Shown: positions 1-64,000 of the stretch, one piece after another
Position numbering within the stretch: the stretch's first letter is position 1
Layout: each line of letters begins with the position of its first letter
Source: a virus
Strand: one strand, 5' to 3'
IMG/VR virus record: IMGVR_UViG_3300027742_000009
Location: 1 to 64,000 of that record
Length of the DNA: 64,000 nucleotides
The notes under the pieces: model-generated
Told to the model about the DNA's origin: nothing
Databases searched by the model: none
Seen by the model: only the letters and a program-made list of their open reading frames with translations
Made by a program: the position numbers and the translations under genes

Positions 1-39
1 TATTGGGAATGCTTGGATTGTCACAATCAATGGCGGTGA
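1..39 (+). CDS. 3' end of an ORF entering from upstream (partial)
   Basis: Reads YWECLDCHNQWR then TGA at 37-39; contains a CxxC pair. Too short to classify. Confidence 0.2.
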   Translation, partial: YWECLDCHNQWR

Positions 40-44
40 TTTAG

Positions 45-203
45 ATGAGATGTCCAGAATGTGATAGCACTAGAATAGTTAAAAGAGTAGGTGGATGTCA
101 TGGTTGTCCATGTGAAAAAAACCAATATGTTTGTTTAGACTGTGGTTTCTATGCGGCTTTAAGATGTTTTCAAGGAGATTTGGGTGAAGATAATGGACGA
201 TAA
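45..203 (+). CDS. small zinc-ribbon protein (52 aa, below ORF-track cutoff)
   Basis: Hand translation from ATG 45 to TAA 201-203: MRCPECDSTRIVKRVGGCHGCPCEKNQYVCLDCGF...; several CxxC pairs. Confidence 0.4.
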   Translation: MRCPECDSTRIVKRVGGCHGCPCEKNQYVCLDCGFYAALRCFQGDLGEDNGR

Positions 204-843
204 TGTTTTTTATTTTATTTCAAAAGAAGTAGTGTTTTCTGAATCGGTTGAGAAAGGAGCTAGGATAGAAGCTACTGTTATGGAACTTGAAAAGGCTAGT
301 GAAAACAGAAATGTTTATCGGATTGAAGAAGGAGAAGCAATAGCAAAAAGTCTTATTGGAAAAAACGTTTATTATGGAACAGACGTGTTTGGAAAACATG
401 ATAATCCAATTGCTAAGAAAGGAGAAAGCAAGAAAGAACCAGTTGGAATAGTTGAATCAGCAAGAGTAATTGGAAAAAAGATTAAGGCTATTATTCGAAT
501 AATTAATCAGGGAATGATTGAAGCGTTAAAGCAAGGAGTTAAATATTTGTTTAGTGTAGGTGGAAACGCTATAAGCGAAACAATAAAGAAAATTAAAGGT
601 AGAATAGTTCATATTTTACATGGAGCAAAATGTAATCACTTACAAATTGTAGAAATGGGAACTCCAGTTGGTTTTAAAAACGCTAAAATGGAAAAACTAA
701 TAGAAGTTAATGAAACCGTAATGGTTTGTGAAGGCGGATTATGTCATTTACCAGAAAAGAAAAAAACAAAGAAACGAATAGTAATTGTTGTTGAAGAAAC
801 AATAGAAATAACTGGTGCAGATGATTTTGAAATCGAAGAATAG
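184..843 (+). CDS. prohead (capsid maturation) serine protease-like, HK97 gp4 type
   Basis: Pattern GKHDNP...PVGIVESARVIGKKIKAIIRI..MIEALKQGVKYLFSVGGNA resembles the His...Ser core of caudoviral prohead proteases; acidic C-terminus. Likely true start is ATG 193. Confidence 0.5.
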   Translation: MKIMDDNVFYFISKEVVFSESVEKGARIEATVMELEKASENRNVYRIEEGEAIAKSLIGKNVYYGTDVFGKHDNPIAKKGESKKEPVGIVESARVIGKKIKAIIRIINQGMIEALKQGVKYLFSVGGNAISETIKKIKGRIVHILHGAKCNHLQIVEMGTPVGFKNAKMEKLIEVNETVMVCEGGLCHLPEKKKTKKRIVIVVEETIEITGADDFEIEE

Positions 844-1051
844 AAAAATCTGGCGTGGCATTAGAATTCCAGTTAGAATAGACGAAATGATTATTGACAT
901 TCAAAGATTATTAAGTACAGATTATACTGGAGCATTAATATCAATTTTGGTTGACTGGGAAAAATTCCGTTATTTACCAGAAAAAAAACGTCTTTTAGAA
1001 TTGGCTAAGTTGCGTTATCAACTTATTAAGCAAGAAAGTAAACGTCCTTAA
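815..1051 (+). CDS. hypothetical small protein (possible ribbon-helix-helix)
   Basis: ORF track. GIRIPVRIDEMIIDIQ looks like an RHH beta-strand plus helix; start codon uncertain. Confidence 0.3.
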   Translation: MQMILKSKNRKIWRGIRIPVRIDEMIIDIQRLLSTDYTGALISILVDWEKFRYLPEKKRLLELAKLRYQLIKQESKRP

Positions 1052-1116
1052 TTATCATAATCCTTTTAAATATCTTTCCCCATAGTTTTCTTAATATTAG
1101 AAGGTGACATGAAAGA

Positions 1117-1548
1117 ATGTCGAATGTAGGTGGTCCGTTTAAGTGTAAACGGATGAGAATAACCGTAATAGATATAGGTGGAGCTACACATGTTCTTGGT
1201 GTAGTTGAAGGCATGGATATTAGAATGCTGAAGGAAGGCGGAGTAGTACCTCATTATGATAGTGAAACTGGAAAACATGCAGTAGGTTATAGACATGGAA
1301 CTTTTCGTATTAGACGTTGGTTCAAAACTGACGCTGGTAAAGGAGCATTACTGTTTGATATGTTTAATGGTGAAACAGTCTTTGATTTGCAAGGAGAAAT
1401 AACTGATAAAGCTGGAAGCACATTAATATTGAGTGCATGTTTAATTTATGAGTATGGACCAATAACGGGTGGAGCAAACGATATTGTTTCTGAAGAAGCT
1501 CGTGGAGAAGCAGTTGACTGGAGAACTGGAACAGTAACAGACCCATAG
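1117..1548 (+). CDS. hypothetical protein, possible tail component
   Basis: 143-aa ORF preceded by AAGGTGA; sits in the tail-gene neighbourhood. No diagnostic motif. Confidence 0.35.
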   Translation: MSNVGGPFKCKRMRITVIDIGGATHVLGVVEGMDIRMLKEGGVVPHYDSETGKHAVGYRHGTFRIRRWFKTDAGKGALLFDMFNGETVFDLQGEITDKAGSTLILSACLIYEYGPITGGANDIVSEEARGEAVDWRTGTVTDP

Positions 1549-1549
1549 A

Positions 1550-1867
1550 CTATTTTCTGAATAAAAATATATCTAGTCCGTCAATTAAATAATCTAAATT
1601 TTTCCATATTTTAGATTGAGTGTAACCTCTCAAAAATGCGGATGTGTGATGGATTAACTCGTGTAAAATTAAATAGAATGATATTCTTTCGATAAATATT
1701 ACTCCAACAAAATAATGAGCCTCGTTCATTTCAGTTTTAATTCTTTCAATCCATTCTTTAGTTTTTTGACTGTCAAGACTGTTCCATTCAGAAACCTTTT
1801 TAATATATTCTATAAAGTTTCTCCTAGACGTAGTAACTATTGGCACTAACCAAACTATAGGATACAT
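1550..1867 (-). CDS. small HExxH-motif protein (putative Zn metallopeptidase-like)
   Basis: Contains LHELIHH; 105 aa; directly downstream of 1868-2236 on the minus strand. Confidence 0.35.
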   Translation of the reverse strand: MYPIVWLVPIVTTSRRNFIEYIKKVSEWNSLDSQKTKEWIERIKTEMNEAHYFVGVIFIERISFYLILHELIHHTSAFLRGYTQSKIWKNLDYLIDGLDIFLFRK

Positions 1868-2236
1868 TTAACGTTTTTTCCTTATAATTTTGAAATAGAA
1901 TTTTGGATATAACCTTGAAAGTTTATTTAGAACTTCTGGCAAATCTACTTCTTCAATTTCAGTCATTGGATTAAGTTTTGATAAAACATAAGCAAAAGCT
2001 TTAAATCTTCTATAACGTTCCAATTCTCTATCGTTTATTTCTTCTTCCTCATCTTTTAACACTTCGGGATAATTATCTACAATCCAAATAAGATTAGCCA
2101 TGTTCCTATCTACTTGCTTCTGAATTCTAATCCAAGTAGCACTAAATTTTTTGGGGTTGTCTTGCTTTGTAATTTCTCCATTTAAAAGTTTCCGTAGATA
2201 TTCAAGTTGTTTGTCTGTAATTAACTTAATCACCAT
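1868..2236 (-). CDS. hypothetical protein
   Basis: 122-aa ORF, contiguous with 1550-1867. An AT-rich region with TATA-like boxes lies upstream. Confidence 0.4.
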   Translation of the reverse strand: MVIKLITDKQLEYLRKLLNGEITKQDNPKKFSATWIRIQKQVDRNMANLIWIVDNYPEVLKDEEEEINDRELERYRRFKAFAYVLSKLNPMTEIEEVDLPEVLNKLSRLYPKFYFKIIRKKR

Positions 2237-2362
2237 TATAATAATGGATATAGTAATATTTAAATATTCCTATAAATTATGAGATATTTCATGTTTTTTC
2301 TCGTTTTTATTTTCCATAATACATATAAACTTCATTTTACTTATTTTGTTTAGGTTTGATAA

Positions 2363-2812
2363 ATGGCTAGTAGAGAATTAGTTAAAAAATATGCTGGTAA
2401 ACCAGAAGAACTAGAAAAAGAACAAGATGTTCTGGAACAAGAAGTAGCGGTAACTTCTAAAGAACTTGAACAGAAAATTAGTGATTTCTCTAGGAAAGTT
2501 GACCCATTAATATTTAATGGAGAAACACTTGCTTATGTGCGAAGACCAACTGCAAAACAATATGAACGTATAATTCCGCCAGAACTTGCAAAGTTTAGGA
2601 AACACCCCGAAAAAATATCATATGAAATGGAACAAAAATATGTAAATGGCATGTATGGATTGATGGAAGAGCTTATAGTTAACCCTAAACACATTGCTGA
2701 ATGGTGGAAAGAAAATACTGGTGACGAATTTATGGCGGCATTTCAAGCACATATCTTTAATGTAAGGACAAAATTACAAAAAGACATTGAAAATTTTTTA
2801 GAACCAACTTAG
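2363..2812 (+). CDS. tail assembly chaperone-like protein (gpG analogue candidate)
   Basis: 149 aa, acidic and helical, upstream of the tape measure. Ends 10 nt after a T TTT TTA heptamer that opens the -1 frame. Confidence 0.4.
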   Translation: MASRELVKKYAGKPEELEKEQDVLEQEVAVTSKELEQKISDFSRKVDPLIFNGETLAYVRRPTAKQYERIIPPELAKFRKHPEKISYEMEQKYVNGMYGLMEELIVNPKHIAEWWKENTGDEFMAAFQAHIFNVRTKLQKDIENFLEPT

Positions 2813-2961
2813 GCTTTGTTAAAGGTGTAGTATGTGAGTTGCTTGGTTGTTCACCAAGCGAACTTGTAAAAAGATGTCCAGAACTTCCAGACTATGATTT
2901 CCTAGCAATATATTTAGCAGAAAAATCTAATCGGGAACAACAAGCCATAAGTAGGAGATAA
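2794..2961 (+). other. candidate -1 programmed frameshift site (T TTT TTA, 2794-2800) plus 54-codon -1-frame extension
   Basis: The heptamer is in the correct zero-frame phase. The -1 frame is open from 2791 to TAA 2959-2961 and fills an otherwise empty 150-nt gap, ending 2 nt before the next ATG. Confidence 0.35.
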
Positions 2962-2963
2962 AA

Positions 2964-3470
2964 ATGAGTATAGCTGGTGGATTTATGCGATTCACAGAGA
3001 ATGATTCTGGAAGTAAATATAGAGCTAAAAAGGCTACTGATGACCTTGCTCCAGAAATAACTAAACAGTTAAAATGGCGACTTAAAGCATGGTGGTGGAA
3101 TGTTTTACAAGAAGCTAAAGGATTGTGTATGGCTTGGGCTTTTGATACTGGAACGCTTTGGCGTTCAATTAGAATAGAAAAGAAAACATCTTCATTAGCA
3201 ATGGGGGCTCCAACGTGGATGGTTATTCTTTCACCAAAAAACAAATTAATTGATTCCATGATTGTGGCTGGTGGTGCAGAATATGTTAATCCTAAAACTC
3301 ATAATGGTTGTAATTATGCTGAATCAGTTCATGATGGAACTGGTAGAAACTTGAGTAAAGGAGAAAGACCTTTTCTTAGAGTTGCGATTGAGTTACATAT
3401 GAATGAATTGGACCATATAATTCAAGAAGGACTTACCAAAGCAATTAATACTGTATGGGTAGGTAGTTAA
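2964..3470 (+). CDS. HK97 gp10-like head-tail connector / neck protein
   Basis: FDTGTLWRSIRIE and NYAESVHDGTG match the TGxLRxSI ... YAxxVExGT pattern of the HK97 gp10 family. Confidence 0.55.
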   Translation: MSIAGGFMRFTENDSGSKYRAKKATDDLAPEITKQLKWRLKAWWWNVLQEAKGLCMAWAFDTGTLWRSIRIEKKTSSLAMGAPTWMVILSPKNKLIDSMIVAGGAEYVNPKTHNGCNYAESVHDGTGRNLSKGERPFLRVAIELHMNELDHIIQEGLTKAINTVWVGS

Positions 3471-3472
3471 AA

Positions 3473-4501
3473 ATGGGCATGCGTATTATTTATTTGGCTA
3501 TTCGTGCGGCAAATTATACTGACCAAGCTACTAGACAAGTTGGACGTAACATAACTAAGTTGATGAGGCAACAGCGAGATTTACAGAGACAAATGACACG
3601 GACTTTTGGTGCTGGATTAATGTATGTGGCTGTAGCCACGTTAATAACTATGGGTATTAAAAATATAATTGCAACTACTAGAGAAGGAAGAAGTGCAATG
3701 AGAGGGTTTGATAGAGCACTCCAATCAGTAACAAAAACGTTAGGTAAACAATTTCTTGTGGTTCTTGACCCATTAATTAAGTCAGTAACAGCCTTCTTAA
3801 ATGTTATAAGTAGAAATGAACCGCTTCTACGATTTATAGCTGTTTTAGCATCTGGAATTACAGCAATAATAATGATGAGAGGGGTTACATTTCTTTTATC
3901 TACTGCATATAACATGTTACAATTATCATTGTTGAGTACAACATCTGTTATGGATGCTTTTGTACTTCATGGTGGATATGCCACTACAATGATGTTTACT
4001 TGGGCTGGAGCAATTCAAGTAGTTCAAGCTTCAATGGCTCCAATGATTATGAGCTTCTTCATTTTCTTACAAATAGCTGAAAGACTTGGTCCATTAGCAA
4101 AACCAATACTTGGAGTTGCGGCGGCACTTATGATATTAGCAGGTGCCTACATAGCTGTAAGGGCGGCTCTTGGAGATTTAACTGCGGTAGCAAATTTGGG
4201 TGTAATGATTGCGGCGGCTGGAGCTGGTATGGGATTGGCGGCGGCAGTATATACAGAAGCTCCATCTTACCAGTATGGAACTCGAATGGTTCAACGGACT
4301 GGACCCGCTATTGTTCATGCTGGAGACGTAATATCCAGACCAGACAGAGGAGATACGACTCCACAACAAGAACGTGGATTTCCAAAACATTACTATAATG
4401 TTACATTAAGTTTTGGAGATGTTAAGACTAAAGCGGATAAGGAAGAGTTGAGACCGTTAATACTGAAAACTTTGAAGGATGCACTTAATAATAAGGTGTG
4501 A
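3473..4501 (+). CDS. tape measure protein (short, 342 aa)
   Basis: Helical N-terminus, multiple hydrophobic Ala/Gly/Met-rich segments, and position immediately upstream of baseplate-like genes. Confidence 0.6.
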   Translation: MGMRIIYLAIRAANYTDQATRQVGRNITKLMRQQRDLQRQMTRTFGAGLMYVAVATLITMGIKNIIATTREGRSAMRGFDRALQSVTKTLGKQFLVVLDPLIKSVTAFLNVISRNEPLLRFIAVLASGITAIIMMRGVTFLLSTAYNMLQLSLLSTTSVMDAFVLHGGYATTMMFTWAGAIQVVQASMAPMIMSFFIFLQIAERLGPLAKPILGVAAALMILAGAYIAVRAALGDLTAVANLGVMIAAAGAGMGLAAAVYTEAPSYQYGTRMVQRTGPAIVHAGDVISRPDRGDTTPQQERGFPKHYYNVTLSFGDVKTKADKEELRPLILKTLKDALNNKV

Positions 4502-6543
4502 TAAAGATGACTGTTGTTTTTACTGAAGATTTTGAAAGTTGGAATAGTAATAGCTGGACAGTTACCGCTACTGGTTCTGCGACTTTTAATGCTGATGTTG
4601 CATCTAAAAAGAACGGTGATTATGGGGGAAACATGTACCAAGCGGCTGGTGGTTGTGGTATAGTTTGGTGTAGAAAATATATTGGAACTTACAATCCATT
4701 GCATTATCGAACATGGTTTAAAATTGAGTCAGGAGATATATATACTGATGATACTATAGGATTGATACGAATAGTAGATTCTGATGGAAATGGACTTTTC
4801 GGTTTATACCTTACTAAAAATGCGGATGGAAAGTATCGTTTATATGTTAACGATTATGTTGGTGTTAGTCAAGAATTAGCTACACATGACCTTAGCATTG
4901 GAACTTGGTATTTAGTTGAGATAGCCTTTAAAAAAGCCGTTTCTGGATTTTATAGTGTTTGGTTAAACCATTATAATGACTACTACAATCCAACGGATAC
5001 TTCAGCCAGAAATAATCCACATGGTCTTTTATTCGGAGATAGTTACGGGTCTGAATCTTCATTAGCAATAAGGATTTATTATGACGATATGTTGGCGGGG
5101 GATGACCCTATTGGGGATGGTGGTGATGGTATGGGTGGTGCTATTGGTGAAACATTTACGTTTGAGATTGGGGGAGTTGGTGCAGGCGATTGTGTTATAT
5201 CAGCTCATTACATTAAGAGTCATCCGAATTCAGACCCAGACACTTTTGAATTAAGACTTGTTCCAGAATGTGGAGAAACAGTAAATTTTTTTGATACAGT
5301 AACAATTAAAAAGAATGGAGTTACAGAGTTTGTTGGTTTTGTAGAGGAGATTACTCCAGAAGTTGGAGAGGATGGACTTGAATATTTAATATCTGGGCGA
5401 TGCTGGAAACTTATGGTTTGGAAAAAATGGAATGAACGTTACCAAGAAAGCCGTGAAGTTGGACCAGAAGATACTGAAGGTAATATTGAAAGTGGATTTT
5501 TTGGTGCTGTTAAACCAGAAGAACTGGTTAAGTTTATTATGCGATGTCCAATAAGTGAACATCCTAAAGATTATATTAGGCATAAGATTGGTTGGGGAAT
5601 AGCAAGTGATTATTGGGATTGTTGTGCAAATGTTACTGCGGATTGTTATTATCCAGAATGGGTAGCATTACGCTATATTGGTTTAGCATGGCGTGGAAGA
5701 AGTGGTGTTGAAACTTTTTATAATGATATTTTACCAGTTAATAATTTTGATAGTACTTTTACTGACTGGGATGAATATGGAGTTTCACCATATCTAAATG
5801 TTGATAGTACTGCAGGAAGAATACATGGTTTCTATCATGGATGGACTGAAGGAGATTTTGATTTTCAGGATTTATCTGCTGGACGAGAAATAATTTATGA
5901 TGTTTATTTATATGTTAAATCGTGTGGCTATGCGAAAACTTTAGTAAAGCTCTATGATGGAATTAGTTGGTATAATATTGGTGATTTACAAATAACTTTT
6001 GCTGGGGGTTATGAATATAAAAGGTTCAATGTTACATCATGTTTAAATACTGTAACTAAAGTTAATAATGCTAAGATGAGGTTTGAGATTACAGGTGGAG
6101 TTGAGCATGACCCAAGAAAAATTATTTATGCTTATTTGTCTATAAGGTCTAGTGCAGAAACATCTGAACCATACCAGATGACTGATGATTGGTTCATAGT
6201 AGATATGGGTAAACCATTTGATAATGTTACTGCCATGCTGATTGAATGTCGCAACAATCCAATAACATATGCTAGAAACTATAAAATTCAATATGCAAAC
6301 CTAAGTAACTGTTGTAATACTAATAATCCGCCTTTGGAGAGTGAATGGAATGATTTTACTCCAGCAGTTAACGTTACCAATAATCAAGCAAGGGATATAT
6401 TGCATAGTTGGGAACCAAAAGACGATGTTCGTTGTATCCGAATTAAACTTACTATGAGTGACTGTAATGCTTGGGAAATAAGCCAAATTTATATTTGGGA
6501 AGCAGATGAACATAAATATAGGTTAATGGATGAAGGTGATTAA
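4498..6543 (+). CDS. tail/baseplate protein with LamG-like N-terminal and discoidin (F5/8 type C)-like C-terminal domains
   Basis: N-terminus VFTEDFESWNSNSWTV..; Gly-rich linker GDGGDGMGG; C-terminus WFIVDMGKPFDNVTAMLIE...IRIKLT...WEISQIYIWE. Overlaps the tape measure stop. Confidence 0.5.
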   Translation: MIKMTVVFTEDFESWNSNSWTVTATGSATFNADVASKKNGDYGGNMYQAAGGCGIVWCRKYIGTYNPLHYRTWFKIESGDIYTDDTIGLIRIVDSDGNGLFGLYLTKNADGKYRLYVNDYVGVSQELATHDLSIGTWYLVEIAFKKAVSGFYSVWLNHYNDYYNPTDTSARNNPHGLLFGDSYGSESSLAIRIYYDDMLAGDDPIGDGGDGMGGAIGETFTFEIGGVGAGDCVISAHYIKSHPNSDPDTFELRLVPECGETVNFFDTVTIKKNGVTEFVGFVEEITPEVGEDGLEYLISGRCWKLMVWKKWNERYQESREVGPEDTEGNIESGFFGAVKPEELVKFIMRCPISEHPKDYIRHKIGWGIASDYWDCCANVTADCYYPEWVALRYIGLAWRGRSGVETFYNDILPVNNFDSTFTDWDEYGVSPYLNVDSTAGRIHGFYHGWTEGDFDFQDLSAGREIIYDVYLYVKSCGYAKTLVKLYDGISWYNIGDLQITFAGGYEYKRFNVTSCLNTVTKVNNAKMRFEITGGVEHDPRKIIYAYLSIRSSAETSEPYQMTDDWFIVDMGKPFDNVTAMLIECRNNPITYARNYKIQYANLSNCCNTNNPPLESEWNDFTPAVNVTNNQARDILHSWEPKDDVRCIRIKLTMSDCNAWEISQIYIWEADEHKYRLMDEGD

Positions 6544-8557
6544 AATGTCTCATAATTGGGTTACACCAAGTTCGGTTCATAGTTTCTGCGGAGAATCTTT
6601 TGGTCATCTTGCAAGTCATGCAATAGACGATAATACTGCTACTTATTGGAGACATGGTACTGTAGATTTCCATTGGGTTATTTTTGATATGGGCGAAACT
6701 AAGGCGATAACTAAAATTCGTTTATATCAGAATGGAGAGCTTAGTCAACAGAGATGGGGCTGGAGTTTTGGGATGTATGTTTATGTTGGGGACGACCCTG
6801 CAAGTTTTGGTGTGGCTGTCTGGGAAGGAATTTTAAATAGTTCTGGTTGGCAAGAATCTGGAGAATTTAGTAAAAGTGGTCGTTATGTCAAACTTTTAAG
6901 TAAGTTTAGTGGTGATGACCAACGTATGTTTGAGTTCGATGCTTATTGTCTGGCTGGTGGTGATGGAAATGGAGACTATTCTGGTGGACCTTGGGTAGAT
7001 TTAGGAACGATTAGTTCAATCGGAGATATAATAGGTCCATTGAACATTCCATATAGTAGAGTTTCAGATGGTTTACAAACTATTGCTGAAAAAACACTTG
7101 CGGCGTTTACTCCTTGGGAATGGTGGTTTGATTATAGTGGGAACCTTTATTTTAAACAATCAAGAGGAACTGATAAGTCTGCAACTATCCACTTAGTGGC
7201 TGGAGACCAGATAGGCGGTTCAAGAAAAGAACAGATAAGTAAGCAAACAAGCCAGAGAGTTAGAGTTACTGGTCGTGGTGAAAGTGCAGACCAAGACCGA
7301 AATACGAGTGACTGGCAAGAAGAAACAAGTGAAATGGCATCCAATAAAGTTAATGGTTTTTACGAGAAAGTTGAATCGGAGAAGAGTTTGTCTAGTAAAG
7401 AAGAATCTGATGTTTGGGCTCAAGTTCTTCTTGCCCAGAATAGCCCAGTAAGAAATGAAATTACAATTACTTTAGAAAATGATTGGTACACTTCTGGTGA
7501 TGCCCCGCTTAATCCCAATAACTATGACCTTGGAGACTATGTTACTGTTACTGACCCTGCTACTAAATTAACTGGTAAATATCGGGTTAAGACAATAGAA
7601 AAATGGATTGATGGTGATGGTGGAGAAAAGGTTCAAGTTACTGTGTCTAAACGTAGAACGGATATTATGGACCGTCTTTCAAACTTGTTTAAGGTAATGG
7701 AAAGAATGAAAAACTCAAGTACATACTTGGATACTTTATATGCTGAAGGTGGAAAACAAAGGAAAATAGACGCAAATAAAGTTGAGGATATTTGGAGTCA
7801 ACAGGCAAGTAATGAGTGGGCTACAGAATTACCAGAAGATAAAACTGAAGACGATGATTACCTTCAAGAATGTGACCCTTATGGAAGAATAGATTATAGT
7901 TGTACTAAAGACGAATTTGAAGTTTACGCCACAGCTCATACTGCTGTGGGGTGGGTTTATTTATATGGAACAGCCAATAAAGGAGACCCACTACTCAATT
8001 TTAGTAGAGACCCAAAATTCACTTGTGAATTTGAAATAGACACAACTGGTGCAGATAGAACAGAATGGAATACTGGAACTTTTATTTCATTTGGCATTAG
8101 AAGTATATATAACCCTGTTACTCCAACAGATTGTGGTAATTGGGGACTTAGAGGATTTGGCTTTGTAGTTAAACAAACCGCTTCCAATTTAACGTTAGAA
8201 GCTCGTTTATATATTGATGGAAGTTGCATAAAAGAAGTAAAAATAGCCAATATATCTTATGACGTAAGATATATTGTGGAAGCCCGATTAGAATGGAAAG
8301 AAAAAGTGATAAAATATTATTTTGGTAAATCAGATGTGGATAAAAATGACCTGCAGTTTGGTTTTAGATTAAGAGCTATATTGCCAATACCATTAGAAAC
8401 TCAAGACATATATAATTTTGGTGGAAATGACTACAACAATTATTTATGTCCATTCCATGTTGTTTTATGGGGACAAGATGGGGCTATAAACCCTGAAAAG
8501 CCAGCAATAGTAATTTATCGTTGGAAGACTCAAGCTATTAGGGCGGTTGAGGGATAA
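6530..8557 (+). CDS. tail-associated protein with N-terminal F5/8 type C (discoidin/CBM32-like) domain
   Basis: HAIDDNTATYWRHGTVDFHWVIFDMGETKAITKIRLYQ is a typical discoidin signature. The remainder resembles siphovirus tail-tip proteins. Confidence 0.55.
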   Translation: MKVIKMSHNWVTPSSVHSFCGESFGHLASHAIDDNTATYWRHGTVDFHWVIFDMGETKAITKIRLYQNGELSQQRWGWSFGMYVYVGDDPASFGVAVWEGILNSSGWQESGEFSKSGRYVKLLSKFSGDDQRMFEFDAYCLAGGDGNGDYSGGPWVDLGTISSIGDIIGPLNIPYSRVSDGLQTIAEKTLAAFTPWEWWFDYSGNLYFKQSRGTDKSATIHLVAGDQIGGSRKEQISKQTSQRVRVTGRGESADQDRNTSDWQEETSEMASNKVNGFYEKVESEKSLSSKEESDVWAQVLLAQNSPVRNEITITLENDWYTSGDAPLNPNNYDLGDYVTVTDPATKLTGKYRVKTIEKWIDGDGGEKVQVTVSKRRTDIMDRLSNLFKVMERMKNSSTYLDTLYAEGGKQRKIDANKVEDIWSQQASNEWATELPEDKTEDDDYLQECDPYGRIDYSCTKDEFEVYATAHTAVGWVYLYGTANKGDPLLNFSRDPKFTCEFEIDTTGADRTEWNTGTFISFGIRSIYNPVTPTDCGNWGLRGFGFVVKQTASNLTLEARLYIDGSCIKEVKIANISYDVRYIVEARLEWKEKVIKYYFGKSDVDKNDLQFGFRLRAILPIPLETQDIYNFGGNDYNNYLCPFHVVLWGQDGAINPEKPAIVIYRWKTQAIRAVEG

Positions 8558-8642
8558 TGCTTTTAAAGTTTGGTTTGTATGTTTATGGTGATGTAAATGC
8601 CTAGAAAAGAAATATATTGGATACATAAGGCGGTGAATTAGT

Positions 8643-9017
8643 TTGACCGTGAAGATTGGAACTGTAGAGTTACCTAATGTTCTTAACTGGGAAGAAGAGG
8701 AAGTGTCTAGTGTTCCAATTAAACGTGTTATTCGTAAAACTACTCCTACTGTTCAAGCTCAATATTTTATTAGGGAACCTCGTAAAATTACTATTACTAC
8801 TAGATTGACGAGTCTGGAGAAACAGAGTTTGCGTGATTTAAAGAATGAGTTTAACTGGCAAGAACTGTATGATTATGATGATAGTTTTGTGGATTGTGTG
8901 TGGATTGAAAAGTTGGATGCTAGGTGGGCACGGGCTGAGTTTCATGATACTCCTTGGGTTTATACGGTTTACTTGATTTGTAGTGGTTGTGTTAACGAAC
9001 CCTCTGCTGGATGTTAG
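8643..9017 (+). CDS. hypothetical protein (last gene of the tail block)
   Basis: 124-aa ORF with GGCGGTGA upstream. No motif recognised. Confidence 0.35.
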   Translation: MTVKIGTVELPNVLNWEEEEVSSVPIKRVIRKTTPTVQAQYFIREPRKITITTRLTSLEKQSLRDLKNEFNWQELYDYDDSFVDCVWIEKLDARWARAEFHDTPWVYTVYLICSGCVNEPSAGC

Positions 9018-9021
9018 TTAA

Positions 9022-9451
9022 TTATTGTGACTTTGAATTTAAGGGGATGTTCATCCATTTATTATATTCTTTACAAACAGTTACACAGTTTACGCCATAA
9101 TCTTCATAGTCAAGATGACCATGTTCAAGATTTTCAGTTGTTCCGCAAAAAATACAACGGTCATTTAATGGTATGTGATTGCGAGCATATTGACGGGCGG
9201 GCTACTTTTTTATGATTAATATTTCTTTTCCACCAAGTTAGTGGATGTTTTAATTTATCACTTTCATAATGTCTTCTTTGAGACTCTGGATGATTTAAGT
9301 CCCATTGTTCTTTAAGTTTCTTATGGTATTCCCTTGCTTTTGGATGAGTAACCATGTATTTCCTATGATATTCATTGAGTTCTTTGCGGTGTTTCTTTTG
9401 GTATTTCTTCTGATAGTTTGGGTCTTTATAAGTTCCTTTATGACTTACCAT
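9022..9451 (-). pseudogene. HNH endonuclease interrupted by a +1 frameshift
   Basis: ORF 9161-9451 encodes the K/Y/H-rich N-terminal repeats (KKYQKKHRKELNEYHRKY). A 59-codon ORF (9022-9201), one frame over, encodes CIFCGTTENLEHGHLDY...NCVTVCKEYN. Paralogue of the intact 63155-63613. Confidence 0.55.
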
Positions 9452-10899
9452 TATTTGTCCACTTCATTTAACTTATATTTATAGTTATTCATGGTGATTT
9501 TTCCTTCAACACTAAGAACATCTAATAATCTACTTAGTTCTCTTGGTGGTATTTTATCGTTTAACAGTTTTTGTATTTGGTCTGAACTTTGAGGGATAAA
9601 TAGTGTTTTCAATATTACTTTTTTGTTTACTTCTTCCTTATCTTCGATACTAAGTGGTTTTCCTAGTTTGGCTTGGTGAATGTCTATTTTCTCTCCTTGT
9701 TCCCTCTCTTCCAAATTCTTACTCAGTCTATAAATCTTTGGTTTACTGCCAGCACTTTCATCCCAATAGATTAAGCCCGCCGCTTCCAAAGTTGGGATTA
9801 TCTCTTCGTTAAGCCTTTTGGTACTTAATGGTCTTTGATATTCCTTCAAATAAAATGTGAATATATCCCGTTTGTTGAATCCATCATTAACATTTTTTTC
9901 TATTACTCTATGATATATCTCATATATTTCTGGGGAAATTCCCATTTCATTAGCCTCACAAATCTTACTATAGAGAATATATGCTACTTCAACATCTATT
10001 TGGTTAGAGTAAATCATATCCCCTTCTCTTTTCCGATTATGAAAATTCAACAAAGCCCAATATTTAATGAGGCGTAGAAGTCTCTGAAAATCTCTCATAT
10101 GACGTGGATTGAGTTTTCTTTCTCTAATGAATGATTCGGCAATTTCTTCACTATTAGAGATAATCACGTCTTTTATAGACGCTTCTTTTATATCCAAAAT
10201 ACGATTTTTCAACCTTAATCTATCAACATTCTCTCTAATTCCAGCCTCAAACTTTCTGCTTTGCCCATTCCTTCTAGCAGTTAAATGAATTGCCTCTTCT
10301 ATTTTTTCAACATATATATCTGGACTTAACTGGAAAAATCTGGTTGATTCTTGAAGGTTTATTTTTTTAGTGGCGGTACACATAATAACTGTTGGAAATC
10401 CAATTATAATAACATTTTTAGCCCTAAAACCAGATTTTTGGCTTTTATCCGTAAATTTCACTTGTAATTCTTTTTCATCATGACTTAACAAACTTCTTAG
10501 TCTAGCCATCAAAGACATTGAAGGCTGGTCTTTAAATATAAAAATCTTCTTTTCCATATCAACCATACGGGCATGTCTATCTTTATCATATGGACCGAAC
10601 TCATGGAAGAAAGCTGTTGGTGAAGCATATCCAATTCTTTTAACGTCTTCTTGGGGGAAATATTGGGCAAGTTCTAATGCTATATAGGTTTTACCAGTTG
10701 AACTTTCAGACCTAAACATTATATTGCTTTGTTCATCACCGAGATATGTTCCAACCATTATTAACAAGGCTATAACTTTATTTTCCCTATCTTGTTTGAT
10801 TGTCGTGCCAAGAATATCTGCTATCTCTTCCAAGTCCATTTCCTTATTTATTGATTTCATTGCTTCCTCTTTAGCATTCAATTCATTTTCCATAGACAT
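9451..10899 (-). CDS. P-loop NTPase, putative replicative helicase/primase-associated ATPase
   Basis: Walker A SESSTGKT and Walker B-like KIFIFKDQP; C-terminal region looks like winged helix; close to the primase gene. Confidence 0.45.
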   Translation of the reverse strand: MSMENELNAKEEAMKSINKEMDLEEIADILGTTIKQDRENKVIALLIMVGTYLGDEQSNIMFRSESSTGKTYIALELAQYFPQEDVKRIGYASPTAFFHEFGPYDKDRHARMVDMEKKIFIFKDQPSMSLMARLRSLLSHDEKELQVKFTDKSQKSGFRAKNVIIIGFPTVIMCTATKKINLQESTRFFQLSPDIYVEKIEEAIHLTARRNGQSRKFEAGIRENVDRLRLKNRILDIKEASIKDVIISNSEEIAESFIRERKLNPRHMRDFQRLLRLIKYWALLNFHNRKREGDMIYSNQIDVEVAYILYSKICEANEMGISPEIYEIYHRVIEKNVNDGFNKRDIFTFYLKEYQRPLSTKRLNEEIIPTLEAAGLIYWDESAGSKPKIYRLSKNLEEREQGEKIDIHQAKLGKPLSIEDKEEVNKKVILKTLFIPQSSDQIQKLLNDKIPPRELSRLLDVLSVEGKITMNNYKYKLNEVDK

Positions 10900-10900
10900 G

Positions 10901-11068
10901 TTATTTATCCCCTACTATGGGGGTATTATTACCCCCCTTATTAAAGATAATATAAGTATATTTATTACGTCCACAATTAGGACAAATCCACCGTTGACTC
11001 AAACCTTTCTTAGTACGCCTTTTACCATTCTTAACCATTTCAGTTTTACACTCTGGACACTTCAACAT
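10901..11068 (-). CDS. small zinc-ribbon protein (55 aa, below ORF-track cutoff)
   Basis: Hand translation MLKCPECKTEMVKNGKRRTKKGLSQRWICPNCGRNKY...; the stop lies 1 nt before the start of 9451-10899. Confidence 0.45.
   Translation of the reverse strand: MLKCPECKTEMVKNGKRRTKKGLSQRWICPNCGRNKYTYIIFNKGGNNTPIVGDK
10919..10936 (-). promoter_or_regulatory. GC-rich hairpin (7-bp stem GGGGGTA/TACCCCC, 4-nt loop) upstream of the helicase start
   Basis: Perfect palindrome read directly. An alternative CCCC(10909-12)/GGGG(10919-22) pairing overlaps it. Confidence 0.4.
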
Positions 11069-11197
11069 ATTTCACTCACTCAATTATATGATAAAGTGAT
11101 ATATAAAAGTTACTATTGAAGAAAACTTCTTCTTTATAAGTTTATTTATTACTAACACTAATTAACGGAAAAGAAAGGGATAAAGATAAAAAGGAAT

Positions 11198-12091
11198 TTA
11201 GTTGGGTTGTTTTGGTTCTGGTGCTTTGGAAGTTCCAACCCTCTTTACTGTGCTATCTTGTGGGGGAAGAAGCAGTTTCTTCTCTTCTTCTTCACGTTTC
11301 TTCTTACGTAGTTCTTCACATTTCTTGCTTGTATAAGCTGGGTCATATATAAACTGGAACAACTGTGCGTCCCAAAACTTGTATATTGTTTCTATTGGAA
11401 TAATAAAGCCCATCCAAGTAATAATATCCACGCTAAAGCCAAGTTGATAACCGCTTATTCTAGCTGTAACACCTATATATTCATGTGTTTCATCCATAAA
11501 GTCACTTCCGCCACTATTACCGAATATAGTGTTAGCAGTTGACAACCAATATTCTTCATTCTCTATAATGTCATGTTTACCCATTAAGATTCCTTTGTTC
11601 AGAATAGGTTCATGTCCCAATGAACAACCACAAGAGCAACTTCCCATTCCAATTTTGATTTCATCAGATTTACCTTTCGGGTAAAGTTTTGCAACATATT
11701 TGAATGGTTTACTTGTCTTCAATTTTAGCAACGCCAAATCATATTGTTGGTCCCAAGCCATAATCTCAGCATTATAAGCAGAAGCCCCAGTAATCGTACT
11801 CATTTCTTCATACTCAAAAATCTCCACTTGCACTAACTCACGAACTTCAGTTTCAATAGTTCTATCAGCAAAAGGATGTTTCTTCTTCACTTTCTTAATA
11901 GCACTTTCAACAACGTGATGGCACGTCATAACATAAGTTTCATATTTCCCATTGTTATCTGGAATTGGCTTACTATAAACAATCAATCCAGAACCACCCG
12001 CCTTAGCCGTTCTCACCCGCACCGTAGGATAAATCATATCTTCATGTTCACTTTTTATCCGTTTAAGAGTTTCTTCACTAAATCTGCTCAT
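11198..12091 (-). CDS. trypsin-like (S1/DegP-type) serine protease
   Basis: Catalytic triad contexts TCHHV, DLALLKL and GNSGGS; unusual SCSCGCS insert; basic/acidic C-terminal tail. Confidence 0.7.
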   Translation of the reverse strand: MSRFSEETLKRIKSEHEDMIYPTVRVRTAKAGGSGLIVYSKPIPDNNGKYETYVMTCHHVVESAIKKVKKKHPFADRTIETEVRELVQVEIFEYEEMSTITGASAYNAEIMAWDQQYDLALLKLKTSKPFKYVAKLYPKGKSDEIKIGMGSCSCGCSLGHEPILNKGILMGKHDIIENEEYWLSTANTIFGNSGGSDFMDETHEYIGVTARISGYQLGFSVDIITWMGFIIPIETIYKFWDAQLFQFIYDPAYTSKKCEELRKKKREEEEKKLLLPPQDSTVKRVGTSKAPEPKQPN

Positions 12092-12183
12092 TTAATCACT
12101 ATCATATTCTATATTGAATTCTCCCTAATAAAAGTTGTGGTTTTTTTTCTAAACATTTAAATATCACTTCCCCTATTAACTAT

Positions 12184-13338
12184 TTGATAATATTGTTTGA
12201 GAAAATAAAATTTCACGCTAATCTAACGCTTGGCAATTTTTGGCTAAGTTGGTTTGGGAACTTTGGTAGGGAACTAGGTTCTAATGTTCCACATTCATTC
12301 GGAACAAATCCATATGGCGATGAATTGTCACATAGAATGTTTACTGATAAACCATCGGAATATATGAATTTTATTGATTGGTGCATTAAACGTGGAAAAG
12401 CATGTTGGATTACTTCCCAGCCAATGCGTGAATATGGTGTGCCATTGGGAATAGAAAAATTGTTTTTTGATTTTGATTATCCATTAAAAAAGAATTGGAA
12501 TATGACTCCACGAAGAAGAGAAAAAGTTAAAGAACAAGTTTTGGAGTTTCTTAAACCATTAGATTATGAACCATTATTAGTAGCTACCCGCAAAGGCTTT
12601 CACGCTTATATTTTCTTACGAAGAGTTTACGAGTTTGAACCACAAAACTTTGATTTCGCCAAAGATGTTTTTGGCGTATTAGCATTATCCATGATTGGCT
12701 TACCAAAATTATATGAACAGTTAGAAGAGGAAGACCGTAAAAAGTGGAAGTATCTTGATTTTGTTCCGTTAGGTGATATTAATCGTATGGCTAGAGTACC
12801 TTTAACTCCACACGAAAAAACTGGTGAAGTCTGCCAGATATTAGACCGTAAGTTGAAACCAACTAAAGTTAGAAGTTTAGATTTGTACCGTACATATGGT
12901 CTTCGTGAAGATAAAATTCGTGAAGCAGTAGAAATAGTTAAGGATTACTACCAAAAGAAAGTGAATAGAGAAAAAAGAAGAATTGAATCTGGAAGTAAAG
13001 ACTTTGCGAATGGCGGCGGAAAATTTCATGGGCAAATAAGACCGTGTTTTCTGGAAAGAATGAGAATTGGAGAAATGGTTCATCAACAACGACTTGCCTT
13101 TCTCATTGAAATATACTGGAGTAAAATAAAAAATCAAAGACAATGGAGTAGAATGAGAAAAGAAGAAACAATGATAAACTTTTTCCGTCAATTCAAAGAT
13201 TTCAAAGAGAAAGAAACTAGATACTACGTTAATTATTTTCTAAACCATAACCCAAATAAATTTCCACCATACCGTTGCAAAACACTAGAAAGATTAGGTT
13301 ACTGCTTAAAGAGTGAATGTCCATTTTACAAACAATAA
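12184..13338 (+). CDS. archaeo-eukaryotic primase (PriS-like) with C-terminal Cys-cluster domain
   Basis: AEP motifs FFDFDY (DxD), RKGFHAYIF (sGxH) and RVPLTPHEKTG. C-terminal cysteines at PCF, YRC, GYC and SEC. Start uncertain: TTG 12184, first in-frame ATG 12337. Confidence 0.6.
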   Translation: MIILFEKIKFHANLTLGNFWLSWFGNFGRELGSNVPHSFGTNPYGDELSHRMFTDKPSEYMNFIDWCIKRGKACWITSQPMREYGVPLGIEKLFFDFDYPLKKNWNMTPRRREKVKEQVLEFLKPLDYEPLLVATRKGFHAYIFLRRVYEFEPQNFDFAKDVFGVLALSMIGLPKLYEQLEEEDRKKWKYLDFVPLGDINRMARVPLTPHEKTGEVCQILDRKLKPTKVRSLDLYRTYGLREDKIREAVEIVKDYYQKKVNREKRRIESGSKDFANGGGKFHGQIRPCFLERMRIGEMVHQQRLAFLIEIYWSKIKNQRQWSRMRKEETMINFFRQFKDFKEKETRYYVNYFLNHNPNKFPPYRCKTLERLGYCLKSECPFYKQ

Positions 13339-13371
13339 TAATACTTATAAACATTATCATCATATTATTAT

Positions 13372-13752
13372 ATGGTGATAATAATGGGTTTTTCGGAGTG
13401 GTTGTTGAGTAATAATAAACTTGAAAGGTTAAAAGCTTGTTTTTATGCTTTAGAAATTGGAACAGTAATTTGTAGTTTAATAGATAAGATAACTACGTTT
13501 ATTGCTTTAACATATTGGGGAGCAATCGAAATAAATCCTTTTGCAAATCATCTAATGAATATTATTGGTGTTGTTCCAGCCCTCATTATAGGATTCTTAG
13601 CTTCTATAAGTCCAATATTACTAATTCATTATGGCATTCGCAGACTCAAATGGAATAAAGAAGGACACTATTGGATTTTCACAATATTCATGACAGTTTA
13701 TTTTGCTACGTTTTATAAATTAATTGAAGGTCAAATAATGGGGTGTCTATAA
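13372..13752 (+). CDS. integral membrane protein (DUF5658-like)
   Basis: Four hydrophobic segments; ALTYWGAIEINPFANHLM resembles the E-x-NP motif of the archaeal DUF5658 family. Confidence 0.45.
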   Translation: MVIIMGFSEWLLSNNKLERLKACFYALEIGTVICSLIDKITTFIALTYWGAIEINPFANHLMNIIGVVPALIIGFLASISPILLIHYGIRRLKWNKEGHYWIFTIFMTVYFATFYKLIEGQIMGCL

Positions 13753-14030
13753 TGAATTACACTATTATTATTATCTTTGCAATATATATGTTTCTCATAT
13801 TATTCTTGAGAAAGAGATACAAAAAGGCAAAGTGGAATCCGTTTGAACAAGCAAAAATGAATTCTATTATCAAGCGGGAAAACGATTGGGTGTTTGAGAG
13901 ACCATTTAAACGTTTTGAATATGTCAACAAAAAAGTAAGTGATGGAACAGTAATTGGAATATATCTTATTCCAAAACCGAAAACCAAGAAACAAATTAAG
14001 TATGAGAAACTCTGTAAGAAATGGCGATAG
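13743..14030 (+). CDS. membrane-anchored hypothetical protein
   Basis: N-terminal TM segment IIIIFAIYMFLILFL followed by a basic tail; overlaps the upstream stop. Confidence 0.4.
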   Translation: MSIMNYTIIIIFAIYMFLILFLRKRYKKAKWNPFEQAKMNSIIKRENDWVFERPFKRFEYVNKKVSDGTVIGIYLIPKPKTKKQIKYEKLCKKWR

Positions 14031-14081
14031 AAATACTTATAAACTAATTTTATTATTATATTAAGCAGAGTTGATAATAAC

Positions 14082-14249
14082 ATGGATGATAAGTTTATAG
14101 TAGCGTTGACTGGAGTTGTTTGTATCACTTCGATTAGTGTTGCTTGTATCGTTTCTGGAATAGACGGAGTTGTTGTAGGTTCTGCCATAGGTGCAATATC
14201 AGGCATTATTGCTGGCATATTTGGCTATTTGAAAGGTAAAGGTAATTAA
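14082..14249 (+). CDS. small two-TM membrane protein (55 aa, below ORF-track cutoff)
   Basis: Hand translation MDDKFIVALTGVVCITSISVACIVSGIDGVVVGSAIGAISGIIAGIFGYLKGKGN. The antisense track ORF 13757-14218 is probably spurious. Confidence 0.4.
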   Translation: MDDKFIVALTGVVCITSISVACIVSGIDGVVVGSAIGAISGIIAGIFGYLKGKGN

Positions 14250-14254
14250 TTGGT

Positions 14255-14638
14255 GTGAATACAATGGTTGTTGCAAAAACCGATGTATTTGAACCAACAA
14301 GAAGCTACGTTAAAATGCTTTCTAAATTAATAAAGTCTCTTCAAAAAGCAAAACCAAAAGACAGACTAGATTATTCTGTTGAAATAACAAAGTGTCTAAA
14401 TGCAATACTGGTAAGCGTGAAAGGTTGGAATGCATGGTTAACCAATTTGGAAGCTCTAAAAGTTTTATCATTAGAAGATTTACAACAAGCCTACCCAAAA
14501 CTATTAGAAACAAGTATTGCTTTTCTCAAGATAGATGTGGAAGTCACAAAAAAGAAATTGCTTGAAGCTTCAGTTAAGTATAACGAAAATAAACAAAAAC
14601 ACAAGTCAAAGGATTATAGAGAACCTTACGTTTCCTAA
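14255..14638 (+). CDS. hypothetical protein
   Basis: 127-aa helical ORF. No motif recognised. Confidence 0.45.
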   Translation: MNTMVVAKTDVFEPTRSYVKMLSKLIKSLQKAKPKDRLDYSVEITKCLNAILVSVKGWNAWLTNLEALKVLSLEDLQQAYPKLLETSIAFLKIDVEVTKKKLLEASVKYNENKQKHKSKDYREPYVS

Positions 14639-14647
14639 AAGCAAAGA

Positions 14648-14655
14648 TTTATATA
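14648..14655 (+). promoter_or_regulatory. archaeal-type TATA box (TTTATATA) with A-rich BRE-like flank
   Basis: AAAGATTTATATAT lies 37 nt upstream of ATG 14692; AGGTG SD at 14681-14685. Confidence 0.4.
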
Positions 14656-14691
14656 TCGCCTTTCTAACTATATTATTATAAGGTGTAAATA

Positions 14692-15195
14692 ATGAGTAAA
14701 CAAGAATCAGGCTCTTTTGTTCCAGAAGAAAAACAAATAAAACCACCACCACCACCGCCAATTAATCCCAATACTGCTTTACTTGTGGTAATGCGTGAAA
14801 TTAGGGACGCAGTAAAAGAAAACATGGAAGCACTTAATAGTCTTTTGACTACACTTGTTGGACAAACAAGAAATGAATTTACAACTCCACAAGGAAAAAC
14901 CACAGTTACAACTTCAATAAAAGAAACCCCAGCAAAAGAAACTCCACTTCCAATGCCAACATTAACTCCAGAAACCACTTCAGCTACAACTCCAATAGAA
15001 AACATTAAAATGATGTTTCCACAAGACCTAGAAAACCTATTAGCATTCACAGATGAAGGAACTTACATTAAAGTTAAGCCACGTCAGTTTTTGGGTTCAG
15101 ACAACTTTGCCAAGATAGCCTCAGTAGTTCGTGCCGCAAACGGTGAATACAAGTCTGCTGGAAAAGAAAGCCATTTCAGAATACCAAAGAGATAG
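14692..15195 (+). CDS. hypothetical protein with poly-Pro and Thr/Pro-rich linker
   Basis: KPPPPPPINP, then the TTPQGKTTVTTSIKETPAKETPLPMPTLTPETTSATTP linker, then a globular C-terminal domain. Confidence 0.5.
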   Translation: MSKQESGSFVPEEKQIKPPPPPPINPNTALLVVMREIRDAVKENMEALNSLLTTLVGQTRNEFTTPQGKTTVTTSIKETPAKETPLPMPTLTPETTSATTPIENIKMMFPQDLENLLAFTDEGTYIKVKPRQFLGSDNFAKIASVVRAANGEYKSAGKESHFRIPKR

Positions 15196-15205
15196 GTGAA
15201 ATCTA

Positions 15206-15322
15206 TTGGAAAAGACTTGCAAATTCTGTGGCAAGAAATTCAAAACTTACAATAGCAAACGCAAGTTTTGTAGTCGTAAATGTTTCTATGCATGGTTAAA
15301 GAAGGTAGCTGAAAATGATTAA
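15206..15322 (+). CDS. small Cys4 zinc-binding peptide (38 aa)
   Basis: TTG start 6 nt after AGGTGA. Reads LEKTCKFCGKKFKTYNSKRKFCSRKCFYAW...; overlaps ATG 15315. Confidence 0.3.
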   Translation: MEKTCKFCGKKFKTYNSKRKFCSRKCFYAWLKKVAEND

Positions 15323-16382
15323 ACCAGCAAACAATAATTTGAGAGGAATGTTCCTAGATGCAGATGATGTACGAGTTATAACTATTGATTTGCCACTAAT
15401 AACTAAACGTCTTGTCGGTAAGAAACGTGTTTATGGAGAATTGGCTTTAATTGGTGATTTCCATTATGGGCACGAAGAATTTTCTCATAGTGTATTAAAT
15501 GGTTATCTTAATTATTTCAAAGCACATCCTTACATACAATTCGGATTAATGGGAGATTACGTAAACTATGCTGAAACTTCATGGCACGTCAGAGATGAAA
15601 CAATGACGATAGATAAACAGATAGAACAGTTTTGTGGTGATTGGAGACCATTCAAAAACCGCATTAAGTTTATGCTTTCTGGAAATCACGATGAACGATT
15701 TATTAGAGTAACAAAATCATATCGTTTTCTACGTAACTTAGCATTGGAAATGGGGATAAACCCAGATAAATGTTCTATTGGTGAACCGCAAAGAGGATTC
15801 TTTCTAGTTGTAAAAGCTGGAGAGAAATTGTATGGTGGATATGTTCATCACGGTTCTACCAACGCTAGAATAAACCGTAAACTTCAACTGAAACGTATGG
15901 GTTCTAATAATCAAGTATGTTTCATAGCACATGGACACACTCACGAATTGAGTTGGGGAGAAAAACGCACATTCCGTAGTTTAGAAATTATAAATGGAGA
16001 AGTAAAAAATGTTGTTCGAAGACAATTCTTAATTTCAACTGGATGTTTCCTAAAATATCCAAGTTATGCAGAAGCAAAAAGTTATCCATACACGGATGTT
16101 GGATGTCCAATACTTAGGTTTTATGCTGACGAATCAGAAATGGAAATATATGATTTAACATCTCACTATAAACAATTTCTATCTAAAGGTGGAATATCTT
16201 TTCAAGGAATAAAAAAACCCTTATCAACAGAACTAAAGAAAATACTTCCTAAAAAAACAAAATGTCCAAATTGTGGAAGTATAGCCTCTCAAAAAAGAGG
16301 AATTGAAGTTAACAAAACTGGTAAACGTCAACGTTATCAATGTTTGAAATGTGGGAAATGGTTTAGCGTTCAAATGGAGTGA
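15315..16382 (+). CDS. calcineurin-like metallophosphoesterase (Mre11/SbcD-like or NinI-like) with C-terminal zinc ribbon
   Basis: Motifs GDFHYGH, GDYVNY, GNHDE, HHGS and GHTHE in canonical order. C-terminus CPNCGS...YQCLKCGKWF. Confidence 0.7.
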   Translation: MIKPANNNLRGMFLDADDVRVITIDLPLITKRLVGKKRVYGELALIGDFHYGHEEFSHSVLNGYLNYFKAHPYIQFGLMGDYVNYAETSWHVRDETMTIDKQIEQFCGDWRPFKNRIKFMLSGNHDERFIRVTKSYRFLRNLALEMGINPDKCSIGEPQRGFFLVVKAGEKLYGGYVHHGSTNARINRKLQLKRMGSNNQVCFIAHGHTHELSWGEKRTFRSLEIINGEVKNVVRRQFLISTGCFLKYPSYAEAKSYPYTDVGCPILRFYADESEMEIYDLTSHYKQFLSKGGISFQGIKKPLSTELKKILPKKTKCPNCGSIASQKRGIEVNKTGKRQRYQCLKCGKWFSVQME

Positions 16383-16561
16383 ATCATGTGACTGAGGGAA
16401 AATGTGACAGTTGCGGGGCAATTGTTGATACCTTAGTTCCAATCCGCATTTTATGTGAAACTAACGGTGCTATGGAAATGCAACTTAGACACTACTGCCC
16501 AGAATGTTTTATGGAGATGATGGATAATTGGGAACGTGATAAGAAAGATGAAGAAAAATAA
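16379..16561 (+). CDS. small zinc-finger protein
   Basis: CDSCGA...HYCPECF; 4-nt overlap with the upstream gene and 26-nt overlap with the Lon gene. Confidence 0.4.
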   Translation: MNHVTEGKCDSCGAIVDTLVPIRILCETNGAMEMQLRHYCPECFMEMMDNWERDKKDEEK

Positions 16562-18683
16562 ATTCTTTGGGAAGAACGAAAAGAAATGGAAATGGGAGAA
16601 TTTCAAGTCAACTAAAGGATTTCCTATTCCAGACGAACTTTTAGCATGGGTTATTGGACAAGACAAGGCTTTAGAAGAATGTAGATTGTGTATTGATGAG
16701 TGGGTTCAAAAACTACTTCATCTTAAAAAGAAACAATGGTGGAAAGCTTTTGAAGACCCAGAAAAGGATAAACCGCCACCAAAAGAATGGCTTCCTAGTG
16801 GTCCTTTCTTGTTAATGATTGGTGACGCTGGAACTGGAAAAAGCCTTATAGGAAGAGCATTATCAACTTACATGACTGACTTATACAAAAGGAAAGGAAT
16901 TGAACTTAACGATGTTTTAAGTTGGAAAAACAAAGCAATGCCTTCCACCCCCAAAATAAGCATTCATCCTTCTGGTGTTGGCAAAAAAATAGTTCAGAAA
17001 CTTAGATTAAAATCTTTGAAGAAAAGTCGTTTTTCGAAATGGGGATTTAGGCTTTTGGAAGGTTTAATGATTGGGTTTGGGTCATTTGTATTAGGAGTTA
17101 CATTTTATAGTATTGGGTCAAGTTGGTTTGGCATAAATGCACAGGGTTATCCTATGCAACTTATTTATGAAGGAAATTTCATACAATATCTTATTGATTC
17201 GTTAATGGCTAATGTTATGATGATTTATTTGGGTATTGGCATATTATCTATGGGAGCAATGATATTTATTTTCAAGCATATTCTCGGTGGTCTTGGCGGA
17301 AGCAAAAAGGGTATTGGTGGAGCCGAGTCAGTAGATTCACCTAAATTGATAGTTGACAATTCAAGTGGAAATGCACCATTTATAGATGCGACTGGACATG
17401 GAAGTTCCCAATTATTTGGGTCAATTGCTTGGGACCCATACCAGACGGGTGGACTTGGAACTCCAGAACATCAACGTGTTAGTGCTGGAGACGTTCATCG
17501 GGCTCATCTTGGTGTTTTATATATAGACGAAATTAAGAATTTGAAGGGGGCAGAAGCAACAACACTTCTTACAGTCTTAGAGGACGGTCAACTTTCAATA
17601 GCACTAAGAAGTCAAATGCATGGTGGAGATACTGCCGCAATGGCTGTTTCAACTGAACCAGTTCCAGCAATGAACTTTTTTATAGCGGCTGGAAACCTTG
17701 ATAGTGTTCCACAAATACACTATGCTTTAATGGATAGGATTTATGGTTATGGAAAAGTTGTTTATATGAATAATGACATGGATAATTCAATAAAAAACAG
17801 AAGAAGATATATTCAGTTTATAAGTCAAGAAATTAAACGTTTTAATTTGCTTCCTTTCAATCGTGAAGCTTGTATAGAAGTAATTAATGAATCAAGTAGA
17901 AAAAGTGATATGACAAGTAAACTTTCAACCAAGTTTAGACCAATGATAAGCATAATAAAAACAGCTAGTATTCTTGCTCATAACGAAGGAAAAAAGATAG
18001 TTGAGGAGAAACATGTTAAAGAAGCTATAAAAGAACATTGTAAAACTATTCAGTTGCAAGTTTTAGAACAAATAACCGAAAAACGTGAAATATATAATAT
18101 TATTAATCCAGAAAGTAAGCCGATAAAAGGACAAATATATGGTATGGCAGTTTCTCATTTTGAGGGACAGAAAGGAGTAGGCATTATACTTCCAATCAAA
18201 GCTTCAGTTGAAAAACTAAGTAAAAATTCTAATGGGTATTTCCGTGTTACTGGCGTAAAAACTAAAGATGATTCATGGGTTCAAAATTCAATTAGTAAAG
18301 TAACAACTGTAATTCAGCAACGTTACAAACACAAAAAGAAACTTGGAATTCATATTGATTTTGCACAGTCAATAGGAATTGATGGTCCAAGTGCTGGTGT
18401 AGCAATGGCTTTATCTTTAATATCACTATTTGAAAAGAAAGCAATAAGACAAGATACTACTGTAACTGGAGAAATAAACATTAGTGTAGAAGACAAAATA
18501 TTAGTTACTCCGATTGGTGGAGTTAGAGAAAAAATATTAGGTGCAGAACAGTCTGGATTTAAACGAGTCTTAATTCCTAAACGAAACTATGAAGTTAACA
18601 TTAACCCGTCAGACTATAAAATAAAAGTTATTCCTTGCTTAACTCTTAAAGATTATGAAAAGGAGATTCTGGTGAAAAAGTGA
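16536..18683 (+). CDS. lonB: archaeal-type membrane-anchored Lon protease (LonB)
   Basis: Walker A GDAGTGKS; two TM helices (LMIGFGSFVLGVTFYSIG, MMIYLGIGILSMGAMIFIF) inserted before Walker B VLYIDEI; protease Ser in GIDGPSAGVAMAL and Lys in GGVREKILGA. Confidence 0.85.
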   Translation: MIRKMKKNKFFGKNEKKWKWENFKSTKGFPIPDELLAWVIGQDKALEECRLCIDEWVQKLLHLKKKQWWKAFEDPEKDKPPPKEWLPSGPFLLMIGDAGTGKSLIGRALSTYMTDLYKRKGIELNDVLSWKNKAMPSTPKISIHPSGVGKKIVQKLRLKSLKKSRFSKWGFRLLEGLMIGFGSFVLGVTFYSIGSSWFGINAQGYPMQLIYEGNFIQYLIDSLMANVMMIYLGIGILSMGAMIFIFKHILGGLGGSKKGIGGAESVDSPKLIVDNSSGNAPFIDATGHGSSQLFGSIAWDPYQTGGLGTPEHQRVSAGDVHRAHLGVLYIDEIKNLKGAEATTLLTVLEDGQLSIALRSQMHGGDTAAMAVSTEPVPAMNFFIAAGNLDSVPQIHYALMDRIYGYGKVVYMNNDMDNSIKNRRRYIQFISQEIKRFNLLPFNREACIEVINESSRKSDMTSKLSTKFRPMISIIKTASILAHNEGKKIVEEKHVKEAIKEHCKTIQLQVLEQITEKREIYNIINPESKPIKGQIYGMAVSHFEGQKGVGIILPIKASVEKLSKNSNGYFRVTGVKTKDDSWVQNSISKVTTVIQQRYKHKKKLGIHIDFAQSIGIDGPSAGVAMALSLISLFEKKAIRQDTTVTGEINISVEDKILVTPIGGVREKILGAEQSGFKRVLIPKRNYEVNINPSDYKIKVIPCLTLKDYEKEILVKK

Positions 18684-19354
18684 AAATCTATTACGACAAA
18701 GTAAAGACTAAGGAAGTCAACGATAGGATATGGGAAGTTTGGGGTAGCAGAAAAAAGAAGTGGGCTGAACATGGATATAATGTTAGTGAATGTAGTGGTT
18801 GTGAACTTAAATGTTATTGCAACAGAACTGGAATGGAACAGAAAATAACTAGAAAATCCATAGGATTCTTAGTCTTCGGCATTATTGCAGAATCAATTGT
18901 TATGGAGATTTATCCAGAAGAACAAAGACAATATGAAGCTAACTTAAACGAGATTGTTTGGGGACATATGGATGCTTATGAAGACCTTACTTATGTAATT
19001 GAAGGGAAAGCAACTGCCAAAAGAATATTCAAGGCAAAAGATTTACCAGTTGTTTGGGTAATGCAGATAATCAATTATATTACAATGAGCAATTCAAATA
19101 AGGGATGGTTGTATATATTAGATATTTTCACTCGTCAGTTCTCGGCTTTCTGTGTTGAATTAACAAGTTCTGAGAAACTACAGCAAATTGAAGAGTTAAT
19201 GGATAAAGTTTCACGTTTTGACAAAGCAATTCAAATTAAAGACCCGTCAAATCTACGGATTAACCCAGAACAATATACACTTTGTAATTACAAGAAAGAT
19301 TGTCCTAGAAGACAAGAATGTAAAGCGAAATATAAAGAGTTGAAGAAGAAATGA
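18680..19354 (+). CDS. Cas4-like PD-(D/E)XK nuclease with Cys cluster
   Basis: N-terminal cysteines (ECSGCELKCYC), GHMDAY...YVIEGK (D...ExK), MQIINY (QxxxY), and C-terminal CNYKKDCPRRQEC. Confidence 0.6.
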   Translation: MKIYYDKVKTKEVNDRIWEVWGSRKKKWAEHGYNVSECSGCELKCYCNRTGMEQKITRKSIGFLVFGIIAESIVMEIYPEEQRQYEANLNEIVWGHMDAYEDLTYVIEGKATAKRIFKAKDLPVVWVMQIINYITMSNSNKGWLYILDIFTRQFSAFCVELTSSEKLQQIEELMDKVSRFDKAIQIKDPSNLRINPEQYTLCNYKKDCPRRQECKAKYKELKKK

Positions 19355-19938
19355 GCTTCTGGAAAACGATTATTATACTTTTTCTTATAGGTATTTTAAT
19401 GGCTGTAATGTTCTATCATATGACCAAACCTAGTTATCCATTAATTGTCAATTTGTATAAATATAGATATAAACAAATGTCTGATTCAAACGCTAAAAAA
19501 CAATTAATAGATTATACAAAGTCTATAAACGACTCTATTGAAGGACTTAACTATTCAGAACTGTTAGCTTGGGAACATAGACATCTTATTTATACAAAAA
19601 GTCATTTGAATTCTCCACGACCAGAACTTCCAATCCCAATAATAGAACGAGGTAAAGGAAGATGCGGAGAATTTGCTTTATTATATACTGGTCTTTGTCT
19701 TGCCAATAATATTCCAGTTCGTCTGGTTATAGATTGTTCAGTCAAAACTGACAATCGTTCTACTGCTGACCATGTGTGGAATGAAGTATATGTAGATGGA
19801 AATTGGTTGCATGTTGACCCAACAGAAAATAAAGTTAATCAACCACATCTTTACCGAGATGGATGGCACAAGAATGTTAATTTGGTTTATGCTATTTTTT
19901 ATGAGGAAATAATTAACGTAACTGAAAAGTATAATTAG
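19351..19938 (+). CDS. membrane-anchored transglutaminase-like (Cys-His-Asp) enzyme, PNGase/cysteine-protease superfamily
   Basis: N-terminal TM IIILFLIGILMAVMF; GKGRCGEFALLYTGLCLANNIPVRLV (Cys), DHVWNEVYV (His), WLHVDPTE (Asp). Confidence 0.65.
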   Translation: MSFWKTIIILFLIGILMAVMFYHMTKPSYPLIVNLYKYRYKQMSDSNAKKQLIDYTKSINDSIEGLNYSELLAWEHRHLIYTKSHLNSPRPELPIPIIERGKGRCGEFALLYTGLCLANNIPVRLVIDCSVKTDNRSTADHVWNEVYVDGNWLHVDPTENKVNQPHLYRDGWHKNVNLVYAIFYEEIINVTEKYN

Positions 19939-20288
19939 AATGGTTCATAAATTATTGATGTTTTATTTAATGGGAAAAAGAAAACTGGTTGATTAAAAAA
20001 ACTTGTTTTCCAATGAATATAAATTGTTGTTACATTAAAGGTTTCAGCTAACAAAATAAAATCTGTAAATTTTCCACATGAAATCCACAAATTTCCTATA
20101 ATATAAGATTGTTCCACATTAAATCCACGCTTTTCAAGAATTTCAGTAAGTCCATCAGTCACATCATATATGTAATCCTGAAGTTTTTGTTCACCCAAAA
20201 CTCTTGTTCGACTAAAAAAAATAGTTCCCACTAACATACCTACTATAAAAACAAAAATAAATATTAAAGCAAATATTATTTTTCTCAT
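19935..20288 (-). CDS. membrane-anchored hypothetical protein
   Basis: N-terminal TM IIFALIFIFVFIVGMLVGTIFF; convergent with and overlapping 19351-19938. Confidence 0.45.
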   Translation of the reverse strand: MRKIIFALIFIFVFIVGMLVGTIFFSRTRVLGEQKLQDYIYDVTDGLTEILEKRGFNVEQSYIIGNLWISCGKFTDFILLAETFNVTTIYIHWKTSFFNQPVFFFPLNKTSIIYEPF

Positions 20289-20290
20289 TT

Positions 20291-20506
20291 TTAATCTTCC
20301 AAGACAGTTTTAAGCATATCTATGAATTCTTCGCCAGACAATTCTTTTATTACATCTTTTTCTCTTTCCAAAACATTATTTAAAAGTTCAATTCTTTGTT
20401 TTGCTTTCATTTGTTTCTTTTCTATCCAAGCCCTATAAATAGTTACTAGAAACATTCCAACTACAACAGCCAGATTTAAAACGTAAATATCAAATAGACT
20501 AACCAT
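20291..20506 (-). CDS. small single-TM protein
   Basis: 71 aa; TM NLAVVVGMFLVTIY followed by a charged helix. Confidence 0.45.
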   Translation of the reverse strand: MVSLFDIYVLNLAVVVGMFLVTIYRAWIEKKQMKAKQRIELLNNVLEREKDVIKELSGEEFIDMLKTVLED

Positions 20507-20666
20507 TATGGTCTAGCTCCGCATATATTTCATTAAATAATTTGTGAAATTCACATCGGAAACACTCATCAATATCTTTTTTACCATGTTTCTCTTCACA
20601 ATGTTTGCACCATTCAGTATGTATCTTCTTAATCTTTTCATATGCTCCCAAACCAAACAACACCAT
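20499..20666 (-). CDS. small Cys-rich protein (55 aa, below ORF-track cutoff)
   Basis: Hand translation MVLFGLGAYEKIKKIHTEWCKHCEEKHGKKDIDECFRCEFHKLF...; overlaps the start of the next gene. Confidence 0.35.
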   Translation of the reverse strand: MVLFGLGAYEKIKKIHTEWCKHCEEKHGKKDIDECFRCEFHKLFNEIYAELDHNG

Positions 20667-20696
20667 TAACTATAATTACTTCGTGCCTAATAAACC

Positions 20697-22370
20697 TTAC
20701 CATTTTATACCATATAACTCATCAATACTTAACTCTTTCTTTTTCTTGTCTTTAGGCAATTTTTTAAGAAACTCATCCAATATGTTTCCGCCTTCTTCAA
20801 CTCTATAATCAACCATTCCATATTGACAACTATCCAGAGAATGGTCATCAATCTTACGAATTTTTCCTTTTCTCCAACAAGCCTTACGTAATGACTGAGT
20901 TAAATACCAAAACTTTTTTGGAATAACAATCTTATGTTTCTCCACGAAGTTTATGATATTATAAATTCTCGCAAGCTTTTCCGATTCTGGAATAATATAA
21001 ACTGAATATCCCTTGTCTTCCATTTTCTCGTTCAAGTGTTTACCCGCTACTGCTGGGTCTGGAATGAAAGTCCATGTCTTCCATTTCTGCATACTATCAT
21101 GTATCCAACTAATCTTTTCTTCTTCCCTCAACCCTAACTGTTCATCATTAAACAATACAAAAACAGTATCTTCTTTACGACCAAAAACAGTTAATGCACA
21201 AGGAGCTTCTGATACTCCATAATCAAATCCAGCACGTCTTTCCAGAATATATTTTGTTGGGTCTTCTGGAGTTCCCAACTTTAACAATTTAACTAATGGA
21301 CATTTATTTGTGTATGGTTCACATTCGTCACAAAGGTCACAAATAACAACGTCTAAATCATCCTTTTTAAACACGGCTCCACTAGCCATACTTGCTCCGC
21401 CTAAAGCCATTGACAACCATTCCTCATCACCTTTTGTTTTACGTTTCTTACTTATTTCTTCTTGTGTCATCCACCAAACATTAGGAAGCCAATGTAACGG
21501 GTCTTTATCCAAATAAGTTTCTATAGGTTTCTTCCCACTAATATGTTTTGCAATTGCCCATTGATAAGTAGTAAAACCATACTTCTTAGGGTTCTTCATA
21601 TATTCATAGAACATTCCAAAAATATAATCAGCCGTTGAAGTAAGAATAAGTCGCCCAACTCTTTTCCCAGTTAACTGCCACATAACAGATTTAACTGCTT
21701 TAGCTCCATCCTCACTCTTGTCTTCTGCGGCACATGCCTCGTCTATATCAACTTCGTTAACGTGTGGTCCCTTACTAGACAACATGCTACAAGCGGGAAA
21801 TCTACATTTACTTCTTCCCAAAGTATAACAAGCCTTTTTAATTCCATGAAGACTTTTATAAATAATTTTTCCAAGCATCGGAATATCCATTCTCCAATCA
21901 TCAATATATTCTTGAATAAGTTCACTCTGTTGACTACTTCCACCCATACAAGTAATTGAATAACGGTCTTGAGTTGAAATCTGCCAACAATTCCATATAC
22001 CTAAACAAAATGTTTTTCCCGCACCACGACCAGCCGCTAAAAGAATCAGTTTGGATTTTTCTTTCCACAGTTCATACAAAAATGTTTTTTGGTCTGAAGA
22101 CAAAACAATATGGTACGGTGTACCATTCACTCTAAACTTTGGATGTTTCTTTTGGCATCCTTCACACCATACTTCTGGGTTATTATCTGGCTTAAAATCT
22201 GGATGTGACGGAACATCTTGTGGACACGTTAATACTTCCTCTGCAAATCGTATTGGTCCAGCTTCACGCCAATATTTCTGCCAAGATTCAACTTCAAGTT
22301 CTTTATGTTTCTTATCTTTTTCACTCTTCAAGAGTTTACCAATAGACTCAAACGTTCTTGAAGAAGGCAT
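20697..22370 (-). CDS. terL: terminase large subunit
   Basis: Walker A LLAAGRGAGKTF, Walker B VDIDEA, C-terminal RNaseH-like nuclease segment GFDYGVSEAPCALTVFG; 557 aa. Confidence 0.85.
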   Translation of the reverse strand: MPSSRTFESIGKLLKSEKDKKHKELEVESWQKYWREAGPIRFAEEVLTCPQDVPSHPDFKPDNNPEVWCEGCQKKHPKFRVNGTPYHIVLSSDQKTFLYELWKEKSKLILLAAGRGAGKTFCLGIWNCWQISTQDRYSITCMGGSSQQSELIQEYIDDWRMDIPMLGKIIYKSLHGIKKACYTLGRSKCRFPACSMLSSKGPHVNEVDIDEACAAEDKSEDGAKAVKSVMWQLTGKRVGRLILTSTADYIFGMFYEYMKNPKKYGFTTYQWAIAKHISGKKPIETYLDKDPLHWLPNVWWMTQEEISKKRKTKGDEEWLSMALGGASMASGAVFKKDDLDVVICDLCDECEPYTNKCPLVKLLKLGTPEDPTKYILERRAGFDYGVSEAPCALTVFGRKEDTVFVLFNDEQLGLREEEKISWIHDSMQKWKTWTFIPDPAVAGKHLNEKMEDKGYSVYIIPESEKLARIYNIINFVEKHKIVIPKKFWYLTQSLRKACWRKGKIRKIDDHSLDSCQYGMVDYRVEEGGNILDEFLKKLPKDKKKKELSIDELYGIKW

Positions 22371-22372
22371 AG

Positions 22373-22741
22373 TTAATCTTCCACGCCAGCCTTCAATTTA
22401 CGAATTAAATATTCAAGTCGTTTTTCTTCTTTAACTAAGAAAGTAAGAGCCAACCGATTCTCTTTCAAAGACATTTTTTCAGCACCTAAAAGTTGCTTTC
22501 TAGTTTCTATAGTTTTAACAATAGCCATCCAACGCTTAATTTCTTTTGGTTTACATCCTTCAAGAATTTTTTGTGCTTCCGCTAACTTTTCATCTAACTC
22601 TCTTAATCTCCCAATAAGCTTATTGTTTTTCTCAACAATAACATCAACAGTCTCTAACCTAGATTCTCTCACATGATACAATTTCTTCATTAACCCTTTA
22701 AGTTTTTCTAATTCCAATTCTTTTTCACTCATACTAAACAC
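22373..22741 (-). CDS. coiled-coil protein, candidate small terminase subunit
   Basis: 122 aa, helical, immediately upstream of terL. The call rests on position only. Confidence 0.3.
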   Translation of the reverse strand: MFSMSEKELELEKLKGLMKKLYHVRESRLETVDVIVEKNNKLIGRLRELDEKLAEAQKILEGCKPKEIKRWMAIVKTIETRKQLLGAEKMSLKENRLALTFLVKEEKRLEYLIRKLKAGVED

Positions 22742-22770
22742 CTTTTATTTTTAAAAAAAGAAAGGTTGTT

Positions 22771-23196
22771 TTATGGTCTTGGTCTGCGAGACCTTATGGT
22801 TTGAGTTGCTCTGTATATGTCTCTAACTGAAGTTGGTATTGGTTGTCCATACTCCTTGCAAACTTCAACTGCTTTATTCACATCAATTGGATATTCCTCT
22901 ACTTTTCTTCCAACATCAAAAGTTATTGGTCCACAAGCCGTTTTATGAAGGGCACAAGCCCAAAATAGCTTTCCATTCAAACATCTCAGCCAAGTATGAT
23001 TGCTTCCACATTCAGGTCCAGTTCCACCTTCCTTTTGTCTGCATGGCATTGTATCAGCAAAGAAATCCCATTCTTGACAGTAAATCACACCGTCTCTAAC
23101 CACTATTTTCTTTATTGTAAGTTCTCTTTTCCAGCCTTCACCAGTCATTTGACTTTCTTCATTTTTCAAAGTTTCAATTTCATCTTTTGTTGACAT
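22771..23196 (-). CDS. Cys-rich hypothetical protein
   Basis: 141 aa with 8 cysteines (YCQEW..PCRQ..PECGS..LRCLN..WACALHKTACG). Confidence 0.45.
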   Translation of the reverse strand: MSTKDEIETLKNEESQMTGEGWKRELTIKKIVVRDGVIYCQEWDFFADTMPCRQKEGGTGPECGSNHTWLRCLNGKLFWACALHKTACGPITFDVGRKVEEYPIDVNKAVEVCKEYGQPIPTSVRDIYRATQTIRSRRPRP

Positions 23197-23197
23197 T

Positions 23198-24034
23198 TTA
23201 CCATTCTCCCTCTTCGCCTTGACTTCTCATTTTCTCTTGAAGGTCATGTCCACAATGAGGACACTTATCTGGAGTTCCAACAATTACATTATGACAATGC
23301 GGACAGAAAGTAACTTTTTGATTTGGCATACGCTGTTCATTCTTTCTCAACTGCATCCAAGCTTTACCACCAATCAAAGCCTTAAACAAACCATCAATTT
23401 TCTTCAAAGCTTTCCTTCGTTCCTGAACTGTAACTTCTCCATCCCTCGCATAATAAGCCTTATAATAAAGGTCTGAAATCAAAGCTTCTGGACTATCATA
23501 TTCTTCTGAACCAGCCTTTCTAGTTACTGGTGAAGTAATAGTTGCTTTCCCAGTTGGCGGTGTTTTCTTTTCTGGTTCCAATTTCTCTGGAGCTTTCGGA
23601 GCCAACATATTAACTAAAGACTTAACCATTTCCAATTTTTCTGGAGTAGTAAGTCTCTCTTCAATATCAGCCATTTGTTCATCAGTCAATTTACGTTCTT
23701 TAGCAAATTCTAAAAGAGATTTCTTTTCTTTTTCAAAAGATTCTAACGCTTGCTTCTCAAGTATAGCTTGTTTCTCTGCTAGTTCTTCTTCAATCTTTAA
23801 TTTTTCATCTGCCAACTTCTGTTCTTTCTCTTCACGTTCTACCTTTTCTCTTTCAAGCTTTGCTTCCAACTCAGCCTTTTCCTTTTGAAGTTCATCAATT
23901 TCTTTTTGTCTTGAAACATTTATCTGAATTTTCCTAGTTTTCTTCTCTTTAACTTCAACTTCTTCCTCTTCATCAGTTCCTTTAGCATCAACCTTAGGGT
24001 CTTCTTTCTTATCTTTTTCACTCAATTTAATCAC
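23198..24034 (-). CDS. Glu/Lys-rich coiled-coil protein with C-terminal zinc ribbon (scaffold candidate)
   Basis: Long EK-rich heptad-like region; CPHCHNVIVGTPDKCPHCGH at the C-terminus; divergent from the capsid gene. Confidence 0.35.
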   Translation of the reverse strand: MIKLSEKDKKEDPKVDAKGTDEEEEVEVKEKKTRKIQINVSRQKEIDELQKEKAELEAKLEREKVEREEKEQKLADEKLKIEEELAEKQAILEKQALESFEKEKKSLLEFAKERKLTDEQMADIEERLTTPEKLEMVKSLVNMLAPKAPEKLEPEKKTPPTGKATITSPVTRKAGSEEYDSPEALISDLYYKAYYARDGEVTVQERRKALKKIDGLFKALIGGKAWMQLRKNEQRMPNQKVTFCPHCHNVIVGTPDKCPHCGHDLQEKMRSQGEEGEW

Positions 24035-24107
24035 TAACTTATAAGAAAGTAAACAGAGACATATAAAGAAGCGTTAAACAATATCTCATTTAATATTCTC
24101 ATAAAGG

Positions 24108-24115
24108 ATATATAT
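24108..24115 (+). promoter_or_regulatory. TATA-like box upstream of the capsid gene
   Basis: AAAGGATATATATAG lies about 35 nt upstream of ATG 24150. Confidence 0.35.
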
Positions 24116-24149
24116 AGTGAACAACAATTTAATGTTAGAGTGAAATAAA

Positions 24150-25157
24150 ATGGGAATTACATTTGAAGAGACTGTATATGGCTTTCAAACAAGCGACCTT
24201 CTTGAAGCGGCTACTACTGACACTAAAGACAGACTTTCTGGTGGATGTGCTTATGCGGCTTGCGACTTAATTCCAGTATTACTCTGGAAAGAAGTCAATC
24301 TTGGAGCTACTTGGAAATTCGTTTTCCGTAATGCTGTTGAAGAAACTGACATGTTGATAGGTGTGGACGGAAATAGTATTTGTGTTCCATATCTTGACCG
24401 TGACGAGTTTACTGCTTTGACAGCTTCAGAAGACACAATAAAAACAGATGGTTATACTAAAGCAAAACTTGCTCCGAAGTCTGCATGTCTATCAATTGGC
24501 GATGTGGTTTATGTAGCAACTTACATAACAGACATCTTGCGTGAAGATTCTCCAAGCCTTCAATGGGTGAGGGTTAACCTTCAGAAGATGGGTCAAGCAG
24601 TAGCTAAAAAGATAGATGAAGACATCCGAGATTGTTTGCGAAGTGCTTGCACCGTTGTTAACGGAAACGTTAACGCCGCAACAACTGCTGGAACATTAGA
24701 TTATGATGACGTTGTAGATGCAGTTGCACACTTGAAAGGACTAGGTTACTGGGGTAAAGATGATGGTCCAATGTTACTATTCATTAACGTTGACCAAGAA
24801 GCAGATTTGGTAAAGGACACACGATTTACAGATACAGCAAGATACACAACTGCGGATATTCCATTGGGAGCTGGTGTGGGTGGATTTAACATGCCAGAAC
24901 GTGGAAGATTTGCAAGTTGCCGTGTATTCGTAACTGATTTGGCAATGACAGATGCTAGCGGAAGTACAGCTTACGCATTAGTAGTTGCACCGCCAACCAA
25001 TCCATATGGTCCAGCGGCAATGCTAGCGTGGAAGCGTCACATAAGACAGAGAACAGAACGAAGAGAGCAATATGAGAAAGACATGTTTGCTATAAGCACT
25101 AGATATGGTGTAATGGTTAAATTTGCCGATGCCATAAAGCTCATCTCAGACTGCTAG
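24150..25157 (+). CDS. major capsid protein candidate (HK97 fold)
   Basis: 335 aa, own promoter and a T7 terminator, followed by connector-like genes. Composition and length are typical; no sharp motif, so the call is positional and compositional. Confidence 0.55.
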   Translation: MGITFEETVYGFQTSDLLEAATTDTKDRLSGGCAYAACDLIPVLLWKEVNLGATWKFVFRNAVEETDMLIGVDGNSICVPYLDRDEFTALTASEDTIKTDGYTKAKLAPKSACLSIGDVVYVATYITDILREDSPSLQWVRVNLQKMGQAVAKKIDEDIRDCLRSACTVVNGNVNAATTAGTLDYDDVVDAVAHLKGLGYWGKDDGPMLLFINVDQEADLVKDTRFTDTARYTTADIPLGAGVGGFNMPERGRFASCRVFVTDLAMTDASGSTAYALVVAPPTNPYGPAAMLAWKRHIRQRTERREQYEKDMFAISTRYGVMVKFADAIKLISDC

Positions 25158-25203
25158 TCTAAAGTCTCTAATATCCAATATTCTTTCTTTGATATAGCGT
25201 AGC

Positions 25204-25210
25204 TTTTTTT
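25204..25210 (+). terminator. oligo-T (T7) archaeal-type terminator after the capsid gene
   Basis: GCTTTTTTTG lies 47 nt after the stop of 24150-25157, within a 118-nt gap. Confidence 0.4.
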
Positions 25211-25275
25211 GTAGATAGTTACGCTTATTCAAAACAAAATGAATAAACTTTTAAAATAGTTTATCTATTAATCTA

Positions 25276-26013
25276 TTGGTGAATATAATGTCATATTGTC
25301 AAAGTTCAGATGTTCTTGATGTTACGGGTTTAGATTATGCTCGTATTATAGAACTTAGTGATAGGCTTGCAACTCAAGCTCAAGTGGACACTTTAATTAA
25401 TGATTACATAGCGAAGGCTACCCGTGAAATACGGAAACAATTGGGTATTCCAATCCCAGTTCATTGTGAACTTCACGAAGTAGATAAAAACTTAGCAAAT
25501 TATACAAGTAGGGTTTACTTGGGCAATTTTGATGCGTCTTATTGTGATTATGATGAAATGATAGATACTTTTGACGTTCAAGGAATGGTTCAAGCCATTT
25601 TACGTGTTTATATAGGTGGAGTAAGACGTAAACGAACTGATACTACTTATCCTTGGAGTTGGCTTGGAGTTGGAGCAACATCTGGTTATATTACTTTTAC
25701 TAATGCTAACTTAGTTGATGGAGACCTTGTTCAAATAACATATACTTATGACCCTTATGCAATTACTGGAGCAACTGGAGTTCCAGTTAACATTGAAGAA
25801 GCAACTGCTTGTTTGGCTGGAATTAAACTGTTAGATATGTTAATTGGTATTAGAGTAGTAGATACTGACATGGATGCTCAATCAGAAAGTGGAGTTACAG
25901 ACCCAACAAAAGACAAATTGATTAGTAATAGAAGTCAACTTAAACAACGTTATAGAGACGCTTTAGCCTCAGAAGGCTATGGATTCAACTTTGTTCCGAT
26001 GCGTGGTGGATAG
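25276..26013 (+). CDS. head-tail connector/adaptor-like protein (gp6-like N-terminus)
   Basis: N-terminus SSDVLDVTGLD...QAQVDTLINDYIAKATREIRKQLG resembles gp6-type head-tail connectors; lies after the capsid gene. Confidence 0.35.
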   Translation: MVNIMSYCQSSDVLDVTGLDYARIIELSDRLATQAQVDTLINDYIAKATREIRKQLGIPIPVHCELHEVDKNLANYTSRVYLGNFDASYCDYDEMIDTFDVQGMVQAILRVYIGGVRRKRTDTTYPWSWLGVGATSGYITFTNANLVDGDLVQITYTYDPYAITGATGVPVNIEEATACLAGIKLLDMLIGIRVVDTDMDAQSESGVTDPTKDKLISNRSQLKQRYRDALASEGYGFNFVPMRGG

Positions 26014-26015
26014 TC

Positions 26016-26480
26016 TTGTCAACGGGAAAATTTAATCAGACAAAAGAAGAACTTAAAACTCAAATTAGACTTGCAATTCCGGAAGGAAAAGTGACAGGGA
26101 ACTGGCGTGTGGATATTCACGACATAGTTAGGAATCTTCCTTATATTAGTGTCTGTTTTAGTCCAGAAATATTATGGGATGTTTATGACCGTAATGTTGG
26201 CGGAGAAGTAGCTGGTAGCATAAGTGATTATCATATGAGCATTCACGTGTTCCATAGTAATTGTTATAGTGAACCAACTTGTGAGAAAGGTAAACATGCT
26301 CAAGACGTTGGTATGCGAATTATGAACCGTTTGTTAGGTGTAGGTGCTCCGTTAAGTCTTCCCCCAGTTGGATGGGACATTGACAGTTTAAGAATGAGAG
26401 AATCGGAGTCGTCAAGAGGAGCACATCGTATTAGTCGCTGTATTATCGAAGGCACAATCCATATCAAGAGGATTGACTGA
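26016..26480 (+). CDS. hypothetical virion-associated protein
   Basis: 154 aa, contiguous with the connector-like gene. Confidence 0.35.
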   Translation: MSTGKFNQTKEELKTQIRLAIPEGKVTGNWRVDIHDIVRNLPYISVCFSPEILWDVYDRNVGGEVAGSISDYHMSIHVFHSNCYSEPTCEKGKHAQDVGMRIMNRLLGVGAPLSLPPVGWDIDSLRMRESESSRGAHRISRCIIEGTIHIKRID

Positions 26481-26531
26481 GAACACCAATACTTTTAAAT
26501 AGTTGTTTCTCTATTTAATATTTGAACAGAT

Positions 26532-27800
26532 TTGAAACGCTTTATAATGGCGATAGGCGACTCGCCTTTTGCTGGGACTGGTTTCGGTGAAGAGTTAAGA
26601 CATGTTCTTTTTAGGTTAGCACAGAATGAACAGTTTGATGTTAGTTGGCAAAGCCTTCAACATCTTGGTTATCCAATTGACGTTCCAGACACCATGTTTT
26701 CTGACATTCCAAATAGACATGGTAAAGTAAAAATTTATGGTAGTCATGGAGACCCACTTAGTTTCGGAGCTAATGCTTTCCTAAAGAATTACCGTGATAT
26801 TAATCCAGAAATGGTCTTGTTTATGGGAGACCCAAGAAACATTAAATCTTACATAGACTATAAAGTTCGGTTAGGCTTTCCTTTTATTCATTATGTAACG
26901 TTGGATGGAACTCCAATTCATCCTCAATGGAAAGACTATCTTAAATATGTTAATTTACTTATTGCAATGACGGAGTGGGCACAAAAAGAATATCAGAAAG
27001 TAGGATTAAATCCAGCAATGATTCATCATGGAGTTAACTGTAAATGGTGGAAAGTTAAGCCAGAAGAAAAATATTCTTTGAGGCGTGAACATACAGTTTC
27101 AGATGATGCTGTAATATTTGTTAATTGGGATATTCCTCAACATCGAAAAAGAACCGATGCTTTACTTCGTTGTTGGAAACAATTTCTTAGAGGAAATAAA
27201 GACCGTCAAAAAAGAGCTATTTTACTTCTTTATACTGATTGGAATCTTGGCGGAAGTATGGGATGGAATCTTGAAGGTTTAATAAGTCAATATAAAATTC
27301 CACGACAGAATATTATTAGTCCAATTCAAATTCAAGGAGCACCGAAATACTGGAGTAGTGCTGAAACTCCAGAACAACTTAAAAAAATAGTTAGTATGGC
27401 TGACATTATGGTTTCAACTACTTCGGGTGAAGGTTTTGGAAAGACGGGTTTGGAAGCTATGGCTATGAATATTCCAGTTGTAATTACGGATTATGCGGCT
27501 AGTAGTGAAGTTCACAAGAAAGGAAGTATTCTAGTTCCAACTTATAGGGGAAGAGCTGGAAGATATAGGATGGATGACCGTAGAAGAAGCGTGGAAGCTG
27601 GAATAGTGGACGAGAAAAAGTTTGTTGATGCTATGATTTACCTTTATGAAAACGATAGGGAGAGACGTAAGTTGGGTATGGAAGCTAGACGATGGAGTAA
27701 GGAATTTGATTACGACAAGAAGATAGTTCCGCAATGGGTGAAGCTTCTAGGGGGATTGGATACTGACTTGATAGCCGCTAAGGAATTATTGAATATTTAA
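26532..27800 (+). CDS. glycosyltransferase, GT-B fold (GT4-like)
   Basis: E-x7-E region STTSGEGFGKTGLEAMAMNIPVVITD. Likely start ATG 26547. Confidence 0.75.
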   Translation: MKRFIMAIGDSPFAGTGFGEELRHVLFRLAQNEQFDVSWQSLQHLGYPIDVPDTMFSDIPNRHGKVKIYGSHGDPLSFGANAFLKNYRDINPEMVLFMGDPRNIKSYIDYKVRLGFPFIHYVTLDGTPIHPQWKDYLKYVNLLIAMTEWAQKEYQKVGLNPAMIHHGVNCKWWKVKPEEKYSLRREHTVSDDAVIFVNWDIPQHRKRTDALLRCWKQFLRGNKDRQKRAILLLYTDWNLGGSMGWNLEGLISQYKIPRQNIISPIQIQGAPKYWSSAETPEQLKKIVSMADIMVSTTSGEGFGKTGLEAMAMNIPVVITDYAASSEVHKKGSILVPTYRGRAGRYRMDDRRRSVEAGIVDEKKFVDAMIYLYENDRERRKLGMEARRWSKEFDYDKKIVPQWVKLLGGLDTDLIAAKELLNI

Positions 27801-27808
27801 TAGAAAAG

Positions 27809-27816
27809 TTTAAATA
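27809..27816 (+). promoter_or_regulatory. TATA-like box (TTTAAATA)
   Basis: AAAAGTTTAAATATT, then GAGGTGA (27834-27840) and ATG 27846. Confidence 0.35.
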
Positions 27817-27836
27817 TTGAGAGTGATATATTAGAG

Positions 27837-28097
27837 GTGATGAAGATGAGTGAAGTGAAATATCCAGTAAGCGACTTTCTCAAAGTAGTTGAAGCAGTAG
27901 ATATTTACAAGACGGAGAAATGGTGGAAAGCAGTTCTATTAACAGAAAGCAAGTATGGAATGCAAATAGGAGTTTACTTATGGACTATAGATAAGAAGAC
28001 TGGAGATTGGAAGCGTAAGCAGAAGATGGGTATTAGAAGTTTGGATGAATTGAACAAAATTGTTGAAGCAGTAAAACAATATCTAGGGAGAATATAA
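27837..28097 (+). CDS. hypothetical protein
   Basis: 86-aa ORF. Probable start is ATG 27846, 5 nt after GAGGTGA. Confidence 0.4.
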   Translation: MMKMSEVKYPVSDFLKVVEAVDIYKTEKWWKAVLLTESKYGMQIGVYLWTIDKKTGDWKRKQKMGIRSLDELNKIVEAVKQYLGRI

Positions 28098-28217
28098 ATG
28101 AAATGTCCTAAATGTGGTCATTGGGATTGGGTTTCTTATACACATAGCAAAACCATAAAGTGTTTAAGATGTGGTTATGTGGGAACTATTGAGGAATTTG
28201 CTGATAGGAGTGATTAA
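28098..28217 (+). CDS. small zinc-ribbon protein (39 aa)
   Basis: Hand translation MKCPKCGHWDWVSYTHSKTIKCLRCGYVGTIEEF... Confidence 0.4.
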   Translation: MKCPKCGHWDWVSYTHSKTIKCLRCGYVGTIEEFADRSD

Positions 28218-28497
28218 TAAATTGCCTTATGTAACGGATAAATGGAAATATAAATATCAACGTTGTCTAGTTCATCTTGCTAGTCGCCTTATTGAAGATA
28301 CTATGGGTGGAAAAGAAAATACTGGTGTAGTTGTTTATGTTGTTTATTTGCTTCTGAAACGGATTTATGGAGAAGGAAACTTTGAAGTTCGAAGTAACGC
28401 TTTGAAAGTTTTGGAGTCTGCTAAACTAGAATATTATCGTAGGGTTATAGCACCATACGAAGATAAAAAGATAAGAATTAATGGAGATGTAAAGTAA
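28171..28497 (+). CDS. hypothetical protein
   Basis: 108-aa ORF; the start is uncertain because it overlaps the zinc-ribbon ORF. Confidence 0.4.
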   Translation: MVMWELLRNLLIGVINKLPYVTDKWKYKYQRCLVHLASRLIEDTMGGKENTGVVVYVVYLLLKRIYGEGNFEVRSNALKVLESAKLEYYRRVIAPYEDKKIRINGDVK

Positions 28498-28820
28498 TGG
28501 GTATTATCTGGTTTAATGTTCCCGAAGCCTACAAGTATCTTATGGAACACGGTGAAGTATATACTTTACGTGACCATCTTAAAAAGGAAGGTAAGGCAAT
28601 GTTGAAGTCTTCGTTGGAAGGCAAACCTTACTATAAGGGAATGGTAATCATCAAACTTATCTCCGCAAAACCATCTTATCCGTCTTTGACTTATTACAAA
28701 AGTTTTAGCGGTTGGATAGAATATCATGTTGGAAAGTCTGGATTTAAAACGGTTGAGGAATGGCTTTCTAAAGTTGATAAAGAAGGAGAATTATTTTTGT
28801 TTCATGTGAGGAAAATGTAA
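28497..28820 (+). CDS. hypothetical protein
   Basis: 107-aa ORF with ATG overlapping the upstream stop. Confidence 0.4.
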   Translation: MGIIWFNVPEAYKYLMEHGEVYTLRDHLKKEGKAMLKSSLEGKPYYKGMVIIKLISAKPSYPSLTYYKSFSGWIEYHVGKSGFKTVEEWLSKVDKEGELFLFHVRKM

Positions 28821-29770
28821 TGCCAAGAAAAGAAAAAACTCCAGAAGAAAAGTTTCGTGAAATGGTTAAAACCAGCGAAGGCTGGGAAGACTTTGAAAAG
28901 ACACTTAAAGAAGTAAACGTTAAATGTGAACTTCAACCATTAGCGGAAGATAAAGAAAGACAAATACTTTTGAATACTGGAACTGTCTTTGACGATTTGC
29001 TTGGTGGTGGATTATCTGCTGGACAAACTGTAGAATTATTTGGTGAATATGCTTCGGGTAAAACTCAAACTTGTTTTGCTTTTATTGTTGAAGCGGCTAG
29101 TGAAGGACTTGTTATAATAGTGGATTCGGAAGACACGTTTAGTCGTAAAAGAATACTTCAGATTGCAGAGGTAAGAGGAAAAGATATAGAAACTATCAGT
29201 AATAATATTATGCTTTACAAGCCAGAAAGGTGGGAACAACAAGTGTCTATTCCAGCTAATCTTCCAGACCCATTACCAGCTAAACTTAGGCTTGTTGTTA
29301 TTGATTCGTTAATGGCTTTGTTCCGTTCAACACCAGAGTTCGCTGGAAGAAGTAATCTTGGTAAACGTCAAGAACTTATTCGTTGGCACTTGCGTCAATT
29401 CAAGAAAATAGCCAAAAAAGAAGGGGCAATAATAGTTTATACTAACCAAGTTTATGATGAACCAGTTGCTAATCCTTTCTTGCCTAAATGGGCTTGTCAA
29501 CGTCCCGTAGGTGGACACTCAGTTGCTCATATAGGTGATTACCGAATATTCTTGCGTAAAGCAAGGGGAAATGTTAGAATAGCAAAGTTGATTGATAATA
29601 GTGAAATTCCACCAGCAGAACGAGTATTCCAAATTAACGAAAAGGGCATTGATGACTTGTCGCCAGAACAACGTGAAGAAGCAATGAAGAAAGAGAAACA
29701 GTTTGCGACTAGACAGACGGCTGGAGAATTTGTGAAGAAACGAAAAAAGAAAGAGGAAGACAATGAGTAG
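28820..29770 (+). CDS. radA: RadA/Rad51-family recombinase
   Basis: Walker A GEYASGKTQ, Walker B LRLVVIDSLMALFR, and the NQV motif typical of RadA cores. Confidence 0.8.
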   Translation: MPRKEKTPEEKFREMVKTSEGWEDFEKTLKEVNVKCELQPLAEDKERQILLNTGTVFDDLLGGGLSAGQTVELFGEYASGKTQTCFAFIVEAASEGLVIIVDSEDTFSRKRILQIAEVRGKDIETISNNIMLYKPERWEQQVSIPANLPDPLPAKLRLVVIDSLMALFRSTPEFAGRSNLGKRQELIRWHLRQFKKIAKKEGAIIVYTNQVYDEPVANPFLPKWACQRPVGGHSVAHIGDYRIFLRKARGNVRIAKLIDNSEIPPAERVFQINEKGIDDLSPEQREEAMKKEKQFATRQTAGEFVKKRKKKEEDNE

Positions 29771-30092
29771 GTATATTCTGTCGAAGAAAATGAAGAAAAT
29801 TCTTGAAGCAAGAGGACATAATCTAGTTTGTAAGATTTGTGAATGTCCCATACTTGTTGGTGACTTAGTAGAAAGTAAACAACAACGTAAAGGTAAATGT
29901 AAGTTTTATCATGCTAAATGTTATGATGATTCAATGTTTGATATTCCGAATGGAGACGATGATGACGATGATTTCTTTGCTTGTCCACATTGGAAACCAG
30001 ATTATAAAATAACAATAACAATTGACAAAGGTAAAATTTTCGATTTTGGAATAATATATCGCATTAAAAGATTATTTGGGCGGGACAAATAG
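29763..30092 (+). CDS. hypothetical Cys-containing protein with poly-Asp stretch
   Basis: CKICECP...CKFYHAKC and GDDDDDDF. Confidence 0.4.
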   Translation: MSRYILSKKMKKILEARGHNLVCKICECPILVGDLVESKQQRKGKCKFYHAKCYDDSMFDIPNGDDDDDDFFACPHWKPDYKITITIDKGKIFDFGIIYRIKRLFGRDK

Positions 30093-30094
30093 AC

Positions 30095-30364
30095 ATGCGG
30101 ATTGTTGCTCCGAGAGGAACAGAGATTGAATTTATTGGACATAAGGTTAAAAATGTGAGTGGTGGGTGGTATATAAATGGTGGAACGTTTTGTTGCCGTT
30201 GTAACGTAGCATTTGATTTTGAAGAGAGTAAAAAGATTTATTTAAGGGATATGCAGATGGGACGTGAACATGGGATTCCCCGTTGTCCCCATTGTGGTCA
30301 ATCTCTTAGGACACGTAGTAAGCCTAATCCTAGAAGTGGTTTTTGGGAGAGGATAGAGGAATGA
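30095..30364 (+). CDS. zinc-ribbon protein
   Basis: CCRC ... CPHCGQ. Confidence 0.4.
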   Translation: MRIVAPRGTEIEFIGHKVKNVSGGWYINGGTFCCRCNVAFDFEESKKIYLRDMQMGREHGIPRCPHCGQSLRTRSKPNPRSGFWERIEE

Positions 30365-31485
30365 AGACAATAGGCATCTTCGCTGATTCTCCTTCCATGC
30401 CAACGGGTATGGCTATTGTGTGTAAGAATTTAGCGTTGGGTTTGTCTAATTATCCAGTTAGAGTAGTTTATTTCGGTAGGTTTGGACAACAAAGAGGAGT
30501 AGGTAAAGAACCAATATTACATGAACAAGCAGTAAACTATGATTTAGTTCCAACTGAAGGTGGAGTTTGGAGACCAAGAACTGTGATAACTGCAATAGAA
30601 CAATATGATATAGATATTATTTTTACTGAAGACGATTTTTTTAGTGCTGGCGGATTGGTTAGGGCTTCAAAGAAAACTGGTAAGCCACTTCACTTTCTTA
30701 CTCCTATAGATAGTTTACCTATTAATCCTATGGCTTACCGAATATTCAAGGAATGCAAGAAAGTTTATGTTCCAAACAGCAGTTACAAACTAATCAAGAA
30801 TGGAGTTTATCTTCCGCATGGATGTGACCGAGAAGTATTTTATCCGCAGAAGCTTTATCGTGACCCAGACTTATTCACGTTTGTTTGGATTGGACGTGAC
30901 GAACCACGTAAGGCTATGGGAAGATTTATATTTGCAGTTGAAAAAGCAATTAAAAAAGTTGATTTTCAAGTTATTATTCATAGTGACTGGAGAGCTAACT
31001 TGGCTAAACGGACAGCACGTTATTTACGTTATAAACGTGATTTACCAGTAATAATGACTCAGATGGAAGCTGGCGGTCAAGAACAACTTAACCGAATATA
31101 TAATACTTCTGACGTGTTAGTTTGTACTTCGAAGGCGGGTGGTTTTGAAATGAGTCAGACAGAGGCTATGGCATGTGGCAAACCAGTTATTACTACGGAT
31201 TGGACTTTCATGAATGAGGTTGTAGAGAACTATGAGAACGGATTTAAAATTCCAATTACAAGTGAATGTGGTGATACTGCTATATTATATAATGGTAAAC
31301 GTTGGGGTGTTTCGTTAGGACGTAAATGGGGGGAGATTGGAATTAATGCTTTGGCTGATGCAATGAGGTATTGTGTGGATAATCCAGATGTGGTTAATCG
31401 GATGAGTGAAACTACTTTCAAATATGTTGAGAGGTATGATTGGCGTAAAATAGCTGGGAAATTATATCGGGAGATTATGGAATGA
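30343..31485 (+). CDS. glycosyltransferase, GT-B fold (GT4-like)
   Basis: CTSKAGGFEMSQTEAMACGKPVITTD (E-x7-E region). Confidence 0.75.
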   Translation: MGEDRGMKTIGIFADSPSMPTGMAIVCKNLALGLSNYPVRVVYFGRFGQQRGVGKEPILHEQAVNYDLVPTEGGVWRPRTVITAIEQYDIDIIFTEDDFFSAGGLVRASKKTGKPLHFLTPIDSLPINPMAYRIFKECKKVYVPNSSYKLIKNGVYLPHGCDREVFYPQKLYRDPDLFTFVWIGRDEPRKAMGRFIFAVEKAIKKVDFQVIIHSDWRANLAKRTARYLRYKRDLPVIMTQMEAGGQEQLNRIYNTSDVLVCTSKAGGFEMSQTEAMACGKPVITTDWTFMNEVVENYENGFKIPITSECGDTAILYNGKRWGVSLGRKWGEIGINALADAMRYCVDNPDVVNRMSETTFKYVERYDWRKIAGKLYREIME

Positions 31486-31715
31486 AAGAAGTATTTCATG
31501 GTAAACCATGTAAATTAATTAGAATCTTGGGAAAATATTATGCGGTATATGGTACTTGTCTTAAAGCAAGGATTGAAGTTTGGGATTTAGACGAAAATGG
31601 CAATATTCAGAAAGACAAAAACGGAAACATTAAAGTTAAAATTATTACCAAATATATAAATTGTATAGATATTTGGGCTCCTAATGATGTGGATTTAACT
31701 GAGGTTGAAAAATGA
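31482..31715 (+). CDS. hypothetical protein
   Basis: 77-aa ORF, 4-nt overlaps on both sides. Confidence 0.4.
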   Translation: MKEVFHGKPCKLIRILGKYYAVYGTCLKARIEVWDLDENGNIQKDKNGNIKVKIITKYINCIDIWAPNDVDLTEVEK

Positions 31716-32116
31716 GAAAGAAAAAAGATAAAATAGAACGACAAAAAATTTATTACCAGCGAAAACGAATAAGCCTTTACTACCCAGTTCCTATAAGAAA
31801 AGGTTGCTGTGTAGCTTGTGGAAGATGCAAAAGCAAAGGAGAAATCAAGACTACTCAACTCCATCATACTGTATATGCTTACGAAACTAAGACAGTATTA
31901 AAGAATCCAGTTCTCGCATTAGAAAACACTTTGGAACTTTGCTTTGGTTGTCATAAACCAGCAGATGGATTCCGAGACTTGTTGCTTTCTAATCCTAGAG
32001 GAGCATTACGAAGTATCAACCGTATAATTCAAGTTGCAGAGTTGCTTCCACCAGAACAACAAAAACACTTTACAAGATTGTGTAGAATATGGTTAAAGAG
32101 GAATAAACATGGTTAG
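31712..32116 (+). CDS. HNH-type endonuclease-like protein
   Basis: CCVACGRC...TTQLHHTVY...LELCFGCHK fits a CxxC..HH..CxxCH beta-beta-alpha-metal finger. Confidence 0.5.
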   Translation: MRKKKDKIERQKIYYQRKRISLYYPVPIRKGCCVACGRCKSKGEIKTTQLHHTVYAYETKTVLKNPVLALENTLELCFGCHKPADGFRDLLLSNPRGALRSINRIIQVAELLPPEQQKHFTRLCRIWLKRNKHG

Positions 32117-32573
32117 ATTTTATATAGCCCATAAAATAACTAGGCGACATTATATTAGAGATGACATATGTCCGTTTCTTCATGAAAATGGAATTGAAAC
32201 TATTAATCCTTTTTATAATATGGATGGAACAATAAGAAAGGAACGTCCAGAAATAAAAGCTATAGATGAAGGAAGAATGGGAGAATATGATATAACACGG
32301 AAAGTTCAGTCAAAAGACATAGTTGAAAAAGACTTAAAGAGAATTAGAGATGCTGATGGAATAATAGCGATAATAGAAGAGTCAAGTATTGGCACGTCAA
32401 TGGAAATTTTTTATTGTGCAAGATGGTGTAAAAAACCAGTTTTTATTGTTACAACCAGTTATACTGGTCATCCTTGGTTAATATATTTAACTAATATGAA
32501 CGGTGGAAAAATAATAAAAAACAAAGAGGAATTAGTTAAAGCAATAAAGGGATGGATAAAAAAGAATGTTTGA
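32109..32573 (+). CDS. nucleoside 2-deoxyribosyltransferase-like protein
   Basis: FYIAHK N-terminus and IAIIEESSIGTSMEIFYCARWCKKPVFIV resemble the NDT/Rcl family core. Confidence 0.45.
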   Translation: MVRFYIAHKITRRHYIRDDICPFLHENGIETINPFYNMDGTIRKERPEIKAIDEGRMGEYDITRKVQSKDIVEKDLKRIRDADGIIAIIEESSIGTSMEIFYCARWCKKPVFIVTTSYTGHPWLIYLTNMNGGKIIKNKEELVKAIKGWIKKNV

Positions 32574-32820
32574 AATGCTTGCTGTGATAGGTTCAGTTCT
32601 TCTTTCGTTAACTATGTTGTTTCAGTTTCGCAGAACATATATTGAACGTAAAACATTAAAGGATTTAAGTTTTGCTTCTTTCCTTACTTGTTTTCTAGCA
32701 TCAATCTTTCTTTGCATTAGATTTGTTGAAATTGGAGAATGGGCAATGTTTGGAATGGAGTTTCTTTGTGGAGCAATTGACATTATAACGTTATATTGGA
32801 TAATACAAAGTAGTGATTGA
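32566..32820 (+). CDS. three-TM PQ-loop / SemiSWEET-like membrane protein
   Basis: 84 aa, 3 TM helices. TM1 ends in LFQFRRTYIERKTLKDLS, compared with the bacterial SemiSWEET pattern LPQ..+....K.T+DIS. Confidence 0.45.
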   Translation: MFEMLAVIGSVLLSLTMLFQFRRTYIERKTLKDLSFASFLTCFLASIFLCIRFVEIGEWAMFGMEFLCGAIDIITLYWIIQSSD

Positions 32821-33010
32821 AATGAAGAAAGTTTGGGTTCACGCTAGTTTCACATTGGTTGACCCAGAACATAAAAAACCAGACCATAGAAGAGTAATAA
32901 TGTTTTCGGCAATTACTCCCATAGATGAACTAAATGAGAGTTTAAAAAAAATAGAAGAATTAATTAATGAAGGCTACGTTATATCGGAGATGTGGGTTAC
33001 AAGTGGCTAA
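32813..33010 (+). CDS. hypothetical protein
   Basis: 65-aa ORF. Confidence 0.35.
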   Translation: MIEMKKVWVHASFTLVDPEHKKPDHRRVIMFSAITPIDELNESLKKIEELINEGYVISEMWVTSG

Positions 33011-33197
33011 AAATGGCAAAAGGAAAGTTAGCAAGAAAAAGAAGGCTACTCAAACATATAAGTGGATTAAGCAACAATTTGCAGAGTTAGACGAAATCAA
33101 AGAACGACTAACTAAGCTGGAAAAGAGGTTAGATTTGATTGAATGGTTTCTAGGCGGAACTAAATCAATGAGGAAGGTTAAGAAGCAGAATGAGTGA
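32967..33197 (+). CDS. hypothetical basic coiled-coil protein
   Basis: 76-aa ORF overlapping the previous one by 44 nt; the true start is probably later. Confidence 0.3.
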   Translation: MKATLYRRCGLQVAKNGKRKVSKKKKATQTYKWIKQQFAELDEIKERLTKLEKRLDLIEWFLGGTKSMRKVKKQNE

Positions 33198-33519
33198 TTT
33201 AAACATTAGGAAGTTGATTATTCCCAAATTTACTTATTCTAAGTATTGTAGTAAATGTAAGTTTTGTGTTAAAGCAGAATGGAGCCGAAACGAAGGAGTT
33301 AAGTATGGAATGTTAAATGTGTATTGTTGCGTGAACGGTGGAAGTTTTCCTAAACCAATTTGTCCACATGGAATAGCATGGTGGACACCTTTGGGAACTG
33401 AACAAACATTTAATCCAGAAGATTGGGGACCAGAAAGATTTAATAAGAAGGAAACATTTACATATACACTAGAAGAACCTAAAGGTGAAAGAGAACCAAG
33501 TAAACAGAGGAAACTTTAA
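33190..33519 (+). CDS. Cys-rich hypothetical protein
   Basis: 109 aa; CSKCKFC...YCCVNGG...ICPHG. Confidence 0.4.
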   Translation: MSDLNIRKLIIPKFTYSKYCSKCKFCVKAEWSRNEGVKYGMLNVYCCVNGGSFPKPICPHGIAWWTPLGTEQTFNPEDWGPERFNKKETFTYTLEEPKGEREPSKQRKL

Positions 33520-34814
33520 TGATAAATAATCTTCCTATAAATAAAATAATTCAAGGAGATTCTATTAAAGTTTTATCTAGTTTTCCAGCAGAGTCAATAG
33601 ATTTAGTAATGTTTAGTCCACCTTACTGGGGATTACGTGATTATGGGGTTGAAGGACAAATCGGGTTAGAATCGCATCCCCAATTGTATATTGACCATAT
33701 GGTTGAAGTTTGTAGAGCAATTAAAAGAGTGTTAAAAAGTTCTGGTAGTATGTATATTGTTGTTGGAGACACTTATAATTCTGCTCCGCCTTCTGGAAAA
33801 CAAGGCGGTTGGAGAAGACCTTCAAGAGAAAACAAAAATATACCTATAAAACAAAAACGTATTTATGAGGGAAATTGGTTGCAACCTAAACAGAAACTTA
33901 TGATTCCATCACGACTATGGATTGCCCTACAAGAGGACGGTTGGATATTACGAAACAAGATTATATGGTTTAAACATAATCCTATGCCAGAAAGTTGTAA
34001 AGACCGTTATACTCAATGTTATGAAGAAATAGGATTTTTTGTTAAGCCACCAGCAAAAAACTATTATTTTAATATGAAAGCAGTTTTGCAATCTTTGAAA
34101 GGAACGACTATTGAGAGGTGTAAACGTGGTTTTTCTGAAGAGGGAAAAGGTGGATATAGAATGAGACATAATAAAGAGTATGCTAAGAAAATAAAAACAT
34201 CTCTCAGTCCGAAATATACTGGGACAAATGGACATTCTAATCGTGCTGGTTTAAACCGTGAATTATCATATCATGAAAAAAGAAGATTTGAAGTATTAAA
34301 TATTCCAATTGCTTTATATCTTAGAAAATACATAAAGAAACATCATAAACAAGAATTAAATAAAACTTTTGGAGAGCATCGTTGGACACATTGGGTAAGA
34401 ACTGATACTTCTGGTTCTTGTTTGCCATCCCCAGATGATTGGCTTAAACTGAAAGAGATATTGGGATTTGATGAGAAGTTCGATAAGACAATGACTGAAA
34501 CAGTAATCGTTGATAATCAAATAGTAATTGTTGGTCGTCACCCTAGAGATGTTTGGCAAATTAATACTAAATCTTATCATGGTGCTCACTTTGCTGTTTA
34601 CCCAGAAGAACTGTGTATAGACCCAATTAAGTCAATCCCACAAGACGGAGTTGTTCTTGACCCTATGTGTGGAAGCGGAACAACTTGTGTAGTAGCTCAT
34701 AAACTTGGTAGAAGATGGATTGGTATAGAACTAAATTCAGAATATGTAGAGATAGCTAGGAAAAGACTTAATAAGGCTGGAGCGTATAGTAAAAAGTTAG
34801 GAGATTTTATATGA
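33519..34814 (+). CDS. DNA methyltransferase, beta-class (SPPY motif IV, possibly N4-cytosine)
   Basis: DLVMFSPPYW near the N-terminus; VLDPMCGSGTTCVVA (motif I) near the C-terminus; long insert between them. Confidence 0.8.
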   Translation: MINNLPINKIIQGDSIKVLSSFPAESIDLVMFSPPYWGLRDYGVEGQIGLESHPQLYIDHMVEVCRAIKRVLKSSGSMYIVVGDTYNSAPPSGKQGGWRRPSRENKNIPIKQKRIYEGNWLQPKQKLMIPSRLWIALQEDGWILRNKIIWFKHNPMPESCKDRYTQCYEEIGFFVKPPAKNYYFNMKAVLQSLKGTTIERCKRGFSEEGKGGYRMRHNKEYAKKIKTSLSPKYTGTNGHSNRAGLNRELSYHEKRRFEVLNIPIALYLRKYIKKHHKQELNKTFGEHRWTHWVRTDTSGSCLPSPDDWLKLKEILGFDEKFDKTMTETVIVDNQIVIVGRHPRDVWQINTKSYHGAHFAVYPEELCIDPIKSIPQDGVVLDPMCGSGTTCVVAHKLGRRWIGIELNSEYVEIARKRLNKAGAYSKKLGDFI

Positions 34815-34832
34815 TAAATAAAAGGTGTTTTA

Positions 34833-35123
34833 ATGCCTAACAGACAAGCCCACGAAAATGTAAGCGTGATGATTCTAGGGCATAAATACACTCGTGTCCA
34901 TCAATGGTTAGATGGTACTTTTACTAGGCGAAAATGGAGAACGCATAGGCTAGACAGACATCATTTACAAGCGATAAAAAAGAAGTATAAGGAAGGTTCT
35001 GGACAATATAAAGCGGCACTTCTCCACGTATTGATTGACCTTCAACATTCTTTCGGCTTATTATATATTCCTAAAGATAGAGAAGACATAAAAAGAATAT
35101 ATTTAGAACATGGAGCCTTGTAA
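34833..35123 (+). CDS. hypothetical His-rich protein
   Basis: 96-aa ORF. No family recognised. Confidence 0.4.
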   Translation: MPNRQAHENVSVMILGHKYTRVHQWLDGTFTRRKWRTHRLDRHHLQAIKKKYKEGSGQYKAALLHVLIDLQHSFGLLYIPKDREDIKRIYLEHGAL

Positions 35124-36270
35124 AATGAATAAAGTATTATGGTGGGCACCCACACCTTGGGAACATGACGGTGGAGCTGTAGTAGATTATTATCTTTGGC
35201 AAGAGATGAACTTTCAAAAACCAGAACTTGAAATGCATGTTATACCAAAAGTATGGGGACAAGCAACACCAGAACAAATGCCCTATTTGAAGTGGCATTC
35301 AGTAGGAACCAAATACTTTGGGGAAATTCCTAAAAAAATACCACAAATAATGAAAAAACACAAGATAGACACTCTTATTATGTTTCATATTCCTTGGGAG
35401 TATTTCCCAATAATAGATGAAGTTCATAAAATGGGGGGACAAGTTATAAACCATCAAACTATACATTGGCGTAATGATGTGTTGTTTATGAGTGATAAAC
35501 TTCATGATTTTGACTGGTGGGTTCCGCCTACTCAATATGCTAAGAATGTTCTGGCTGAAGTTGGCGGAGTAGATAAAAGTAAAATGTTGGTGATTCCACA
35601 TGGAGTTGATATGTATAGATTTTTCGCTCATGGCACACAGTTCCGTGATAGTCTAAGACTTAAACCTAACCAGAAGGTAATATTATTTGTTGGAAGAGCA
35701 CAATTGACTAAGGGAATTGTTCCTATGATGTTAGCCACAAGAAAATTGTGTAATGATTTTAACTGTCACGTAGTGTTTAAAGCGGGGGTTCATGGTGGAG
35801 TTACTAAAGCAAGGGAAATGGCTTATTTGCTTAATAAAATGACCACATGGGACAAACGAATACACTTCCTACCAAACTGGTATTCAACAGATTTTGCAGA
35901 AGATTTAATAGCAAGTTGTGACATTCTAGCTTGTCCAAGTGGACATGAAGGATTCAGTCTTCCACCGTTGGAAGCAATGGCTTGCGGTAAACCAGTAGCA
36001 GTAACGGATATTCCAGTTCATAGGGAACTGATTGGTGGACAAGGCAAGTGTGGATTGTTAATGCCACCTTCAGACCATACTGAATATGTTAATGATGTTC
36101 AAAGTGTTACTGTTCCAAACAAGGATATGATTTATGGAACGTTAAAGTGGCTGTTGGAGAATCCAGATGAGGCGGAAGTTATGGGACAGAATGGATTAGC
36201 AAGAGTTAAGAAATATTACGATTTGGAAAAGATAAGCGGAGATTGGATTAAATTATTGGAGAAATTATAA
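35110..36270 (+). CDS. glycosyltransferase, GT-B fold (GT4-like)
   Basis: CPSGHEGFSLPPLEAMACGKPVAVTD. Confidence 0.75.
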   Translation: MEPCKMNKVLWWAPTPWEHDGGAVVDYYLWQEMNFQKPELEMHVIPKVWGQATPEQMPYLKWHSVGTKYFGEIPKKIPQIMKKHKIDTLIMFHIPWEYFPIIDEVHKMGGQVINHQTIHWRNDVLFMSDKLHDFDWWVPPTQYAKNVLAEVGGVDKSKMLVIPHGVDMYRFFAHGTQFRDSLRLKPNQKVILFVGRAQLTKGIVPMMLATRKLCNDFNCHVVFKAGVHGGVTKAREMAYLLNKMTTWDKRIHFLPNWYSTDFAEDLIASCDILACPSGHEGFSLPPLEAMACGKPVAVTDIPVHRELIGGQGKCGLLMPPSDHTEYVNDVQSVTVPNKDMIYGTLKWLLENPDEAEVMGQNGLARVKKYYDLEKISGDWIKLLEKL

Positions 36271-37152
36271 ATGAGGATTTTGTATTTTTATAGAGGAAGA
36301 GAAAATTATCATCCAGCTTGGGATTCACTAAGGAAAAGCCTAAGTGAAATAGCAAATGTAACTCAGTTGGAAGCGGGACTAGAATATGATGGAGAAAAAC
36401 TGGTTAGACAAATTAATCCAGAAATTCTTGTTATTGGGGCTTCCTCGATAAGAACATGTAAACTTATAAGAAATCTGGATAAAGTGAAAATACCAAAAGT
36501 TATATATACAATTCATGAGTTTATATTTTTGGATGACTATATAAAATTTATAAATGATAAACAAATTGATTTAGTTATGACGACAGATTTGAAAGAATCA
36601 TATCTAGGCAAAGTTCACTCATGTTTAGTTAAAAATTGCTTTCCTTCAGTAGATGAAAACCATTTTAAAGATTATGGTTTAAAACGAAAGTGGGATGTTT
36701 ATTATTCTGGACTAAACAAGTTCCGTTTTAGTGATTATCCATTAAGAGTTAAGATTGTAAGAAGTTTACTTCAAAAACCAAACATTAAAAGTTTTGTTAC
36801 GTTTGATTTTACTTCTCCGCTTGAATACGCTAAAGAATTAAGTCAAGCTAAAATAACCGCTTTCGGAAATAGTATTTATCATGCATTAACTATGCGGATG
36901 ACTCAAGCATGGGCAAGTAAAACATTGGTTATGTGTGATATGCCTAAAGTTGGATTAGAAGCGGGCATGAAACCAAACTATAATTTTGTAGAGATTAATG
37001 AAGAAAACTTTCTTGAGAAAATTGAATATTACTTAAAGAATGAGAAAGAAAGAAAACGGATAATTGAGAATGGATATGTTGAAGTTATAAATCATCATAC
37101 TTCTGATATTAGGGCTAAGGAACTTCTAAAATTATTTGAGGAGATTATATAA
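36271..37152 (+). CDS. CgeB-like glycosyltransferase (Glyco_trans_1_2/DUF3880-like), paralogue A
   Basis: AKITAFGNSIYHALTMRMTQAWASKTLVMCD and the C-terminus YYLKNEKERKRIIENGY..HHTSDIRAKELL. Collinear with 41742-42671. Confidence 0.5.
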   Translation: MRILYFYRGRENYHPAWDSLRKSLSEIANVTQLEAGLEYDGEKLVRQINPEILVIGASSIRTCKLIRNLDKVKIPKVIYTIHEFIFLDDYIKFINDKQIDLVMTTDLKESYLGKVHSCLVKNCFPSVDENHFKDYGLKRKWDVYYSGLNKFRFSDYPLRVKIVRSLLQKPNIKSFVTFDFTSPLEYAKELSQAKITAFGNSIYHALTMRMTQAWASKTLVMCDMPKVGLEAGMKPNYNFVEINEENFLEKIEYYLKNEKERKRIIENGYVEVINHHTSDIRAKELLKLFEEII

Positions 37153-37770
37153 ATGAAAATGGATTATATAGATAAGATTGGGATAGAGAAAGAATTCTGG
37201 CTTGTAGATAAGGATGGAGTTATCCAAGAGCCAGCCATCTTTAATTTTCCATATGACGAGTATGGATTTCTAGTAGAACTCAGAACAAAAGCTTGTATGA
37301 ATACAAAGGTTCTTTTAACAGATTTCAATCAGCGTGTTCATTTGTTAAAAGTGAAAGCAAAAATACTCGCCTTTAAATTATCTGATGCTCCACAGATGTC
37401 TATACCAGAATTTTTCCTTGAGTATTTATCTCCTAAGTATAAGTATGGGTCTCTTCAAGATTTAACTGCTAACATTCATACTGGCGTAAAATGTTCTCAT
37501 GCTACTGGAGTATTTGAAGATTATTTGACGGCTGGGATGCATGTTCACTTTAGCAGACATGACCAGTTTGGTAGGAGAGTTCAACTTCCGATAGAAATTA
37601 TTGTTCGTAAAATGGATTGGGATTTTAGAAGTGTAATTATGGAAGCCAATCGGATACTTGGTGAATACGAAATTAAGTCTCATGGTTTCGAATATAGAAG
37701 TTTACCAGCAAATGCTCCAATAGAAAAAGTAGTTAAGAGAGCATTTAAAATATTGGAGAGTTGCAAATGA
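37153..37770 (+). CDS. amidoligase / carboxylate-amine ligase-like (GS/GCS2 fold)
   Basis: GIEKEFWLVD, GFLVELRT, GMHVHFS and GFEYRSLP follow the GxExEf ... ElR ... HVH ... E.R order of GCS2/Amidoligase_2 proteins. Confidence 0.5.
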   Translation: MKMDYIDKIGIEKEFWLVDKDGVIQEPAIFNFPYDEYGFLVELRTKACMNTKVLLTDFNQRVHLLKVKAKILAFKLSDAPQMSIPEFFLEYLSPKYKYGSLQDLTANIHTGVKCSHATGVFEDYLTAGMHVHFSRHDQFGRRVQLPIEIIVRKMDWDFRSVIMEANRILGEYEIKSHGFEYRSLPANAPIEKVVKRAFKILESCK

Positions 37771-38579
37771 CCAGAATTGGGTGGGTAGCTGACCATTTCT
37801 ATCCTCATGTTAAACGTGGGGCTGAATTACATACTAGAATATTAATTGAGGAAGGCAAACGTAGAGGATATGATATTGTAGAATGTGAAGGAAAGATAGT
37901 TAAGGATGTTGACTTGTATATTGTTGGAACTTGCGTTGACAACTTTAACGCTGGAGAATTACTTGCTTACTTATCAAGGAAACCTTATGTTAATATGGAA
38001 CATGACTTGCGTGCTCCACATATGGCTTGGTATAAAATGTTTGCTAGTCAAGCTTTAATTAATGTTTTTAGAAGTCCATTGCACGTTCAAATAATAAACA
38101 GAATTTCTGGAAATTACAAGCATTTCTTACATCCAAATTGTATTCCAGAACAATTTAAAGACTTAGGATTAAAACGTAAACCTAAAAATCAAGTGTTATA
38201 TGCTGGAGATTATAGTTGGGAGAAAGGATATAGAGGATTGCTTGATTGGATAGAGAGCCATCCTAAAGCTACTCTCTGGCATTATGGGGCTGGCTTTCCA
38301 AAGAAACACTCAAGGATGAAAGAAATGGGACAGACTAGCTATGAAGAAATGCCGAAAATCTATAATCAGTTTCAGTCAATGATTTTCTTGCCTAATTACC
38401 CGCAAGCTTGCTGTAGAATTATGTGTGAAGCCTTCTTATGTAAAGTCCAAAACATTATAACCAATGACAAGTCTGGCTTTATGAGCTACAACTTCAAAAT
38501 GAAGGATTATGAGAAGGTTAGAGAATTACTTGTTAATGGACATAAAAAATGGTGGAATAAAGTAAAGGAATTTATATGA
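37761..38579 (+). CDS. GT-B-like glycosyltransferase (degenerate)
   Basis: C-terminal half PNYPQACCRIMCEAFLCKVQNIITND resembles a divergent E-x7-E region. Likely start ATG 37767 (ATGA overlap). Confidence 0.35.
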   Translation: MQMTRIGWVADHFYPHVKRGAELHTRILIEEGKRRGYDIVECEGKIVKDVDLYIVGTCVDNFNAGELLAYLSRKPYVNMEHDLRAPHMAWYKMFASQALINVFRSPLHVQIINRISGNYKHFLHPNCIPEQFKDLGLKRKPKNQVLYAGDYSWEKGYRGLLDWIESHPKATLWHYGAGFPKKHSRMKEMGQTSYEEMPKIYNQFQSMIFLPNYPQACCRIMCEAFLCKVQNIITNDKSGFMSYNFKMKDYEKVRELLVNGHKKWWNKVKEFI

Positions 38580-39463
38580 GTAAGTTAAGCGTTCTTATTG
38601 CAATTGACTACTGGGGATGGGCATTTGATTTTGTTAGTAGAGGAATCCAAAAATATAGTAAACATAATGTAACGGTTAAACGATGGAATGAAATAGACAT
38701 TTTCGACTTTAGAAAACACGATGTTTTTTTCAGCATGAATGATAGTTGTTGGTTTTGTATGAACAATAAAAATAAAGAAATAATTAATAGATTGAAAATT
38801 AGAAGATGTGTAGGTATTCGTGGATGGAAAGGAAAACATGCAAACCGTATTTTGAAGGGTTGGATAATTGGTTGTGTGAACCAGAAAATTTATGATGATT
38901 TAATGAAAGAAAAAAACTTACCAGTTAAAGGGGTTTATCTTACTCGTAATGGAGTTGACACAGAAATTTTCAAGTCGGTAGATAGACCAGAAAAAAGATT
39001 TGTTGTTGGTTGGGCTGGAAATTCACATCGTCCTGAAAAACGCTTTTCTCTTCTGCGAGATGTTGATTTTCCATTGTTAGTCCAAAACAAACACGACAAT
39101 AAATATCGTGTTAAAGGAAGAAGCAGAGATGAAATGATTGTTTTTTATAATAAGATAGATTGTTTTGTAAATGTTAGTAGTGGCGAGGGAATGCCCCAAA
39201 CTATATTAGAAGCCGCCGCTACTAGACTTCCAATTGTTGTAACTGATGTTGGTGGAATGTCAGAGTTTATAGATGAAAAATGGATTATTCCAGCCTTTCC
39301 AGTAAAAACTTGCATAAAAACATTAAATGAGAAACTTCAAATTTTAAAAGATAATCCGAAATTACGGTTTGAAGTTGGAAATAAGAATCTTCGGAAGGTT
39401 TTAAATAAGTGGGATTGGAAGTATATAGTAGAGGATTATGACCGAATGTTTGAGGGAGCATGA
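38576..39463 (+). CDS. glycosyltransferase, GT-B fold (GT4-like)
   Basis: VNVSSGEGMPQTILEAAATRLPIVVTD. Confidence 0.65.
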   Translation: MSKLSVLIAIDYWGWAFDFVSRGIQKYSKHNVTVKRWNEIDIFDFRKHDVFFSMNDSCWFCMNNKNKEIINRLKIRRCVGIRGWKGKHANRILKGWIIGCVNQKIYDDLMKEKNLPVKGVYLTRNGVDTEIFKSVDRPEKRFVVGWAGNSHRPEKRFSLLRDVDFPLLVQNKHDNKYRVKGRSRDEMIVFYNKIDCFVNVSSGEGMPQTILEAAATRLPIVVTDVGGMSEFIDEKWIIPAFPVKTCIKTLNEKLQILKDNPKLRFEVGNKNLRKVLNKWDWKYIVEDYDRMFEGA

Positions 39464-40710
39464 TGTATCCATATCAAAAGAAAGTTTATAATTTAAGTTT
39501 TCTGATTGAAAGTCAATATTGGAGTCCAGAACGACTTCGTGAATTACAATTAGAAGGATTTAAGGCTATAGTTAGTCATGCTAGAAAACATTGTCTTTAC
39601 TATCGGGATTTACCGATAATAAAAGACATTGACGATATTAAAAACATTCCAATACTAACTAAAGCAAATATAAGAAAACATTTTAACGATTTGCATATTA
39701 GTAATGTTCCTTCTAAAGTTATGGAAACTGGCGGAACAATAAGCAGAGTAAAAATTGCACAAGACAATCTTTTATTTAAGCGAATTGGAAAACAAAGGTT
39801 TGAGTCGTGGTATAGAACATCTATTAGGAGAATTGCTCATCTCTGGGGAAGTATTGAGGGGAAACAATTTAATTATGATGGAAATAAATTATGGATGCCA
39901 GTTGAACTTTTAACAAATCAAGATATGGCAAAAAAATACTTGGATAAATTAGTTGAAATGAAACCAGATATGCTTCACGGCTATGCTCTTCCATTAGTTA
40001 CTTTAGCTCACTATGCCAACAAACTAAACATTCATCCATATTGCAAAGTTATAAAAAGCGAATGTGAAACTTTAACCTCTATTATGAGAAAGGAAATCGA
40101 AGAAGCATTCCCAACTAAGTATGGCTTGTTTAATTTTTATGGAAGTAGAGATTTAGCTAGTATGGCTCAAGACTGTAGGAGACATAATGGATTACATTTG
40201 TTTGATGAACGATTTATTACAGAAGTAGTTGATGGAAGATTTTTATTTACGGATTTAATGAATTATGCTTTTCCTCTTATTCGATATGAAAATCAAGACA
40301 TAGGAGAATTTACTATTAAACCATGTAAATGTGGACGGGGATTAAAAACTATTTATCCAGTAATTGGAAGAGTCCTTCACTATATTAAAACGAAAGGTAA
40401 TTCTTGGGTTACAGCCTTCATATTTTATCTTCCAATAAACTACTATGATATTCATCACGGAACAAATATTTTCGGATGGATTGAATCATTCCAAATTAGA
40501 CAAAGAGAAGCTGGAAAAATAACTTTATTGTTTAAGCCTTGGGATGGAGAGAAGCCACCAAAAAATCTTGATAAAACCAAACAAATTTTAGACCAGCATA
40601 TTAAAAAAGAAAACTTTGATTATAACATTGAAATAGTAGATAAAATTCCCTTGAGTAAAAGCGGAAAACAAATAAGTGTTGATACGACTTTAATGAGAGA
40701 GTGGAAATAA
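39460..40710 (+). CDS. adenylate-forming enzyme, PaaK/CapK/F390-synthetase-like
   Basis: Size, METGGTISR (P-loop-like SSGTTG position) and C-terminal lysine context IPLSKSGKQ. This architecture recurs in capsule gene clusters. Confidence 0.45.
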   Translation: MMYPYQKKVYNLSFLIESQYWSPERLRELQLEGFKAIVSHARKHCLYYRDLPIIKDIDDIKNIPILTKANIRKHFNDLHISNVPSKVMETGGTISRVKIAQDNLLFKRIGKQRFESWYRTSIRRIAHLWGSIEGKQFNYDGNKLWMPVELLTNQDMAKKYLDKLVEMKPDMLHGYALPLVTLAHYANKLNIHPYCKVIKSECETLTSIMRKEIEEAFPTKYGLFNFYGSRDLASMAQDCRRHNGLHLFDERFITEVVDGRFLFTDLMNYAFPLIRYENQDIGEFTIKPCKCGRGLKTIYPVIGRVLHYIKTKGNSWVTAFIFYLPINYYDIHHGTNIFGWIESFQIRQREAGKITLLFKPWDGEKPPKNLDKTKQILDQHIKKENFDYNIEIVDKIPLSKSGKQISVDTTLMREWK

Positions 40711-41163
40711 ATGTTTGAGGTTTTAGATGTTGGTTGTGGAACCCATCCAAAAGGAGATGTCAATGTTGATTTGTATGTAACAGTAAAAGAACGTAAGACT
40801 CAAACATTTGTTGATGTAAAGTTTATTGAAACAAAAAATTTGGTTAAGGCAGATGCTCATCACTTACCTTTTAAAAATGAAACCTTCGATAAGATAATTT
40901 GTAGTCACACAATTGAACATTTATTACAGCCATATATAGCTTTAAAAGAAATGTATAGAGTTTTAAAACCAAATCACCTTTTATTTTTAGATTTGCCTAA
41001 TTCATTTTTACTTTTAAAGACTGGCAAGGTTGAACATCTAACACATTTCTATTCTTGGACTCCAAGTTCTCTATCACACTTACTTGAACAAATAGGATTT
41101 AAAATATATCGCACAACTGAAGTTGTGCATCGAATAAACATGCAAGTGGTAGCTAAGAAATGA
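40711..41163 (+). CDS. class I SAM-dependent methyltransferase
   Basis: VLDVGCGTHPKGD (motif I) and HHLPFKNETFDKIICSHTIEHL. Confidence 0.75.
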   Translation: MFEVLDVGCGTHPKGDVNVDLYVTVKERKTQTFVDVKFIETKNLVKADAHHLPFKNETFDKIICSHTIEHLLQPYIALKEMYRVLKPNHLLFLDLPNSFLLLKTGKVEHLTHFYSWTPSSLSHLLEQIGFKIYRTTEVVHRINMQVVAKK

Positions 41164-41738
41164 TGGAAATAGTAGGATTAGAAGTTCATGTTGAACGCTG
41201 TTCTCAACCAGAAGTTTATGGTCAAATTAAAAGATGGGTATTGACTCATCATTCAGTAAGATTATTGTTTGTAGGTACTGGTAAATATCGTCCTTCTTGT
41301 AAACAATTAAATGCATTAGCAAAAATATCTCCAATAGGACTACATACACATTTAGCATTCTTTTCTATCAAAGACCAAATTGAACATTTTCGAAAGATAA
41401 AAGAGTCTTTCGCAAAGAAAGCCGAGATTTTAACAGATATAATGGATTCAAAAACCTATGAATATCAATATGCTAAAATTAAAACTGGATTGGATTATTT
41501 TAATGATTGTGGATTAAAAAATATAACACATTTTACTGCTGGTAACTTCTGCTTTAACAAGGATACTATAAAAGCTTGTCATTTGCTAGGATTAACCAAC
41601 TTTCATTGGACTATTTATCCAAATTGGAGCAATAAAACTAAAGACAGAATAAAAAATCTTGTAACATGGGGAAAAAACACATATAAAGACATGGAATTTA
41701 TTTATGTGAAAGCATGGGTACACGATAGGAGTCTGTAA
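41160..41738 (+). CDS. hypothetical protein (possible polysaccharide deacetylase-like)
   Basis: GLHTHLAF and FTAGNFCFNKDTIKACHLLG; weak resemblance only. Confidence 0.3.
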   Translation: MMEIVGLEVHVERCSQPEVYGQIKRWVLTHHSVRLLFVGTGKYRPSCKQLNALAKISPIGLHTHLAFFSIKDQIEHFRKIKESFAKKAEILTDIMDSKTYEYQYAKIKTGLDYFNDCGLKNITHFTAGNFCFNKDTIKACHLLGLTNFHWTIYPNWSNKTKDRIKNLVTWGKNTYKDMEFIYVKAWVHDRSL

Positions 41739-41741
41739 GAA

Positions 41742-42671
41742 ATGAAAATTGTTTGGCTTGGACATAACATGAAAAGGAGAATTCCATTCTCGCCTTATTC
41801 TTATTGTATGCAAGTAGAAATGAGCAAGTTGGCTAACGTGGTTTTTTATGGGGGGGGTGGCGGTAAGTTTATTCCAGAGTTTGACGTGGAAAAAATAGTG
41901 GGTAAGGAACAGCCAGACGTTCTTGTATTTTTTAATAACCAAAAATCATTCGTCAATATAAGCAAAGTGAAAACTCCCAAGTATTGCAAATGTAGTGACC
42001 CACATGAACCAAACTTTTCAAGGCATATTGTCTTCATAAATAAATATAAGGCAGATTTAACTTCGATATGTTGTTGTGAAGGGATTATGGAGAAGTATAA
42101 AGCAAAGACAAAACAGAGAATAGTCTATCTGCCAGATGCTACATGTTCTGCTTTCTTCAAAGATTTGGGGTTAAAGCGAGATTTGGATGTTTACTTTGCT
42201 GGTTCTTCCAATCATAAAACTTACCCTCTGAGAGCCAGATTAATAACCAAGCTTTCTAAAGAGAAACAAATAAAGTTTCTTCTGCGACATAGTGAAGTTC
42301 AAAATGTTTCTGAAGTAGAATGGGAACACCAATTAACACGATATGTTATAGAACTTAATAGAGCAAAAATAACACCATTTGGAACAAGTATTTACAATTA
42401 TGCGTTAAGAAGATTTGGTGAGGGAATGGCGTGTAACTCTTTAGTGTTGGCTCCAGTTCCAAAAGATGCTAATTTCTTACATTTTATTCCCAATAAAAAC
42501 TTTATCCAAATTAACATGCTTAATTTCATGGAAAAAATTCACTATTATCTAAAACATGAAAATGAAAGAAAAACAATAGCTAAAAAGGGTTTAGAAACCA
42601 TCAAAAAATATCACACGGTTAAAATAAGAGCCAAACAATTATATGATTATTTGAGGGAGATAATTGAATAG
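41742..42671 (+). CDS. CgeB-like glycosyltransferase, paralogue B (contains a G8 tract)
   Basis: AKITPFGTSIYNYALRRFGEGMACNSLVLAP and HYYLKHENERKTIAKKGL..YHTVKIRAKQLY. T6 then G8 at 41842-41857 encodes FYGGGGG. Confidence 0.5.
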   Translation: MKIVWLGHNMKRRIPFSPYSYCMQVEMSKLANVVFYGGGGGKFIPEFDVEKIVGKEQPDVLVFFNNQKSFVNISKVKTPKYCKCSDPHEPNFSRHIVFINKYKADLTSICCCEGIMEKYKAKTKQRIVYLPDATCSAFFKDLGLKRDLDVYFAGSSNHKTYPLRARLITKLSKEKQIKFLLRHSEVQNVSEVEWEHQLTRYVIELNRAKITPFGTSIYNYALRRFGEGMACNSLVLAPVPKDANFLHFIPNKNFIQINMLNFMEKIHYYLKHENERKTIAKKGLETIKKYHTVKIRAKQLYDYLREIIE

Positions 42672-43296
42672 AAATGAATTTACACTAATCCATAACCAAA
42701 TAGTAAATAAACATAAAAATAAAAAATGGGATTGGAAATGGTTCCTAAATAAAGTTCTAAATCTGAAATGGAACAATAGATTTGGATGGTTTATAAGGAC
42801 AATTCCTAAATATTTAGAGGATGGAATGAAAGTTTTAGATATTGCTGGTGGATTTGGACATTTCGGAGTTTACCTTATGGTTATTGAAAATTACAAGATA
42901 GACTATGCCGTCTTTGATTTACCAGTTATGGAACCTATAACCAAAGATTATTTTAAAAGTTTTAAAGTAAAAGGTAAATTTATAAGTGGAGATATAACAG
43001 TACTACCAAATTTTTTCTCAGAACAATTTGATATGGTTTGGCTTTTTAGTTGGTGTCAAATTGGAAAAGTAAATTGTAAACAATTATTTTCAGAAATCTA
43101 TAAAATTTTAAAACCAAATGGGACATTTATGTTTAATATGGCTTACAAGAATTATCGAATTAAATTTTACCGTGAAGAAGAATTAATTAGACTTTTAAAC
43201 AAAATTGGATTTAAAGTTGAAATATTAGTTAAAGATGGTACATTTGCTCCAGATAACATGGTAGTGGCTTTAAAAAAAACCGAAAGCTTAAAATAA
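42664..43296 (+). CDS. class I SAM-dependent methyltransferase
   Basis: MKVLDIAGGFGHFGVYL (motif I); ILKPNGTFMF. Confidence 0.65.
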   Translation: MNRNEFTLIHNQIVNKHKNKKWDWKWFLNKVLNLKWNNRFGWFIRTIPKYLEDGMKVLDIAGGFGHFGVYLMVIENYKIDYAVFDLPVMEPITKDYFKSFKVKGKFISGDITVLPNFFSEQFDMVWLFSWCQIGKVNCKQLFSEIYKILKPNGTFMFNMAYKNYRIKFYREEELIRLLNKIGFKVEILVKDGTFAPDNMVVALKKTESLK

Positions 43297-43327
43297 GACT
43301 TGATATATAAATTATGGGGATGACAAA

Positions 43328-44128
43328 ATGTCCGAAAAAGAATCTTTTGAAGTTCATGAAGGATGGATAAAATCTAAAGTTAAAAAAGACAAGTGTCCAT
43401 TCTGTGACAATCCAAAGAAAAGTCATTGGTATTATGATGATGGAAATCTTGTAGTGGCTGACGATGCTGAAAAGCCCGATTGTCTAATTCTTTTTCCACT
43501 TGAACATTATCCTCAATGGGTTATTTTCGGAACAGAGAAAAGTCGTGAATATCTAAAATTATTGACTGGAATCGCAAGAGTTAAATGGGGAAGAAATGTA
43601 AAATATAAAATAGATTGGAAAACCAAAATATATGAACATGCACACATTCAATTAACTATGATAAAGCCTGAATGGATAAAAGGGAAAGGTATAATAGTTA
43701 CAGATGCTAAAGTTGGTAAGGGAACACAAGTTTGGCACTATGTCATTCTCTTTAAGTGTTCAATTGGGACAAATTGTATTATAGGTTCACATGCCGAGAT
43801 AGGTGGAAAAATTGGAAATGGCTGTAAAATTCAATACGGGGCTTTTATACCAAGAGGAGTAGTTTTAAGTGATGATGTTTTTATTGGACCAAATGTCACG
43901 TTTACAAACGACTATTTTCCAAGAGCATTAGGTAATTGGGAAATAGAACCAACCTATGTAGGGGAAGGGGCGAGTATTGGAGCAAATGCTACCATATGTT
44001 GTGGAATTACAATAGGTAAAAAGGCAATGGTTGGATGTGGAGCTGTTGTTATTAAAGACGTTCCAGACAATGCTAAGGTGGTTGGTAATCCAGCTAGGAT
44101 TATAGGATATGTAAAAGAAAATCCTTAA
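43328..44128 (+). CDS. hexapeptide-repeat (left-handed beta-helix) sugar acyltransferase with N-terminal extra domain
   Basis: Repeats [29 protein letters not shown]...[31 protein letters not shown]...[10 protein letters not shown]. Confidence 0.75.
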
Positions 44129-44165
44129 ATAATAGAAGAGAGATAAGTATATAAGAGGAATAACT

Positions 44166-45107
44166 ATGAGAATTCTTGTAACTGGTGGAGCTGGATTTAT
44201 TGGCAAGTCCCTATGTAGAAGACTGCTTAAAGAAGGACATGAAGTTTGTAGTCTTGATATAGTCGAAAGCACAATTAAACATAGAAACTTTACATCTTTA
44301 ATCGGTGACATTACAAACCCTAAATATATTGACCCAGATTATGGGGGATTAGAACTTTGGAGAGACGTGGATTTCTGTTTTCATCTGGCGGCTATGGCAA
44401 ACGTTGATGAAGTTAGAGAACACCGAGATAAAGCTTTCCGAGTAAACTTGTATGGAACATTCAATATTATTGAAGCTTGCAGAAAAATGAATATCCCATT
44501 AGCTTATATTAGTACAGCATGTGTATATGGGCATACTAAACAACACCCTTCAACTGAAGATGGACCAACATTACCAGTTGATTGGTATGGAGTAACCAAA
44601 CGTGCTGGAGAAGAACTTGTTAAAGGATTACTAAACCGATATGTAATATTACGTTTTGGAACTACATTAGGAGCTGAAATGAGACCCGCCTTATGTACCC
44701 ATATCTTTCTTAAAGTCGCAATAAACAAAGAAGCTTTTCCAATTAGGGGAACTGGAAAACAAACTCGTAATTGGATTTACATTGACGACCTTGTTGACGG
44801 TTGTGTTAAAGCGATGGAACATTGCACAAGTGGATGTCACCTTTGCGAGAAAGACACGTTTAATCTTGTGGGTCAACCTTCTTATTCAGTTAAAGACTTA
44901 GCTCATATATGCCAACAAATAGTAAATAAGAGAGTGGCTATAACAATTGATAAGTTACCAGCTAGACCAGATGATGTTATGAGGGAAGATATTAGTATTA
45001 AAAAAGCACAAGACTTATTAGGTTGGTCGCCTAAAGTTAAGTTACAAGAAGCGTTAGTAAGAATTTATAAGGAGTGGATGAAAGATGGAAGAAAAGGAAA
45101 ACGATAA
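44166..45107 (+). CDS. NAD-dependent nucleotide-sugar epimerase/dehydratase (SDR)
   Basis: ILVTGGAGFIGKSL Rossmann motif and YGVTKRAGE (YxxxK). Confidence 0.85.
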   Translation: MRILVTGGAGFIGKSLCRRLLKEGHEVCSLDIVESTIKHRNFTSLIGDITNPKYIDPDYGGLELWRDVDFCFHLAAMANVDEVREHRDKAFRVNLYGTFNIIEACRKMNIPLAYISTACVYGHTKQHPSTEDGPTLPVDWYGVTKRAGEELVKGLLNRYVILRFGTTLGAEMRPALCTHIFLKVAINKEAFPIRGTGKQTRNWIYIDDLVDGCVKAMEHCTSGCHLCEKDTFNLVGQPSYSVKDLAHICQQIVNKRVAITIDKLPARPDDVMREDISIKKAQDLLGWSPKVKLQEALVRIYKEWMKDGRKGKR

Positions 45108-45216
45108 CATTATAACTTGTCCAAGATGTGGTTATGCTGTATTACGTAAGGACATGAAATTGTTCGGAAATAAATGTCCTCGTTGTGGAACGTGCATTGC
45201 CTGTGATAGTGTTTAA
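45085..45216 (+). CDS. small zinc-ribbon protein (43 aa)
   Basis: Hand translation MEEKENDNIITCPRCGYAVLRKDMKLFGNKCPRCGTCIACDSV. Confidence 0.4.
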   Translation: MEEKENDNIITCPRCGYAVLRKDMKLFGNKCPRCGTCIACDSV

Positions 45217-45217
45217 A

Positions 45218-45484
45218 ATGAAAAAAATTAAACAAGCAAAATCAATGGGACATAAAAGTAAGGGGACACATGGGTCACTTTCCAAGGCTGGTCGTATTAG
45301 AGGAGAAAATCCCACGCAGTTCGTTAAGGATGAACGTGGAAATTTTAAGAGGGATAAGAAAGGAAGGAAAATTAGATTAGGCAAGAAACATAGTTGTCCG
45401 ATAGTGGCAAACCGTCATAGATACAAGAAGTTGATGGAGAAACCTAAAAGAGATTTTGAACGAATGAGAAGAGGTTTTAAGTAA
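45218..45484 (+). CDS. ribosomal protein eS30 (S30e)-like basic protein
   Basis: THGSLSKAGRIRGENP matches the recalled eS30 signature VHGSLARAGKVRGQTP; downstream KKGRK..NRHRYKK resembles the basic eS30 tail. ATG 45218 is in frame within track ORF 45185-45484. Confidence 0.5.
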   Translation: MKKIKQAKSMGHKSKGTHGSLSKAGRIRGENPTQFVKDERGNFKRDKKGRKIRLGKKHSCPIVANRHRYKKLMEKPKRDFERMRRGFK

Positions 45485-45525
45485 ATGTATCTAATGACAG
45501 AAAAATTTATAAGGGGGGAATCGCC

Positions 45526-45852
45526 ATGTGTTTGATGATAATGGAAGTTATTCGCTTTAACACTTGGGATGCCTTCAGCAGAGCATATCTTAGGGTTGTA
45601 ACTAATTATGGAGATACGCCAATTCATGGACAAATTTATTTGCCAGCTCATTACACGTTTAAGTCATGGGATGAATTTCATATAGCAGTAAAAGAAATTA
45701 GGAAACTTGGAGAAAAAATAAGTAAACAAGTACGTTTGTCTTCTCCCAATTTGAAAGCTGGATTTCCAGATAGTAATGAGAATGATGCTTTGCCTAGTGT
45801 ATATGGCGAAATTTATGTGGAAATAACTGACCCTTGGATTAGAAGGTGGTAG
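45526..45852 (+). CDS. hypothetical protein
   Basis: 108-aa ORF preceded by AAGGGGGG. Confidence 0.4.
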   Translation: MCLMIMEVIRFNTWDAFSRAYLRVVTNYGDTPIHGQIYLPAHYTFKSWDEFHIAVKEIRKLGEKISKQVRLSSPNLKAGFPDSNENDALPSVYGEIYVEITDPWIRRW

Positions 45853-46127
45853 AAACGAGTAAGTTAACTGTGGTTGATTGTTGGGCGGTTTGGTGTAGTC
45901 CATGTCGTGTAATGGATGCTTCTTTAGCTAGTGTTAGAGAGAAGTATCAGCAAGTAGAATTTGTTAAAGTTAATGTTGGAGAAAACACAGAGTTCGCAAA
46001 TAAACATAATATAGTTGGTATTCCCACTTTATTGTTTATGAAAGATAGAAAAGAAGTTGGTAGAATAGTGGGGGCAGTTACATCTTATATTATAGAAGCT
46101 GAAATACAAAATTATTTGGGTGACTAA
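45846..46127 (+). CDS. thioredoxin
   Basis: WCSPC active site and the cis-Pro context VGIPTLLF; 93 aa. Confidence 0.8.
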   Translation: MVETSKLTVVDCWAVWCSPCRVMDASLASVREKYQQVEFVKVNVGENTEFANKHNIVGIPTLLFMKDRKEVGRIVGAVTSYIIEAEIQNYLGD

Positions 46128-46130
46128 ACA

Positions 46131-46478
46131 ATGAAGAAAGATTTAGAGTCTGCTTTGAAACGTAGAAAGGAAATGTTTGAGAAACGACTTGAAATACGAA
46201 AGAAGAAATGTCATGATTACGCTGGAGAAAAGAATGTTTATCAGAACTTTGAACGGGTAGCAAGACTTATTAAGGAACTTAATATTGATGTAACAACCAG
46301 TTGGGGATGTTGTCTCTTCTATGTTATATTAAAGCTTGACCGAACATGTAACTTGCTTTTCTCTGGTAAAGGTAAACCTAAATGTGAAAGTTTAATGGAT
46401 ACGGTAGCTATTGACTTACCTAACTACATTGACCTTTTAGACGAATTACTTTGGGTTAACGGGTTTTACGAAGAATAG
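46131..46478 (+). CDS. DUF1599-like protein
   Basis: KKCHDYAGEKNVYQNFERVARL...ILKLDRTCNL resembles the K.DYg...nF...dK..R pattern of DUF1599. Confidence 0.35.
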   Translation: MKKDLESALKRRKEMFEKRLEIRKKKCHDYAGEKNVYQNFERVARLIKELNIDVTTSWGCCLFYVILKLDRTCNLLFSGKGKPKCESLMDTVAIDLPNYIDLLDELLWVNGFYEE

Positions 46479-46483
46479 AAACA

Positions 46484-46491
46484 CTTATATC
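46484..46491 (+). promoter_or_regulatory. TATA-like box upstream of the portal gene
   Basis: AAACACTTATATC lies 25-32 nt upstream of ATG 46516, implying a short or absent leader. A second TTTATATC lies at 46503-46510. Confidence 0.3.
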
Positions 46492-46515
46492 TATGTTCCT
46501 TCTTTATATCATTAG

Positions 46516-49500
46516 ATGATTAAATTGAAGATTCCAGAAGTTTTTAAAGGAAAAAAGAAGAATAAAAAGGAAAAACCAAGTAGAACTGAAGAAGGACATA
46601 AAGTTATTGCAGAGAAAAAAGCAAAAAGGGAACAGCGTGAACAAGCTCAATTAAAACTTGAAGGTGACGCTAAAGAGTTTTTTGAAGTTAAAGCTGAAGA
46701 AACTGGAATGTCAGTTCCCGAAGTCATTAATAAAGTAATAGAAAACGATGTTATGCTTATAGAATTTAATGAAACAACTGGAAAAGCAAGTTTAGTCTTT
46801 AAGTCTTGGGCTTCCCCTTCAACAACACTTGGAGAAAACCAACCGTTATCACAAAAAATAATTAGTGAGTTTCGTAAACTAAGAGAAAACTTTGCTCCAG
46901 TATCGGCTGGAATAGAATGGCATAGAGACTTCACTTGTTATGATAAAGAAACAGAAGTTTTAACTGAAGATGGCTGGAAGTTATTCAAAGATTTAAATGA
47001 TGGTGACAAAGTTGCAACATTGAATTCTAATGGTGAATTAGAATATCAAAAACCTTTGAGACGAATGACCTATGATTATAATGGGAGATTGTGGAAATTC
47101 AAAAATCAACAAATAGATTTACTTGTAACGCCAAACCATAAAATCTTGAGAAGAACTGTTGGGAGAGACAGATTTAATAAATCGTTTGAATTGATGAAGG
47201 TTACTGATGTTATACAATATCAGAAAACAGAAATGAAAAAGAACGCAAAATGGAATGGAGAAGATATTGAATTTCATATCCCAATAACTATAAAGAGAAC
47301 ATCTGATGTAATAAAAGACAATATAGACTTGAATGATTGGCTTGAGTTCTTTGGCTATTGGCTATCAGAAGGCTCTGCTACTGCAAAATCAAATGATTAT
47401 GTTATTAAGATTTCACAAAGCAAAAAAGTCCATCCTAAGACTTATGAAAAAATACGAAAATGTATAGAAAGACTAGGATATAATTATTATGCAAACGAGA
47501 AGTATTTTACTATTTCCAATAAACAACTCTATCTTTATCTTAACCAATTTGGTAAATCATGGCAAAAATTCATTCCCAAAGAAATAAAACAATTACCACA
47601 AGAAAAGTTAGGTATTCTTTATAATGCTCTTATTGATGGAGATGGAGTTCGATATAAAGATACAAATGGATATAGTTCAACATCTAAACGTTTGATTGAT
47701 GATATGCAAGAAATTCTATTAAAACTTGGATTTGCTGGTAATATACATTCATGCCCAATGAGAGATTCTTATATAAAAGGACGAAAAGTCATAGCAAAAC
47801 ATCAACGTTATAGAATATTTGAGATTGATTATCGGGGGTTAACTCCAGTTATTTTGAGAAAGGATATTGAACCAATCCATTATAATGGAAAAATATATTC
47901 TTGTGAAGTACCTAACCATATATTATATGTAAGACGTAATGGTACTCCAATATGGTCTGGCAATAGTGGCGGTGGCTTTATTGTTCAAACAAACGACCCG
48001 AATGACAAGCATAAAATTATGACTCGTGACGAAGTTAAACAGTTTTGTAGAGATGTTTATCAAGACCAATATACAACTGGTTTAGATAATATTTTGGATA
48101 TTATGATGGATACTGCTTTAACTGATGGTTGTTCAGCCGCAGAAATAGTTTATGATGAAGAAGTAGAATTTATGGATTATGTTAGCGGATTTGAAAACGT
48201 GGTTATGAAAGATAAGGAAGGAAAAGATAAAGTAGTTAAAGTTATGACTCCTAAAGAACCAGATTGGCATGGAACTCTTAAACGAATAACACGTCTTAAA
48301 ATTATAGATGATGCATATAATAGGTTACGTCCATATCGTCACCCGAAGAGTGGTGAAGTATTATTTTGGAGTTTAGATGAGAAAGTTAAAAGTGAATGGA
48401 CAAATAAAAAAACGATAGCTAAAAACAGTATTAAGTTTCATCCTTGGGAGATTTTCTGGTTAAGCTGGAATCAACGTGGAACAAACCTTAAAGGAATGAG
48501 TCTTATTCAACCAGTTTATACCATAGCAAAGTTTGTTCAAGCAATACAAAAAGCTGTTGGAGTAGGCTTTAATCGTTGGGCAAACAAGAAATACTTTTTT
48601 GTGTTAGGAACTGAAAAGCGTCCTTGGAGTAAACCAGCTCAAACAGCATTTTTAAAAGCTATGGGACAAATGATAAAAAACAATTATATTGGTATTCCAG
48701 TTCCAGCAGGATTTGACATTAAAAATATTGGTGGAGAAGGAACAGTTTTTGAAGGACAAAACCTTCTTAACTATTTAACTGGACAAATCTGTACGGGCAT
48801 GCAATATCCTAGAGAATTTCTGGAAGTTGGTAAAGGAACTCAATCAGCAAGTAGTAGTTCATGGTTGGCATGGACTGTTCGTTACGGTAGAAATCAACGT
48901 CAAGTTAAAAGAGCTATTGAACAACAATTGTTTAAACGTCAATTATGGTGTTTACACGGTAAGAAATATCGTGTGTCAAAGAAGGGTGTTCCAAGAACTG
49001 AACAAGAACAAAGGGATGTATATATTCCTAAGTTGCAATGGCGTGCTGAAGGACGTTGGCACAGAGAAAGAAAAATGGAGTTGTTAACTAGCACTTTAAA
49101 CGTTGCTAATCCAGCAGACCCACCGTTAAAGCTTGGTGTAGAAAAGCTTATGTGTGACATTCTAGGACTTGGAGAACTTGATTGGGAAACTACTATTAAA
49201 CTTCACGAAATAAGAACTGAATCTCAACTGCTTGAGGCTAAACTTAACAAGTTAACTGCTGAAGCTAAATTGAAAGAAGCTGAAGAGTTAGGTGTTGAGG
49301 GACTTTTAAAGAGACTTAAAGAACGAGAAAAAGCTAAGTTGGCTCAACCAGTTGGAGAGAAACCAGTTAAAGTTCCAACTGAAGAAGAATTGACTCGTAG
49401 AGGAGAAGAACGATTGGCTGGTGGAGTAAGTCGTACTGATAGGGGTGCTCCAACACAGAAGGGTAAAGCTAGACCTATGGGTGGAACTAGAGAACCTAAA

Positions 49501-50049
49501 CGTGTTGCGGAAACTATTCCACAATTACCGAACATTACGATTGTTCAGTATCCAAAAGAATTAACGGAGTCAATGATGGAAACAGAGAAGATTAAACAAG
49601 AGAAGATTAAAGCTGAATTTGAGAGACAACAGAAGAAGATAGAAATGCTTGATGAGTTGGAAGAAAGAATGAAGAAAAAGAAGAAGTTGATTAGAAAAGA
49701 AGAATCTAAACCATTACCTTTCGTAAGTACTGGCAGACCATTTCCAATAAAGGAGAAACCTAAGTCAGAACCACAAAAGGTCAAATTGGATATTAACGTG
49801 AAATCTGAACCAGTTAAAACTGAAGTTGACGTGAATGTTAAGTCGCCTAAAGAAATTGAAGAAACTAAACAGAAGGCTAAGGCTGAATTGGAACTTATTA
49901 AACAGAGGAAAGTGTTCTTGGAAACCCAGAAGGAAATGTTAGAGGAAGAAAAGAAAGAGAAGGAGAAAGAGAAGTTGGCTAAGAAGAAGTTGCGTGAACG
50001 TAAAAAGAAGGTTCTGGAGAAGATAGAAAAGAAGGTTGAGGAAAAATGA
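46516..50049 (+). CDS. portal protein candidate interrupted by an intein, with a long Glu/Lys-rich C-terminal extension
   Basis: 1177 aa, about 834 aa after intein removal. It is the only portal-sized structural ORF in a window containing terL and the capsid gene. The portal assignment itself is by size and context only. Confidence 0.5.
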   Translation: MIKLKIPEVFKGKKKNKKEKPSRTEEGHKVIAEKKAKREQREQAQLKLEGDAKEFFEVKAEETGMSVPEVINKVIENDVMLIEFNETTGKASLVFKSWASPSTTLGENQPLSQKIISEFRKLRENFAPVSAGIEWHRDFTCYDKETEVLTEDGWKLFKDLNDGDKVATLNSNGELEYQKPLRRMTYDYNGRLWKFKNQQIDLLVTPNHKILRRTVGRDRFNKSFELMKVTDVIQYQKTEMKKNAKWNGEDIEFHIPITIKRTSDVIKDNIDLNDWLEFFGYWLSEGSATAKSNDYVIKISQSKKVHPKTYEKIRKCIERLGYNYYANEKYFTISNKQLYLYLNQFGKSWQKFIPKEIKQLPQEKLGILYNALIDGDGVRYKDTNGYSSTSKRLIDDMQEILLKLGFAGNIHSCPMRDSYIKGRKVIAKHQRYRIFEIDYRGLTPVILRKDIEPIHYNGKIYSCEVPNHILYVRRNGTPIWSGNSGGGFIVQTNDPNDKHKIMTRDEVKQFCRDVYQDQYTTGLDNILDIMMDTALTDGCSAAEIVYDEEVEFMDYVSGFENVVMKDKEGKDKVVKVMTPKEPDWHGTLKRITRLKIIDDAYNRLRPYRHPKSGEVLFWSLDEKVKSEWTNKKTIAKNSIKFHPWEIFWLSWNQRGTNLKGMSLIQPVYTIAKFVQAIQKAVGVGFNRWANKKYFFVLGTEKRPWSKPAQTAFLKAMGQMIKNNYIGIPVPAGFDIKNIGGEGTVFEGQNLLNYLTGQICTGMQYPREFLEVGKGTQSASSSSWLAWTVRYGRNQRQVKRAIEQQLFKRQLWCLHGKKYRVSKKGVPRTEQEQRDVYIPKLQWRAEGRWHRERKMELLTSTLNVANPADPPLKLGVEKLMCDILGLGELDWETTIKLHEIRTESQLLEAKLNKLTAEAKLKEAEELGVEGLLKRLKEREKAKLAQPVGEKPVKVPTEEELTRRGEERLAGGVSRTDRGAPTQKGKARPMGGTREPKRVAETIPQLPNITIVQYPKELTESMMETEKIKQEKIKAEFERQQKKIEMLDELEERMKKKKKLIRKEESKPLPFVSTGRPFPIKEKPKSEPQKVKLDINVKSEPVKTEVDVNVKSPKEIEETKQKAKAELELIKQRKVFLETQKEMLEEEKKEKEKEKLAKKKLRERKKKVLEKIEKKVEEK
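46936..47964 (+). mobile_element. intein with LAGLIDADG homing endonuclease domain (343 aa)
   Basis: Starts at Cys141 (FT|CYDKETEVLTEDGW). Block B TPNH. LAGLIDADG blocks LEFFGYWLSEGS and LYNALIDGDGV. Ends IYSCEVPNHILYVRRNGTPIWSGN|S, a terminal Asn followed by a +1 Ser. Confidence 0.8.
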
Positions 50050-50198
50050 GAAAGTTTAAGTATGCACCCAAATCTATTCCACTATTAACGGAAGAACAAT
50101 GGAAAATGTTAGAGGAAGAAATGCAAAAACCAATGATGGATAAAGAAAAGGAAATATGGCGTAGAGTAAAAAGAAGAAGGGATAAAGATGAGAGTTAG
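50046..50198 (+). CDS. small basic protein (50 aa)
   Basis: ATGA overlap with the portal stop. Reads MRKFKYAPKSIPLLTEEQWKMLEEEMQKP... Confidence 0.3.
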   Translation: MRKFKYAPKSIPLLTEEQWKMLEEEMQKPMMDKEKEIWRRVKRRRDKDES

Positions 50199-50295
50199 TT
50201 GTACTGATGGATATGTGGCAGATGTTTGTTTTGGTTGTGGAAAAAATACAGCGGTTGAAGATAAACATAGGTTTGTTTGGAGTGAAGGAAAATGA
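50188..50295 (+). CDS. small Cys-containing peptide (35 aa)
   Basis: MRVSCTDGYVADVCFGCGKNT...; its stop overlaps ATG 50292. Confidence 0.25.
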   Translation: MRVSCTDGYVADVCFGCGKNTAVEDKHRFVWSEGK

Positions 50296-50648
50296 GTAAG
50301 AGTGATATGCAATTTATTGGTAATATAGAGTTGTATGAAGATGAGAAACTGCTTAAACCTTTAGTGAAGGATTCGGAAGGAAGACCTTTACTGAAGATTC
50401 CAATTGTTAATGCTGGAGAAACACGAACTGTTGAGTTTTACATTGTTAATCGTAGTGAACACAAGTTTGAATTGGAAGAAGTTAGTAATGCTGATGCAGA
50501 CGTATTGTTTAAGTTTGATAAGGAAATATTAGAGAAAGACCAGCCAGTTATGGTGGAAGTTACTTTTGCTCCTAAACCTGAACGGGCAAGCGTGTTAGAT
50601 GCTGGATTCAAAATTAAAGGACGTTTTGTAGTGGAAGAATGGGTTTAA
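50292..50648 (+). CDS. small beta-sandwich-like protein, paralogue A
   Basis: Collinear similarity to 52359-52706 (G-E...V..Y..N ... D-x-D ... F-x-P ... LDA-x-F...GR). Confidence 0.45.
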   Translation: MSKSDMQFIGNIELYEDEKLLKPLVKDSEGRPLLKIPIVNAGETRTVEFYIVNRSEHKFELEEVSNADADVLFKFDKEILEKDQPVMVEVTFAPKPERASVLDAGFKIKGRFVVEEWV

Positions 50649-50659
50649 GGTGACTTATA

Positions 50660-52309
50660 TTGGTCTTGATAGATTCTTGTATAGTTGGGTCAACCAGCAT
50701 TCTCGCTACATGGAATACTTATCCAAATAATGTTAATTCTCCAAGTGCTAGAGGACAAACTTTTGAAACAGATGGTGGTTGTTACAAGTTAACTTCTTGT
50801 CAGTTTGAACTCAAAAAAACGGGTAATCCAAATGGCACCATGAAGGCAAGACTATATAAAATGACAGCTAATGATTTGGGGGATGGTGGTAAACCTTCGA
50901 ATGATGTATTTCCTACCATTACTACTCCTTTAGCGGTTAGTGACCCAGTTGACATTGCCGTTTTAACTGGAGTATTGCAATGGATTACATTTACTTTCTC
51001 TGGAGCAGAACAATATGAATTGGAAGCTAACACTTGCTACTGTATATGTTGGATGCCTGAAACTGGAAGTTTTTTGGATGAAGATAATTATATCCAGCAT
51101 TCTGGATGTGTTGCAAGTGTTTGTGAAGGAAACGGTTTTCTTTATCAAAATGGACAATGGGGTGGATATACCGCTCCTGACACAAAGGATAGAAACTTCA
51201 AGATATATGGAGATGTAATAGCTTGCGAAGAAGACCTTTGTGGTCCCCTCATAAACAGTTACGATGAAACTCATCACGATAATAGTATTGATATAAAGAG
51301 AAGTTATTATTGTCATGACGTTGGAAAAGTTTGTGCTGTTGGTCAATGTTTTAAAACTCCAATGGGACAAAGGTATGAACCTTGTTCCGCAAAATTTTAT
51401 TTGAGGAGAAAAGGACAGCCAACTGGTATGTTATGGGTGAATTTCTACGAGATTGATGGAACATGCGGAACAGATTGCATACCACTTGGAGAGGGAGACG
51501 ACAATATAATATGTCAGACCAATTGGATTGATGCTATGAGTATTGCGAATACTTTCACGTTATATGAGTTTAATGTTATTAAAGGTTGTGCTTGTCTCGA
51601 AGCAAACAAATGTTATGGTGTTGCGGTGATAGGATGGGGTGGTTTTGACGATAATAATCTTATAGAGGTTGGTATAGAGAAGGTGGGTTCTCATGCTGGA
51701 AACACGTTTTACTATACTACTAGGGGAGTGGGTGGTAGCGGTTGGGTTGTGGCTCCTCAAACCGATACTATCTTCTATGTTTATGGAATTCCATGTGGAA
51801 GTGCACATGAAGGTGGTGATGCACCAGTCGCAGTTAGTAAAGCTGAACAAGAAGGTCCACGAAAGATTATTTGGTATAACACGGAACATTTAGTTTTGCA
51901 TACTCATAGTTCACTTGGAAAGAATATTGAGAAGCCTTGTTGGATACGAGGTTTTATTGGGCGACTTGCACAGCCTATTGTAGTTGTGGTTAAGGCTGGC
52001 TTGGGCATTCCAGCATTCTTTGAAACAGTTGTTAAAGCTGGAATAAAAAGGGCTTATGAAGAAACATTGCATCTTCAAAGTAAACTGGGAATTAAATATG
52101 CTGAAACTTTAGTTATGAAAGAAGACGTTAGAGGATACCTTTTAGCACAAAAAGTAGTAATGAAGAACTTTCAAGAATCTCTTATAAACTTTATGGAATC
52201 GCTTTCTAAGAAGCAATATGAAGCAAAGAAAGATATGGAACTTCATAAGAAGAAACAGAAAAAGAAAGATAAACTTCGTGAATTATATGAAGATACTAAA
52301 GATGTTTAA
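50660..52309 (+). CDS. virion surface/fibre-like protein with internal domain duplication and a C-terminal repeat tail
   Basis: Two copies of a GQxFxT...LEANxCY domain; the C-terminus carries FFET/YEET/YAET/FQES repeats. Confidence 0.45.
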   Translation: MVLIDSCIVGSTSILATWNTYPNNVNSPSARGQTFETDGGCYKLTSCQFELKKTGNPNGTMKARLYKMTANDLGDGGKPSNDVFPTITTPLAVSDPVDIAVLTGVLQWITFTFSGAEQYELEANTCYCICWMPETGSFLDEDNYIQHSGCVASVCEGNGFLYQNGQWGGYTAPDTKDRNFKIYGDVIACEEDLCGPLINSYDETHHDNSIDIKRSYYCHDVGKVCAVGQCFKTPMGQRYEPCSAKFYLRRKGQPTGMLWVNFYEIDGTCGTDCIPLGEGDDNIICQTNWIDAMSIANTFTLYEFNVIKGCACLEANKCYGVAVIGWGGFDDNNLIEVGIEKVGSHAGNTFYYTTRGVGGSGWVVAPQTDTIFYVYGIPCGSAHEGGDAPVAVSKAEQEGPRKIIWYNTEHLVLHTHSSLGKNIEKPCWIRGFIGRLAQPIVVVVKAGLGIPAFFETVVKAGIKRAYEETLHLQSKLGIKYAETLVMKEDVRGYLLAQKVVMKNFQESLINFMESLSKKQYEAKKDMELHKKKQKKKDKLRELYEDTKDV

Positions 52310-52317
52310 TAAAAACA

Positions 52318-52325
52318 TTTATATA
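52318..52325 (+). promoter_or_regulatory. archaeal-type TATA box (TTTATATA)
   Basis: AAAAACATTTATATATT lies 34 nt upstream of TTG 52359; AGGTG at 52348-52352. Confidence 0.4.
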
Positions 52326-52358
52326 TTGGTGTTAGCATAGTTAATTAAGGTGTAGATA

Positions 52359-52706
52359 TTGTCTGAACATCCATTAAGCAAAGAACAAAAACTACGGTAT
52401 TTTAAGGATGCTGAATGTAGAGAACCTATGTATGCTATTGAGTTTCCAGACCCAGTTGTTAGAGGAGAAGAAAAAGCCGTGTTAACTGTTTATGCTAAGA
52501 ATGTTACGCCAGAAGAACTGGATAATTTACAGTTTATTCCTCAAGACCCAGACTTGAAAATAGAGTTTAGTGCAAACCACGTTAAACCTTATGAAACTAT
52601 AATGTTAAAGTTTATTTTTACTCCAAGCGAAACCAGAAACAAAGCCCTTGACGCAGAATTTGTGGTGCAAGGAAGGGCAATCATGAGGGGTTCACATAAG
52701 AAATAA
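52359..52706 (+). CDS. small beta-sandwich-like protein, paralogue B
   Basis: See 50292-50648. Its stop abuts the stop of the convergent 52707-55358 gene. Confidence 0.45.
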   Translation: MSEHPLSKEQKLRYFKDAECREPMYAIEFPDPVVRGEEKAVLTVYAKNVTPEELDNLQFIPQDPDLKIEFSANHVKPYETIMLKFIFTPSETRNKALDAEFVVQGRAIMRGSHKK

Positions 52707-55358
52707 TTATAACCACTTTAACTCATTAAAGTATTCTTTTTCTTCAGTTGTTATTTTCCCCATTATCTTAGTGTAGATTGTCAAAGAGAACTCCCAAGTT
52801 ATAGGAGCTAGTATCTGTTGTGTTTCTTCAAAACTAACGATGAAAGTGCATTCTACTGGAGAAGTTTCTTCAAATGGTTTCTTAATGACCGCTTCAACCA
52901 TTTTTGTTTCTTGGAATCGTCTTGCGAATTTTCTACAAATGATTCGTTTTATTTCCTCAAAGAGGTTAGCCGTCTTACTTATAATCTTCTTTGTTTCTTC
53001 AAGATGTTTAATTACATCTGCCCTAACTTTCTCTGATGGAACATGCTTAAACTTGTAGATGTATTGCCATAATGGCTTTTTTCCACCACCAATTACTCCT
53101 TCGGATGGTGGTGGACCATAACACTCACATGTTTTTGGTGAACCAAGTGTAACATAACCAGAGTAACCACTTGCATTGCCAGCTCTTACTCGGTATAAAT
53201 AAGCTACATTACACTTAACATTCACGTCAAGATACTCAGTAGTATTTGCTGGTAACGTGGCAATTACATGCCAACCACCATCATCACGTTCAACATAATA
53301 AGCCGTTTCGTTAGTAGCATTATCATTCCATCTAATTCGAATTCCATAATTTACACATAACACAACACAACAATCAGTACGAAATGATTTTTCACTTCCA
53401 TATCCCCAACCACTACTATTATGAGCTTTAGTTCGATAATATATTATTGTATCACATGATAAACCAGTTAAGTTACAAGTGAAAGGTCCAACTCCAAAAT
53501 TACCAAGTGTCGTTACACTATTTGGATATGGACCGCCACTTACAAGTCCCCATTCACAACCTGTTTTATCACAGTTTTCCCCACCAGTATTAACTATGTT
53601 TCCATGTCCAGTAGCAGTTGTTTTTCCAATATCAGTAACGTCACCAGTAGTAATAACAGCTTCTCCAAATATTTGTGGGTCTCCACTCCCATCATATCCG
53701 ACATCCCAACTAAGATTTGTATCTGGAGTTCCAGCATCAAGGTCAACCAATCCATCCTCAAACGCAACACCAACAGGATGTGTATAATCACTAATTAAAG
53801 TATTTCCTTCAGCCGCAGATGGAATTGTACCATCTTCTTGGAAAACAACACACATGCCATGTTTCGAAACACTATCAGCCGCCCTATTATCTGCGTCACC
53901 AATGTTTTTCATTAAAGACGCATAAAGACTGTTAGCATCACCAATATAAGGAACAAGGTCGCTTTTAGCTTCTGCCCATCCACTCCAATGTCTCATCATG
54001 GTAAAGTATCGTATTGTGGATTCTGGAGAGATGCCCCAAATCGCTTCGCCAGCTTGATATGTCCAATCAGCATTACTAATGTTTGCTACGTGAGTCCATG
54101 CTCCAGCATTTTTATATTTAACATCGCCTTTACCACCAAGACTATAAATACTATGTCGCCATCCACCACATATTGAGTTTCCAGCTGTACCTTTAATATC
54201 AAAAAAAACATTATTGGTATATTTAAAGCCTGCAATAAGTTTATAATGACTTAGAACCCAAACAGCCTTTGTTGTAACAAAGTCAACTTTTCCAGCATCA
54301 TCCTCTGCAAAATCTGCATTTGTTTGGGGAAAATACAACAATAATATTTCGTCTGGGACCTTATAATATTTAAAGGTTATTGGTTGTAAAACACGACTAA
54401 TTGTCCAAAATGTCCATGAAGTACCAGAAATTACTGGATATGAATTATATGTTTGACTACGAAATCTAGGATTAACATAATCAGCCTTTGTGGTATATTT
54501 ATATTTTCTGTCATTTGTAATATCGCTATCTCTTGCTCCTTTGTAAACTATACGTTCAACTAAAAATTGTTGACTAAAATCTGCTCCAGTAACACCAAAA
54601 AATACGGTGTGGTGTGTACCATCTCTGTAAAGTTTAACTAATAAACCTTCAGATTCAGAGTTTACTGGGTTGACAGCCATATACCTATCTATACCCATGT
54701 CACTATCAACAACTCGCATATGAATTTCCTTGTAGTATCCAGCTACTTGACTAATTTCATCAGCTACAGTAGTAGTTGTGTTGCCCATTTCATTAAGTGT
54801 GTAACCGTCAAATACTGAACGATTATAAATCATGATTTGAACTTTATTATCTCCATCTGGCGTAACGGTAATTCTAGTTCCAACTAAACCAGCAGTTCCC
54901 TTGACAACTCTAACACGTAAGTTTCCAAGCGTGTAAATATTAGCTAAGGGATTAGCCCAATTATTAGTTCCGTCAATCCAAAAAGCTCGATTTGCTGGAG
55001 CATCAGTATAATAAGTGTTCAAATAACCAGTTTTAGCAAGAAACATTAAAAGATTACCAGTATCTTCAGTATTATCACTCCATATAACTCTTCGTTTCCA
55101 TAAAGTACCAAGAGGAAAAATTGCTTCTGCCGTATAACGTACTGTGCCTTCAGTTACAAGATTTTGTGGGAATGTTCCACCACCAGCAGTATTTCTTGCC
55201 TTTACCGTAGCAGTTTCGGTTCCATCAGTTACTTCTCCATATTGCTTCCAAACCCAAACTGTAAAGTCTAATCCATCATGAGTATAAGTAACTCTTTCTG
55301 TTGGTTCTATCATTCCAGTTGGAGTCACATATTTCCAATAGGGACTAAAAATACCCAT
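52707..55358 (-). CDS. large fibre/adhesin-like protein with two FN3-like domains and a C-terminal repeat tail
   Basis: FN3-like segments TGDVTDIGKTTATGHGNIVNTGGENC...YYRTKAHNSSGWGYG and RIRWNDNATNETAYYVERDD...YRVRAGNASGYSGY. The C-terminus has five [FL]-[EQ]-E-[TI] repeats about 14 aa apart. Confidence 0.55.
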   Translation of the reverse strand: MGIFSPYWKYVTPTGMIEPTERVTYTHDGLDFTVWVWKQYGEVTDGTETATVKARNTAGGGTFPQNLVTEGTVRYTAEAIFPLGTLWKRRVIWSDNTEDTGNLLMFLAKTGYLNTYYTDAPANRAFWIDGTNNWANPLANIYTLGNLRVRVVKGTAGLVGTRITVTPDGDNKVQIMIYNRSVFDGYTLNEMGNTTTTVADEISQVAGYYKEIHMRVVDSDMGIDRYMAVNPVNSESEGLLVKLYRDGTHHTVFFGVTGADFSQQFLVERIVYKGARDSDITNDRKYKYTTKADYVNPRFRSQTYNSYPVISGTSWTFWTISRVLQPITFKYYKVPDEILLLYFPQTNADFAEDDAGKVDFVTTKAVWVLSHYKLIAGFKYTNNVFFDIKGTAGNSICGGWRHSIYSLGGKGDVKYKNAGAWTHVANISNADWTYQAGEAIWGISPESTIRYFTMMRHWSGWAEAKSDLVPYIGDANSLYASLMKNIGDADNRAADSVSKHGMCVVFQEDGTIPSAAEGNTLISDYTHPVGVAFEDGLVDLDAGTPDTNLSWDVGYDGSGDPQIFGEAVITTGDVTDIGKTTATGHGNIVNTGGENCDKTGCEWGLVSGGPYPNSVTTLGNFGVGPFTCNLTGLSCDTIIYYRTKAHNSSGWGYGSEKSFRTDCCVVLCVNYGIRIRWNDNATNETAYYVERDDGGWHVIATLPANTTEYLDVNVKCNVAYLYRVRAGNASGYSGYVTLGSPKTCECYGPPPSEGVIGGGKKPLWQYIYKFKHVPSEKVRADVIKHLEETKKIISKTANLFEEIKRIICRKFARRFQETKMVEAVIKKPFEETSPVECTFIVSFEETQQILAPITWEFSLTIYTKIMGKITTEEKEYFNELKWL

Positions 55359-55368
55359 AATTATTCAC

Positions 55369-56415
55369 CTATATACATTCACAACACGCTCGTATATCAG
55401 TTGGGTCATCTGGTAGTGGTGGGGGTGGTGGAGTTTCTTCTGTCCCCCAAGTTCCATGAGCTGGGTCATTACCTTTAACATTACTTACATATTTACGGAT
55501 AAACAAACAGTCAATCCAAAGTCTTCCAACCGTTCCAGCATCTTGGTCAGCACCATGGTAAACATTAAAAAATTCTGGGTTTCTCATAGTCCAGTTGCCA
55601 GCATGCCACACACCATCAAGGTATAATCCAACAAATTTTTGATTTACCCAATCATAATAAGCTTGAATGTGATACCAAGTATTATCTGCTAAAGTCGCAA
55701 TTGCATGATATTGACTAGCATCAAGATAGCTGAAGTGATTTGCACCATGGTCATAGTATATGTTTGCTGTTTTAGTGCCGTTAGATACTGAAGACCGTGC
55801 ATAGTAGTCACAATCCTTTATTCTACTATACCAATCCATAACTATGTAATTACTGAATGATTTACCAGATATTGTTGTTTTGGCAACTCCAGCATCACAG
55901 TCGTTTATTTTGTGACTTCGGTCTCCATATTTAAATTGGTCATTTTGCACAGTAGCACTACAAGTATTCTCACTATTATCTACCCAACCAACTGGAACTG
56001 CTCCAATAGCTGTTTCTTGGTCATCCTCAGCTACTTGAAAAGTGTTAGTCATGTTCTCTGTTGTAGCTGTTGCTCCAGTCGTATCGTAGTAAATGTAAAT
56101 TGTAACATTACCAGCCGTTAAGTCACCAGTCAGTTCAACCCAGAAAACAGCATAGACACCAGATGAAACATCATCATGCATCCAGTAATCCAACAAAGTA
56201 GTTCCATCTGAAGCAGTAAACCTTATATCTCCAAAGTCATTCTGACAGTTTCCACCACAATACACCTTGCCCATAGTAACATCATGATAAGCCTCTGTTC
56301 CATCAGCACCAACACCTTTATACACCTTAATGGGTATTTGATAATGGTTTCCAGCTCCCGCTTGTTGAGTCATAACATGACTCTTTCTTTTATTCCAACC
56401 AGCTAACCAACCCAA
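55369..56415 (-). CDS. DUF2341 plus LamG-like surface protein
   Basis: W.KRKSH...NDFGDIRFTASDGTTLLDYWMHD...AVFWVELTGDL..NVTIYIYYD fits the DUF2341 pattern. The C-terminus is PPPPPLPDDPTDIRACCECI. Confidence 0.55.
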   Translation of the reverse strand: MGWLAGWNKRKSHVMTQQAGAGNHYQIPIKVYKGVGADGTEAYHDVTMGKVYCGGNCQNDFGDIRFTASDGTTLLDYWMHDDVSSGVYAVFWVELTGDLTAGNVTIYIYYDTTGATATTENMTNTFQVAEDDQETAIGAVPVGWVDNSENTCSATVQNDQFKYGDRSHKINDCDAGVAKTTISGKSFSNYIVMDWYSRIKDCDYYARSSVSNGTKTANIYYDHGANHFSYLDASQYHAIATLADNTWYHIQAYYDWVNQKFVGLYLDGVWHAGNWTMRNPEFFNVYHGADQDAGTVGRLWIDCLFIRKYVSNVKGNDPAHGTWGTEETPPPPPLPDDPTDIRACCECI

Positions 56416-56417
56416 AT

Positions 56418-56663
56418 TTAACTACTCTCCTTTTTAATTTTAATTGTAACTTCTGATTGATAAGTGAAAAAGTCTTCTGACTTCACGTTCTCCAATAATT
56501 TATTTAAAGTAAACCCAATACTTCTCCAGCCAGTACGCTTCATAATAGCTTGAATCTTATCGTAAAGTTCTTGGTTAATTCTAACGAGAGGCATTAAATC
56601 CCCACTTAAATATGGATTTTCCCATTTAAAAGTGTTTATGTCAGTTAACAGAAAACATAACAC
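56418..56663 (-). CDS. ribbon-helix-helix (CopG-like) protein
   Basis: MPLVRINQELYDKIQAIMKRTGWRSIGFTLNKLLENV; the likely start is the internal Met. First gene of the minus-strand fibre operon. Confidence 0.45.
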   Translation of the reverse strand: MLCFLLTDINTFKWENPYLSGDLMPLVRINQELYDKIQAIMKRTGWRSIGFTLNKLLENVKSEDFFTYQSEVTIKIKKESS

Positions 56664-56693
56664 TTAAATAAGACTTTCACTATTAAATATTTA

Positions 56694-56876
56694 GTGGTTG
56701 ATTTGACTAAGAAAACTTGTCCCAAATGTAATGGAAAAGGATATGTCCTACGAACTTATCCTAATGATTTTCCCTGTTTCATGTCAATATTCACATATTT
56801 TCCATCGCCAATATTTCATTATGAAGTTTGCTCAAAGTGTAAAGGTAAGGGATATTTAGATGAAAAAGAAAAATAA
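56694..56876 (+). CDS. DnaJ-type CxxCxGxG zinc-finger protein
   Basis: CPKCNGKGYV and CSKCKGKGYL. Confidence 0.45.
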   Translation: MVDLTKKTCPKCNGKGYVLRTYPNDFPCFMSIFTYFPSPIFHYEVCSKCKGKGYLDEKEK

Positions 56877-57624
56877 GAAAGTTAAGAAACAACTTCCAAT
56901 GGTTATGCTTGTAACCGTAAACAATAAAGGATTTGTGAATGAATATACGGCTAACGCTAGGTTTAGTATTGGTTGGGTGTTAGGGGCTAACGGAATAAAA
57001 TCAATAGCTTACACTTATGATGCTCACCCTATTAGTCTTGCTCGTAATTTAGCAGTAGAAGAATTCTTAAAGTCACCAGCGACACATCTATTCTTTCTGG
57101 ATAGTGACTCAGTTCCAAAAGCAGATATAGTTTTACGGTTGCTACAATATGATAAGCCAGTAACTAGCGGATGGTATTTAGACCGAGGTGGACATGGATT
57201 GCCAGTAGTGTTGCGGATTATTGCTAAAGTAATGCCTAAATGTATGAAGTGTTTAATTAAGGAACCAAAGAAGTTTCCAGATTGGCGGGCTTATAAACTT
57301 GGAGAATTATTGACTATCCCGAAAGAAAAGAAGACTGGACTGGTTAAAGTGGATGGTGTTGGAGCTGGAGCTTTACTGATTAAACGTGAAGTATTCTCCC
57401 ACCTAGAGAAGCCATACTTTTATGAAGACCATTTGAACGTTAGAGGGTTTGGCGAGGACTTATGGTTTGGAGTTAACTGTAAAGTTCATAAAATACCAAT
57501 CTACGTTGACATTAACGCTTTAGTGGAACATTGGAGTTGGGGGCTTATTGGAGAACGTCATGTTAAAGCAATATTGCAGAGAGACATGAAACAGCAAATG
57601 GAAGAGAAAATGGGAAAGAAATAA
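56860..57624 (+). CDS. GT-A fold glycosyltransferase-like (GT2-like)
   Basis: LFFLDSDSVP (DxD context) and GAGALLIKREVF; 254 aa. Confidence 0.5.
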   Translation: MKKKNKKVKKQLPMVMLVTVNNKGFVNEYTANARFSIGWVLGANGIKSIAYTYDAHPISLARNLAVEEFLKSPATHLFFLDSDSVPKADIVLRLLQYDKPVTSGWYLDRGGHGLPVVLRIIAKVMPKCMKCLIKEPKKFPDWRAYKLGELLTIPKEKKTGLVKVDGVGAGALLIKREVFSHLEKPYFYEDHLNVRGFGEDLWFGVNCKVHKIPIYVDINALVEHWSWGLIGERHVKAILQRDMKQQMEEKMGKK

Positions 57625-57646
57625 AGTCGCCTATGATATAAACTAA

Positions 57647-57707
57647 GGTCTTGTGTTTTTAGTGGTGTTGTGTTTTGGGTGGTTTGTATTGGTCTTATTG
57701 TTTGGTG
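57647..57707 (+). repeat. 61-nt G+T-only stretch with GGTCTT(G/A)T..GTTT direct repeat
   Basis: Counted by hand: 3 A and 2 C in 61 nt. GGTCTTGTGTTTTT (from 57647) and GGTCTTATTGTTTGG (from 57691). Confidence 0.6.
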
Positions 57708-57813
57708 AAAAAGAAGTTAGATGGGAATAGGATAGTTCATGTTTTTCACATATGGTTTCATAGGAACATTTGTCCGTATTTGGAATTGACTATTTATAAG
57801 ATTGTGAAGGGGA

Positions 57814-58029
57814 ATGTTCTTGTCTGATGTGGAAGTTTGGATTCGTGGAGATAAAGTTGTTAAGTTAATTGTTGATGGAGAACGTCTTAATCCGAAGATA
57901 CGATTCAAGATAGATTGGAACTTTTGGAGTAGAGATATAATTACAATATATAAATGGAATGATGGTTGGAGTAATGCTGACATGGTAACGTTCAAAGGAT
58001 TGTTTCAGATTGTTTTTTCAATTAATTAA
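57814..58029 (+). CDS. hypothetical protein (weak ORF in a gene-poor region)
   Basis: 71-aa ORF with GAAGGGGA before the ATG. The antisense track ORF 57717-57995 looks less protein-like. Confidence 0.25.
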   Translation: MFLSDVEVWIRGDKVVKLIVDGERLNPKIRFKIDWNFWSRDIITIYKWNDGWSNADMVTFKGLFQIVFSIN

Positions 58030-58036
58030 CATAAAG

Positions 58037-58044
58037 TTTATATA
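58037..58044 (+). promoter_or_regulatory. orphan TATA box (TTTATATA) with no ORF behind it
   Basis: AAAGTTTATATACT. The next feature is a hairpin 24 nt downstream, not a start codon. Confidence 0.35.
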
Positions 58045-58067
58045 CTACCGTAACAATATAACACTTA

Positions 58068-58192
58068 CTATCCTCAAGTCCAAGAGGATAGAATAGTATT
58101 ATCCATGAGTTATGATGGGAGACTGATGGAAGGGAAAAACTGAATAAAAAAGTTAGACCGTAATTATATATTATCTCATCAATATTCTTTTT
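58068..58192 (+). ncRNA. candidate small non-coding transcript (hairpin at 5' end, T5 at 3' end)
   Basis: Perfect 8-bp hairpin CTATCCTC-aagtccaa-GAGGATAG (58068-58091); only a 12-codon mini-ORF; TTTTT at 58188-58192; another TATA-like box at 58204-58210. Confidence 0.25.
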
Positions 58193-58203
58193 GTTGGTAA
58201 AAG

Positions 58204-58210
58204 TTTATAA
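58204..58210 (+). promoter_or_regulatory. TATA-like box (TTTATAA)
   Basis: AAAAGTTTATAAGG lies about 32 nt upstream of ATG 58242. Confidence 0.35.
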
Positions 58211-58232
58211 GGCACCGTGATATGATATATTA

Positions 58233-58538
58233 GTGGTTAAAATGAAAAGGTTAGTTAAGTGTCCGTGTGGAAGAAAACATTGGGCTAAAGTATCTAAGAT
58301 GAAGAATACAATTACTGGTAAGACAGTTAAGTTTGTGTTGGAGTCAGATAAGATGTGTCAGTCTTGCAAGAATAGAATAAGGCAGAAGGGAATGAAGAAG
58401 AAGCCTCGACTTAGAGAAATTCCAGAAAAATATAATTCACAAATTACTCTTAACGAATTGTATCAGGCTGAGGGGAAACGTAGGCAAGAAGAAAAGAAAG
58501 CAGAACAAGAAAGAATTAAATGGAAGAAAACGAAATGA
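58233..58538 (+). CDS. zinc-finger, basic protein
   Basis: CPCGRKH...CQSCKN then a Lys/Arg/Glu-rich tail. Likely start ATG 58242. Confidence 0.4.
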   Translation: MVKMKRLVKCPCGRKHWAKVSKMKNTITGKTVKFVLESDKMCQSCKNRIRQKGMKKKPRLREIPEKYNSQITLNELYQAEGKRRQEEKKAEQERIKWKKTK

Positions 58539-58780
58539 TTGGGGAACTTGAAAAAAGAATAAACAAATGGCAAGATGATGATATGATGCTTTTCCAGTTG
58601 GATATGATTCGGAAAGGAGACATATTAGAAATCATTGATGAGATGCGAGGGGATATGCCCAAACCTAGATTGTCAAGGGATTGGGGACTTGACCTCGAAG
58701 GTAAGTGTAAGTATTGGATTATGCCCACTAATAAAGATTGGGTTGAATGGTTTGAGAGATGGTTTGGTGATAAGAAATGA
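58520..58780 (+). CDS. hypothetical protein
   Basis: 86-aa ORF overlapping both neighbours. Confidence 0.4.
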   Translation: MEENEMIGELEKRINKWQDDDMMLFQLDMIRKGDILEIIDEMRGDMPKPRLSRDWGLDLEGKCKYWIMPTNKDWVEWFERWFGDKK

Positions 58781-59178
58781 ATGAAAAGTATAGAAAGAAA
58801 TTGTTAGGAGAGTTTCAAGATTTATTTCCAAAAGAAAATCCATTATTTAGGGAAGGTTCTGGAGTATCATTCTTTATTGATTGCGGAGATGGATGGTACA
58901 AATTGATTTATGATTTGTGTCTTTCTCTTAGGGAAATGTTGAAGGAGAATCCTATTGAAGGTTTCATGGTGGTTCAAGTTAAAGAAAAGTTTGGTGGATT
59001 AAGATTTTATATTGGTGCTGGTTCAAAAGAAATATTTGATAGGATAAATAAAGCTGAACAAGAGAGTTATCATATTTGCGAGTTTTGTGGTGGAGTTGGG
59101 AAAGTAAGAAATGATTTGGTTTGGATTAGAACTTTGTGTGATAAGTGTTATAATGATTATAAGAGGAATAAAAAATGA
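58777..59178 (+). CDS. hypothetical protein with KEKFGGLRFY motif and C-terminal CxxC pairs
   Basis: QVKEKFGGLRFYIG ... CEFCGG...CDKCYN. I recognise the motif from uncharacterised phage proteins, but no function is known to me. Confidence 0.45.
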   Translation: MNEKYRKKLLGEFQDLFPKENPLFREGSGVSFFIDCGDGWYKLIYDLCLSLREMLKENPIEGFMVVQVKEKFGGLRFYIGAGSKEIFDRINKAEQESYHICEFCGGVGKVRNDLVWIRTLCDKCYNDYKRNKK

Positions 59179-59612
59179 AGAAGTTAGACCTCAAGAAATA
59201 TAGGGTGTTCAAGGAATATGATGGTTCGATAGGCTACGCTAGGTGGTGGAAAGGCAATCACATTGGAGCTTCTACGCCTTGTCAAGGACGATGTAGTTAT
59301 AATCTTGATGGGGCAGATGTTCCAGACCAATGGAGAGCATTAGACCCGAAGAAACATCATAAAGTAGTTGGGGAATTAAAGAAGTTGGTTAAGGAAGGAA
59401 AGATAAAGGTAGAACCAGTTACGGATAGTTGGGGAAATATTGACCCGTTTAATCCAGAATTTCCTAAGGTTCTTGGCGTGACGTATTTAGATGGGGAATG
59501 GTGTAATGCTTTATCTCCAAAACAATATTACAGTCTTAAAAGAATGAGTAGTTTCTTTACTGCTGGGTTCTTCTTGTTATGGATAATAATAGTAATGTGT
59601 TTACCTTATTAG
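59175..59612 (+). CDS. hypothetical protein with C-terminal TM anchor
   Basis: C-terminus FFTAGFFLLWIIIVMCL. Confidence 0.45.
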   Translation: MKKLDLKKYRVFKEYDGSIGYARWWKGNHIGASTPCQGRCSYNLDGADVPDQWRALDPKKHHKVVGELKKLVKEGKIKVEPVTDSWGNIDPFNPEFPKVLGVTYLDGEWCNALSPKQYYSLKRMSSFFTAGFFLLWIIIVMCLPY

Positions 59613-59622
59613 AGGAATTAAT

Positions 59623-60423
59623 ATGGAAGAAATAATACCTAAAAAAATATTAGTTGACATGTTAAGTAGAGGAGCAAATATTCTAGCGAATCGTCAGATG
59701 GGTAAGACTAACTTGGCACAAATTATTATAGCTGAAATGGTTAGACAACAGTTACCGTGTCAAATTAAAATTGGAGATACTGCTCAAGTTTGGAGACATA
59801 ATTTCTTATCAAGTTTTAAAGTGCAAGAAATTAATGAGAGAACAAGACAAGTATATAATGGAGACAATCTTATTTATGATATTGAATATGAAGATAGCGA
59901 AAGAATAATGCAGTTTTTGGGTAACAGAGTTTTAAAAGATTATTTAATGAATAGACAGAGAAAGAAAGTTAGTAATGGACACTTGAATGATTGGGTATTA
60001 TATTGCTTAGAGGAAGCACAGAATAGTCTTGGAAGTTACAGTTTAAACCGTCAGACTGGTAGAATATGGTTGAAGATGATTAGTGAAGGAGCAAACTTTA
60101 ACTTAGCATTTATAATGATAGGGCAAAGACCAGCAGACATATCTACAAAGGCTATAGAGAGAATGCAGACTTACTGGATAGGTAGAACAACTGGAGATAA
60201 TAATACTCGGAAATTAAAGGGAATAATAGGAAATAAGGCTGGAACAGAACAGTTAGGATTACCATTACATGAGAAAGCTAAAGAGTTAGAGAGAGGAGAG
60301 TTTATCTTTTGGAATGGGGCTGAAGCTTGGTTGTTTAGTTGTCCTAAGTTTGAAGATTTATATCCAAATAATAAACCAGAATTGGTTGAACCCCCAAGAA
60401 GTAGCTGGTTAAAGCTATGGTAA
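59623..60423 (+). CDS. P-loop NTPase
   Basis: Walker A NRQMGKTN and Walker B-like VLYCLEEAQN. Family not resolved. Confidence 0.5.
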   Translation: MEEIIPKKILVDMLSRGANILANRQMGKTNLAQIIIAEMVRQQLPCQIKIGDTAQVWRHNFLSSFKVQEINERTRQVYNGDNLIYDIEYEDSERIMQFLGNRVLKDYLMNRQRKKVSNGHLNDWVLYCLEEAQNSLGSYSLNRQTGRIWLKMISEGANFNLAFIMIGQRPADISTKAIERMQTYWIGRTTGDNNTRKLKGIIGNKAGTEQLGLPLHEKAKELERGEFIFWNGAEAWLFSCPKFEDLYPNNKPELVEPPRSSWLKLW

Positions 60424-60689
60424 AAATAAAAATTGTGTTGGGAGATTGTGATTGTTTCTCTTTTCAGAGAATTCCACATGTTTGCTGGAAAGAACATAAG
60501 ATTTATTTGGTGGCAGAGAAAAAAGATTTTGATTGGATTACTGATTTGATGGAAACTTGTTTGAACCATGAAATTATTCATGTTGTTATTGACGAGTTGG
60601 AAGGTAGAATACCAGCTAAAAAGTTTGATAATGTGTTTGATAAAACTAGAGAAGTGGTGACTGAGGAAAATGGTAGTCCATTCTATTAA
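60417..60689 (+). CDS. small HExxH-motif protein
   Basis: CLNHEIIHVVIDE; 90 aa. Confidence 0.35.
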   Translation: MVKIKIVLGDCDCFSFQRIPHVCWKEHKIYLVAEKKDFDWITDLMETCLNHEIIHVVIDELEGRIPAKKFDNVFDKTREVVTEENGSPFY

Positions 60690-60891
60690 TTATTGTCCTC
60701 ATTGTCCCCGAACCAGATTGAAACAAAAGTCTAATGGTTCATGGAAATGTCCCAAGTGTGGTTGTATCTTCAGATTTATTCTGGTGAGATGGGATACTCT
60801 ATGTTTTGCGAAGCATCATCCAGACTATGGTGTGATAACTCTCAAGGAAATAAGAAAGAAGAAACGTAAGAGGAGAAAAAAGAAAAAGTGA
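60670..60891 (+). CDS. zinc-ribbon protein with poly-basic tail
   Basis: YCPHCP...WKCPKCGCIF; the C-terminus is KKKRKRRKKKK. Confidence 0.45.
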   Translation: MVVHSINYCPHCPRTRLKQKSNGSWKCPKCGCIFRFILVRWDTLCFAKHHPDYGVITLKEIRKKKRKRRKKKK

Positions 60892-61559
60892 AAAAGAAAT
60901 TAACGGAGTATTTCCACCCTCAATTAGTGGAGACTGGAAATGAAGAATCGGACTTGGGTAAAGAAGGATGGATAGCTGAGTTGAAATGTGATGGTTCAAG
61001 AGCAATTGCTGAGAGAACTAAAGAAGGATTCAAATTGTATGGGCGTAAAGGATTAACTTATACTGAGACTATTCCAGAGATTACTGAACAGTTAGAACGG
61101 ATTCCACAGTTGTTCCGTTTAGATGGAGAAATAGTTTATATAGATAAGGATGGACACCAGATTTTTAGTGGTAGCCAAAAGAGGACACAAGTTAGTAATC
61201 CAAAGAAAGTTAACGAGTATAAAAGATTGTATCCAGTAGGCTATTACATATTTGATTGTGTAATGCTTAATGGTATAGACTTAACTGACGTGGAATATAG
61301 AGGAAGAAGATATTTGCTGGAAGCATTCTTTAAACTTAATAATGCATTATATAACTTGAGTAATATTCGACTGGTTCCAACTTCAACAAATCATAAGTTA
61401 CTATTTGATTGGGCTATCAAAAATGGTTTGGAAGGAGTGGTATTGAAAAGATTGACTGGGAAATATGAAGTTGGTAAACGAAGCAAGAATTTCTTAAAGC
61501 TAAAGCGGAGAGACCACTCAATATTTACATTGGCTAATAACGGGCGGAGTTTACATTAA
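60888..61559 (+). CDS. ATP-dependent DNA (or RNA) ligase, nucleotidyltransferase domain only
   Basis: Motif I ELKCDGSR (KxDG), III LDGEIVY, IV YYIFDCV, V EGVVLKR, then FLKLKR. The ORF ends about 20 aa later, so no OB domain. Confidence 0.7.
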   Translation: MKKKLTEYFHPQLVETGNEESDLGKEGWIAELKCDGSRAIAERTKEGFKLYGRKGLTYTETIPEITEQLERIPQLFRLDGEIVYIDKDGHQIFSGSQKRTQVSNPKKVNEYKRLYPVGYYIFDCVMLNGIDLTDVEYRGRRYLLEAFFKLNNALYNLSNIRLVPTSTNHKLLFDWAIKNGLEGVVLKRLTGKYEVGKRSKNFLKLKRRDHSIFTLANNGRSLH

Positions 61560-61562
61560 ACC

Positions 61563-61570
61563 TTTATATA
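61563..61570 (+). promoter_or_regulatory. archaeal-type TATA box (TTTATATA)
   Basis: CCTTTATATAAGG lies 31 nt upstream of ATG 61601. Confidence 0.35.
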
Positions 61571-61591
61571 AGGCGAAGTGATAAGAAGTAA

Positions 61592-61786
61592 GTGATTAAA
61601 ATGTTGGTTGCGTTTATTGGATGTATAGCTGTTGTGGTTGGGGCAATATTCAATCGTGATAGTGGCATAAAAATAGGCTTTGCATTAATACTAATGGATT
61701 TAGTGCTTGAACTGGCAAACATTCACAATACTTTAACTGCAATTGGTAAAATAATACAAAATCTACGTGAGTGGATAAGAAAATAA
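61592..61786 (+). CDS. small two-TM membrane protein
   Basis: LVAFIGCIAVVVGAIF and IGFALILMDLVL. Likely start ATG 61601. Confidence 0.4.
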   Translation: MIKMLVAFIGCIAVVVGAIFNRDSGIKIGFALILMDLVLELANIHNTLTAIGKIIQNLREWIRK

Positions 61787-61794
61787 ATATATAG

Positions 61795-62772
61795 GTGATT
61801 AAATTGGAAGACCAAGAAAAGAAAGAAATGATTGATATTATCCGTCAAGCATTGAAACCAGAGAGTGAATTCTCGCTGGCTAATAAACCTTTTGCTGGAG
61901 AAGAGAAGGAAGAATCAGAAAAGTTTATTTTGAAGCCTAACGAATCTAAACAGATAGACAAGAAGTTGGAAATATTTACTACTGGAACTTTCATTGACAG
62001 TTTATTCTTGAATGGTAAAGGTGAACAAATCGGGGGAGTCCCTTTTGGCATCCAACTAGGGATAGCTGGACTCCCTGATGTTGGTAAAAGTATTCTAGTT
62101 CAAGAGATAGCTTTAAACGTTTGTAAAGACAGAAAAGTATTGTATATAACCAGCGAAGACGTGTGGCATACTGATACTGCACGTTTTGATTTGGAGTCAA
62201 GGATGAAGGAGAAAGCTGATTTCATATATGAAAAGGTAATTCCAGCAGATGAAAGACACATATCAAAAGAAGAGTTTTGGGATTTAATTAAAGAAAACCT
62301 TTTTGTTATGGATACAATTACTTATAGTGAACTTAACGATTGGTTTACTTTTGTGCAAGCTTATAAACATTGTATAGAGAAAGAAAAGATAGACTTAGTA
62401 ATAATTGATTCAGTAACGTTGCTGGATAATTATCGTGGAGCACTCAAGTATAGATTGATGGAGCTGGCAAAGTTTAACCAGTTAAACGGGGTTACTGCAA
62501 TCTTTATTAATCAACGTTCAAGTGATGATTGGGACACGTATAAGATGGCTGGGGGAATAGGTATTCCACATGGATTAGACAGCACATTAATTGTGGATTA
62601 TGGTAAAGCTTGGAATTCATTGGTTAAGAGAGACTTAGATGTTAAACAAGGAACATTTGTTAGGATAGCACGGTTGACTGGCTGTAGAATTTCGGGATTC
62701 ATGGGAAATTACATAGAGGTTGCTATTACTAAAGAGGGATTTTTAAGAGTAGTGGTGAAACCAGATGCATGA
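61795..62772 (+). CDS. RecA-superfamily ATPase, KaiC/RadA-like
   Basis: Walker A GLPDVGKS, Walker B DLVIIDSVTLLD, and the FINQ motif. Confidence 0.65.
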   Translation: MIKLEDQEKKEMIDIIRQALKPESEFSLANKPFAGEEKEESEKFILKPNESKQIDKKLEIFTTGTFIDSLFLNGKGEQIGGVPFGIQLGIAGLPDVGKSILVQEIALNVCKDRKVLYITSEDVWHTDTARFDLESRMKEKADFIYEKVIPADERHISKEEFWDLIKENLFVMDTITYSELNDWFTFVQAYKHCIEKEKIDLVIIDSVTLLDNYRGALKYRLMELAKFNQLNGVTAIFINQRSSDDWDTYKMAGGIGIPHGLDSTLIVDYGKAWNSLVKRDLDVKQGTFVRIARLTGCRISGFMGNYIEVAITKEGFLRVVVKPDA

Positions 62773-62995
62773 ACAGAGATTAGTTGAGTTACTAGCTAAT
62801 GCAGTTGTATGTTTTGAAAGGAGTTCTAATCCTTTCTCTAATAATGAATTGCTCAGGCTTAATGTTACTGCTGATGAATGTATAGATTTAAGTGTGGAAA
62901 TAGCTGATATACTTCAGAATGAATTGTATTTGATGATAGGTAGTAAATATGCTGAGGGTATATTGGAGAAGGTTAGGGAGATGAAACAAAAATGA
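62765..62995 (+). CDS. hypothetical protein
   Basis: 76-aa helical ORF. Confidence 0.4.
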   Translation: MHEQRLVELLANAVVCFERSSNPFSNNELLRLNVTADECIDLSVEIADILQNELYLMIGSKYAEGILEKVREMKQK

Positions 62996-63165
62996 GATTG
63001 GACTTAGACGAATTGGGATTCTTCGGAGTATTCATAGCTTTCACTCTATATATGATTACTATAGTTGAAGGTGTAATTGCTAAACTGTGGATTCTCGGTT
63101 GGTTATTGTGTGTTCTTGGCTTTGCAATTTACGTATTGAAGGAGAGAGAACAAAATGAACGATAA
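62992..63165 (+). CDS. small two-TM membrane protein (57 aa, below ORF-track cutoff)
   Basis: Hand translation MRLDLDELGFFGVFIAFTLYMITIVEGVIAKLWILGWLLCVLGFAIYVLKEREQNER. Confidence 0.35.
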   Translation: MRLDLDELGFFGVFIAFTLYMITIVEGVIAKLWILGWLLCVLGFAIYVLKEREQNER

Positions 63166-63613
63166 ACAAAAGTGGCGACAAGAACATAAAGACGAGATTA
63201 GGAAATATAATAGGAAATATCGTGAAACACATAAAGAACAAATTAAGAAATACCAGAAATATCATAAAGAATACTGGAGAAAATATTATAGAGAACACAG
63301 AGAACAAATTAAAGAACGTATGGAGAAATATAATAAAGAAATAAGGATGAAAGTGATTGAGTTGCTTGGTGGAAAATGTATTAAGTGTGGATTTAATGAT
63401 TGGAGAGCATTACAGATTGACCATGTTCATGGTGGTGGATGTAAGGAACGAAAAACAATCAGAGATACACATACATATTACTATCATGTAATAAAGGAAG
63501 TACAAAGTGGAAATAAAGACTACCAGTTATTATGTGCTAATTGTAACCAAATAAAGAAGTATGAAAAGAAAGAATTTAGAAACGTATTGGTTAAGAGAGA
63601 TGATGAGAAATGA
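63155..63613 (+). CDS. HNH endonuclease with N-terminal K/Y/H-rich repeats (intact paralogue of 9022-9451)
   Basis: CIKCGFNDWRALQIDHVHGGG ... LLCANCNQIKK; N-terminus RKYNRKYRETHKEQIKKYQKYHKEYWRKYYREH. Confidence 0.7.
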   Translation: MNDKQKWRQEHKDEIRKYNRKYRETHKEQIKKYQKYHKEYWRKYYREHREQIKERMEKYNKEIRMKVIELLGGKCIKCGFNDWRALQIDHVHGGGCKERKTIRDTHTYYYHVIKEVQSGNKDYQLLCANCNQIKKYEKKEFRNVLVKRDDEK

Positions 63614-63783
63614 CAAAAAAGAAAAAGTTTAAGTGGCTAGAGGAACACCCGTGTAAAGTGTGTGGACGAATGATACCGAAACCCATGATTTACTGTTCAT
63701 CAAAATGTAAGGAAATTGATGAGAAAAGAGGTAGTAATAAAATGAAAAATGATATACCTAAGTTATTGGAGTGGGACTTGTAA
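63610..63783 (+). CDS. small zinc-binding protein (57 aa)
   Basis: Hand translation MTKKKKFKWLEEHPCKVCGRMIPKPMIYCSSKCKEIDEK... Confidence 0.35.
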   Translation: MTKKKKFKWLEEHPCKVCGRMIPKPMIYCSSKCKEIDEKRGSNKMKNDIPKLLEWDL

Positions 63784-63890
63784 TGGATTATTATCGGATT
63801 GTGGCGGTTATACTTTCAATGGTTCTATTACTCGTAACTTATGCAATTATAAAATATCTTAGTTGGAAAGAGGAAGATGAATATGCCTAA
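63783..63890 (+). CDS. small single-TM peptide (35 aa)
   Basis: MDYYRIVAVILSMVLLLVTYAIIKYLSWKEEDEYA; TAATG overlap. Confidence 0.25.
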   Translation: MDYYRIVAVILSMVLLLVTYAIIKYLSWKEEDEYA

Positions 63891-64000
63891 AATATTAGTG
63901 AAACAAATTAACAATGATAAATCTACTACTATAGTTTACGCTGGAGAAAAAAGAGAAGTTGTGTTGATAACTGGAGTTAGCCCTTGGGTTTACCAAGTTG
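63883..64000 (+). CDS. 5' end of an ORF running off the window (partial)
   Basis: MPKILVKQINNDKSTTIVYAGEKREVVLITGVSPWVYQV... Confidence 0.25.
   Translation, partial: MPKILVKQINNDKSTTIVYAGEKREVVLITGVSPWVYQV

Follow-up and report, generated by a model that had tools for sequence, protein, structure and literature searches.

A complete LonB protease gene lies within the genome of an uncultivated head-tailed virus. Our analysis confirms the assignment of the ORF at positions 16,536-18,683 (plus strand, 715 codons from a GTG at 16,536) as a full LonB in which all catalytic and nucleotide-binding residues are intact. The window analyzed here is the whole 64,000-nucleotide stretch corresponding to positions 1 to 64,000 of the IMG/VR record IMGVR_UViG_3300027742_000009. 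Archaea have LonB as their main energy-dependent membrane protease, normally encoded by a cellular housekeeping gene in single copy. The reading that we favor, with a probability of about 60%, is that the ORF encodes a functional, membrane-anchored LonB of Bathyarchaeia ancestry, long resident in a lineage of uncultivated head-tailed archaeal viruses, which would supplement or replace the LonB of the host.

A preliminary description of this DNA had ascribed the hallmark LonB architecture to the ORF, and the four motifs quoted there were all found, together with two hydrophobic segments between Walker A and Walker B. The true start is probably the ATG at 16,548, as in public gene calls (P0001), which yields a protein of 711 aa and is directly preceded by a Shine-Dalgarno-like GTGAT motif. 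The N-terminus is short, with about 90 aa ahead of Walker A (GDAGTGKS, aa 96-103, positions 16,821-16,844, with an invariant Lys102), and Pfam matched neither LON_substr_bdg nor any other N-domain there, so that the long N-terminal substrate-binding domain of LonA-type proteins is absent. Walker B (VLYIDEI, aa 327-333, 17,514-17,534) contains the invariant Asp331 and Glu332 and is followed by the sensor-1 Asn387 (17,694-17,696), the Arg finger Arg401 (17,736-17,738) and the sensor-2 Arg468 (17,937-17,939). The AAA+ lid domain (PF20436) spans aa 440-501 (17,853-18,038) and the S16 Lon proteolytic domain (PF05362) aa 520-688 (18,093-18,599), the latter harboring the catalytic Ser619 (18,390-18,392) in DGPSAG (within DGPSAGVAM, aa 616-624) and the catalytic Lys666 (18,531-18,533) in GGVREK (within GGVREKILGA, aa 661-670), all on the plus strand.

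LonB proteins are anchored in the membrane by an insert of about 100 aa, located between Walker A and Walker B, that contains transmembrane helices (PMC9569914). The viral protein has two hydrophobic helices in this place, at aa 173-195 (17,052-17,120) and aa 222-254 (17,199-17,297), a two-helix insert predicted to act as the membrane anchor that defines LonB. In the AlphaFold2 model the insert segments appear as long helices (residues 148-197 and 215-253), with low confidence at aa 251-323 and 356-370, pore-loop regions among them.

The similarity of the ORF to LonB is far beyond chance. Pfam searches returned Lon_C (E = 2.6e-21) and LonB_AAA-LID (PF20436; E = 2.7e-13, 50.2 bits against a cutoff of 22.4), and the NCBIfam LonB model TIGR00764 matched with E = 7.8e-109 and 364.9 bits, under its equivalog cutoff of 516.6. 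As the cellular LonBs of Bathyarchaeia (394-417 bits) also remain under this cutoff, the shortfall is typical of the whole clade and not of the viral copy. The top solved structure by sequence was the LonB of Thermococcus onnurineus (3k1j, E = 2.6e-86), which was again the best match in a Foldseek search with the structural model (E = 2e-40, target-normalised TM 0.71). The Walker A Lys, the Walker B Asp-Glu pair, the sensor-1 Asn, the Arg finger, the sensor-2 Arg, Ser619 and Lys666 were invariant in 94 of 94 virus-side sequences, and in a 226-sequence alignment the Ser619 and Lys666 columns correspond to the canonical LonB Ser and Lys columns, invariant in virus-side and cellular copies. Aligned with the viral protein, the 3k1j chain has Ala at both of these columns, presumably reflecting engineered active-site mutations. 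The loss of catalytic residues, which the preliminary description had named as grounds for rejecting an active enzyme, was therefore not observed.

The motif around the catalytic serine is nevertheless of an unusual form for a B-type enzyme. B-type LonBs have the catalytic-site motif (E/D)GDSA(S/T), from which the viral DGPSAG departs in being LonA-like. DGPSAG is common to the viral LonB, the cellular LonBs of Bathyarchaeia and four of 12 more distant sequences with LonB architecture, the others having (E/Q)GDSAS (7/12) or an altered active site (1/12). With DGPSAG instead of the EGDSAS of classical archaeal LonBs, the biochemistry of the viral LonB may differ from that of the LonBs studied so far.

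The gene is under purifying selection. The check for relaxed or positive selection that had been proposed earlier gave a dN/dS of 0.105 against a relative with 84% identity and of 0.16-0.20 against more distant relatives, that is, values of about 0.1-0.2. These values bear on whether the ORF might be a decaying passenger or pseudo-enzyme with no working protease, maybe kept as an ATPase or not at all, an idea that could draw on the TIGR00764 score below cutoff and on the long branches of the viral LonBs. However, cellular Bathyarchaeia LonBs score equally low on that model, the motifs are all invariant over the 94 virus-side copies, and the full-length reading frame is intact under low dN/dS. 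We regard a pseudo-enzyme as highly improbable, and rejected a pseudogene on the grounds of these motifs, dN/dS values and frame.

The genome carrying the gene is that of a head-tailed archaeal virus (Caudoviricetes), with a terminase, an HK97-fold capsid protein and tail genes on one contig. On one side of LonB, at 2 kb, lies the gene for the large terminase subunit TerL (20,697-22,370, minus strand; phrog_2, 7.7e-15), and beyond it that of an HK97-like major capsid protein (24,150-25,157, plus strand), which was recognized through weak profile matches (phrog_267, 3.7e-07; PF25209) and is 59-75% identical in the related contigs L004 and L011. On the other side are tail genes, including one (6,530-8,557, plus strand; phrog_538) with matches to an F5/8 type C domain, Sipho_Gp37 and minor tail proteins. 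No portal gene was identified in the window. This arrangement around LonB, which agrees with the earlier statement that viral structural genes lie on both sides, is kept in this virus across three independent assemblies. The search for LonB in related viral contigs that the preliminary description had recommended found the LonB module to be syntenic in five (L004, L011, L111, L112 and L113; LonB identity 54-68%), and at 18 further LonB loci, 19 including the window, the flanks that were fetched contained a terminase. In at least 13 viral contigs LonB lies about 1.3-3.5 kb from a TerL gene, although these TerLs share just 25-30% identity, whereas in a second set of contigs LonB adjoins MCM and sugar-modification genes. 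The virus-side collection comprises about 90 distinct LonB sequences; the IMG/VR relatives came from an alignment-based search, a single-protein search for close relatives having returned none. A search of IMG/VR with the TerL of the window recovered two contigs, both LonB-bearing and both already known, and thus adds little on the prevalence of LonB.

That the gene is host DNA, namely the housekeeping copy of a cell on a provirus flank, in a chimeric assembly or on a cellular contig binned by mistake, has to be weighed, as LonB is otherwise cellular, its closest named homologs are in Bathyarchaeia MAGs, and IMG/VR may include misclassified cellular contigs. Against this, LonB is located between tail genes and TerL/capsid in an order that repeats in the three assemblies and the five related contigs, and none of 80 cellular LonB loci in Bathyarchaeia genomes had a terminase within 6 kb; only one of the other window genes has a match near a cellular LonB, and a weak one (3e-05). 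Composition also speaks against it: the GC content of the viral LonB gene (34.3%) equals that of the window (34.7%) and is 6-17 points under that of cellular Bathyarchaeia LonB genes (40-51.5%). Furthermore, the viral LonB falls outside the cellular clade in the tree, no tRNA genes were found in the window, and the ORFs that were screened yielded neither ribosomal nor other housekeeping genes. A host flank or chimera was consequently rejected, its probability being close to negligible, and the provirus-flank scenario raised in the preliminary description fails on both synteny and composition. Taken together, the virus-like GC, a dN/dS of about 0.1, the position outside the cellular clade and the invariant catalytic residues point to an old, selected viral gene, and not to a recent pickup, a host flank or a relic.

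The phylogenetic comparison that had been suggested for identifying the donor lineage, and with it a likely host, led to Bathyarchaeia. The nearest cellular LonBs (52-57% identity) are from this group, as are all of the best 80 of 351 genome matches, and viral and Bathyarchaeia LonBs form a joint clade against other archaeal LonBs with a bootstrap of 100. Within it, the cellular Bathyarchaeia sequences make up one slowly evolving, short-branch clade and all virus-linked copies lie outside on long branches, this cellular/viral split having a bootstrap of only 67 in the neighbour-joining tree. The viral LonB is therefore probably of Bathyarchaeia ancestry and Bathyarchaeia the likely host, both judged from the LonB gene alone. 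RadA was considered as an independent host marker and gave no host signal: the window RadA belongs to a virus-specific family whose nearest named cellular matches, at 34-37%, are from Woesearchaeota. On the other hand, rooting the neighbour-joining tree placed the single Bathyarchaeia LonB clade within a grade of LonBs linked to viruses. This could mean that the viral LonBs are the older and more diverse pool, that Bathyarchaeia got their DGPSAG-type LonB from viruses, and that the viral enzyme is a specialised takeover or counter-defence cassette exchanged among viruses, a combination that we consider quite unlikely.

The genes around LonB form an apparent operon on the plus strand, in which start and stop codons overlap at four of four junctions between 15,315 and 19,938. 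The first gene (15,315-16,382) encodes a calcineurin-like metallophosphoesterase with a C-terminal zinc ribbon, and its stop overlaps by 4 nt the start of a 60-aa zinc-ribbon ORF (16,379-16,561), conserved in L011 and L018, which in turn overlaps the start of LonB. Downstream, the stop of LonB overlaps by 4 nt a 224-aa Cys-rich ORF (18,680-19,354) conserved in the close virus family only, and the string ends in a transglutaminase-like gene with a cysteine protease fold (19,351-19,938). LonB would thus be co-transcribed with its four overlapping neighbors. The Cys and D...ExK motifs of the 224-aa ORF suggest a candidate Cas4-like PD-(D/E)XK nuclease; it had no match in Pfam, nor in the PDB by phmmer or profile, and its single-sequence structure model (pLDDT 37) was unusable. 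Two other proteins of the window, one of 1177 aa with an intein and a conserved one of 482 aa, likewise had no PDB sequence match.

This neighborhood is relevant to the idea that LonB serves virion morphogenesis or egress, with a part in the timing of lysis or, at the membrane, in the processing of capsid, tail or giant surface proteins, along with nearby proteases. LonB has its place in the half of the genome devoted to structure and packaging, its proximity to TerL recurs over the divergent terminases described above, and two more protease-like genes are conserved nearby, the transglutaminase-like one and a Trypsin_2-like serine protease (11,198-12,091, minus strand) that is found in related viral contigs, including those where LonB adjoins MCM. 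In addition, Pfam and PHROG profiles detected no canonical prohead protease in the window, and the earlier labeling of the ORF at 184-843 as prohead-protease-like could not be upheld, as it had no Pfam, PHROG or PDB match. However, failure of profiles to detect a prohead protease is weak evidence in so divergent a virus, a membrane-anchored hexameric unfoldase is ill-suited to the interior of a procapsid, the known capsid maturation proteases are of other families, and the contigs with LonB beside MCM and sugar-modification genes do not share the packaging context. A morphogenetic role is accordingly improbable in our view.

Our preferred reading remains that of a virus-controlled protease acting at the host membrane, in proteostasis or host takeover. 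Its two-helix insert would anchor the protein in the host membrane, and the protein would assemble as a hexamer, like T. onnurineus LonB, with ATP hydrolysis and axial pore loops unfolding proteins and feeding them into the Ser619/Lys666 chamber. Its most likely role would be to supplement or replace the host's own LonB during infection, where it would take on quality control and degrade cytosolic as well as membrane proteins in a regulated way. Such activity could either rid the cell of host proteins hindering infection or stabilise the output of viral membrane, surface and virion proteins. The benefit of added LonB activity is not obvious, given that well-studied phages inhibit the host Lon.

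A more specialised function, that of a dedicated host-takeover or counter-defence protease directed selectively at antitoxin-like factors or at host proteins of defence, regulation or the cell surface, is unlikely but deserves consideration. Pairwise identity is about 55% among viral LonBs, against 80-90% within the far less diverse cellular Bathyarchaeia clade, and the viral divergence peaks in the N-terminal, membrane-insert and protease regions with the AAA+ core kept, a pattern that fits an arms race or adapted substrate recognition. In the tree, moreover, the L011 LonB branches apart from those of the viruses most closely related to L011, suggesting that LonB alleles are exchanged among viruses, and Lon-family proteases are active in several defence contexts. 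But no substrate, adaptor or defence gene could be linked to LonB, only three sites consistently separate viral from cellular copies, and rapid evolution is usual in viral genes, with no need of a special function. We keep virus-controlled supplementation or replacement of the host LonB as the preferred role.

With a full-length, selected LonB fixed in a broad lineage of uncultivated head-tailed viruses, regulated proteolysis joins the host functions supplied by archaeal viruses, and a Bathyarchaeia host prediction becomes available for large sediment viruses without relatives in GenBank phage records. The viral LonBs, predicted to be active from their sequences, also offer a natural series of highly diverged variants for the study of substrate recognition, while revealing neither a new mechanism nor a new protein family. 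We found no published description of a viral LonB in the literature searched, and the accessible portions of the work on Bathyarchaeia virus families by Duan et al. 2024 (PMC10848311), supplementary tables included, hold no entry for Lon, S16 peptidase or PF05362. The GenBank phage collection, which may not include the Bathyarchaeia virus MAGs of Duan et al. 2024 (PMC10848311), has no relatives of the window TerL or capsid protein and no record with a LonB. The earlier view that LonB is not a standard viral gene consequently stands for GenBank phage records, but not for this uncultivated virus lineage, where the gene is common.

Comparison with known systems places the viral protein close to archaeal LonB (MEROPS S16, TIGR00764; T. 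onnurineus, PDB 3K1J/4ZPX). The domain order is identical, consisting of a short N-terminus, an AAA+ domain with an insert between Walker A and Walker B, a lid and an S16 Ser-Lys protease, with 28% identity to T. onnurineus LonB (Foldseek) and about 35% to other LonBs from outside Bathyarchaeia. Relative to 3k1j, the membrane insert of the viral protein is longer, and an additional conserved stretch of some 35 aa precedes Walker A. The LonBs of Bathyarchaeia MAGs (CP070820, Candidatus Bathyarchaeum; JAVYWL010000002) share with it the architecture, DGPSAG and the sub-threshold TIGR00764 score, but are located on contigs that reach 1.9 Mb and have no viral genes close to LonB, whereas the viral copies are low in GC and lie beside terminase genes.

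Among viruses, the "Lon protease" ATPases of fuselloviruses, rudiviruses and lipothrixviruses have, to our knowledge, neither an S16 protease domain nor a membrane insert. A 2014 review lists them from AAA+ similarity only (PMC4124505), and at about 230-440 aa, judged by the ORF names, SSV1 B251, SIRV2 ORF436 and the other entries are too short for full-length Lon and are not full-length LonBs. LonA-like genes of phage records (phrog_15585; "protease La" of Acinetobacter phage MD-2021a contigs) encode Lon-family protease domains of the bacterial A-type, with at most 26% identity to the viral LonB over longer matches, the best reaching 25.8% across 61% of the protein, and without LonB architecture. 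Some of these phage records may be contaminated assemblies. Finally, PinA of T4 and Gp4.5 of T7 are phage inhibitors that block the host Lon, evidence that Lon activity has a bearing on how an infection turns out; the virus described here, by adding a Lon-family protease of its own, follows the opposite strategy.

The virus encodes an intact LonB that is conserved and under purifying selection. Its open reading frame occupies positions 16536-18683 of the plus strand (715 codons counted from a GTG); public gene calls place the start of the same protein (P0001, 711 aa) at ATG 16548, directly preceded on its 5' side by a Shine-Dalgarno-like GTGAT. All the LonB motifs listed in the preliminary description were found, namely GDAGTGKS (aa 96-103), VLYIDEI (327-333), DGPSAGVAM (616-624), and GGVREKILGA (661-670), and the two transmembrane helices that it placed before Walker B correspond to hydrophobic segments at aa 173-195 and 222-254, between Walker A and Walker B. 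Pfam searches detected Lon_C (2.6e-21) together with PF20436, the lid domain specific to LonB (2.7e-13), and the NCBIfam model of LonB, TIGR00764, matched at E 7.8e-109 with 364.9 bits. The closest solved structure by sequence was the LonB of Thermococcus onnurineus (3k1j; E 2.6e-86), which was again the top fold match (Foldseek E 2e-40, TM 0.71 target-normalised) of an AlphaFold2 model with mean pLDDT 75 and long helices at 148-197 and 215-253.

B-type Lon proteases are defined by an insert that lies between Walker A and Walker B and anchors the protein in the membrane (PMC9569914). The window protein has every architectural trait of archaeal LonB. It does not reach the TIGR00764 equivalog cutoff, and DGPSAG replaces the classical B-type catalytic motif, which is (E/D)GDSA(S/T) in the A/B motif classification. 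Both departures characterise the entire clade of Bathyarchaeia and virus LonBs: cellular Bathyarchaeia LonBs score 394-417 bits against TIGR00764, likewise below the cutoff, and they also have DGPSAG in common. Because both are clade-wide, we assign the window protein to a divergent LonB subgroup of the DGPSAG type. The catalytic Ser lies within a LonA-type DGPSAG despite the LonB architecture, at 18375-18395 (aa 614-621) in the window and across the Bathyarchaeia/virus clade; among more distant sequences of LonB architecture, four carry DGPSAG and seven (E/Q)GDSAS. This distribution suggests a distinct archaeal Lon subgroup combining B architecture with an A-like active site.

Selection on the gene was purifying, with a dN/dS of 0.105 against an 84%-identical relative (dS ~1.06) and of 0.16-0.20 against more distant relatives, for which dS is saturated. 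Loss of catalytic residues, named beforehand as the finding that would overturn an active protease, did not occur: seven functional residues (Walker A Lys, Walker B Asp-Glu, sensor-1 Asn387, Arg401, Arg468, Ser619, and Lys666) are invariant in 94/94 virus-side sequences, and pore-loop position 302 is Tyr/Phe in 83 of the 94 and Leu/Ile in the others. Conservation is highest in the AAA+ core and lowest in the membrane insert. A pseudogene was rejected, and the gene is maintained rather than decaying. Pairwise identity is ~55% among viral copies versus 80-90% among cellular ones. As the GC content of the gene (34.3%) equals that of the window (34.7%) and lies below that of cellular LonB genes (40-51.5%), an old transfer is indicated.

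Viral genes lie on both sides of LonB: a tail protein (6530-8557; phrog_538, Sipho_Gp37), the large terminase TerL (20697-22370, minus strand; phrog_2, 7.7e-15), and the major capsid protein (24150-25157; phrog_267, PF25209). Base composition is uniform, and no tRNA genes were found in the 64-kb window. The ORF at 184-843, previously considered prohead-protease-like, matched nothing in Pfam, PHROG, or PDB sequence searches, and the window yielded no prohead protease and no portal. LonB is the third gene of a five-gene plus-strand string (15315-19938), preceded by a metallophosphoesterase and a 60-aa zinc ribbon and followed by a 224-aa Cys-rich protein and a transglutaminase-like protein; because start and stop codons overlap at each junction, the string is suggested to be co-transcribed and translationally coupled. 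The possibility that the LonB region is host flank of a provirus was rejected, and an assembly chimera was ruled out because the identical protein, in the same gene order, recurs in two other assemblies obtained independently (ENA and Logan).

The conserved 224-aa protein (18680-19354) overlaps the LonB stop codon, and its N-terminal Cys pair, GHMD...IEGK motif, and C-x5-C-x5-C at the C terminus recall Cas4-like PD-(D/E)XK nucleases; database searches gave no match supporting this identity, and structure modeling no usable model. The window also encodes a DNA methylase and a RadA/Rad51-like recombinase (28820-29770) of a virus-specific family with many metagenomic relatives at 60-88% identity; its nearest named cellular RadA is only ~35% identical. 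The recombinase gene is not a recent host capture, and as a second host marker beside LonB it gave no signal. The glycosylation set is unusually large for a virus (26532-45107 and 56860-57624), with about nine glycosyltransferases (GT1/GT4-like, Glyco_trans_1_2), an Anp1-like gene, and an NAD-dependent epimerase/dehydratase (44166-45107).

LonB was looked for in related viral contigs and found within a conserved module in five of them (L004, L011, L111, L112, and L113), making it a conserved gene of this virus lineage. The module begins with a 482-aa ORF, a trypsin-like protease, and a ~370-aa ORF, to which L004, L112, and L113 add the metallophosphoesterase. LonB and a 230-aa ORF come next, with the transglutaminase-like gene behind them in L011 and L111, and TerL, a trio of small ORFs, and the capsid gene complete it. 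Identity to the window is 54-68% for LonB, 62-78% for TerL, and 59-75% for the capsid (L004 and L011). IMG/VR holds 24 LonB-relative loci, and a TerL profile search detected a terminase in the fetched flanks of 18 loci and in the window; in seven of the 18, TerL is only 25-30% identical to that of the window, yet clearly a terminase (phrog_2, 1e-22 to 1e-38), ~1.3-3.5 kb from LonB. In L011 (9746-12199, against window 16536-18683), TerL (69-71%) and capsid (75%) are closer to the window than those of L004, whereas its LonB shows lower identity (52-54%) and clusters with copies from other virus lineages, a mismatch that faintly hints at LonB allele exchange between viruses.

A second recurring arrangement, MCM and a giant surface protein followed by LonB and sugar-modification genes, was found in L001, L002, L114, and L115, in assemblies reaching 63-152 kb. 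These contigs have several further genes in common with the window, and no viral hallmark genes were found within 10 kb of their LonB. Sugar-modification clusters similar to that of the window adjoin LonB in L001, L114, and L115. Giant proteins of 2287-2754 aa, with DUF2341 or with Laminin_G_3 plus Pentaxin domains, are encoded directly upstream of MCM-LonB (L002 1-7916; L114 1023-7886), and the window encodes a DUF2341 protein as well as an ORF of 883 aa (52707-56415, minus strand); a function at the surface or in adhesion is possible for such proteins.

Because a 1177-aa ORF (46516-50049) contains a LAGLIDADG homing-endonuclease domain at aa 371-419, it probably harbors an intein; its host protein gave no PDB match, and in L001 an 823-aa homologue precedes MCM by a few genes. 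Eight close LonB relatives of 990-1120 aa (P0003, P0047, P0054, P0056, P0062, P0070, P0078, and P0091), most with LAGLIDADG or intein-splicing Pfam domains, likewise suggest inserted inteins and were excluded from the tree. The TerL ORF adjoining LonB in L006 (~5275-7597) and likewise in L022 is 774 aa, versus ~500-600 aa elsewhere, and matches part of the intein-containing ORF of the window, so it is possibly an intein-containing terminase.

The best 80 matches among 185,579 species-representative genomes were all from Bathyarchaeia, 79 by name and one from a single-cell genome whose label stops at Thermoproteota but which clusters with the others. These LonBs, on contigs of up to 1.9 Mb, are 52-57% identical to the window protein, and other archaeal LonBs only ~35%. 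Near the 80 genomic copies no terminase was found, nor any homologue of other window genes bar one weak match. The phylogeny proposed earlier for tracing the donor, a neighbour-joining tree (226 sequences, 704 columns, 100 bootstraps), identified Bathyarchaeia as the nearest cellular group and so as the likely host, in a joint clade with virus-linked LonBs (bootstrap 100). All cellular Bathyarchaeia sequences form one clade (bootstrap 67) of two subclades (100 each) with short branches, and the virus-linked sequences all fall outside it on long branches. Virus-side proteins come from contigs of at most ~156 kb, none with an NCBI taxon name, and cell-side proteins from contigs of up to 326 kb with Bathyarchaeia names. 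Basal branch order is poorly supported and could be affected by long-branch attraction; therefore, the tree is compatible with a single capture or with several, and with transfer in either direction.

From the known structure and biochemistry of LonB, the viral enzyme would anchor in the host membrane, assemble as a hexamer, and unfold and degrade proteins with ATP. The putative role that we rank first is to supplement or replace host LonB under viral control, serving proteostasis and regulated turnover during infection. Second comes a specialised host-takeover or counter-defence protease, and third a function in morphogenesis or egress, as the conserved LonB-TerL linkage and two neighbouring protease-like genes suggest.

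No publication combining LonB with archaeal viruses was found in the searchable library, Lon is absent from two broad 2026 surveys of archaeal viruses, and a paper on 56 Bathyarchaeia viruses (Duan et al. 2024; PMC10848311) does not name it in its text or in the available supplements. The genes that a 2014 review (PMC4124505) enters as "Lon protease" are short AAA+ ATPases. In GenBank phage records, the longer matches are at most 26% identical and all LonA-type. We take the ATPases of the 2014 review to be devoid of a protease domain. The viral LonB sequences are already deposited in IMG/VR and in further metagenome collections, either with no annotation or as "Lon-like protease"; the finding is thus a known kind of enzyme in an unusual genomic home.

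Follow-up and report, generated by a model that had tools for sequence, protein, structure and literature searches.

Clusters of glycan-synthesis genes have already been described for certain bacterial and giant viruses. In the cyanomyovirus P-SSM2, two clusters comprise 24 putative LPS genes in all (PMC1079782), and jumbo cyanophages have clusters using at least 8 glycosyltransferase families (PMC7824862). The opinion of the initial annotation of the DNA studied here, that tailed viruses encode far fewer such enzymes, is therefore wrong for bacteriophages. In mycobacteriophages, phage-encoded glycosyltransferases have been taken as a sign of capsid glycosylation, and giant viruses are described in reviews as using cytoplasmic enzymes that they encode themselves to glycosylate their virion proteins. 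Here, we describe a head-tailed virus of about 79 kb with archaeal-type genes, encoding archaeal LonB and RadA, in which the virus's own sugar-chain enzymes amount to about one sixth of the genome and are arranged as a 12-gene operon. The window analysed is a stretch of 64,000 nt (positions 1 to 64,000 of IMG/VR record IMGVR_UViG_3300027742_000009).

The island (35110-45107) consists of 12 ORFs, all on the plus strand. The initial annotation had placed each of them correctly and yet spoken of eleven genes, one fewer than its own list and the sequence both give. Successive genes are separated by 0, 0, -4, -4, -1, 0, -4, +3, -8, +31 and +37 nt, meaning that 9 of the 11 junctions abut or overlap (gap of 4 nt or less), in agreement with the tight packing first reported, and a Shine-Dalgarno-like GGAG/GAGG motif lies 5-10 nt 5' of nearly all island starts. 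Profile, fold or family evidence backs 11 of the 12 ORFs (the exception being ORF 41160), and the tally is five GT-B glycosyltransferases (one divergent), a mini glutamine-synthetase-fold ligase, a PaaK/CapK adenylating enzyme, two SAM methyltransferases, a WlbB/QdtC-type N-acetyltransferase, an extended-SDR sugar epimerase/dehydratase, and one orphan. These enzyme families support the original reading of a glycan-biosynthesis and tailoring operon. The original calls nearly all proved correct, even for the GS-fold ligase and the degenerate GT-B, neither of which has a profile match of its own.

As first suggested, the island is internal to a tailed virus, one with archaeal-type genes. TerL, the terminase large subunit (20697-22370, minus strand; phrog_2, 7.7e-15; 69% identity in the relative L001), the HK97-type major capsid protein (MCP) and tail-like genes lie upstream, while the portal and replication genes lie downstream. 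The MCP gene (24150-25157, plus strand; phrog_267 major head protein, 3.7e-7; Phage_capsid_4, 1.2e-4) is 75% identical to a gene of IMG/VR UViG_3300009034_000042. Both immediate flanks were confirmed, namely an N6/N4 DNA methyltransferase upstream (33519-34814, plus strand; N6_N4_Mtase, 2.8e-42) and the portal gene downstream (46516-50049, plus strand; LAGLIDADG_3, 2.4e-9), which is split by a 343-aa LAGLIDADG intein (46936-47964) and whose spliced sequence matches the phrog_9232 portal (3.2e-12). The stretch from MCP to portal also has RadA, a DNA methylase and a deoxyribosyltransferase-like gene, and the island's place among "structural" genes is therefore weak evidence.

The first island gene (35110-36270; start at 35125 according to gene callers) encodes a GT4-type GT-B glycosyltransferase (Pfam Glycos_transf_1, 5e-22; Glyco_trans_1_4, 3.8e-18) with 56-65% identity to collinear genes of the relatives L005, L010 and L014, and its weak PDB matches include PglA, which acts on an undecaprenyl-diphosphate-linked sugar. 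A short GT4-type enzyme (38576-39463; Glyco_trans_1_4, 6e-12; Glycos_transf_1, 3.7e-10) is collinear with homologues at 56% identity in L005, 51% in L014 (where a GT2 domain is fused on) and 43% in L010. Two others, at 36271-37152 (earlier termed CgeB-like; 5.8e-14, over the cut-off) and 41742-42671 (1.1e-12), are Glyco_trans_1_2 (PF13524) glycosyltransferases. The divergent GT-B (37761-38579, with the ATG at 37767 as its probable start) has no direct Pfam match of its own; it has 365 relatives among 1.84 billion representatives, and 33 of the 40 aligned family members (the query and 39 homologues) match Glycos_transf_1. Gln replaces the first Glu of its EX7E-like motif, and, judged from its sequence, the enzyme may be catalytically impaired.

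The mini (205 aa) glutamine-synthetase-fold carboxylate-amine ligase (37153-37770) was recognised by predicted fold and Foldseek, as Pfam, NCBIfam and PDB-sequence searches gave no match. It represents a family without a Pfam model (0 of 74 homologue clusters have a Pfam domain) in which 26 residues are invariant, including E42, R44, H130, H132, E171, E173, E180 and R182. Its AlphaFold (AF2) model has a pLDDT of 96.9, and the best 50 PDB matches listed by Foldseek are all glutamine synthetases or gamma-glutamylcysteine synthetase (top matches: probability ~1, TMq ~0.5, E ~1e-3). Among the genes that recur beside members of the family are those for a GT4, an SDR epimerase, a hexapeptide acetyltransferase and a protein that looks sulfotransferase-like from its sequence. 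The PaaK/CapK-family adenylate-forming ligase (39460-40710) matches the NCBIfam DVU_1553-family AMP ligase (3.4e-23) and PaaK models, every NCBIfam match falling under equivalog cut-offs; its family profile matches PDB PaaK 4r1l at 1e-27 and its homologues have PF27533 CapK_C. The two class I SAM methyltransferases are a short one with motif I VLDVGCGTHP (40711-41163; Methyltransf_23, 8e-15; Methyltransf_11, 2e-14) and a second at 42664-43296 (Methyltransf_31, 1.4e-7; Methyltransf_25, 3e-7; Methyltransf_11, 3.8e-6; all over cut-offs).

Two further enzymes belong to families that modify nucleotide sugars; substrate assignments in the island are based on 25-35% identity to solved enzymes. The left-handed beta-helix N-acetyltransferase (43328-44128; Hexapep, 3.5e-17; TIGR03570 NeuD/PglB/VioB, 4e-23) is of the WlbB/QdtC/WxcM class, whose substrates are nucleotide-linked 3-amino sugars; its PDB matches (4mzu, 2.8e-33; 3mqg, 2.5e-32; 3fs8, 4e-16) all cover aa 115-265, and it has an additional N-terminal part of ~120 aa. 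The extended-SDR nucleotide-sugar epimerase/dehydratase (44166-45107; Epimerase, 2.7e-39; GDP_Man_Dehyd, 7e-37) has as its best solved relatives 8rdg (2e-34), 6zl6 (7e-32) and UDP-glucuronate decarboxylases (~4e-28). The orphan (41160-41738) clusters with no other sequence out of 5.8 billion, and none of the relatives has a homologue of it. It bears a weak deacetylase-like hint (DUF2334, 0.0036; polysaccharide deacetylase 4m1b, 0.007), and its AF2 model (pLDDT 40) is unusable.

Outside the island, the initial annotation counted glycosyltransferases to a total of at least eight. Two of these are confirmed, both on the plus strand: one two genes 3' of the MCP gene (26532-27800; Glycos_transf_1, 1.2e-9), in the same position in relatives (73% identity in L001, 66% in L014), and one downstream of RadA (30343-31485; Glyco_trans_1_4, 5e-17), with identities of 69% in L001 and 54% in L014, where the homologue has an intein. 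The eighth, a probable GT-A-fold enzyme (56860-57624, plus strand), is tentative, with weak matches to Anp1 (1.2e-4, under the cut-off), a rhamnosyltransferase (3.8e-4) and STIV A197 (0.39), and with the motifs FFLDSDS (DXD), GVGAGALLIKREVF and GEDLWF read from the sequence; it adjoins a DUF2341 protein and an 883-aa protein bearing 10 N-X-S/T sequons. For the ORF at 32566, proposed as SemiSWEET-like, profiles give no support, although three hydrophobic segments are present, and this assignment too is tentative.

The island had also been judged enough to build a complex polysaccharide. The assembly and tailoring enzymes are present, but neither the window nor the relatives' islands yielded a priming phosphoglycosyltransferase, flippase, polymerase, oligosaccharyltransferase or nucleotidyltransferase, and primer, flippase, polymerase and STT3 had no Pfam match anywhere scanned. 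A scan for 19-residue hydrophobic segments detected no membrane segment in any island protein, and no protein with at least 4 such segments among the plus-strand ORFs of the relatives' loci. The acetyltransferase class requires an amino sugar, yet no aminotransferase is encoded, and the pathway would rely on host enzymes.

In light of these components, what might the island make, and on which acceptor? Building on the enzyme families, operon structure, viral context, conservation in relatives and absence of membrane components, we infer substrates, step order and acceptor as follows. The island is a polycistronic, virus-owned operon for glycan assembly and tailoring by soluble enzymes only. 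Its raw material is presumably host UDP-sugars; no nucleotidyltransferase is encoded. The SDR and the N-acetyltransferase would convert nucleotide sugars toward uronic or 3-acetamido sugars, and the five GT-B transferases would add sugars stepwise, possibly with contributions from the two conserved glycosyltransferases near the capsid gene and from the probable GT-A. The two ATP-dependent ligases (37153 and 39460) may form amide or acyl links, for example at uronate carboxyls or sugar amines, and the two methyltransferases would methylate the product, predicted to be an acidic, N-acetylated, amidated and methylated oligosaccharide of the archaeal N-glycan kind. Tailed virions are assembled in the cytoplasm and no membrane step is encoded, which makes virion proteins (capsid, decoration, tail or fibre) the most likely acceptor, by direct cytoplasmic glycosylation; we hold this reading tentatively, at somewhat less than even odds. 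The glycan could then act as a lineage-variable surface coat in stability, adhesion or evasion. In favour of virion glycosylation we count two links to virion genes, namely glycosyltransferase 26532 two genes after the MCP gene (66-73% conserved) and 56860 beside the DUF2341 and sequon-bearing proteins. Against it we count that the MCP lacks both N-X-S/T sequons and a Ser/Thr-rich tail, that GT4 enzymes equally act on lipid-linked acceptors, and that the enzymes as a set are similar to those of host Agl-type pathways.

That last resemblance favours a host-directed role, in which the soluble viral enzymes would extend or re-tailor a host lipid-linked (dolichol-phosphate) glycan at the cytoplasmic face, and the host flippase and AglB would expose the modified glycan on S-layer, archaellin or pilin proteins, blocking superinfection by competitors or altering cell behaviour in a long or chronic infection. 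Borrowing the host primer, flippase and oligosaccharyltransferase predicts that the virus lacks its own, as observed, and the CapK-like ligase has a homologue (41% identity) in the cell-type polysaccharide cluster L007. The enzyme repertoire mirrors archaeal N-glycan chemistry, surface N-glycans determine archaeal virus selectivity (PMC11407970), and such remodelling is what is usually proposed for the LPS clusters of cyanophages (PMC1079782; PMC7824862). The turnover of accessory genes among relatives (DegT, PIG-L, GNAT, CTP-transferase, WbmS-like and GT2 fusions) is consistent with a receptor arms race. Nevertheless, no integrase or lysogeny gene was found among the ORFs scanned, and a lytic tailed virus profits less from exclusion; eight glycosyltransferases are a large outlay merely for modifying an existing glycan, and two conserved ones lie close beside the capsid gene. 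We regard host-surface remodelling as a credible but rather unlikely alternative. That the operon makes a glycolipid or a small glycosylated molecule (such as a secondary metabolite, a signal or a compatible solute) is improbable: adenylating and GS-fold ligases also occur with methyltransferases in natural-product pathways, and the second cluster of jumbo cyanophages is predicted to make a sugar- and amino-acid-derived metabolite (PMC7824862), but five to eight glycosyltransferases indicate an oligosaccharide, no carrier protein, polyketide/peptide synthetase or exporter was found, and glycan genes are among those that recur beside the GS-like family.

Less probable again is that the transferases place sugars on modified viral bases, T-even style, against restriction. 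The island does come after the DNA methylase and the nucleoside-deoxyribosyltransferase-like gene, and in relatives genes for dCMP deaminase, NUDIX, ThyX and additional DNA methylases are interspersed among the glycosyltransferase genes. However, known DNA-glycosylating phages have one to three dedicated transferases, a number and type unlike eight GT4, PF13524 and GT-A enzymes; the 3-amino-sugar N-acetyltransferase, SDR and PF13524-type transferases are characteristic of glycan synthesis, and the window yielded neither a hydroxymethylase nor any enzyme that modifies bases. That the island is not viral, as host DNA misassembled onto viral DNA or a host glycan locus beside a provirus, is close to refuted, even though clusters so composed are typical of cells and homologues of the CapK-like gene occur in cells. 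The island is bracketed by viral hallmark genes, and three assemblies (ENA, Logan and JGI) contain the same island and junctions, two of them also crossing the methylase-island junction and one reaching the portal. The island also matches the remaining viral genes in codon usage (codon-frequency correlation r = 0.937 vs a baseline of 0.941) and in GC3 (0.240 vs 0.239). L005, L010 and L014 have the core of glycosyltransferases 35110, 37761 and 38576 in collinear order (43-65% identity), and its synteny with the viral genes around it is kept in L005 and L014 and partial in L010. L010 and L014 retain the GS-like ligase, whereas the CapK-like one is retained by L005 and L014. The island is virus-owned, neither a chimera nor a recent capture.

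We found no description in the literature of an archaeal virus with a glycan cluster this large. Archaeal N-glycans include GlcNAc3NAcA, threonine-amidated mannuronic acid, C6-amidated diaminoglucuronic acid and O-methyl sugars (PMC11407970), and the proposed product of the island would resemble this chemistry.

Here, we tentatively propose that the glycan genes at 35110-45107 belong to an undescribed lineage of tailed archaeal viruses, in which a fixed-position, hypervariable, O-antigen-like locus encodes soluble enzymes that might assemble, in the cytoplasm and on the virion proteins themselves, an amidated acidic oligosaccharide specific to the virus, with mini GS-fold ligases as the glycan-amidating enzymes. 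We put this forward as a possibility worth pursuing rather than as the probable outcome; if true, it would give archaeal viruses their first example of autonomous virion glycosylation.

The initial annotation counted eleven genes in its title and listed twelve ORFs, and it is the list that stands, with all twelve (named here by their start positions in the window) on the + strand. Successive genes are spaced by 0, 0, -4, -4, -1, 0, -4, +3, -8, +31 and +37 nt, and a GGAG/GAGG motif lies 5-10 nt 5' of nearly all starts, a layout that reads as one polycistronic unit, possibly with internal restarts ahead of the last two genes (43328 and 44166). Each of the two sizeable gaps (43297-43327 and 44129-44165) holds a TATATAA element upstream of the following start, and these elements may be internal archaeal-type promoters for 43328 and 44166. 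Since genes are tightly packed throughout the genome, the coupling is in itself unexceptional; the exceptional feature of the island is its gene content.

Family calls were made with the Pfam curated cut-offs (gathering scores), which are exceeded by 35110 and 38576 (GT4-type, Glycos_transf_1 and Glyco_trans_1_4), 36271 and 41742 (Glyco_trans_1_2, PF13524, previously described as CgeB-like), 40711 and 42664 (class I SAM methyltransferases), 43328 (hexapeptide transferase, Hexapep) and 44166 (NAD-dependent epimerase/dehydratase), in agreement with the assignments first made from the sequence alone. The same cut-offs are exceeded by two GT-B (GT4/PF13524) enzymes encoded outside the island, 26532 and 30343, which confirms both as glycosyltransferases. 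For 37153, 37761 and 41160, direct profile and PDB-sequence searches gave nothing usable; 37153 was resolved through structure prediction and 37761 through homologues. Although 37761 has no direct Pfam match, it has 365 relatives among 1.84 billion representatives, and Glycos_transf_1 picks up 33 of the 40 proteins in the family alignment, which holds the query and 39 homologues, so that its earlier GT-B call, made without a profile match, probably holds by way of its homologues. The second Glu of its EX7E-like motif (E221) is nearly invariant in the family, and "degenerate" is a fair description of 37761 because the first acidic position of the motif is Gln.

The GS-fold call for 37153, likewise made without a profile match, holds by way of the predicted structure. 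The model (pLDDT 96.9) spans the catalytic core only, and the top 50 PDB matches listed by Foldseek are all GS or gamma-glutamylcysteine synthetase (GCS) (probability 0.77-1.0, TMq 0.30-0.56, E 1e-3 to 2e-2); as modelled, 37153 has a GS-type fold. Its sequence falls in none of Amidoligase_2, GCS2 and Gln-synt_C, matches no Pfam or NCBIfam model at E <= 0.01, and when searched as a family profile against PDB sequences gives nothing significant. This combination of a GS-like fold with no curated-family match leads us to treat 37153 as a new family. Invariant residues across it include E42, R44, H130, H132, E171, E173, E180 and R182, and E12 and E14 are near-invariant, conserved Glu, His and Arg that fit a putative metal- and ATP-binding pattern. 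The family consists of proteins of about 200 residues without a Pfam domain, with 74 clusters in the protein collection and at least 221 relatives in JGI metagenomes; many members lie on 80-190 kb contigs resembling large mobile elements or viruses (loci L010, L012 and L014-L094). Recurrent neighbours include GT4, an SDR epimerase, a hexapeptide acetyltransferase, homologues of 37761 and a sulfotransferase-like protein, and glycan genes are among the commonest of these neighbours. A strict tie to glycan genes was nevertheless rejected, since tblastn found glycosyltransferase, epimerase or hexapeptide homologues in only 12 of the 30 family loci of at least 8 kb. Thus, the association of this family with glycan genes is real but not exclusive.

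The second predicted ligase, 39460, resembles the PaaK family in several NCBIfam models (3.4e-23 to 2e-7), its family profile matches 4r1l (1e-27) and 2y4o (3e-12) in the PDB, and its homologues carry CapK_C. These similarities make 39460 an adenylate-forming enzyme of the PaaK/CapK family; it falls well below the NCBIfam cut-offs for a phenylacetate-CoA ligase equivalog (82 bits where 300 are required and 30 where 646 are, for example). The threonine-attaching AglU of Methanococcus maripaludis may be a member of the F390-synthetase/PaaK family, like 39460. The hexapeptide transferase 43328 has the left-handed beta-helix of the WlbB/QdtC class and is close to its solved members (WxcM-like 4mzu, 2.8e-33; WlbB 3mqg, 2.5e-32; 7s43, 7e-31; QdtC 3fs8, 4e-16), and the WxcM-like, WlbB and QdtC enzymes among them are N-acetyltransferases for nucleotide-linked 3-amino sugars. 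An N-terminal extension of about 120 aa (window 43328-43690) is covered by no PDB match and is missing from the ~150-aa homologues of L014, a related viral contig, and L012, a 112-kb contig with glycan genes. In the PDB, 44166 is nearest to 8rdg, to 6zl6 (which we take to be a UDP-glucuronic acid 4-epimerase) and to UDP-glucuronate decarboxylases. Only 41160 (41160-41738) is an orphan: it sits mid-operon with a 4-nt overlap onto the gene before it, neither 5.8 billion clusters nor the relatives hold a homologue, and it gives only faint polysaccharide-deacetylase-like matches and a single-sequence model of pLDDT 40. Taken together, a uronate-type SDR, a 3-amino-sugar N-acetyltransferase, two ATP-dependent amide/acyl ligases, two methyltransferases and several GT-B enzymes would assemble and tailor an acidic, acetylated, amidated and methylated oligosaccharide.

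The genome that carries this operon encodes a TerL at 20697-22370 (- strand; phrog_2, 7.7e-15), a portal at 46516-50049 (phrog_9232, 3.2e-12 with its intein removed) and an MCP at 24150 that matches the major head proteins phrog_267, phrog_1357 and phrog_544 (3.7e-7 to 1e-4) and, under the cut-off, Pfam Phage_capsid_4 (1.2e-4). These three genes are those of a predicted tailed dsDNA virus, HK97-type and Caudoviricetes-like. A LAGLIDADG-type intein of 343 residues (46936-47964; Cys141 to Asn483, with Ser at +1) splits the portal gene, and the PHROG matches of the unspliced portal to thymidylate synthase, ribonucleotide reductase and PhoH were discarded as intein artefacts. The ORF at 6530-8557 matches a minor tail protein (phrog_538, 2e-5), with an F5/8 type C domain and a weak Sipho_Gp37 match; a tail tube or sheath was not identified in the window with Pfam or PHROG. 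Just upstream of the tail-like genes, 3473-4501 encodes a 342-aa protein with about six hydrophobic segments, the sole such protein in the window, which has no Pfam or PHROG match and, given its position, may be a short tape measure and not a transporter.

Archaeal-type genes include a LonB LID domain (2.7e-13) with Lon_C and RadA/Rad51 (5.4e-48), and the window also encodes an ATP-dependent DNA ligase. The LonB protease is full-length (16536-18683: AAA+ domain, LonB LID, Lon_C and hydrophobic segments), and it and a transglutaminase-like protein (19351-19938), which has a hydrophobic segment at its N-terminus, are kept at 52-54% in L001, an IMG/VR contig of a related virus. A Trypsin_2 peptidase is encoded at 11198-12091 (- strand; 3e-11), and a Trypsin_2 protein also adjoins the glycan genes of L012 (8555-9427). 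A homologue of 39460 occurs in a Hodarchaeota MAG (44%), and a scan of GTDB genomes with the family alignment retrieved a 51% homologue on a single 2.7-kb contig labelled "uncultured archaeon". Together with LonB and RadA, both are indirect hints of an archaeal host, and a lone contig of this size allows no host assignment. No tRNA genes were found.

Could the island be foreign to the virus? The positions of TerL, MCP, the tail-like genes and the portal place it between hallmark viral genes, in keeping with the initial annotation, which had it inside the virus, between the methylase and the portal. The window comes from a metagenomic contig of 79,265 bp (ENA ERZ778604 NODE_155) and covers all but about 15 kb of it, and the identical island occurs in two other assemblies, one of which also has the junction with the DNA methylase (33519). 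Codon usage of the island correlates with that of the other viral genes at r = 0.937, compared with 0.941 among those genes, and GC3 is 0.240 versus 0.239. Because of the identical assemblies and the matching codon usage and GC3, chimerism and recent capture from a host are effectively excluded, and a host locus flanking a provirus was ruled out by the viral genes on both sides and the synteny kept in relatives. A non-viral origin of the island is thus barely credible.

Examination of synteny, which the initial annotation had recommended, shows that the island core is collinear in three contigs of related viruses (L005, L010 and L014). L001 shares LonB, transglutaminase, TerL, MCP, GT 26532, RadA and GT 30343 with order kept, at 52-86% identity. 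In L005, homologues of 35110 (56%), 37761 (54%), 38576 (56%) and 39460 (51%) are accompanied by PF13524 glycosyltransferases, methyltransferases, a hexapeptide transferase, GNATs and an epimerase, and in L010, homologues of 35110 (65%), 37153 (74%), 37761 (61%) and 38576 (43%) by other glycosyltransferases, a cytidylyltransferase, a phosphodiesterase-family protein and a GNAT. L014 runs from GT 26532, RadA and GT 30343 through u134, u109, GT4_35110, a hexapeptide gene, the GS-like gene, GTB_37761 and GT2::GT4_38576 to CapK (the 39460 homologue), after which come an epimerase, DegT, a PF13524 glycosyltransferase, hexapeptide, WbmS-like, hexapeptide, SDR and PIG-L genes. From this shared order we infer that the glycan locus characterises the lineage, its core being conserved while its periphery changes, and such a core with swapped accessories is the pattern expected for a surface structure under diversifying selection. 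The GT 30343 homologue of L014 (3129-5090; 54%, 653 aa) carries an Intein_splicing domain, which suggests that the gene matters to the virus. Other searches returned little: IMG/VR scans with the CapK-like protein, the CapK family alignment and the portal gave no relatives, a scan with the MCP gave one contig only, and tblastn of MCP, TerL and GT4 against 50,697 GenBank phage records gave no meaningful relatives (TerL none detectable, GT4 weak only). The virus could thus be assigned to no named family, and at MCP, TerL and GT4 it is not close to the ANME-1 Nakonvirales.

Two other genes outside the island had been given glycan-related roles. The glycosyltransferase proposed at 56860 is a probable GT-A enzyme, on three weak concordant matches together with DXD and ED motifs. 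The "SemiSWEET-like" ORF at 32566-32820 (84 aa) does have three hydrophobic segments and has FQ(x)RR where SemiSWEETs have PQ, but it lacks a Pfam or NCBIfam match, to SemiSWEET or otherwise, and a homologue in the related loci. Divergent from the GT-A gene (56860-57624), the region 52707-56415 (- strand) encodes a DUF2341 protein and one of 883 aa that has 10 N-X-S/T sequons, both of them candidates for a fibre or adhesin role and for the part of glycan acceptor. Upstream of the DNA methylase lies a nucleoside 2-deoxyribosyltransferase-like ORF (32109-32573; PF05014 3.6e-6, just under the cut-off), and in relatives dCMP deaminase, NUDIX, ThyX and PAPS-reductase genes are interleaved with glycosyltransferases, a hint that the genome arm with the glycosyltransferases also serves nucleotide or DNA modification.

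In light of this enzyme set, what might the acceptor be? Hydrophobic segments are absent from all 12 island proteins, in the window only the protein of 3473-4501, in the tail region, has four or more of them, and multi-spanning membrane proteins are absent from the + strand ORFs of the relatives' loci. Pfam found no primer phosphoglycosyltransferase, flippase, polymerase, STT3/AglB, nucleotidyltransferase or aminotransferase in the window, and the relatives' gene tables likewise hold no primer, flippase/exporter, polymerase or oligosaccharyltransferase. Hence the window does not encode a self-sufficient surface-polysaccharide pathway of the Wzx/Wzy, ABC or Agl type: the missing enzymes mean that the pathway must draw on host nucleotide sugars, and the missing membrane steps that it acts on soluble acceptors or borrows the host lipid-carrier machinery. 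The second option, in which host lipid-linked glycans are remodelled and displayed on the cell surface, is the main rival; it is the classical proposal for cyanophage LPS clusters and accounts equally well for the missing membrane steps, and we consider it unlikely while taking it seriously.

Virion proteins, which would be glycosylated by a self-encoded soluble system, are the acceptor that we favour over host lipid-linked glycans, stopping just short of calling them probable. Tailed virions are in general assembled in the cytoplasm, beyond the reach of AglB, and for this reason only a self-encoded soluble system could glycosylate them. In support of virion acceptors, two conserved glycosyltransferases adjoin the capsid gene, the GT-A gene adjoins the putative fibre genes, and the variability of the locus suggests an exposed structure. 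A soluble glycoconjugate as the end product seems improbable to us, and transfer of the sugars to DNA very improbable indeed.

If the glycan is on virions, cytoplasmically assembled archaeal virions would be glycosylated without AglB, by a compact enzyme set for unusual amidated, acetylated uronic-acid sugars. If host surface glycans are instead rewritten, the locus would provide a new route to superinfection exclusion in archaea. Either way, the mini GS-fold ligases make up an uncharacterised class of enzymes that deserves study.

Virus-encoded glycan factories are established in giant eukaryotic viruses and suspected in jumbo cyanophages. Here, a mid-sized tailed virus spends about 13 kb on such genes (seven or eight for glycosyltransferases, six for tailoring enzymes), which amounts to some 21% of the window, or 17% when the whole 79-kb contig is counted. 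The statement in the initial annotation that tailed viruses have far fewer such enzymes was overstated in view of the large clusters of P-SSM2 and jumbo cyanophages and of the giant-virus systems: the Prochlorococcus phage P-SSM2, a T4-like cyanophage, has 24 putative LPS genes in two clusters (PMC1079782), and jumbo cyanophage clusters draw on at least eight glycosyltransferase families (PMC7824862). Like the island, cyanophage LPS clusters vary among related viruses and have an unproven target (PMC1079782, PMC7824862). Those cyanophages, however, are bacterial viruses of the 250-kb class with a proposed alteration of outer-membrane LPS, whereas here a 79-kb virus with archaeal-type genes devotes about 17% of its genome to glycan genes, and ligases of the mini GS-fold and CapK types come in addition.

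Autonomous virion glycosylation is known from giant viruses, in chlorovirus capsid glycans and Megavirinae fibril glycan clusters (reviews PMC9614988, PMC10117803, PMC5408694). Giant viruses also use virus-encoded soluble glycosyltransferases and nucleotide-sugar tailoring enzymes, which make bacterial-like sugars, and they glycosylate virion proteins in the cytoplasm without host membrane machinery, from clade-specific clusters. Giant viruses are eukaryotic and of a different realm, whereas the present virus has an HK97-type tailed capsid and a system predicted from its genes. In chemistry, the enzyme set matches archaeal N-glycans, where di-N-acetylglucuronic acid and O-methylated sugars occur beside uronic acids amidated at C6 with threonine or NH2, among them a mannuronic acid carrying threonine and a C6-amidated diaminoglucuronic acid (PMC11407970). 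The chemistry predicted for the island matches Agl pathways such as those of M. maripaludis and M. voltae, with their soluble glycosyltransferases and tailoring enzymes (PMC11407970), but those pathways depend on AglB, on a flippase and on a primer transferase for dolichol phosphate, and the virus encodes none of the three.

Among archaeal viruses, STIV A197, the STSV1 glycosyltransferase, the Asgard virus Fenrir and the magrovirus GT4 offer glycosyltransferases thought to act on virion proteins or the host surface, and our literature search found only single or paired glycosyltransferases described in published archaeal viruses. Those viruses have one or two glycosyltransferases and no tailoring pathway, in contrast to the seven or eight and six tailoring enzymes here. 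Mycobacteriophages are tailed and cytoplasm-assembled, and their own glycosyltransferases act on capsid or tail proteins, capsid glycosylation having been inferred from two phage glycosyltransferases; they have two to four transferases, without sugar-tailoring or amide-forming enzymes, and a bacterial host. What is new here is a compact glycan locus of a putative archaeal virus with predicted archaeal-type glycan chemistry, lineage-wide variability and an undescribed family of mini GS-fold ligases.
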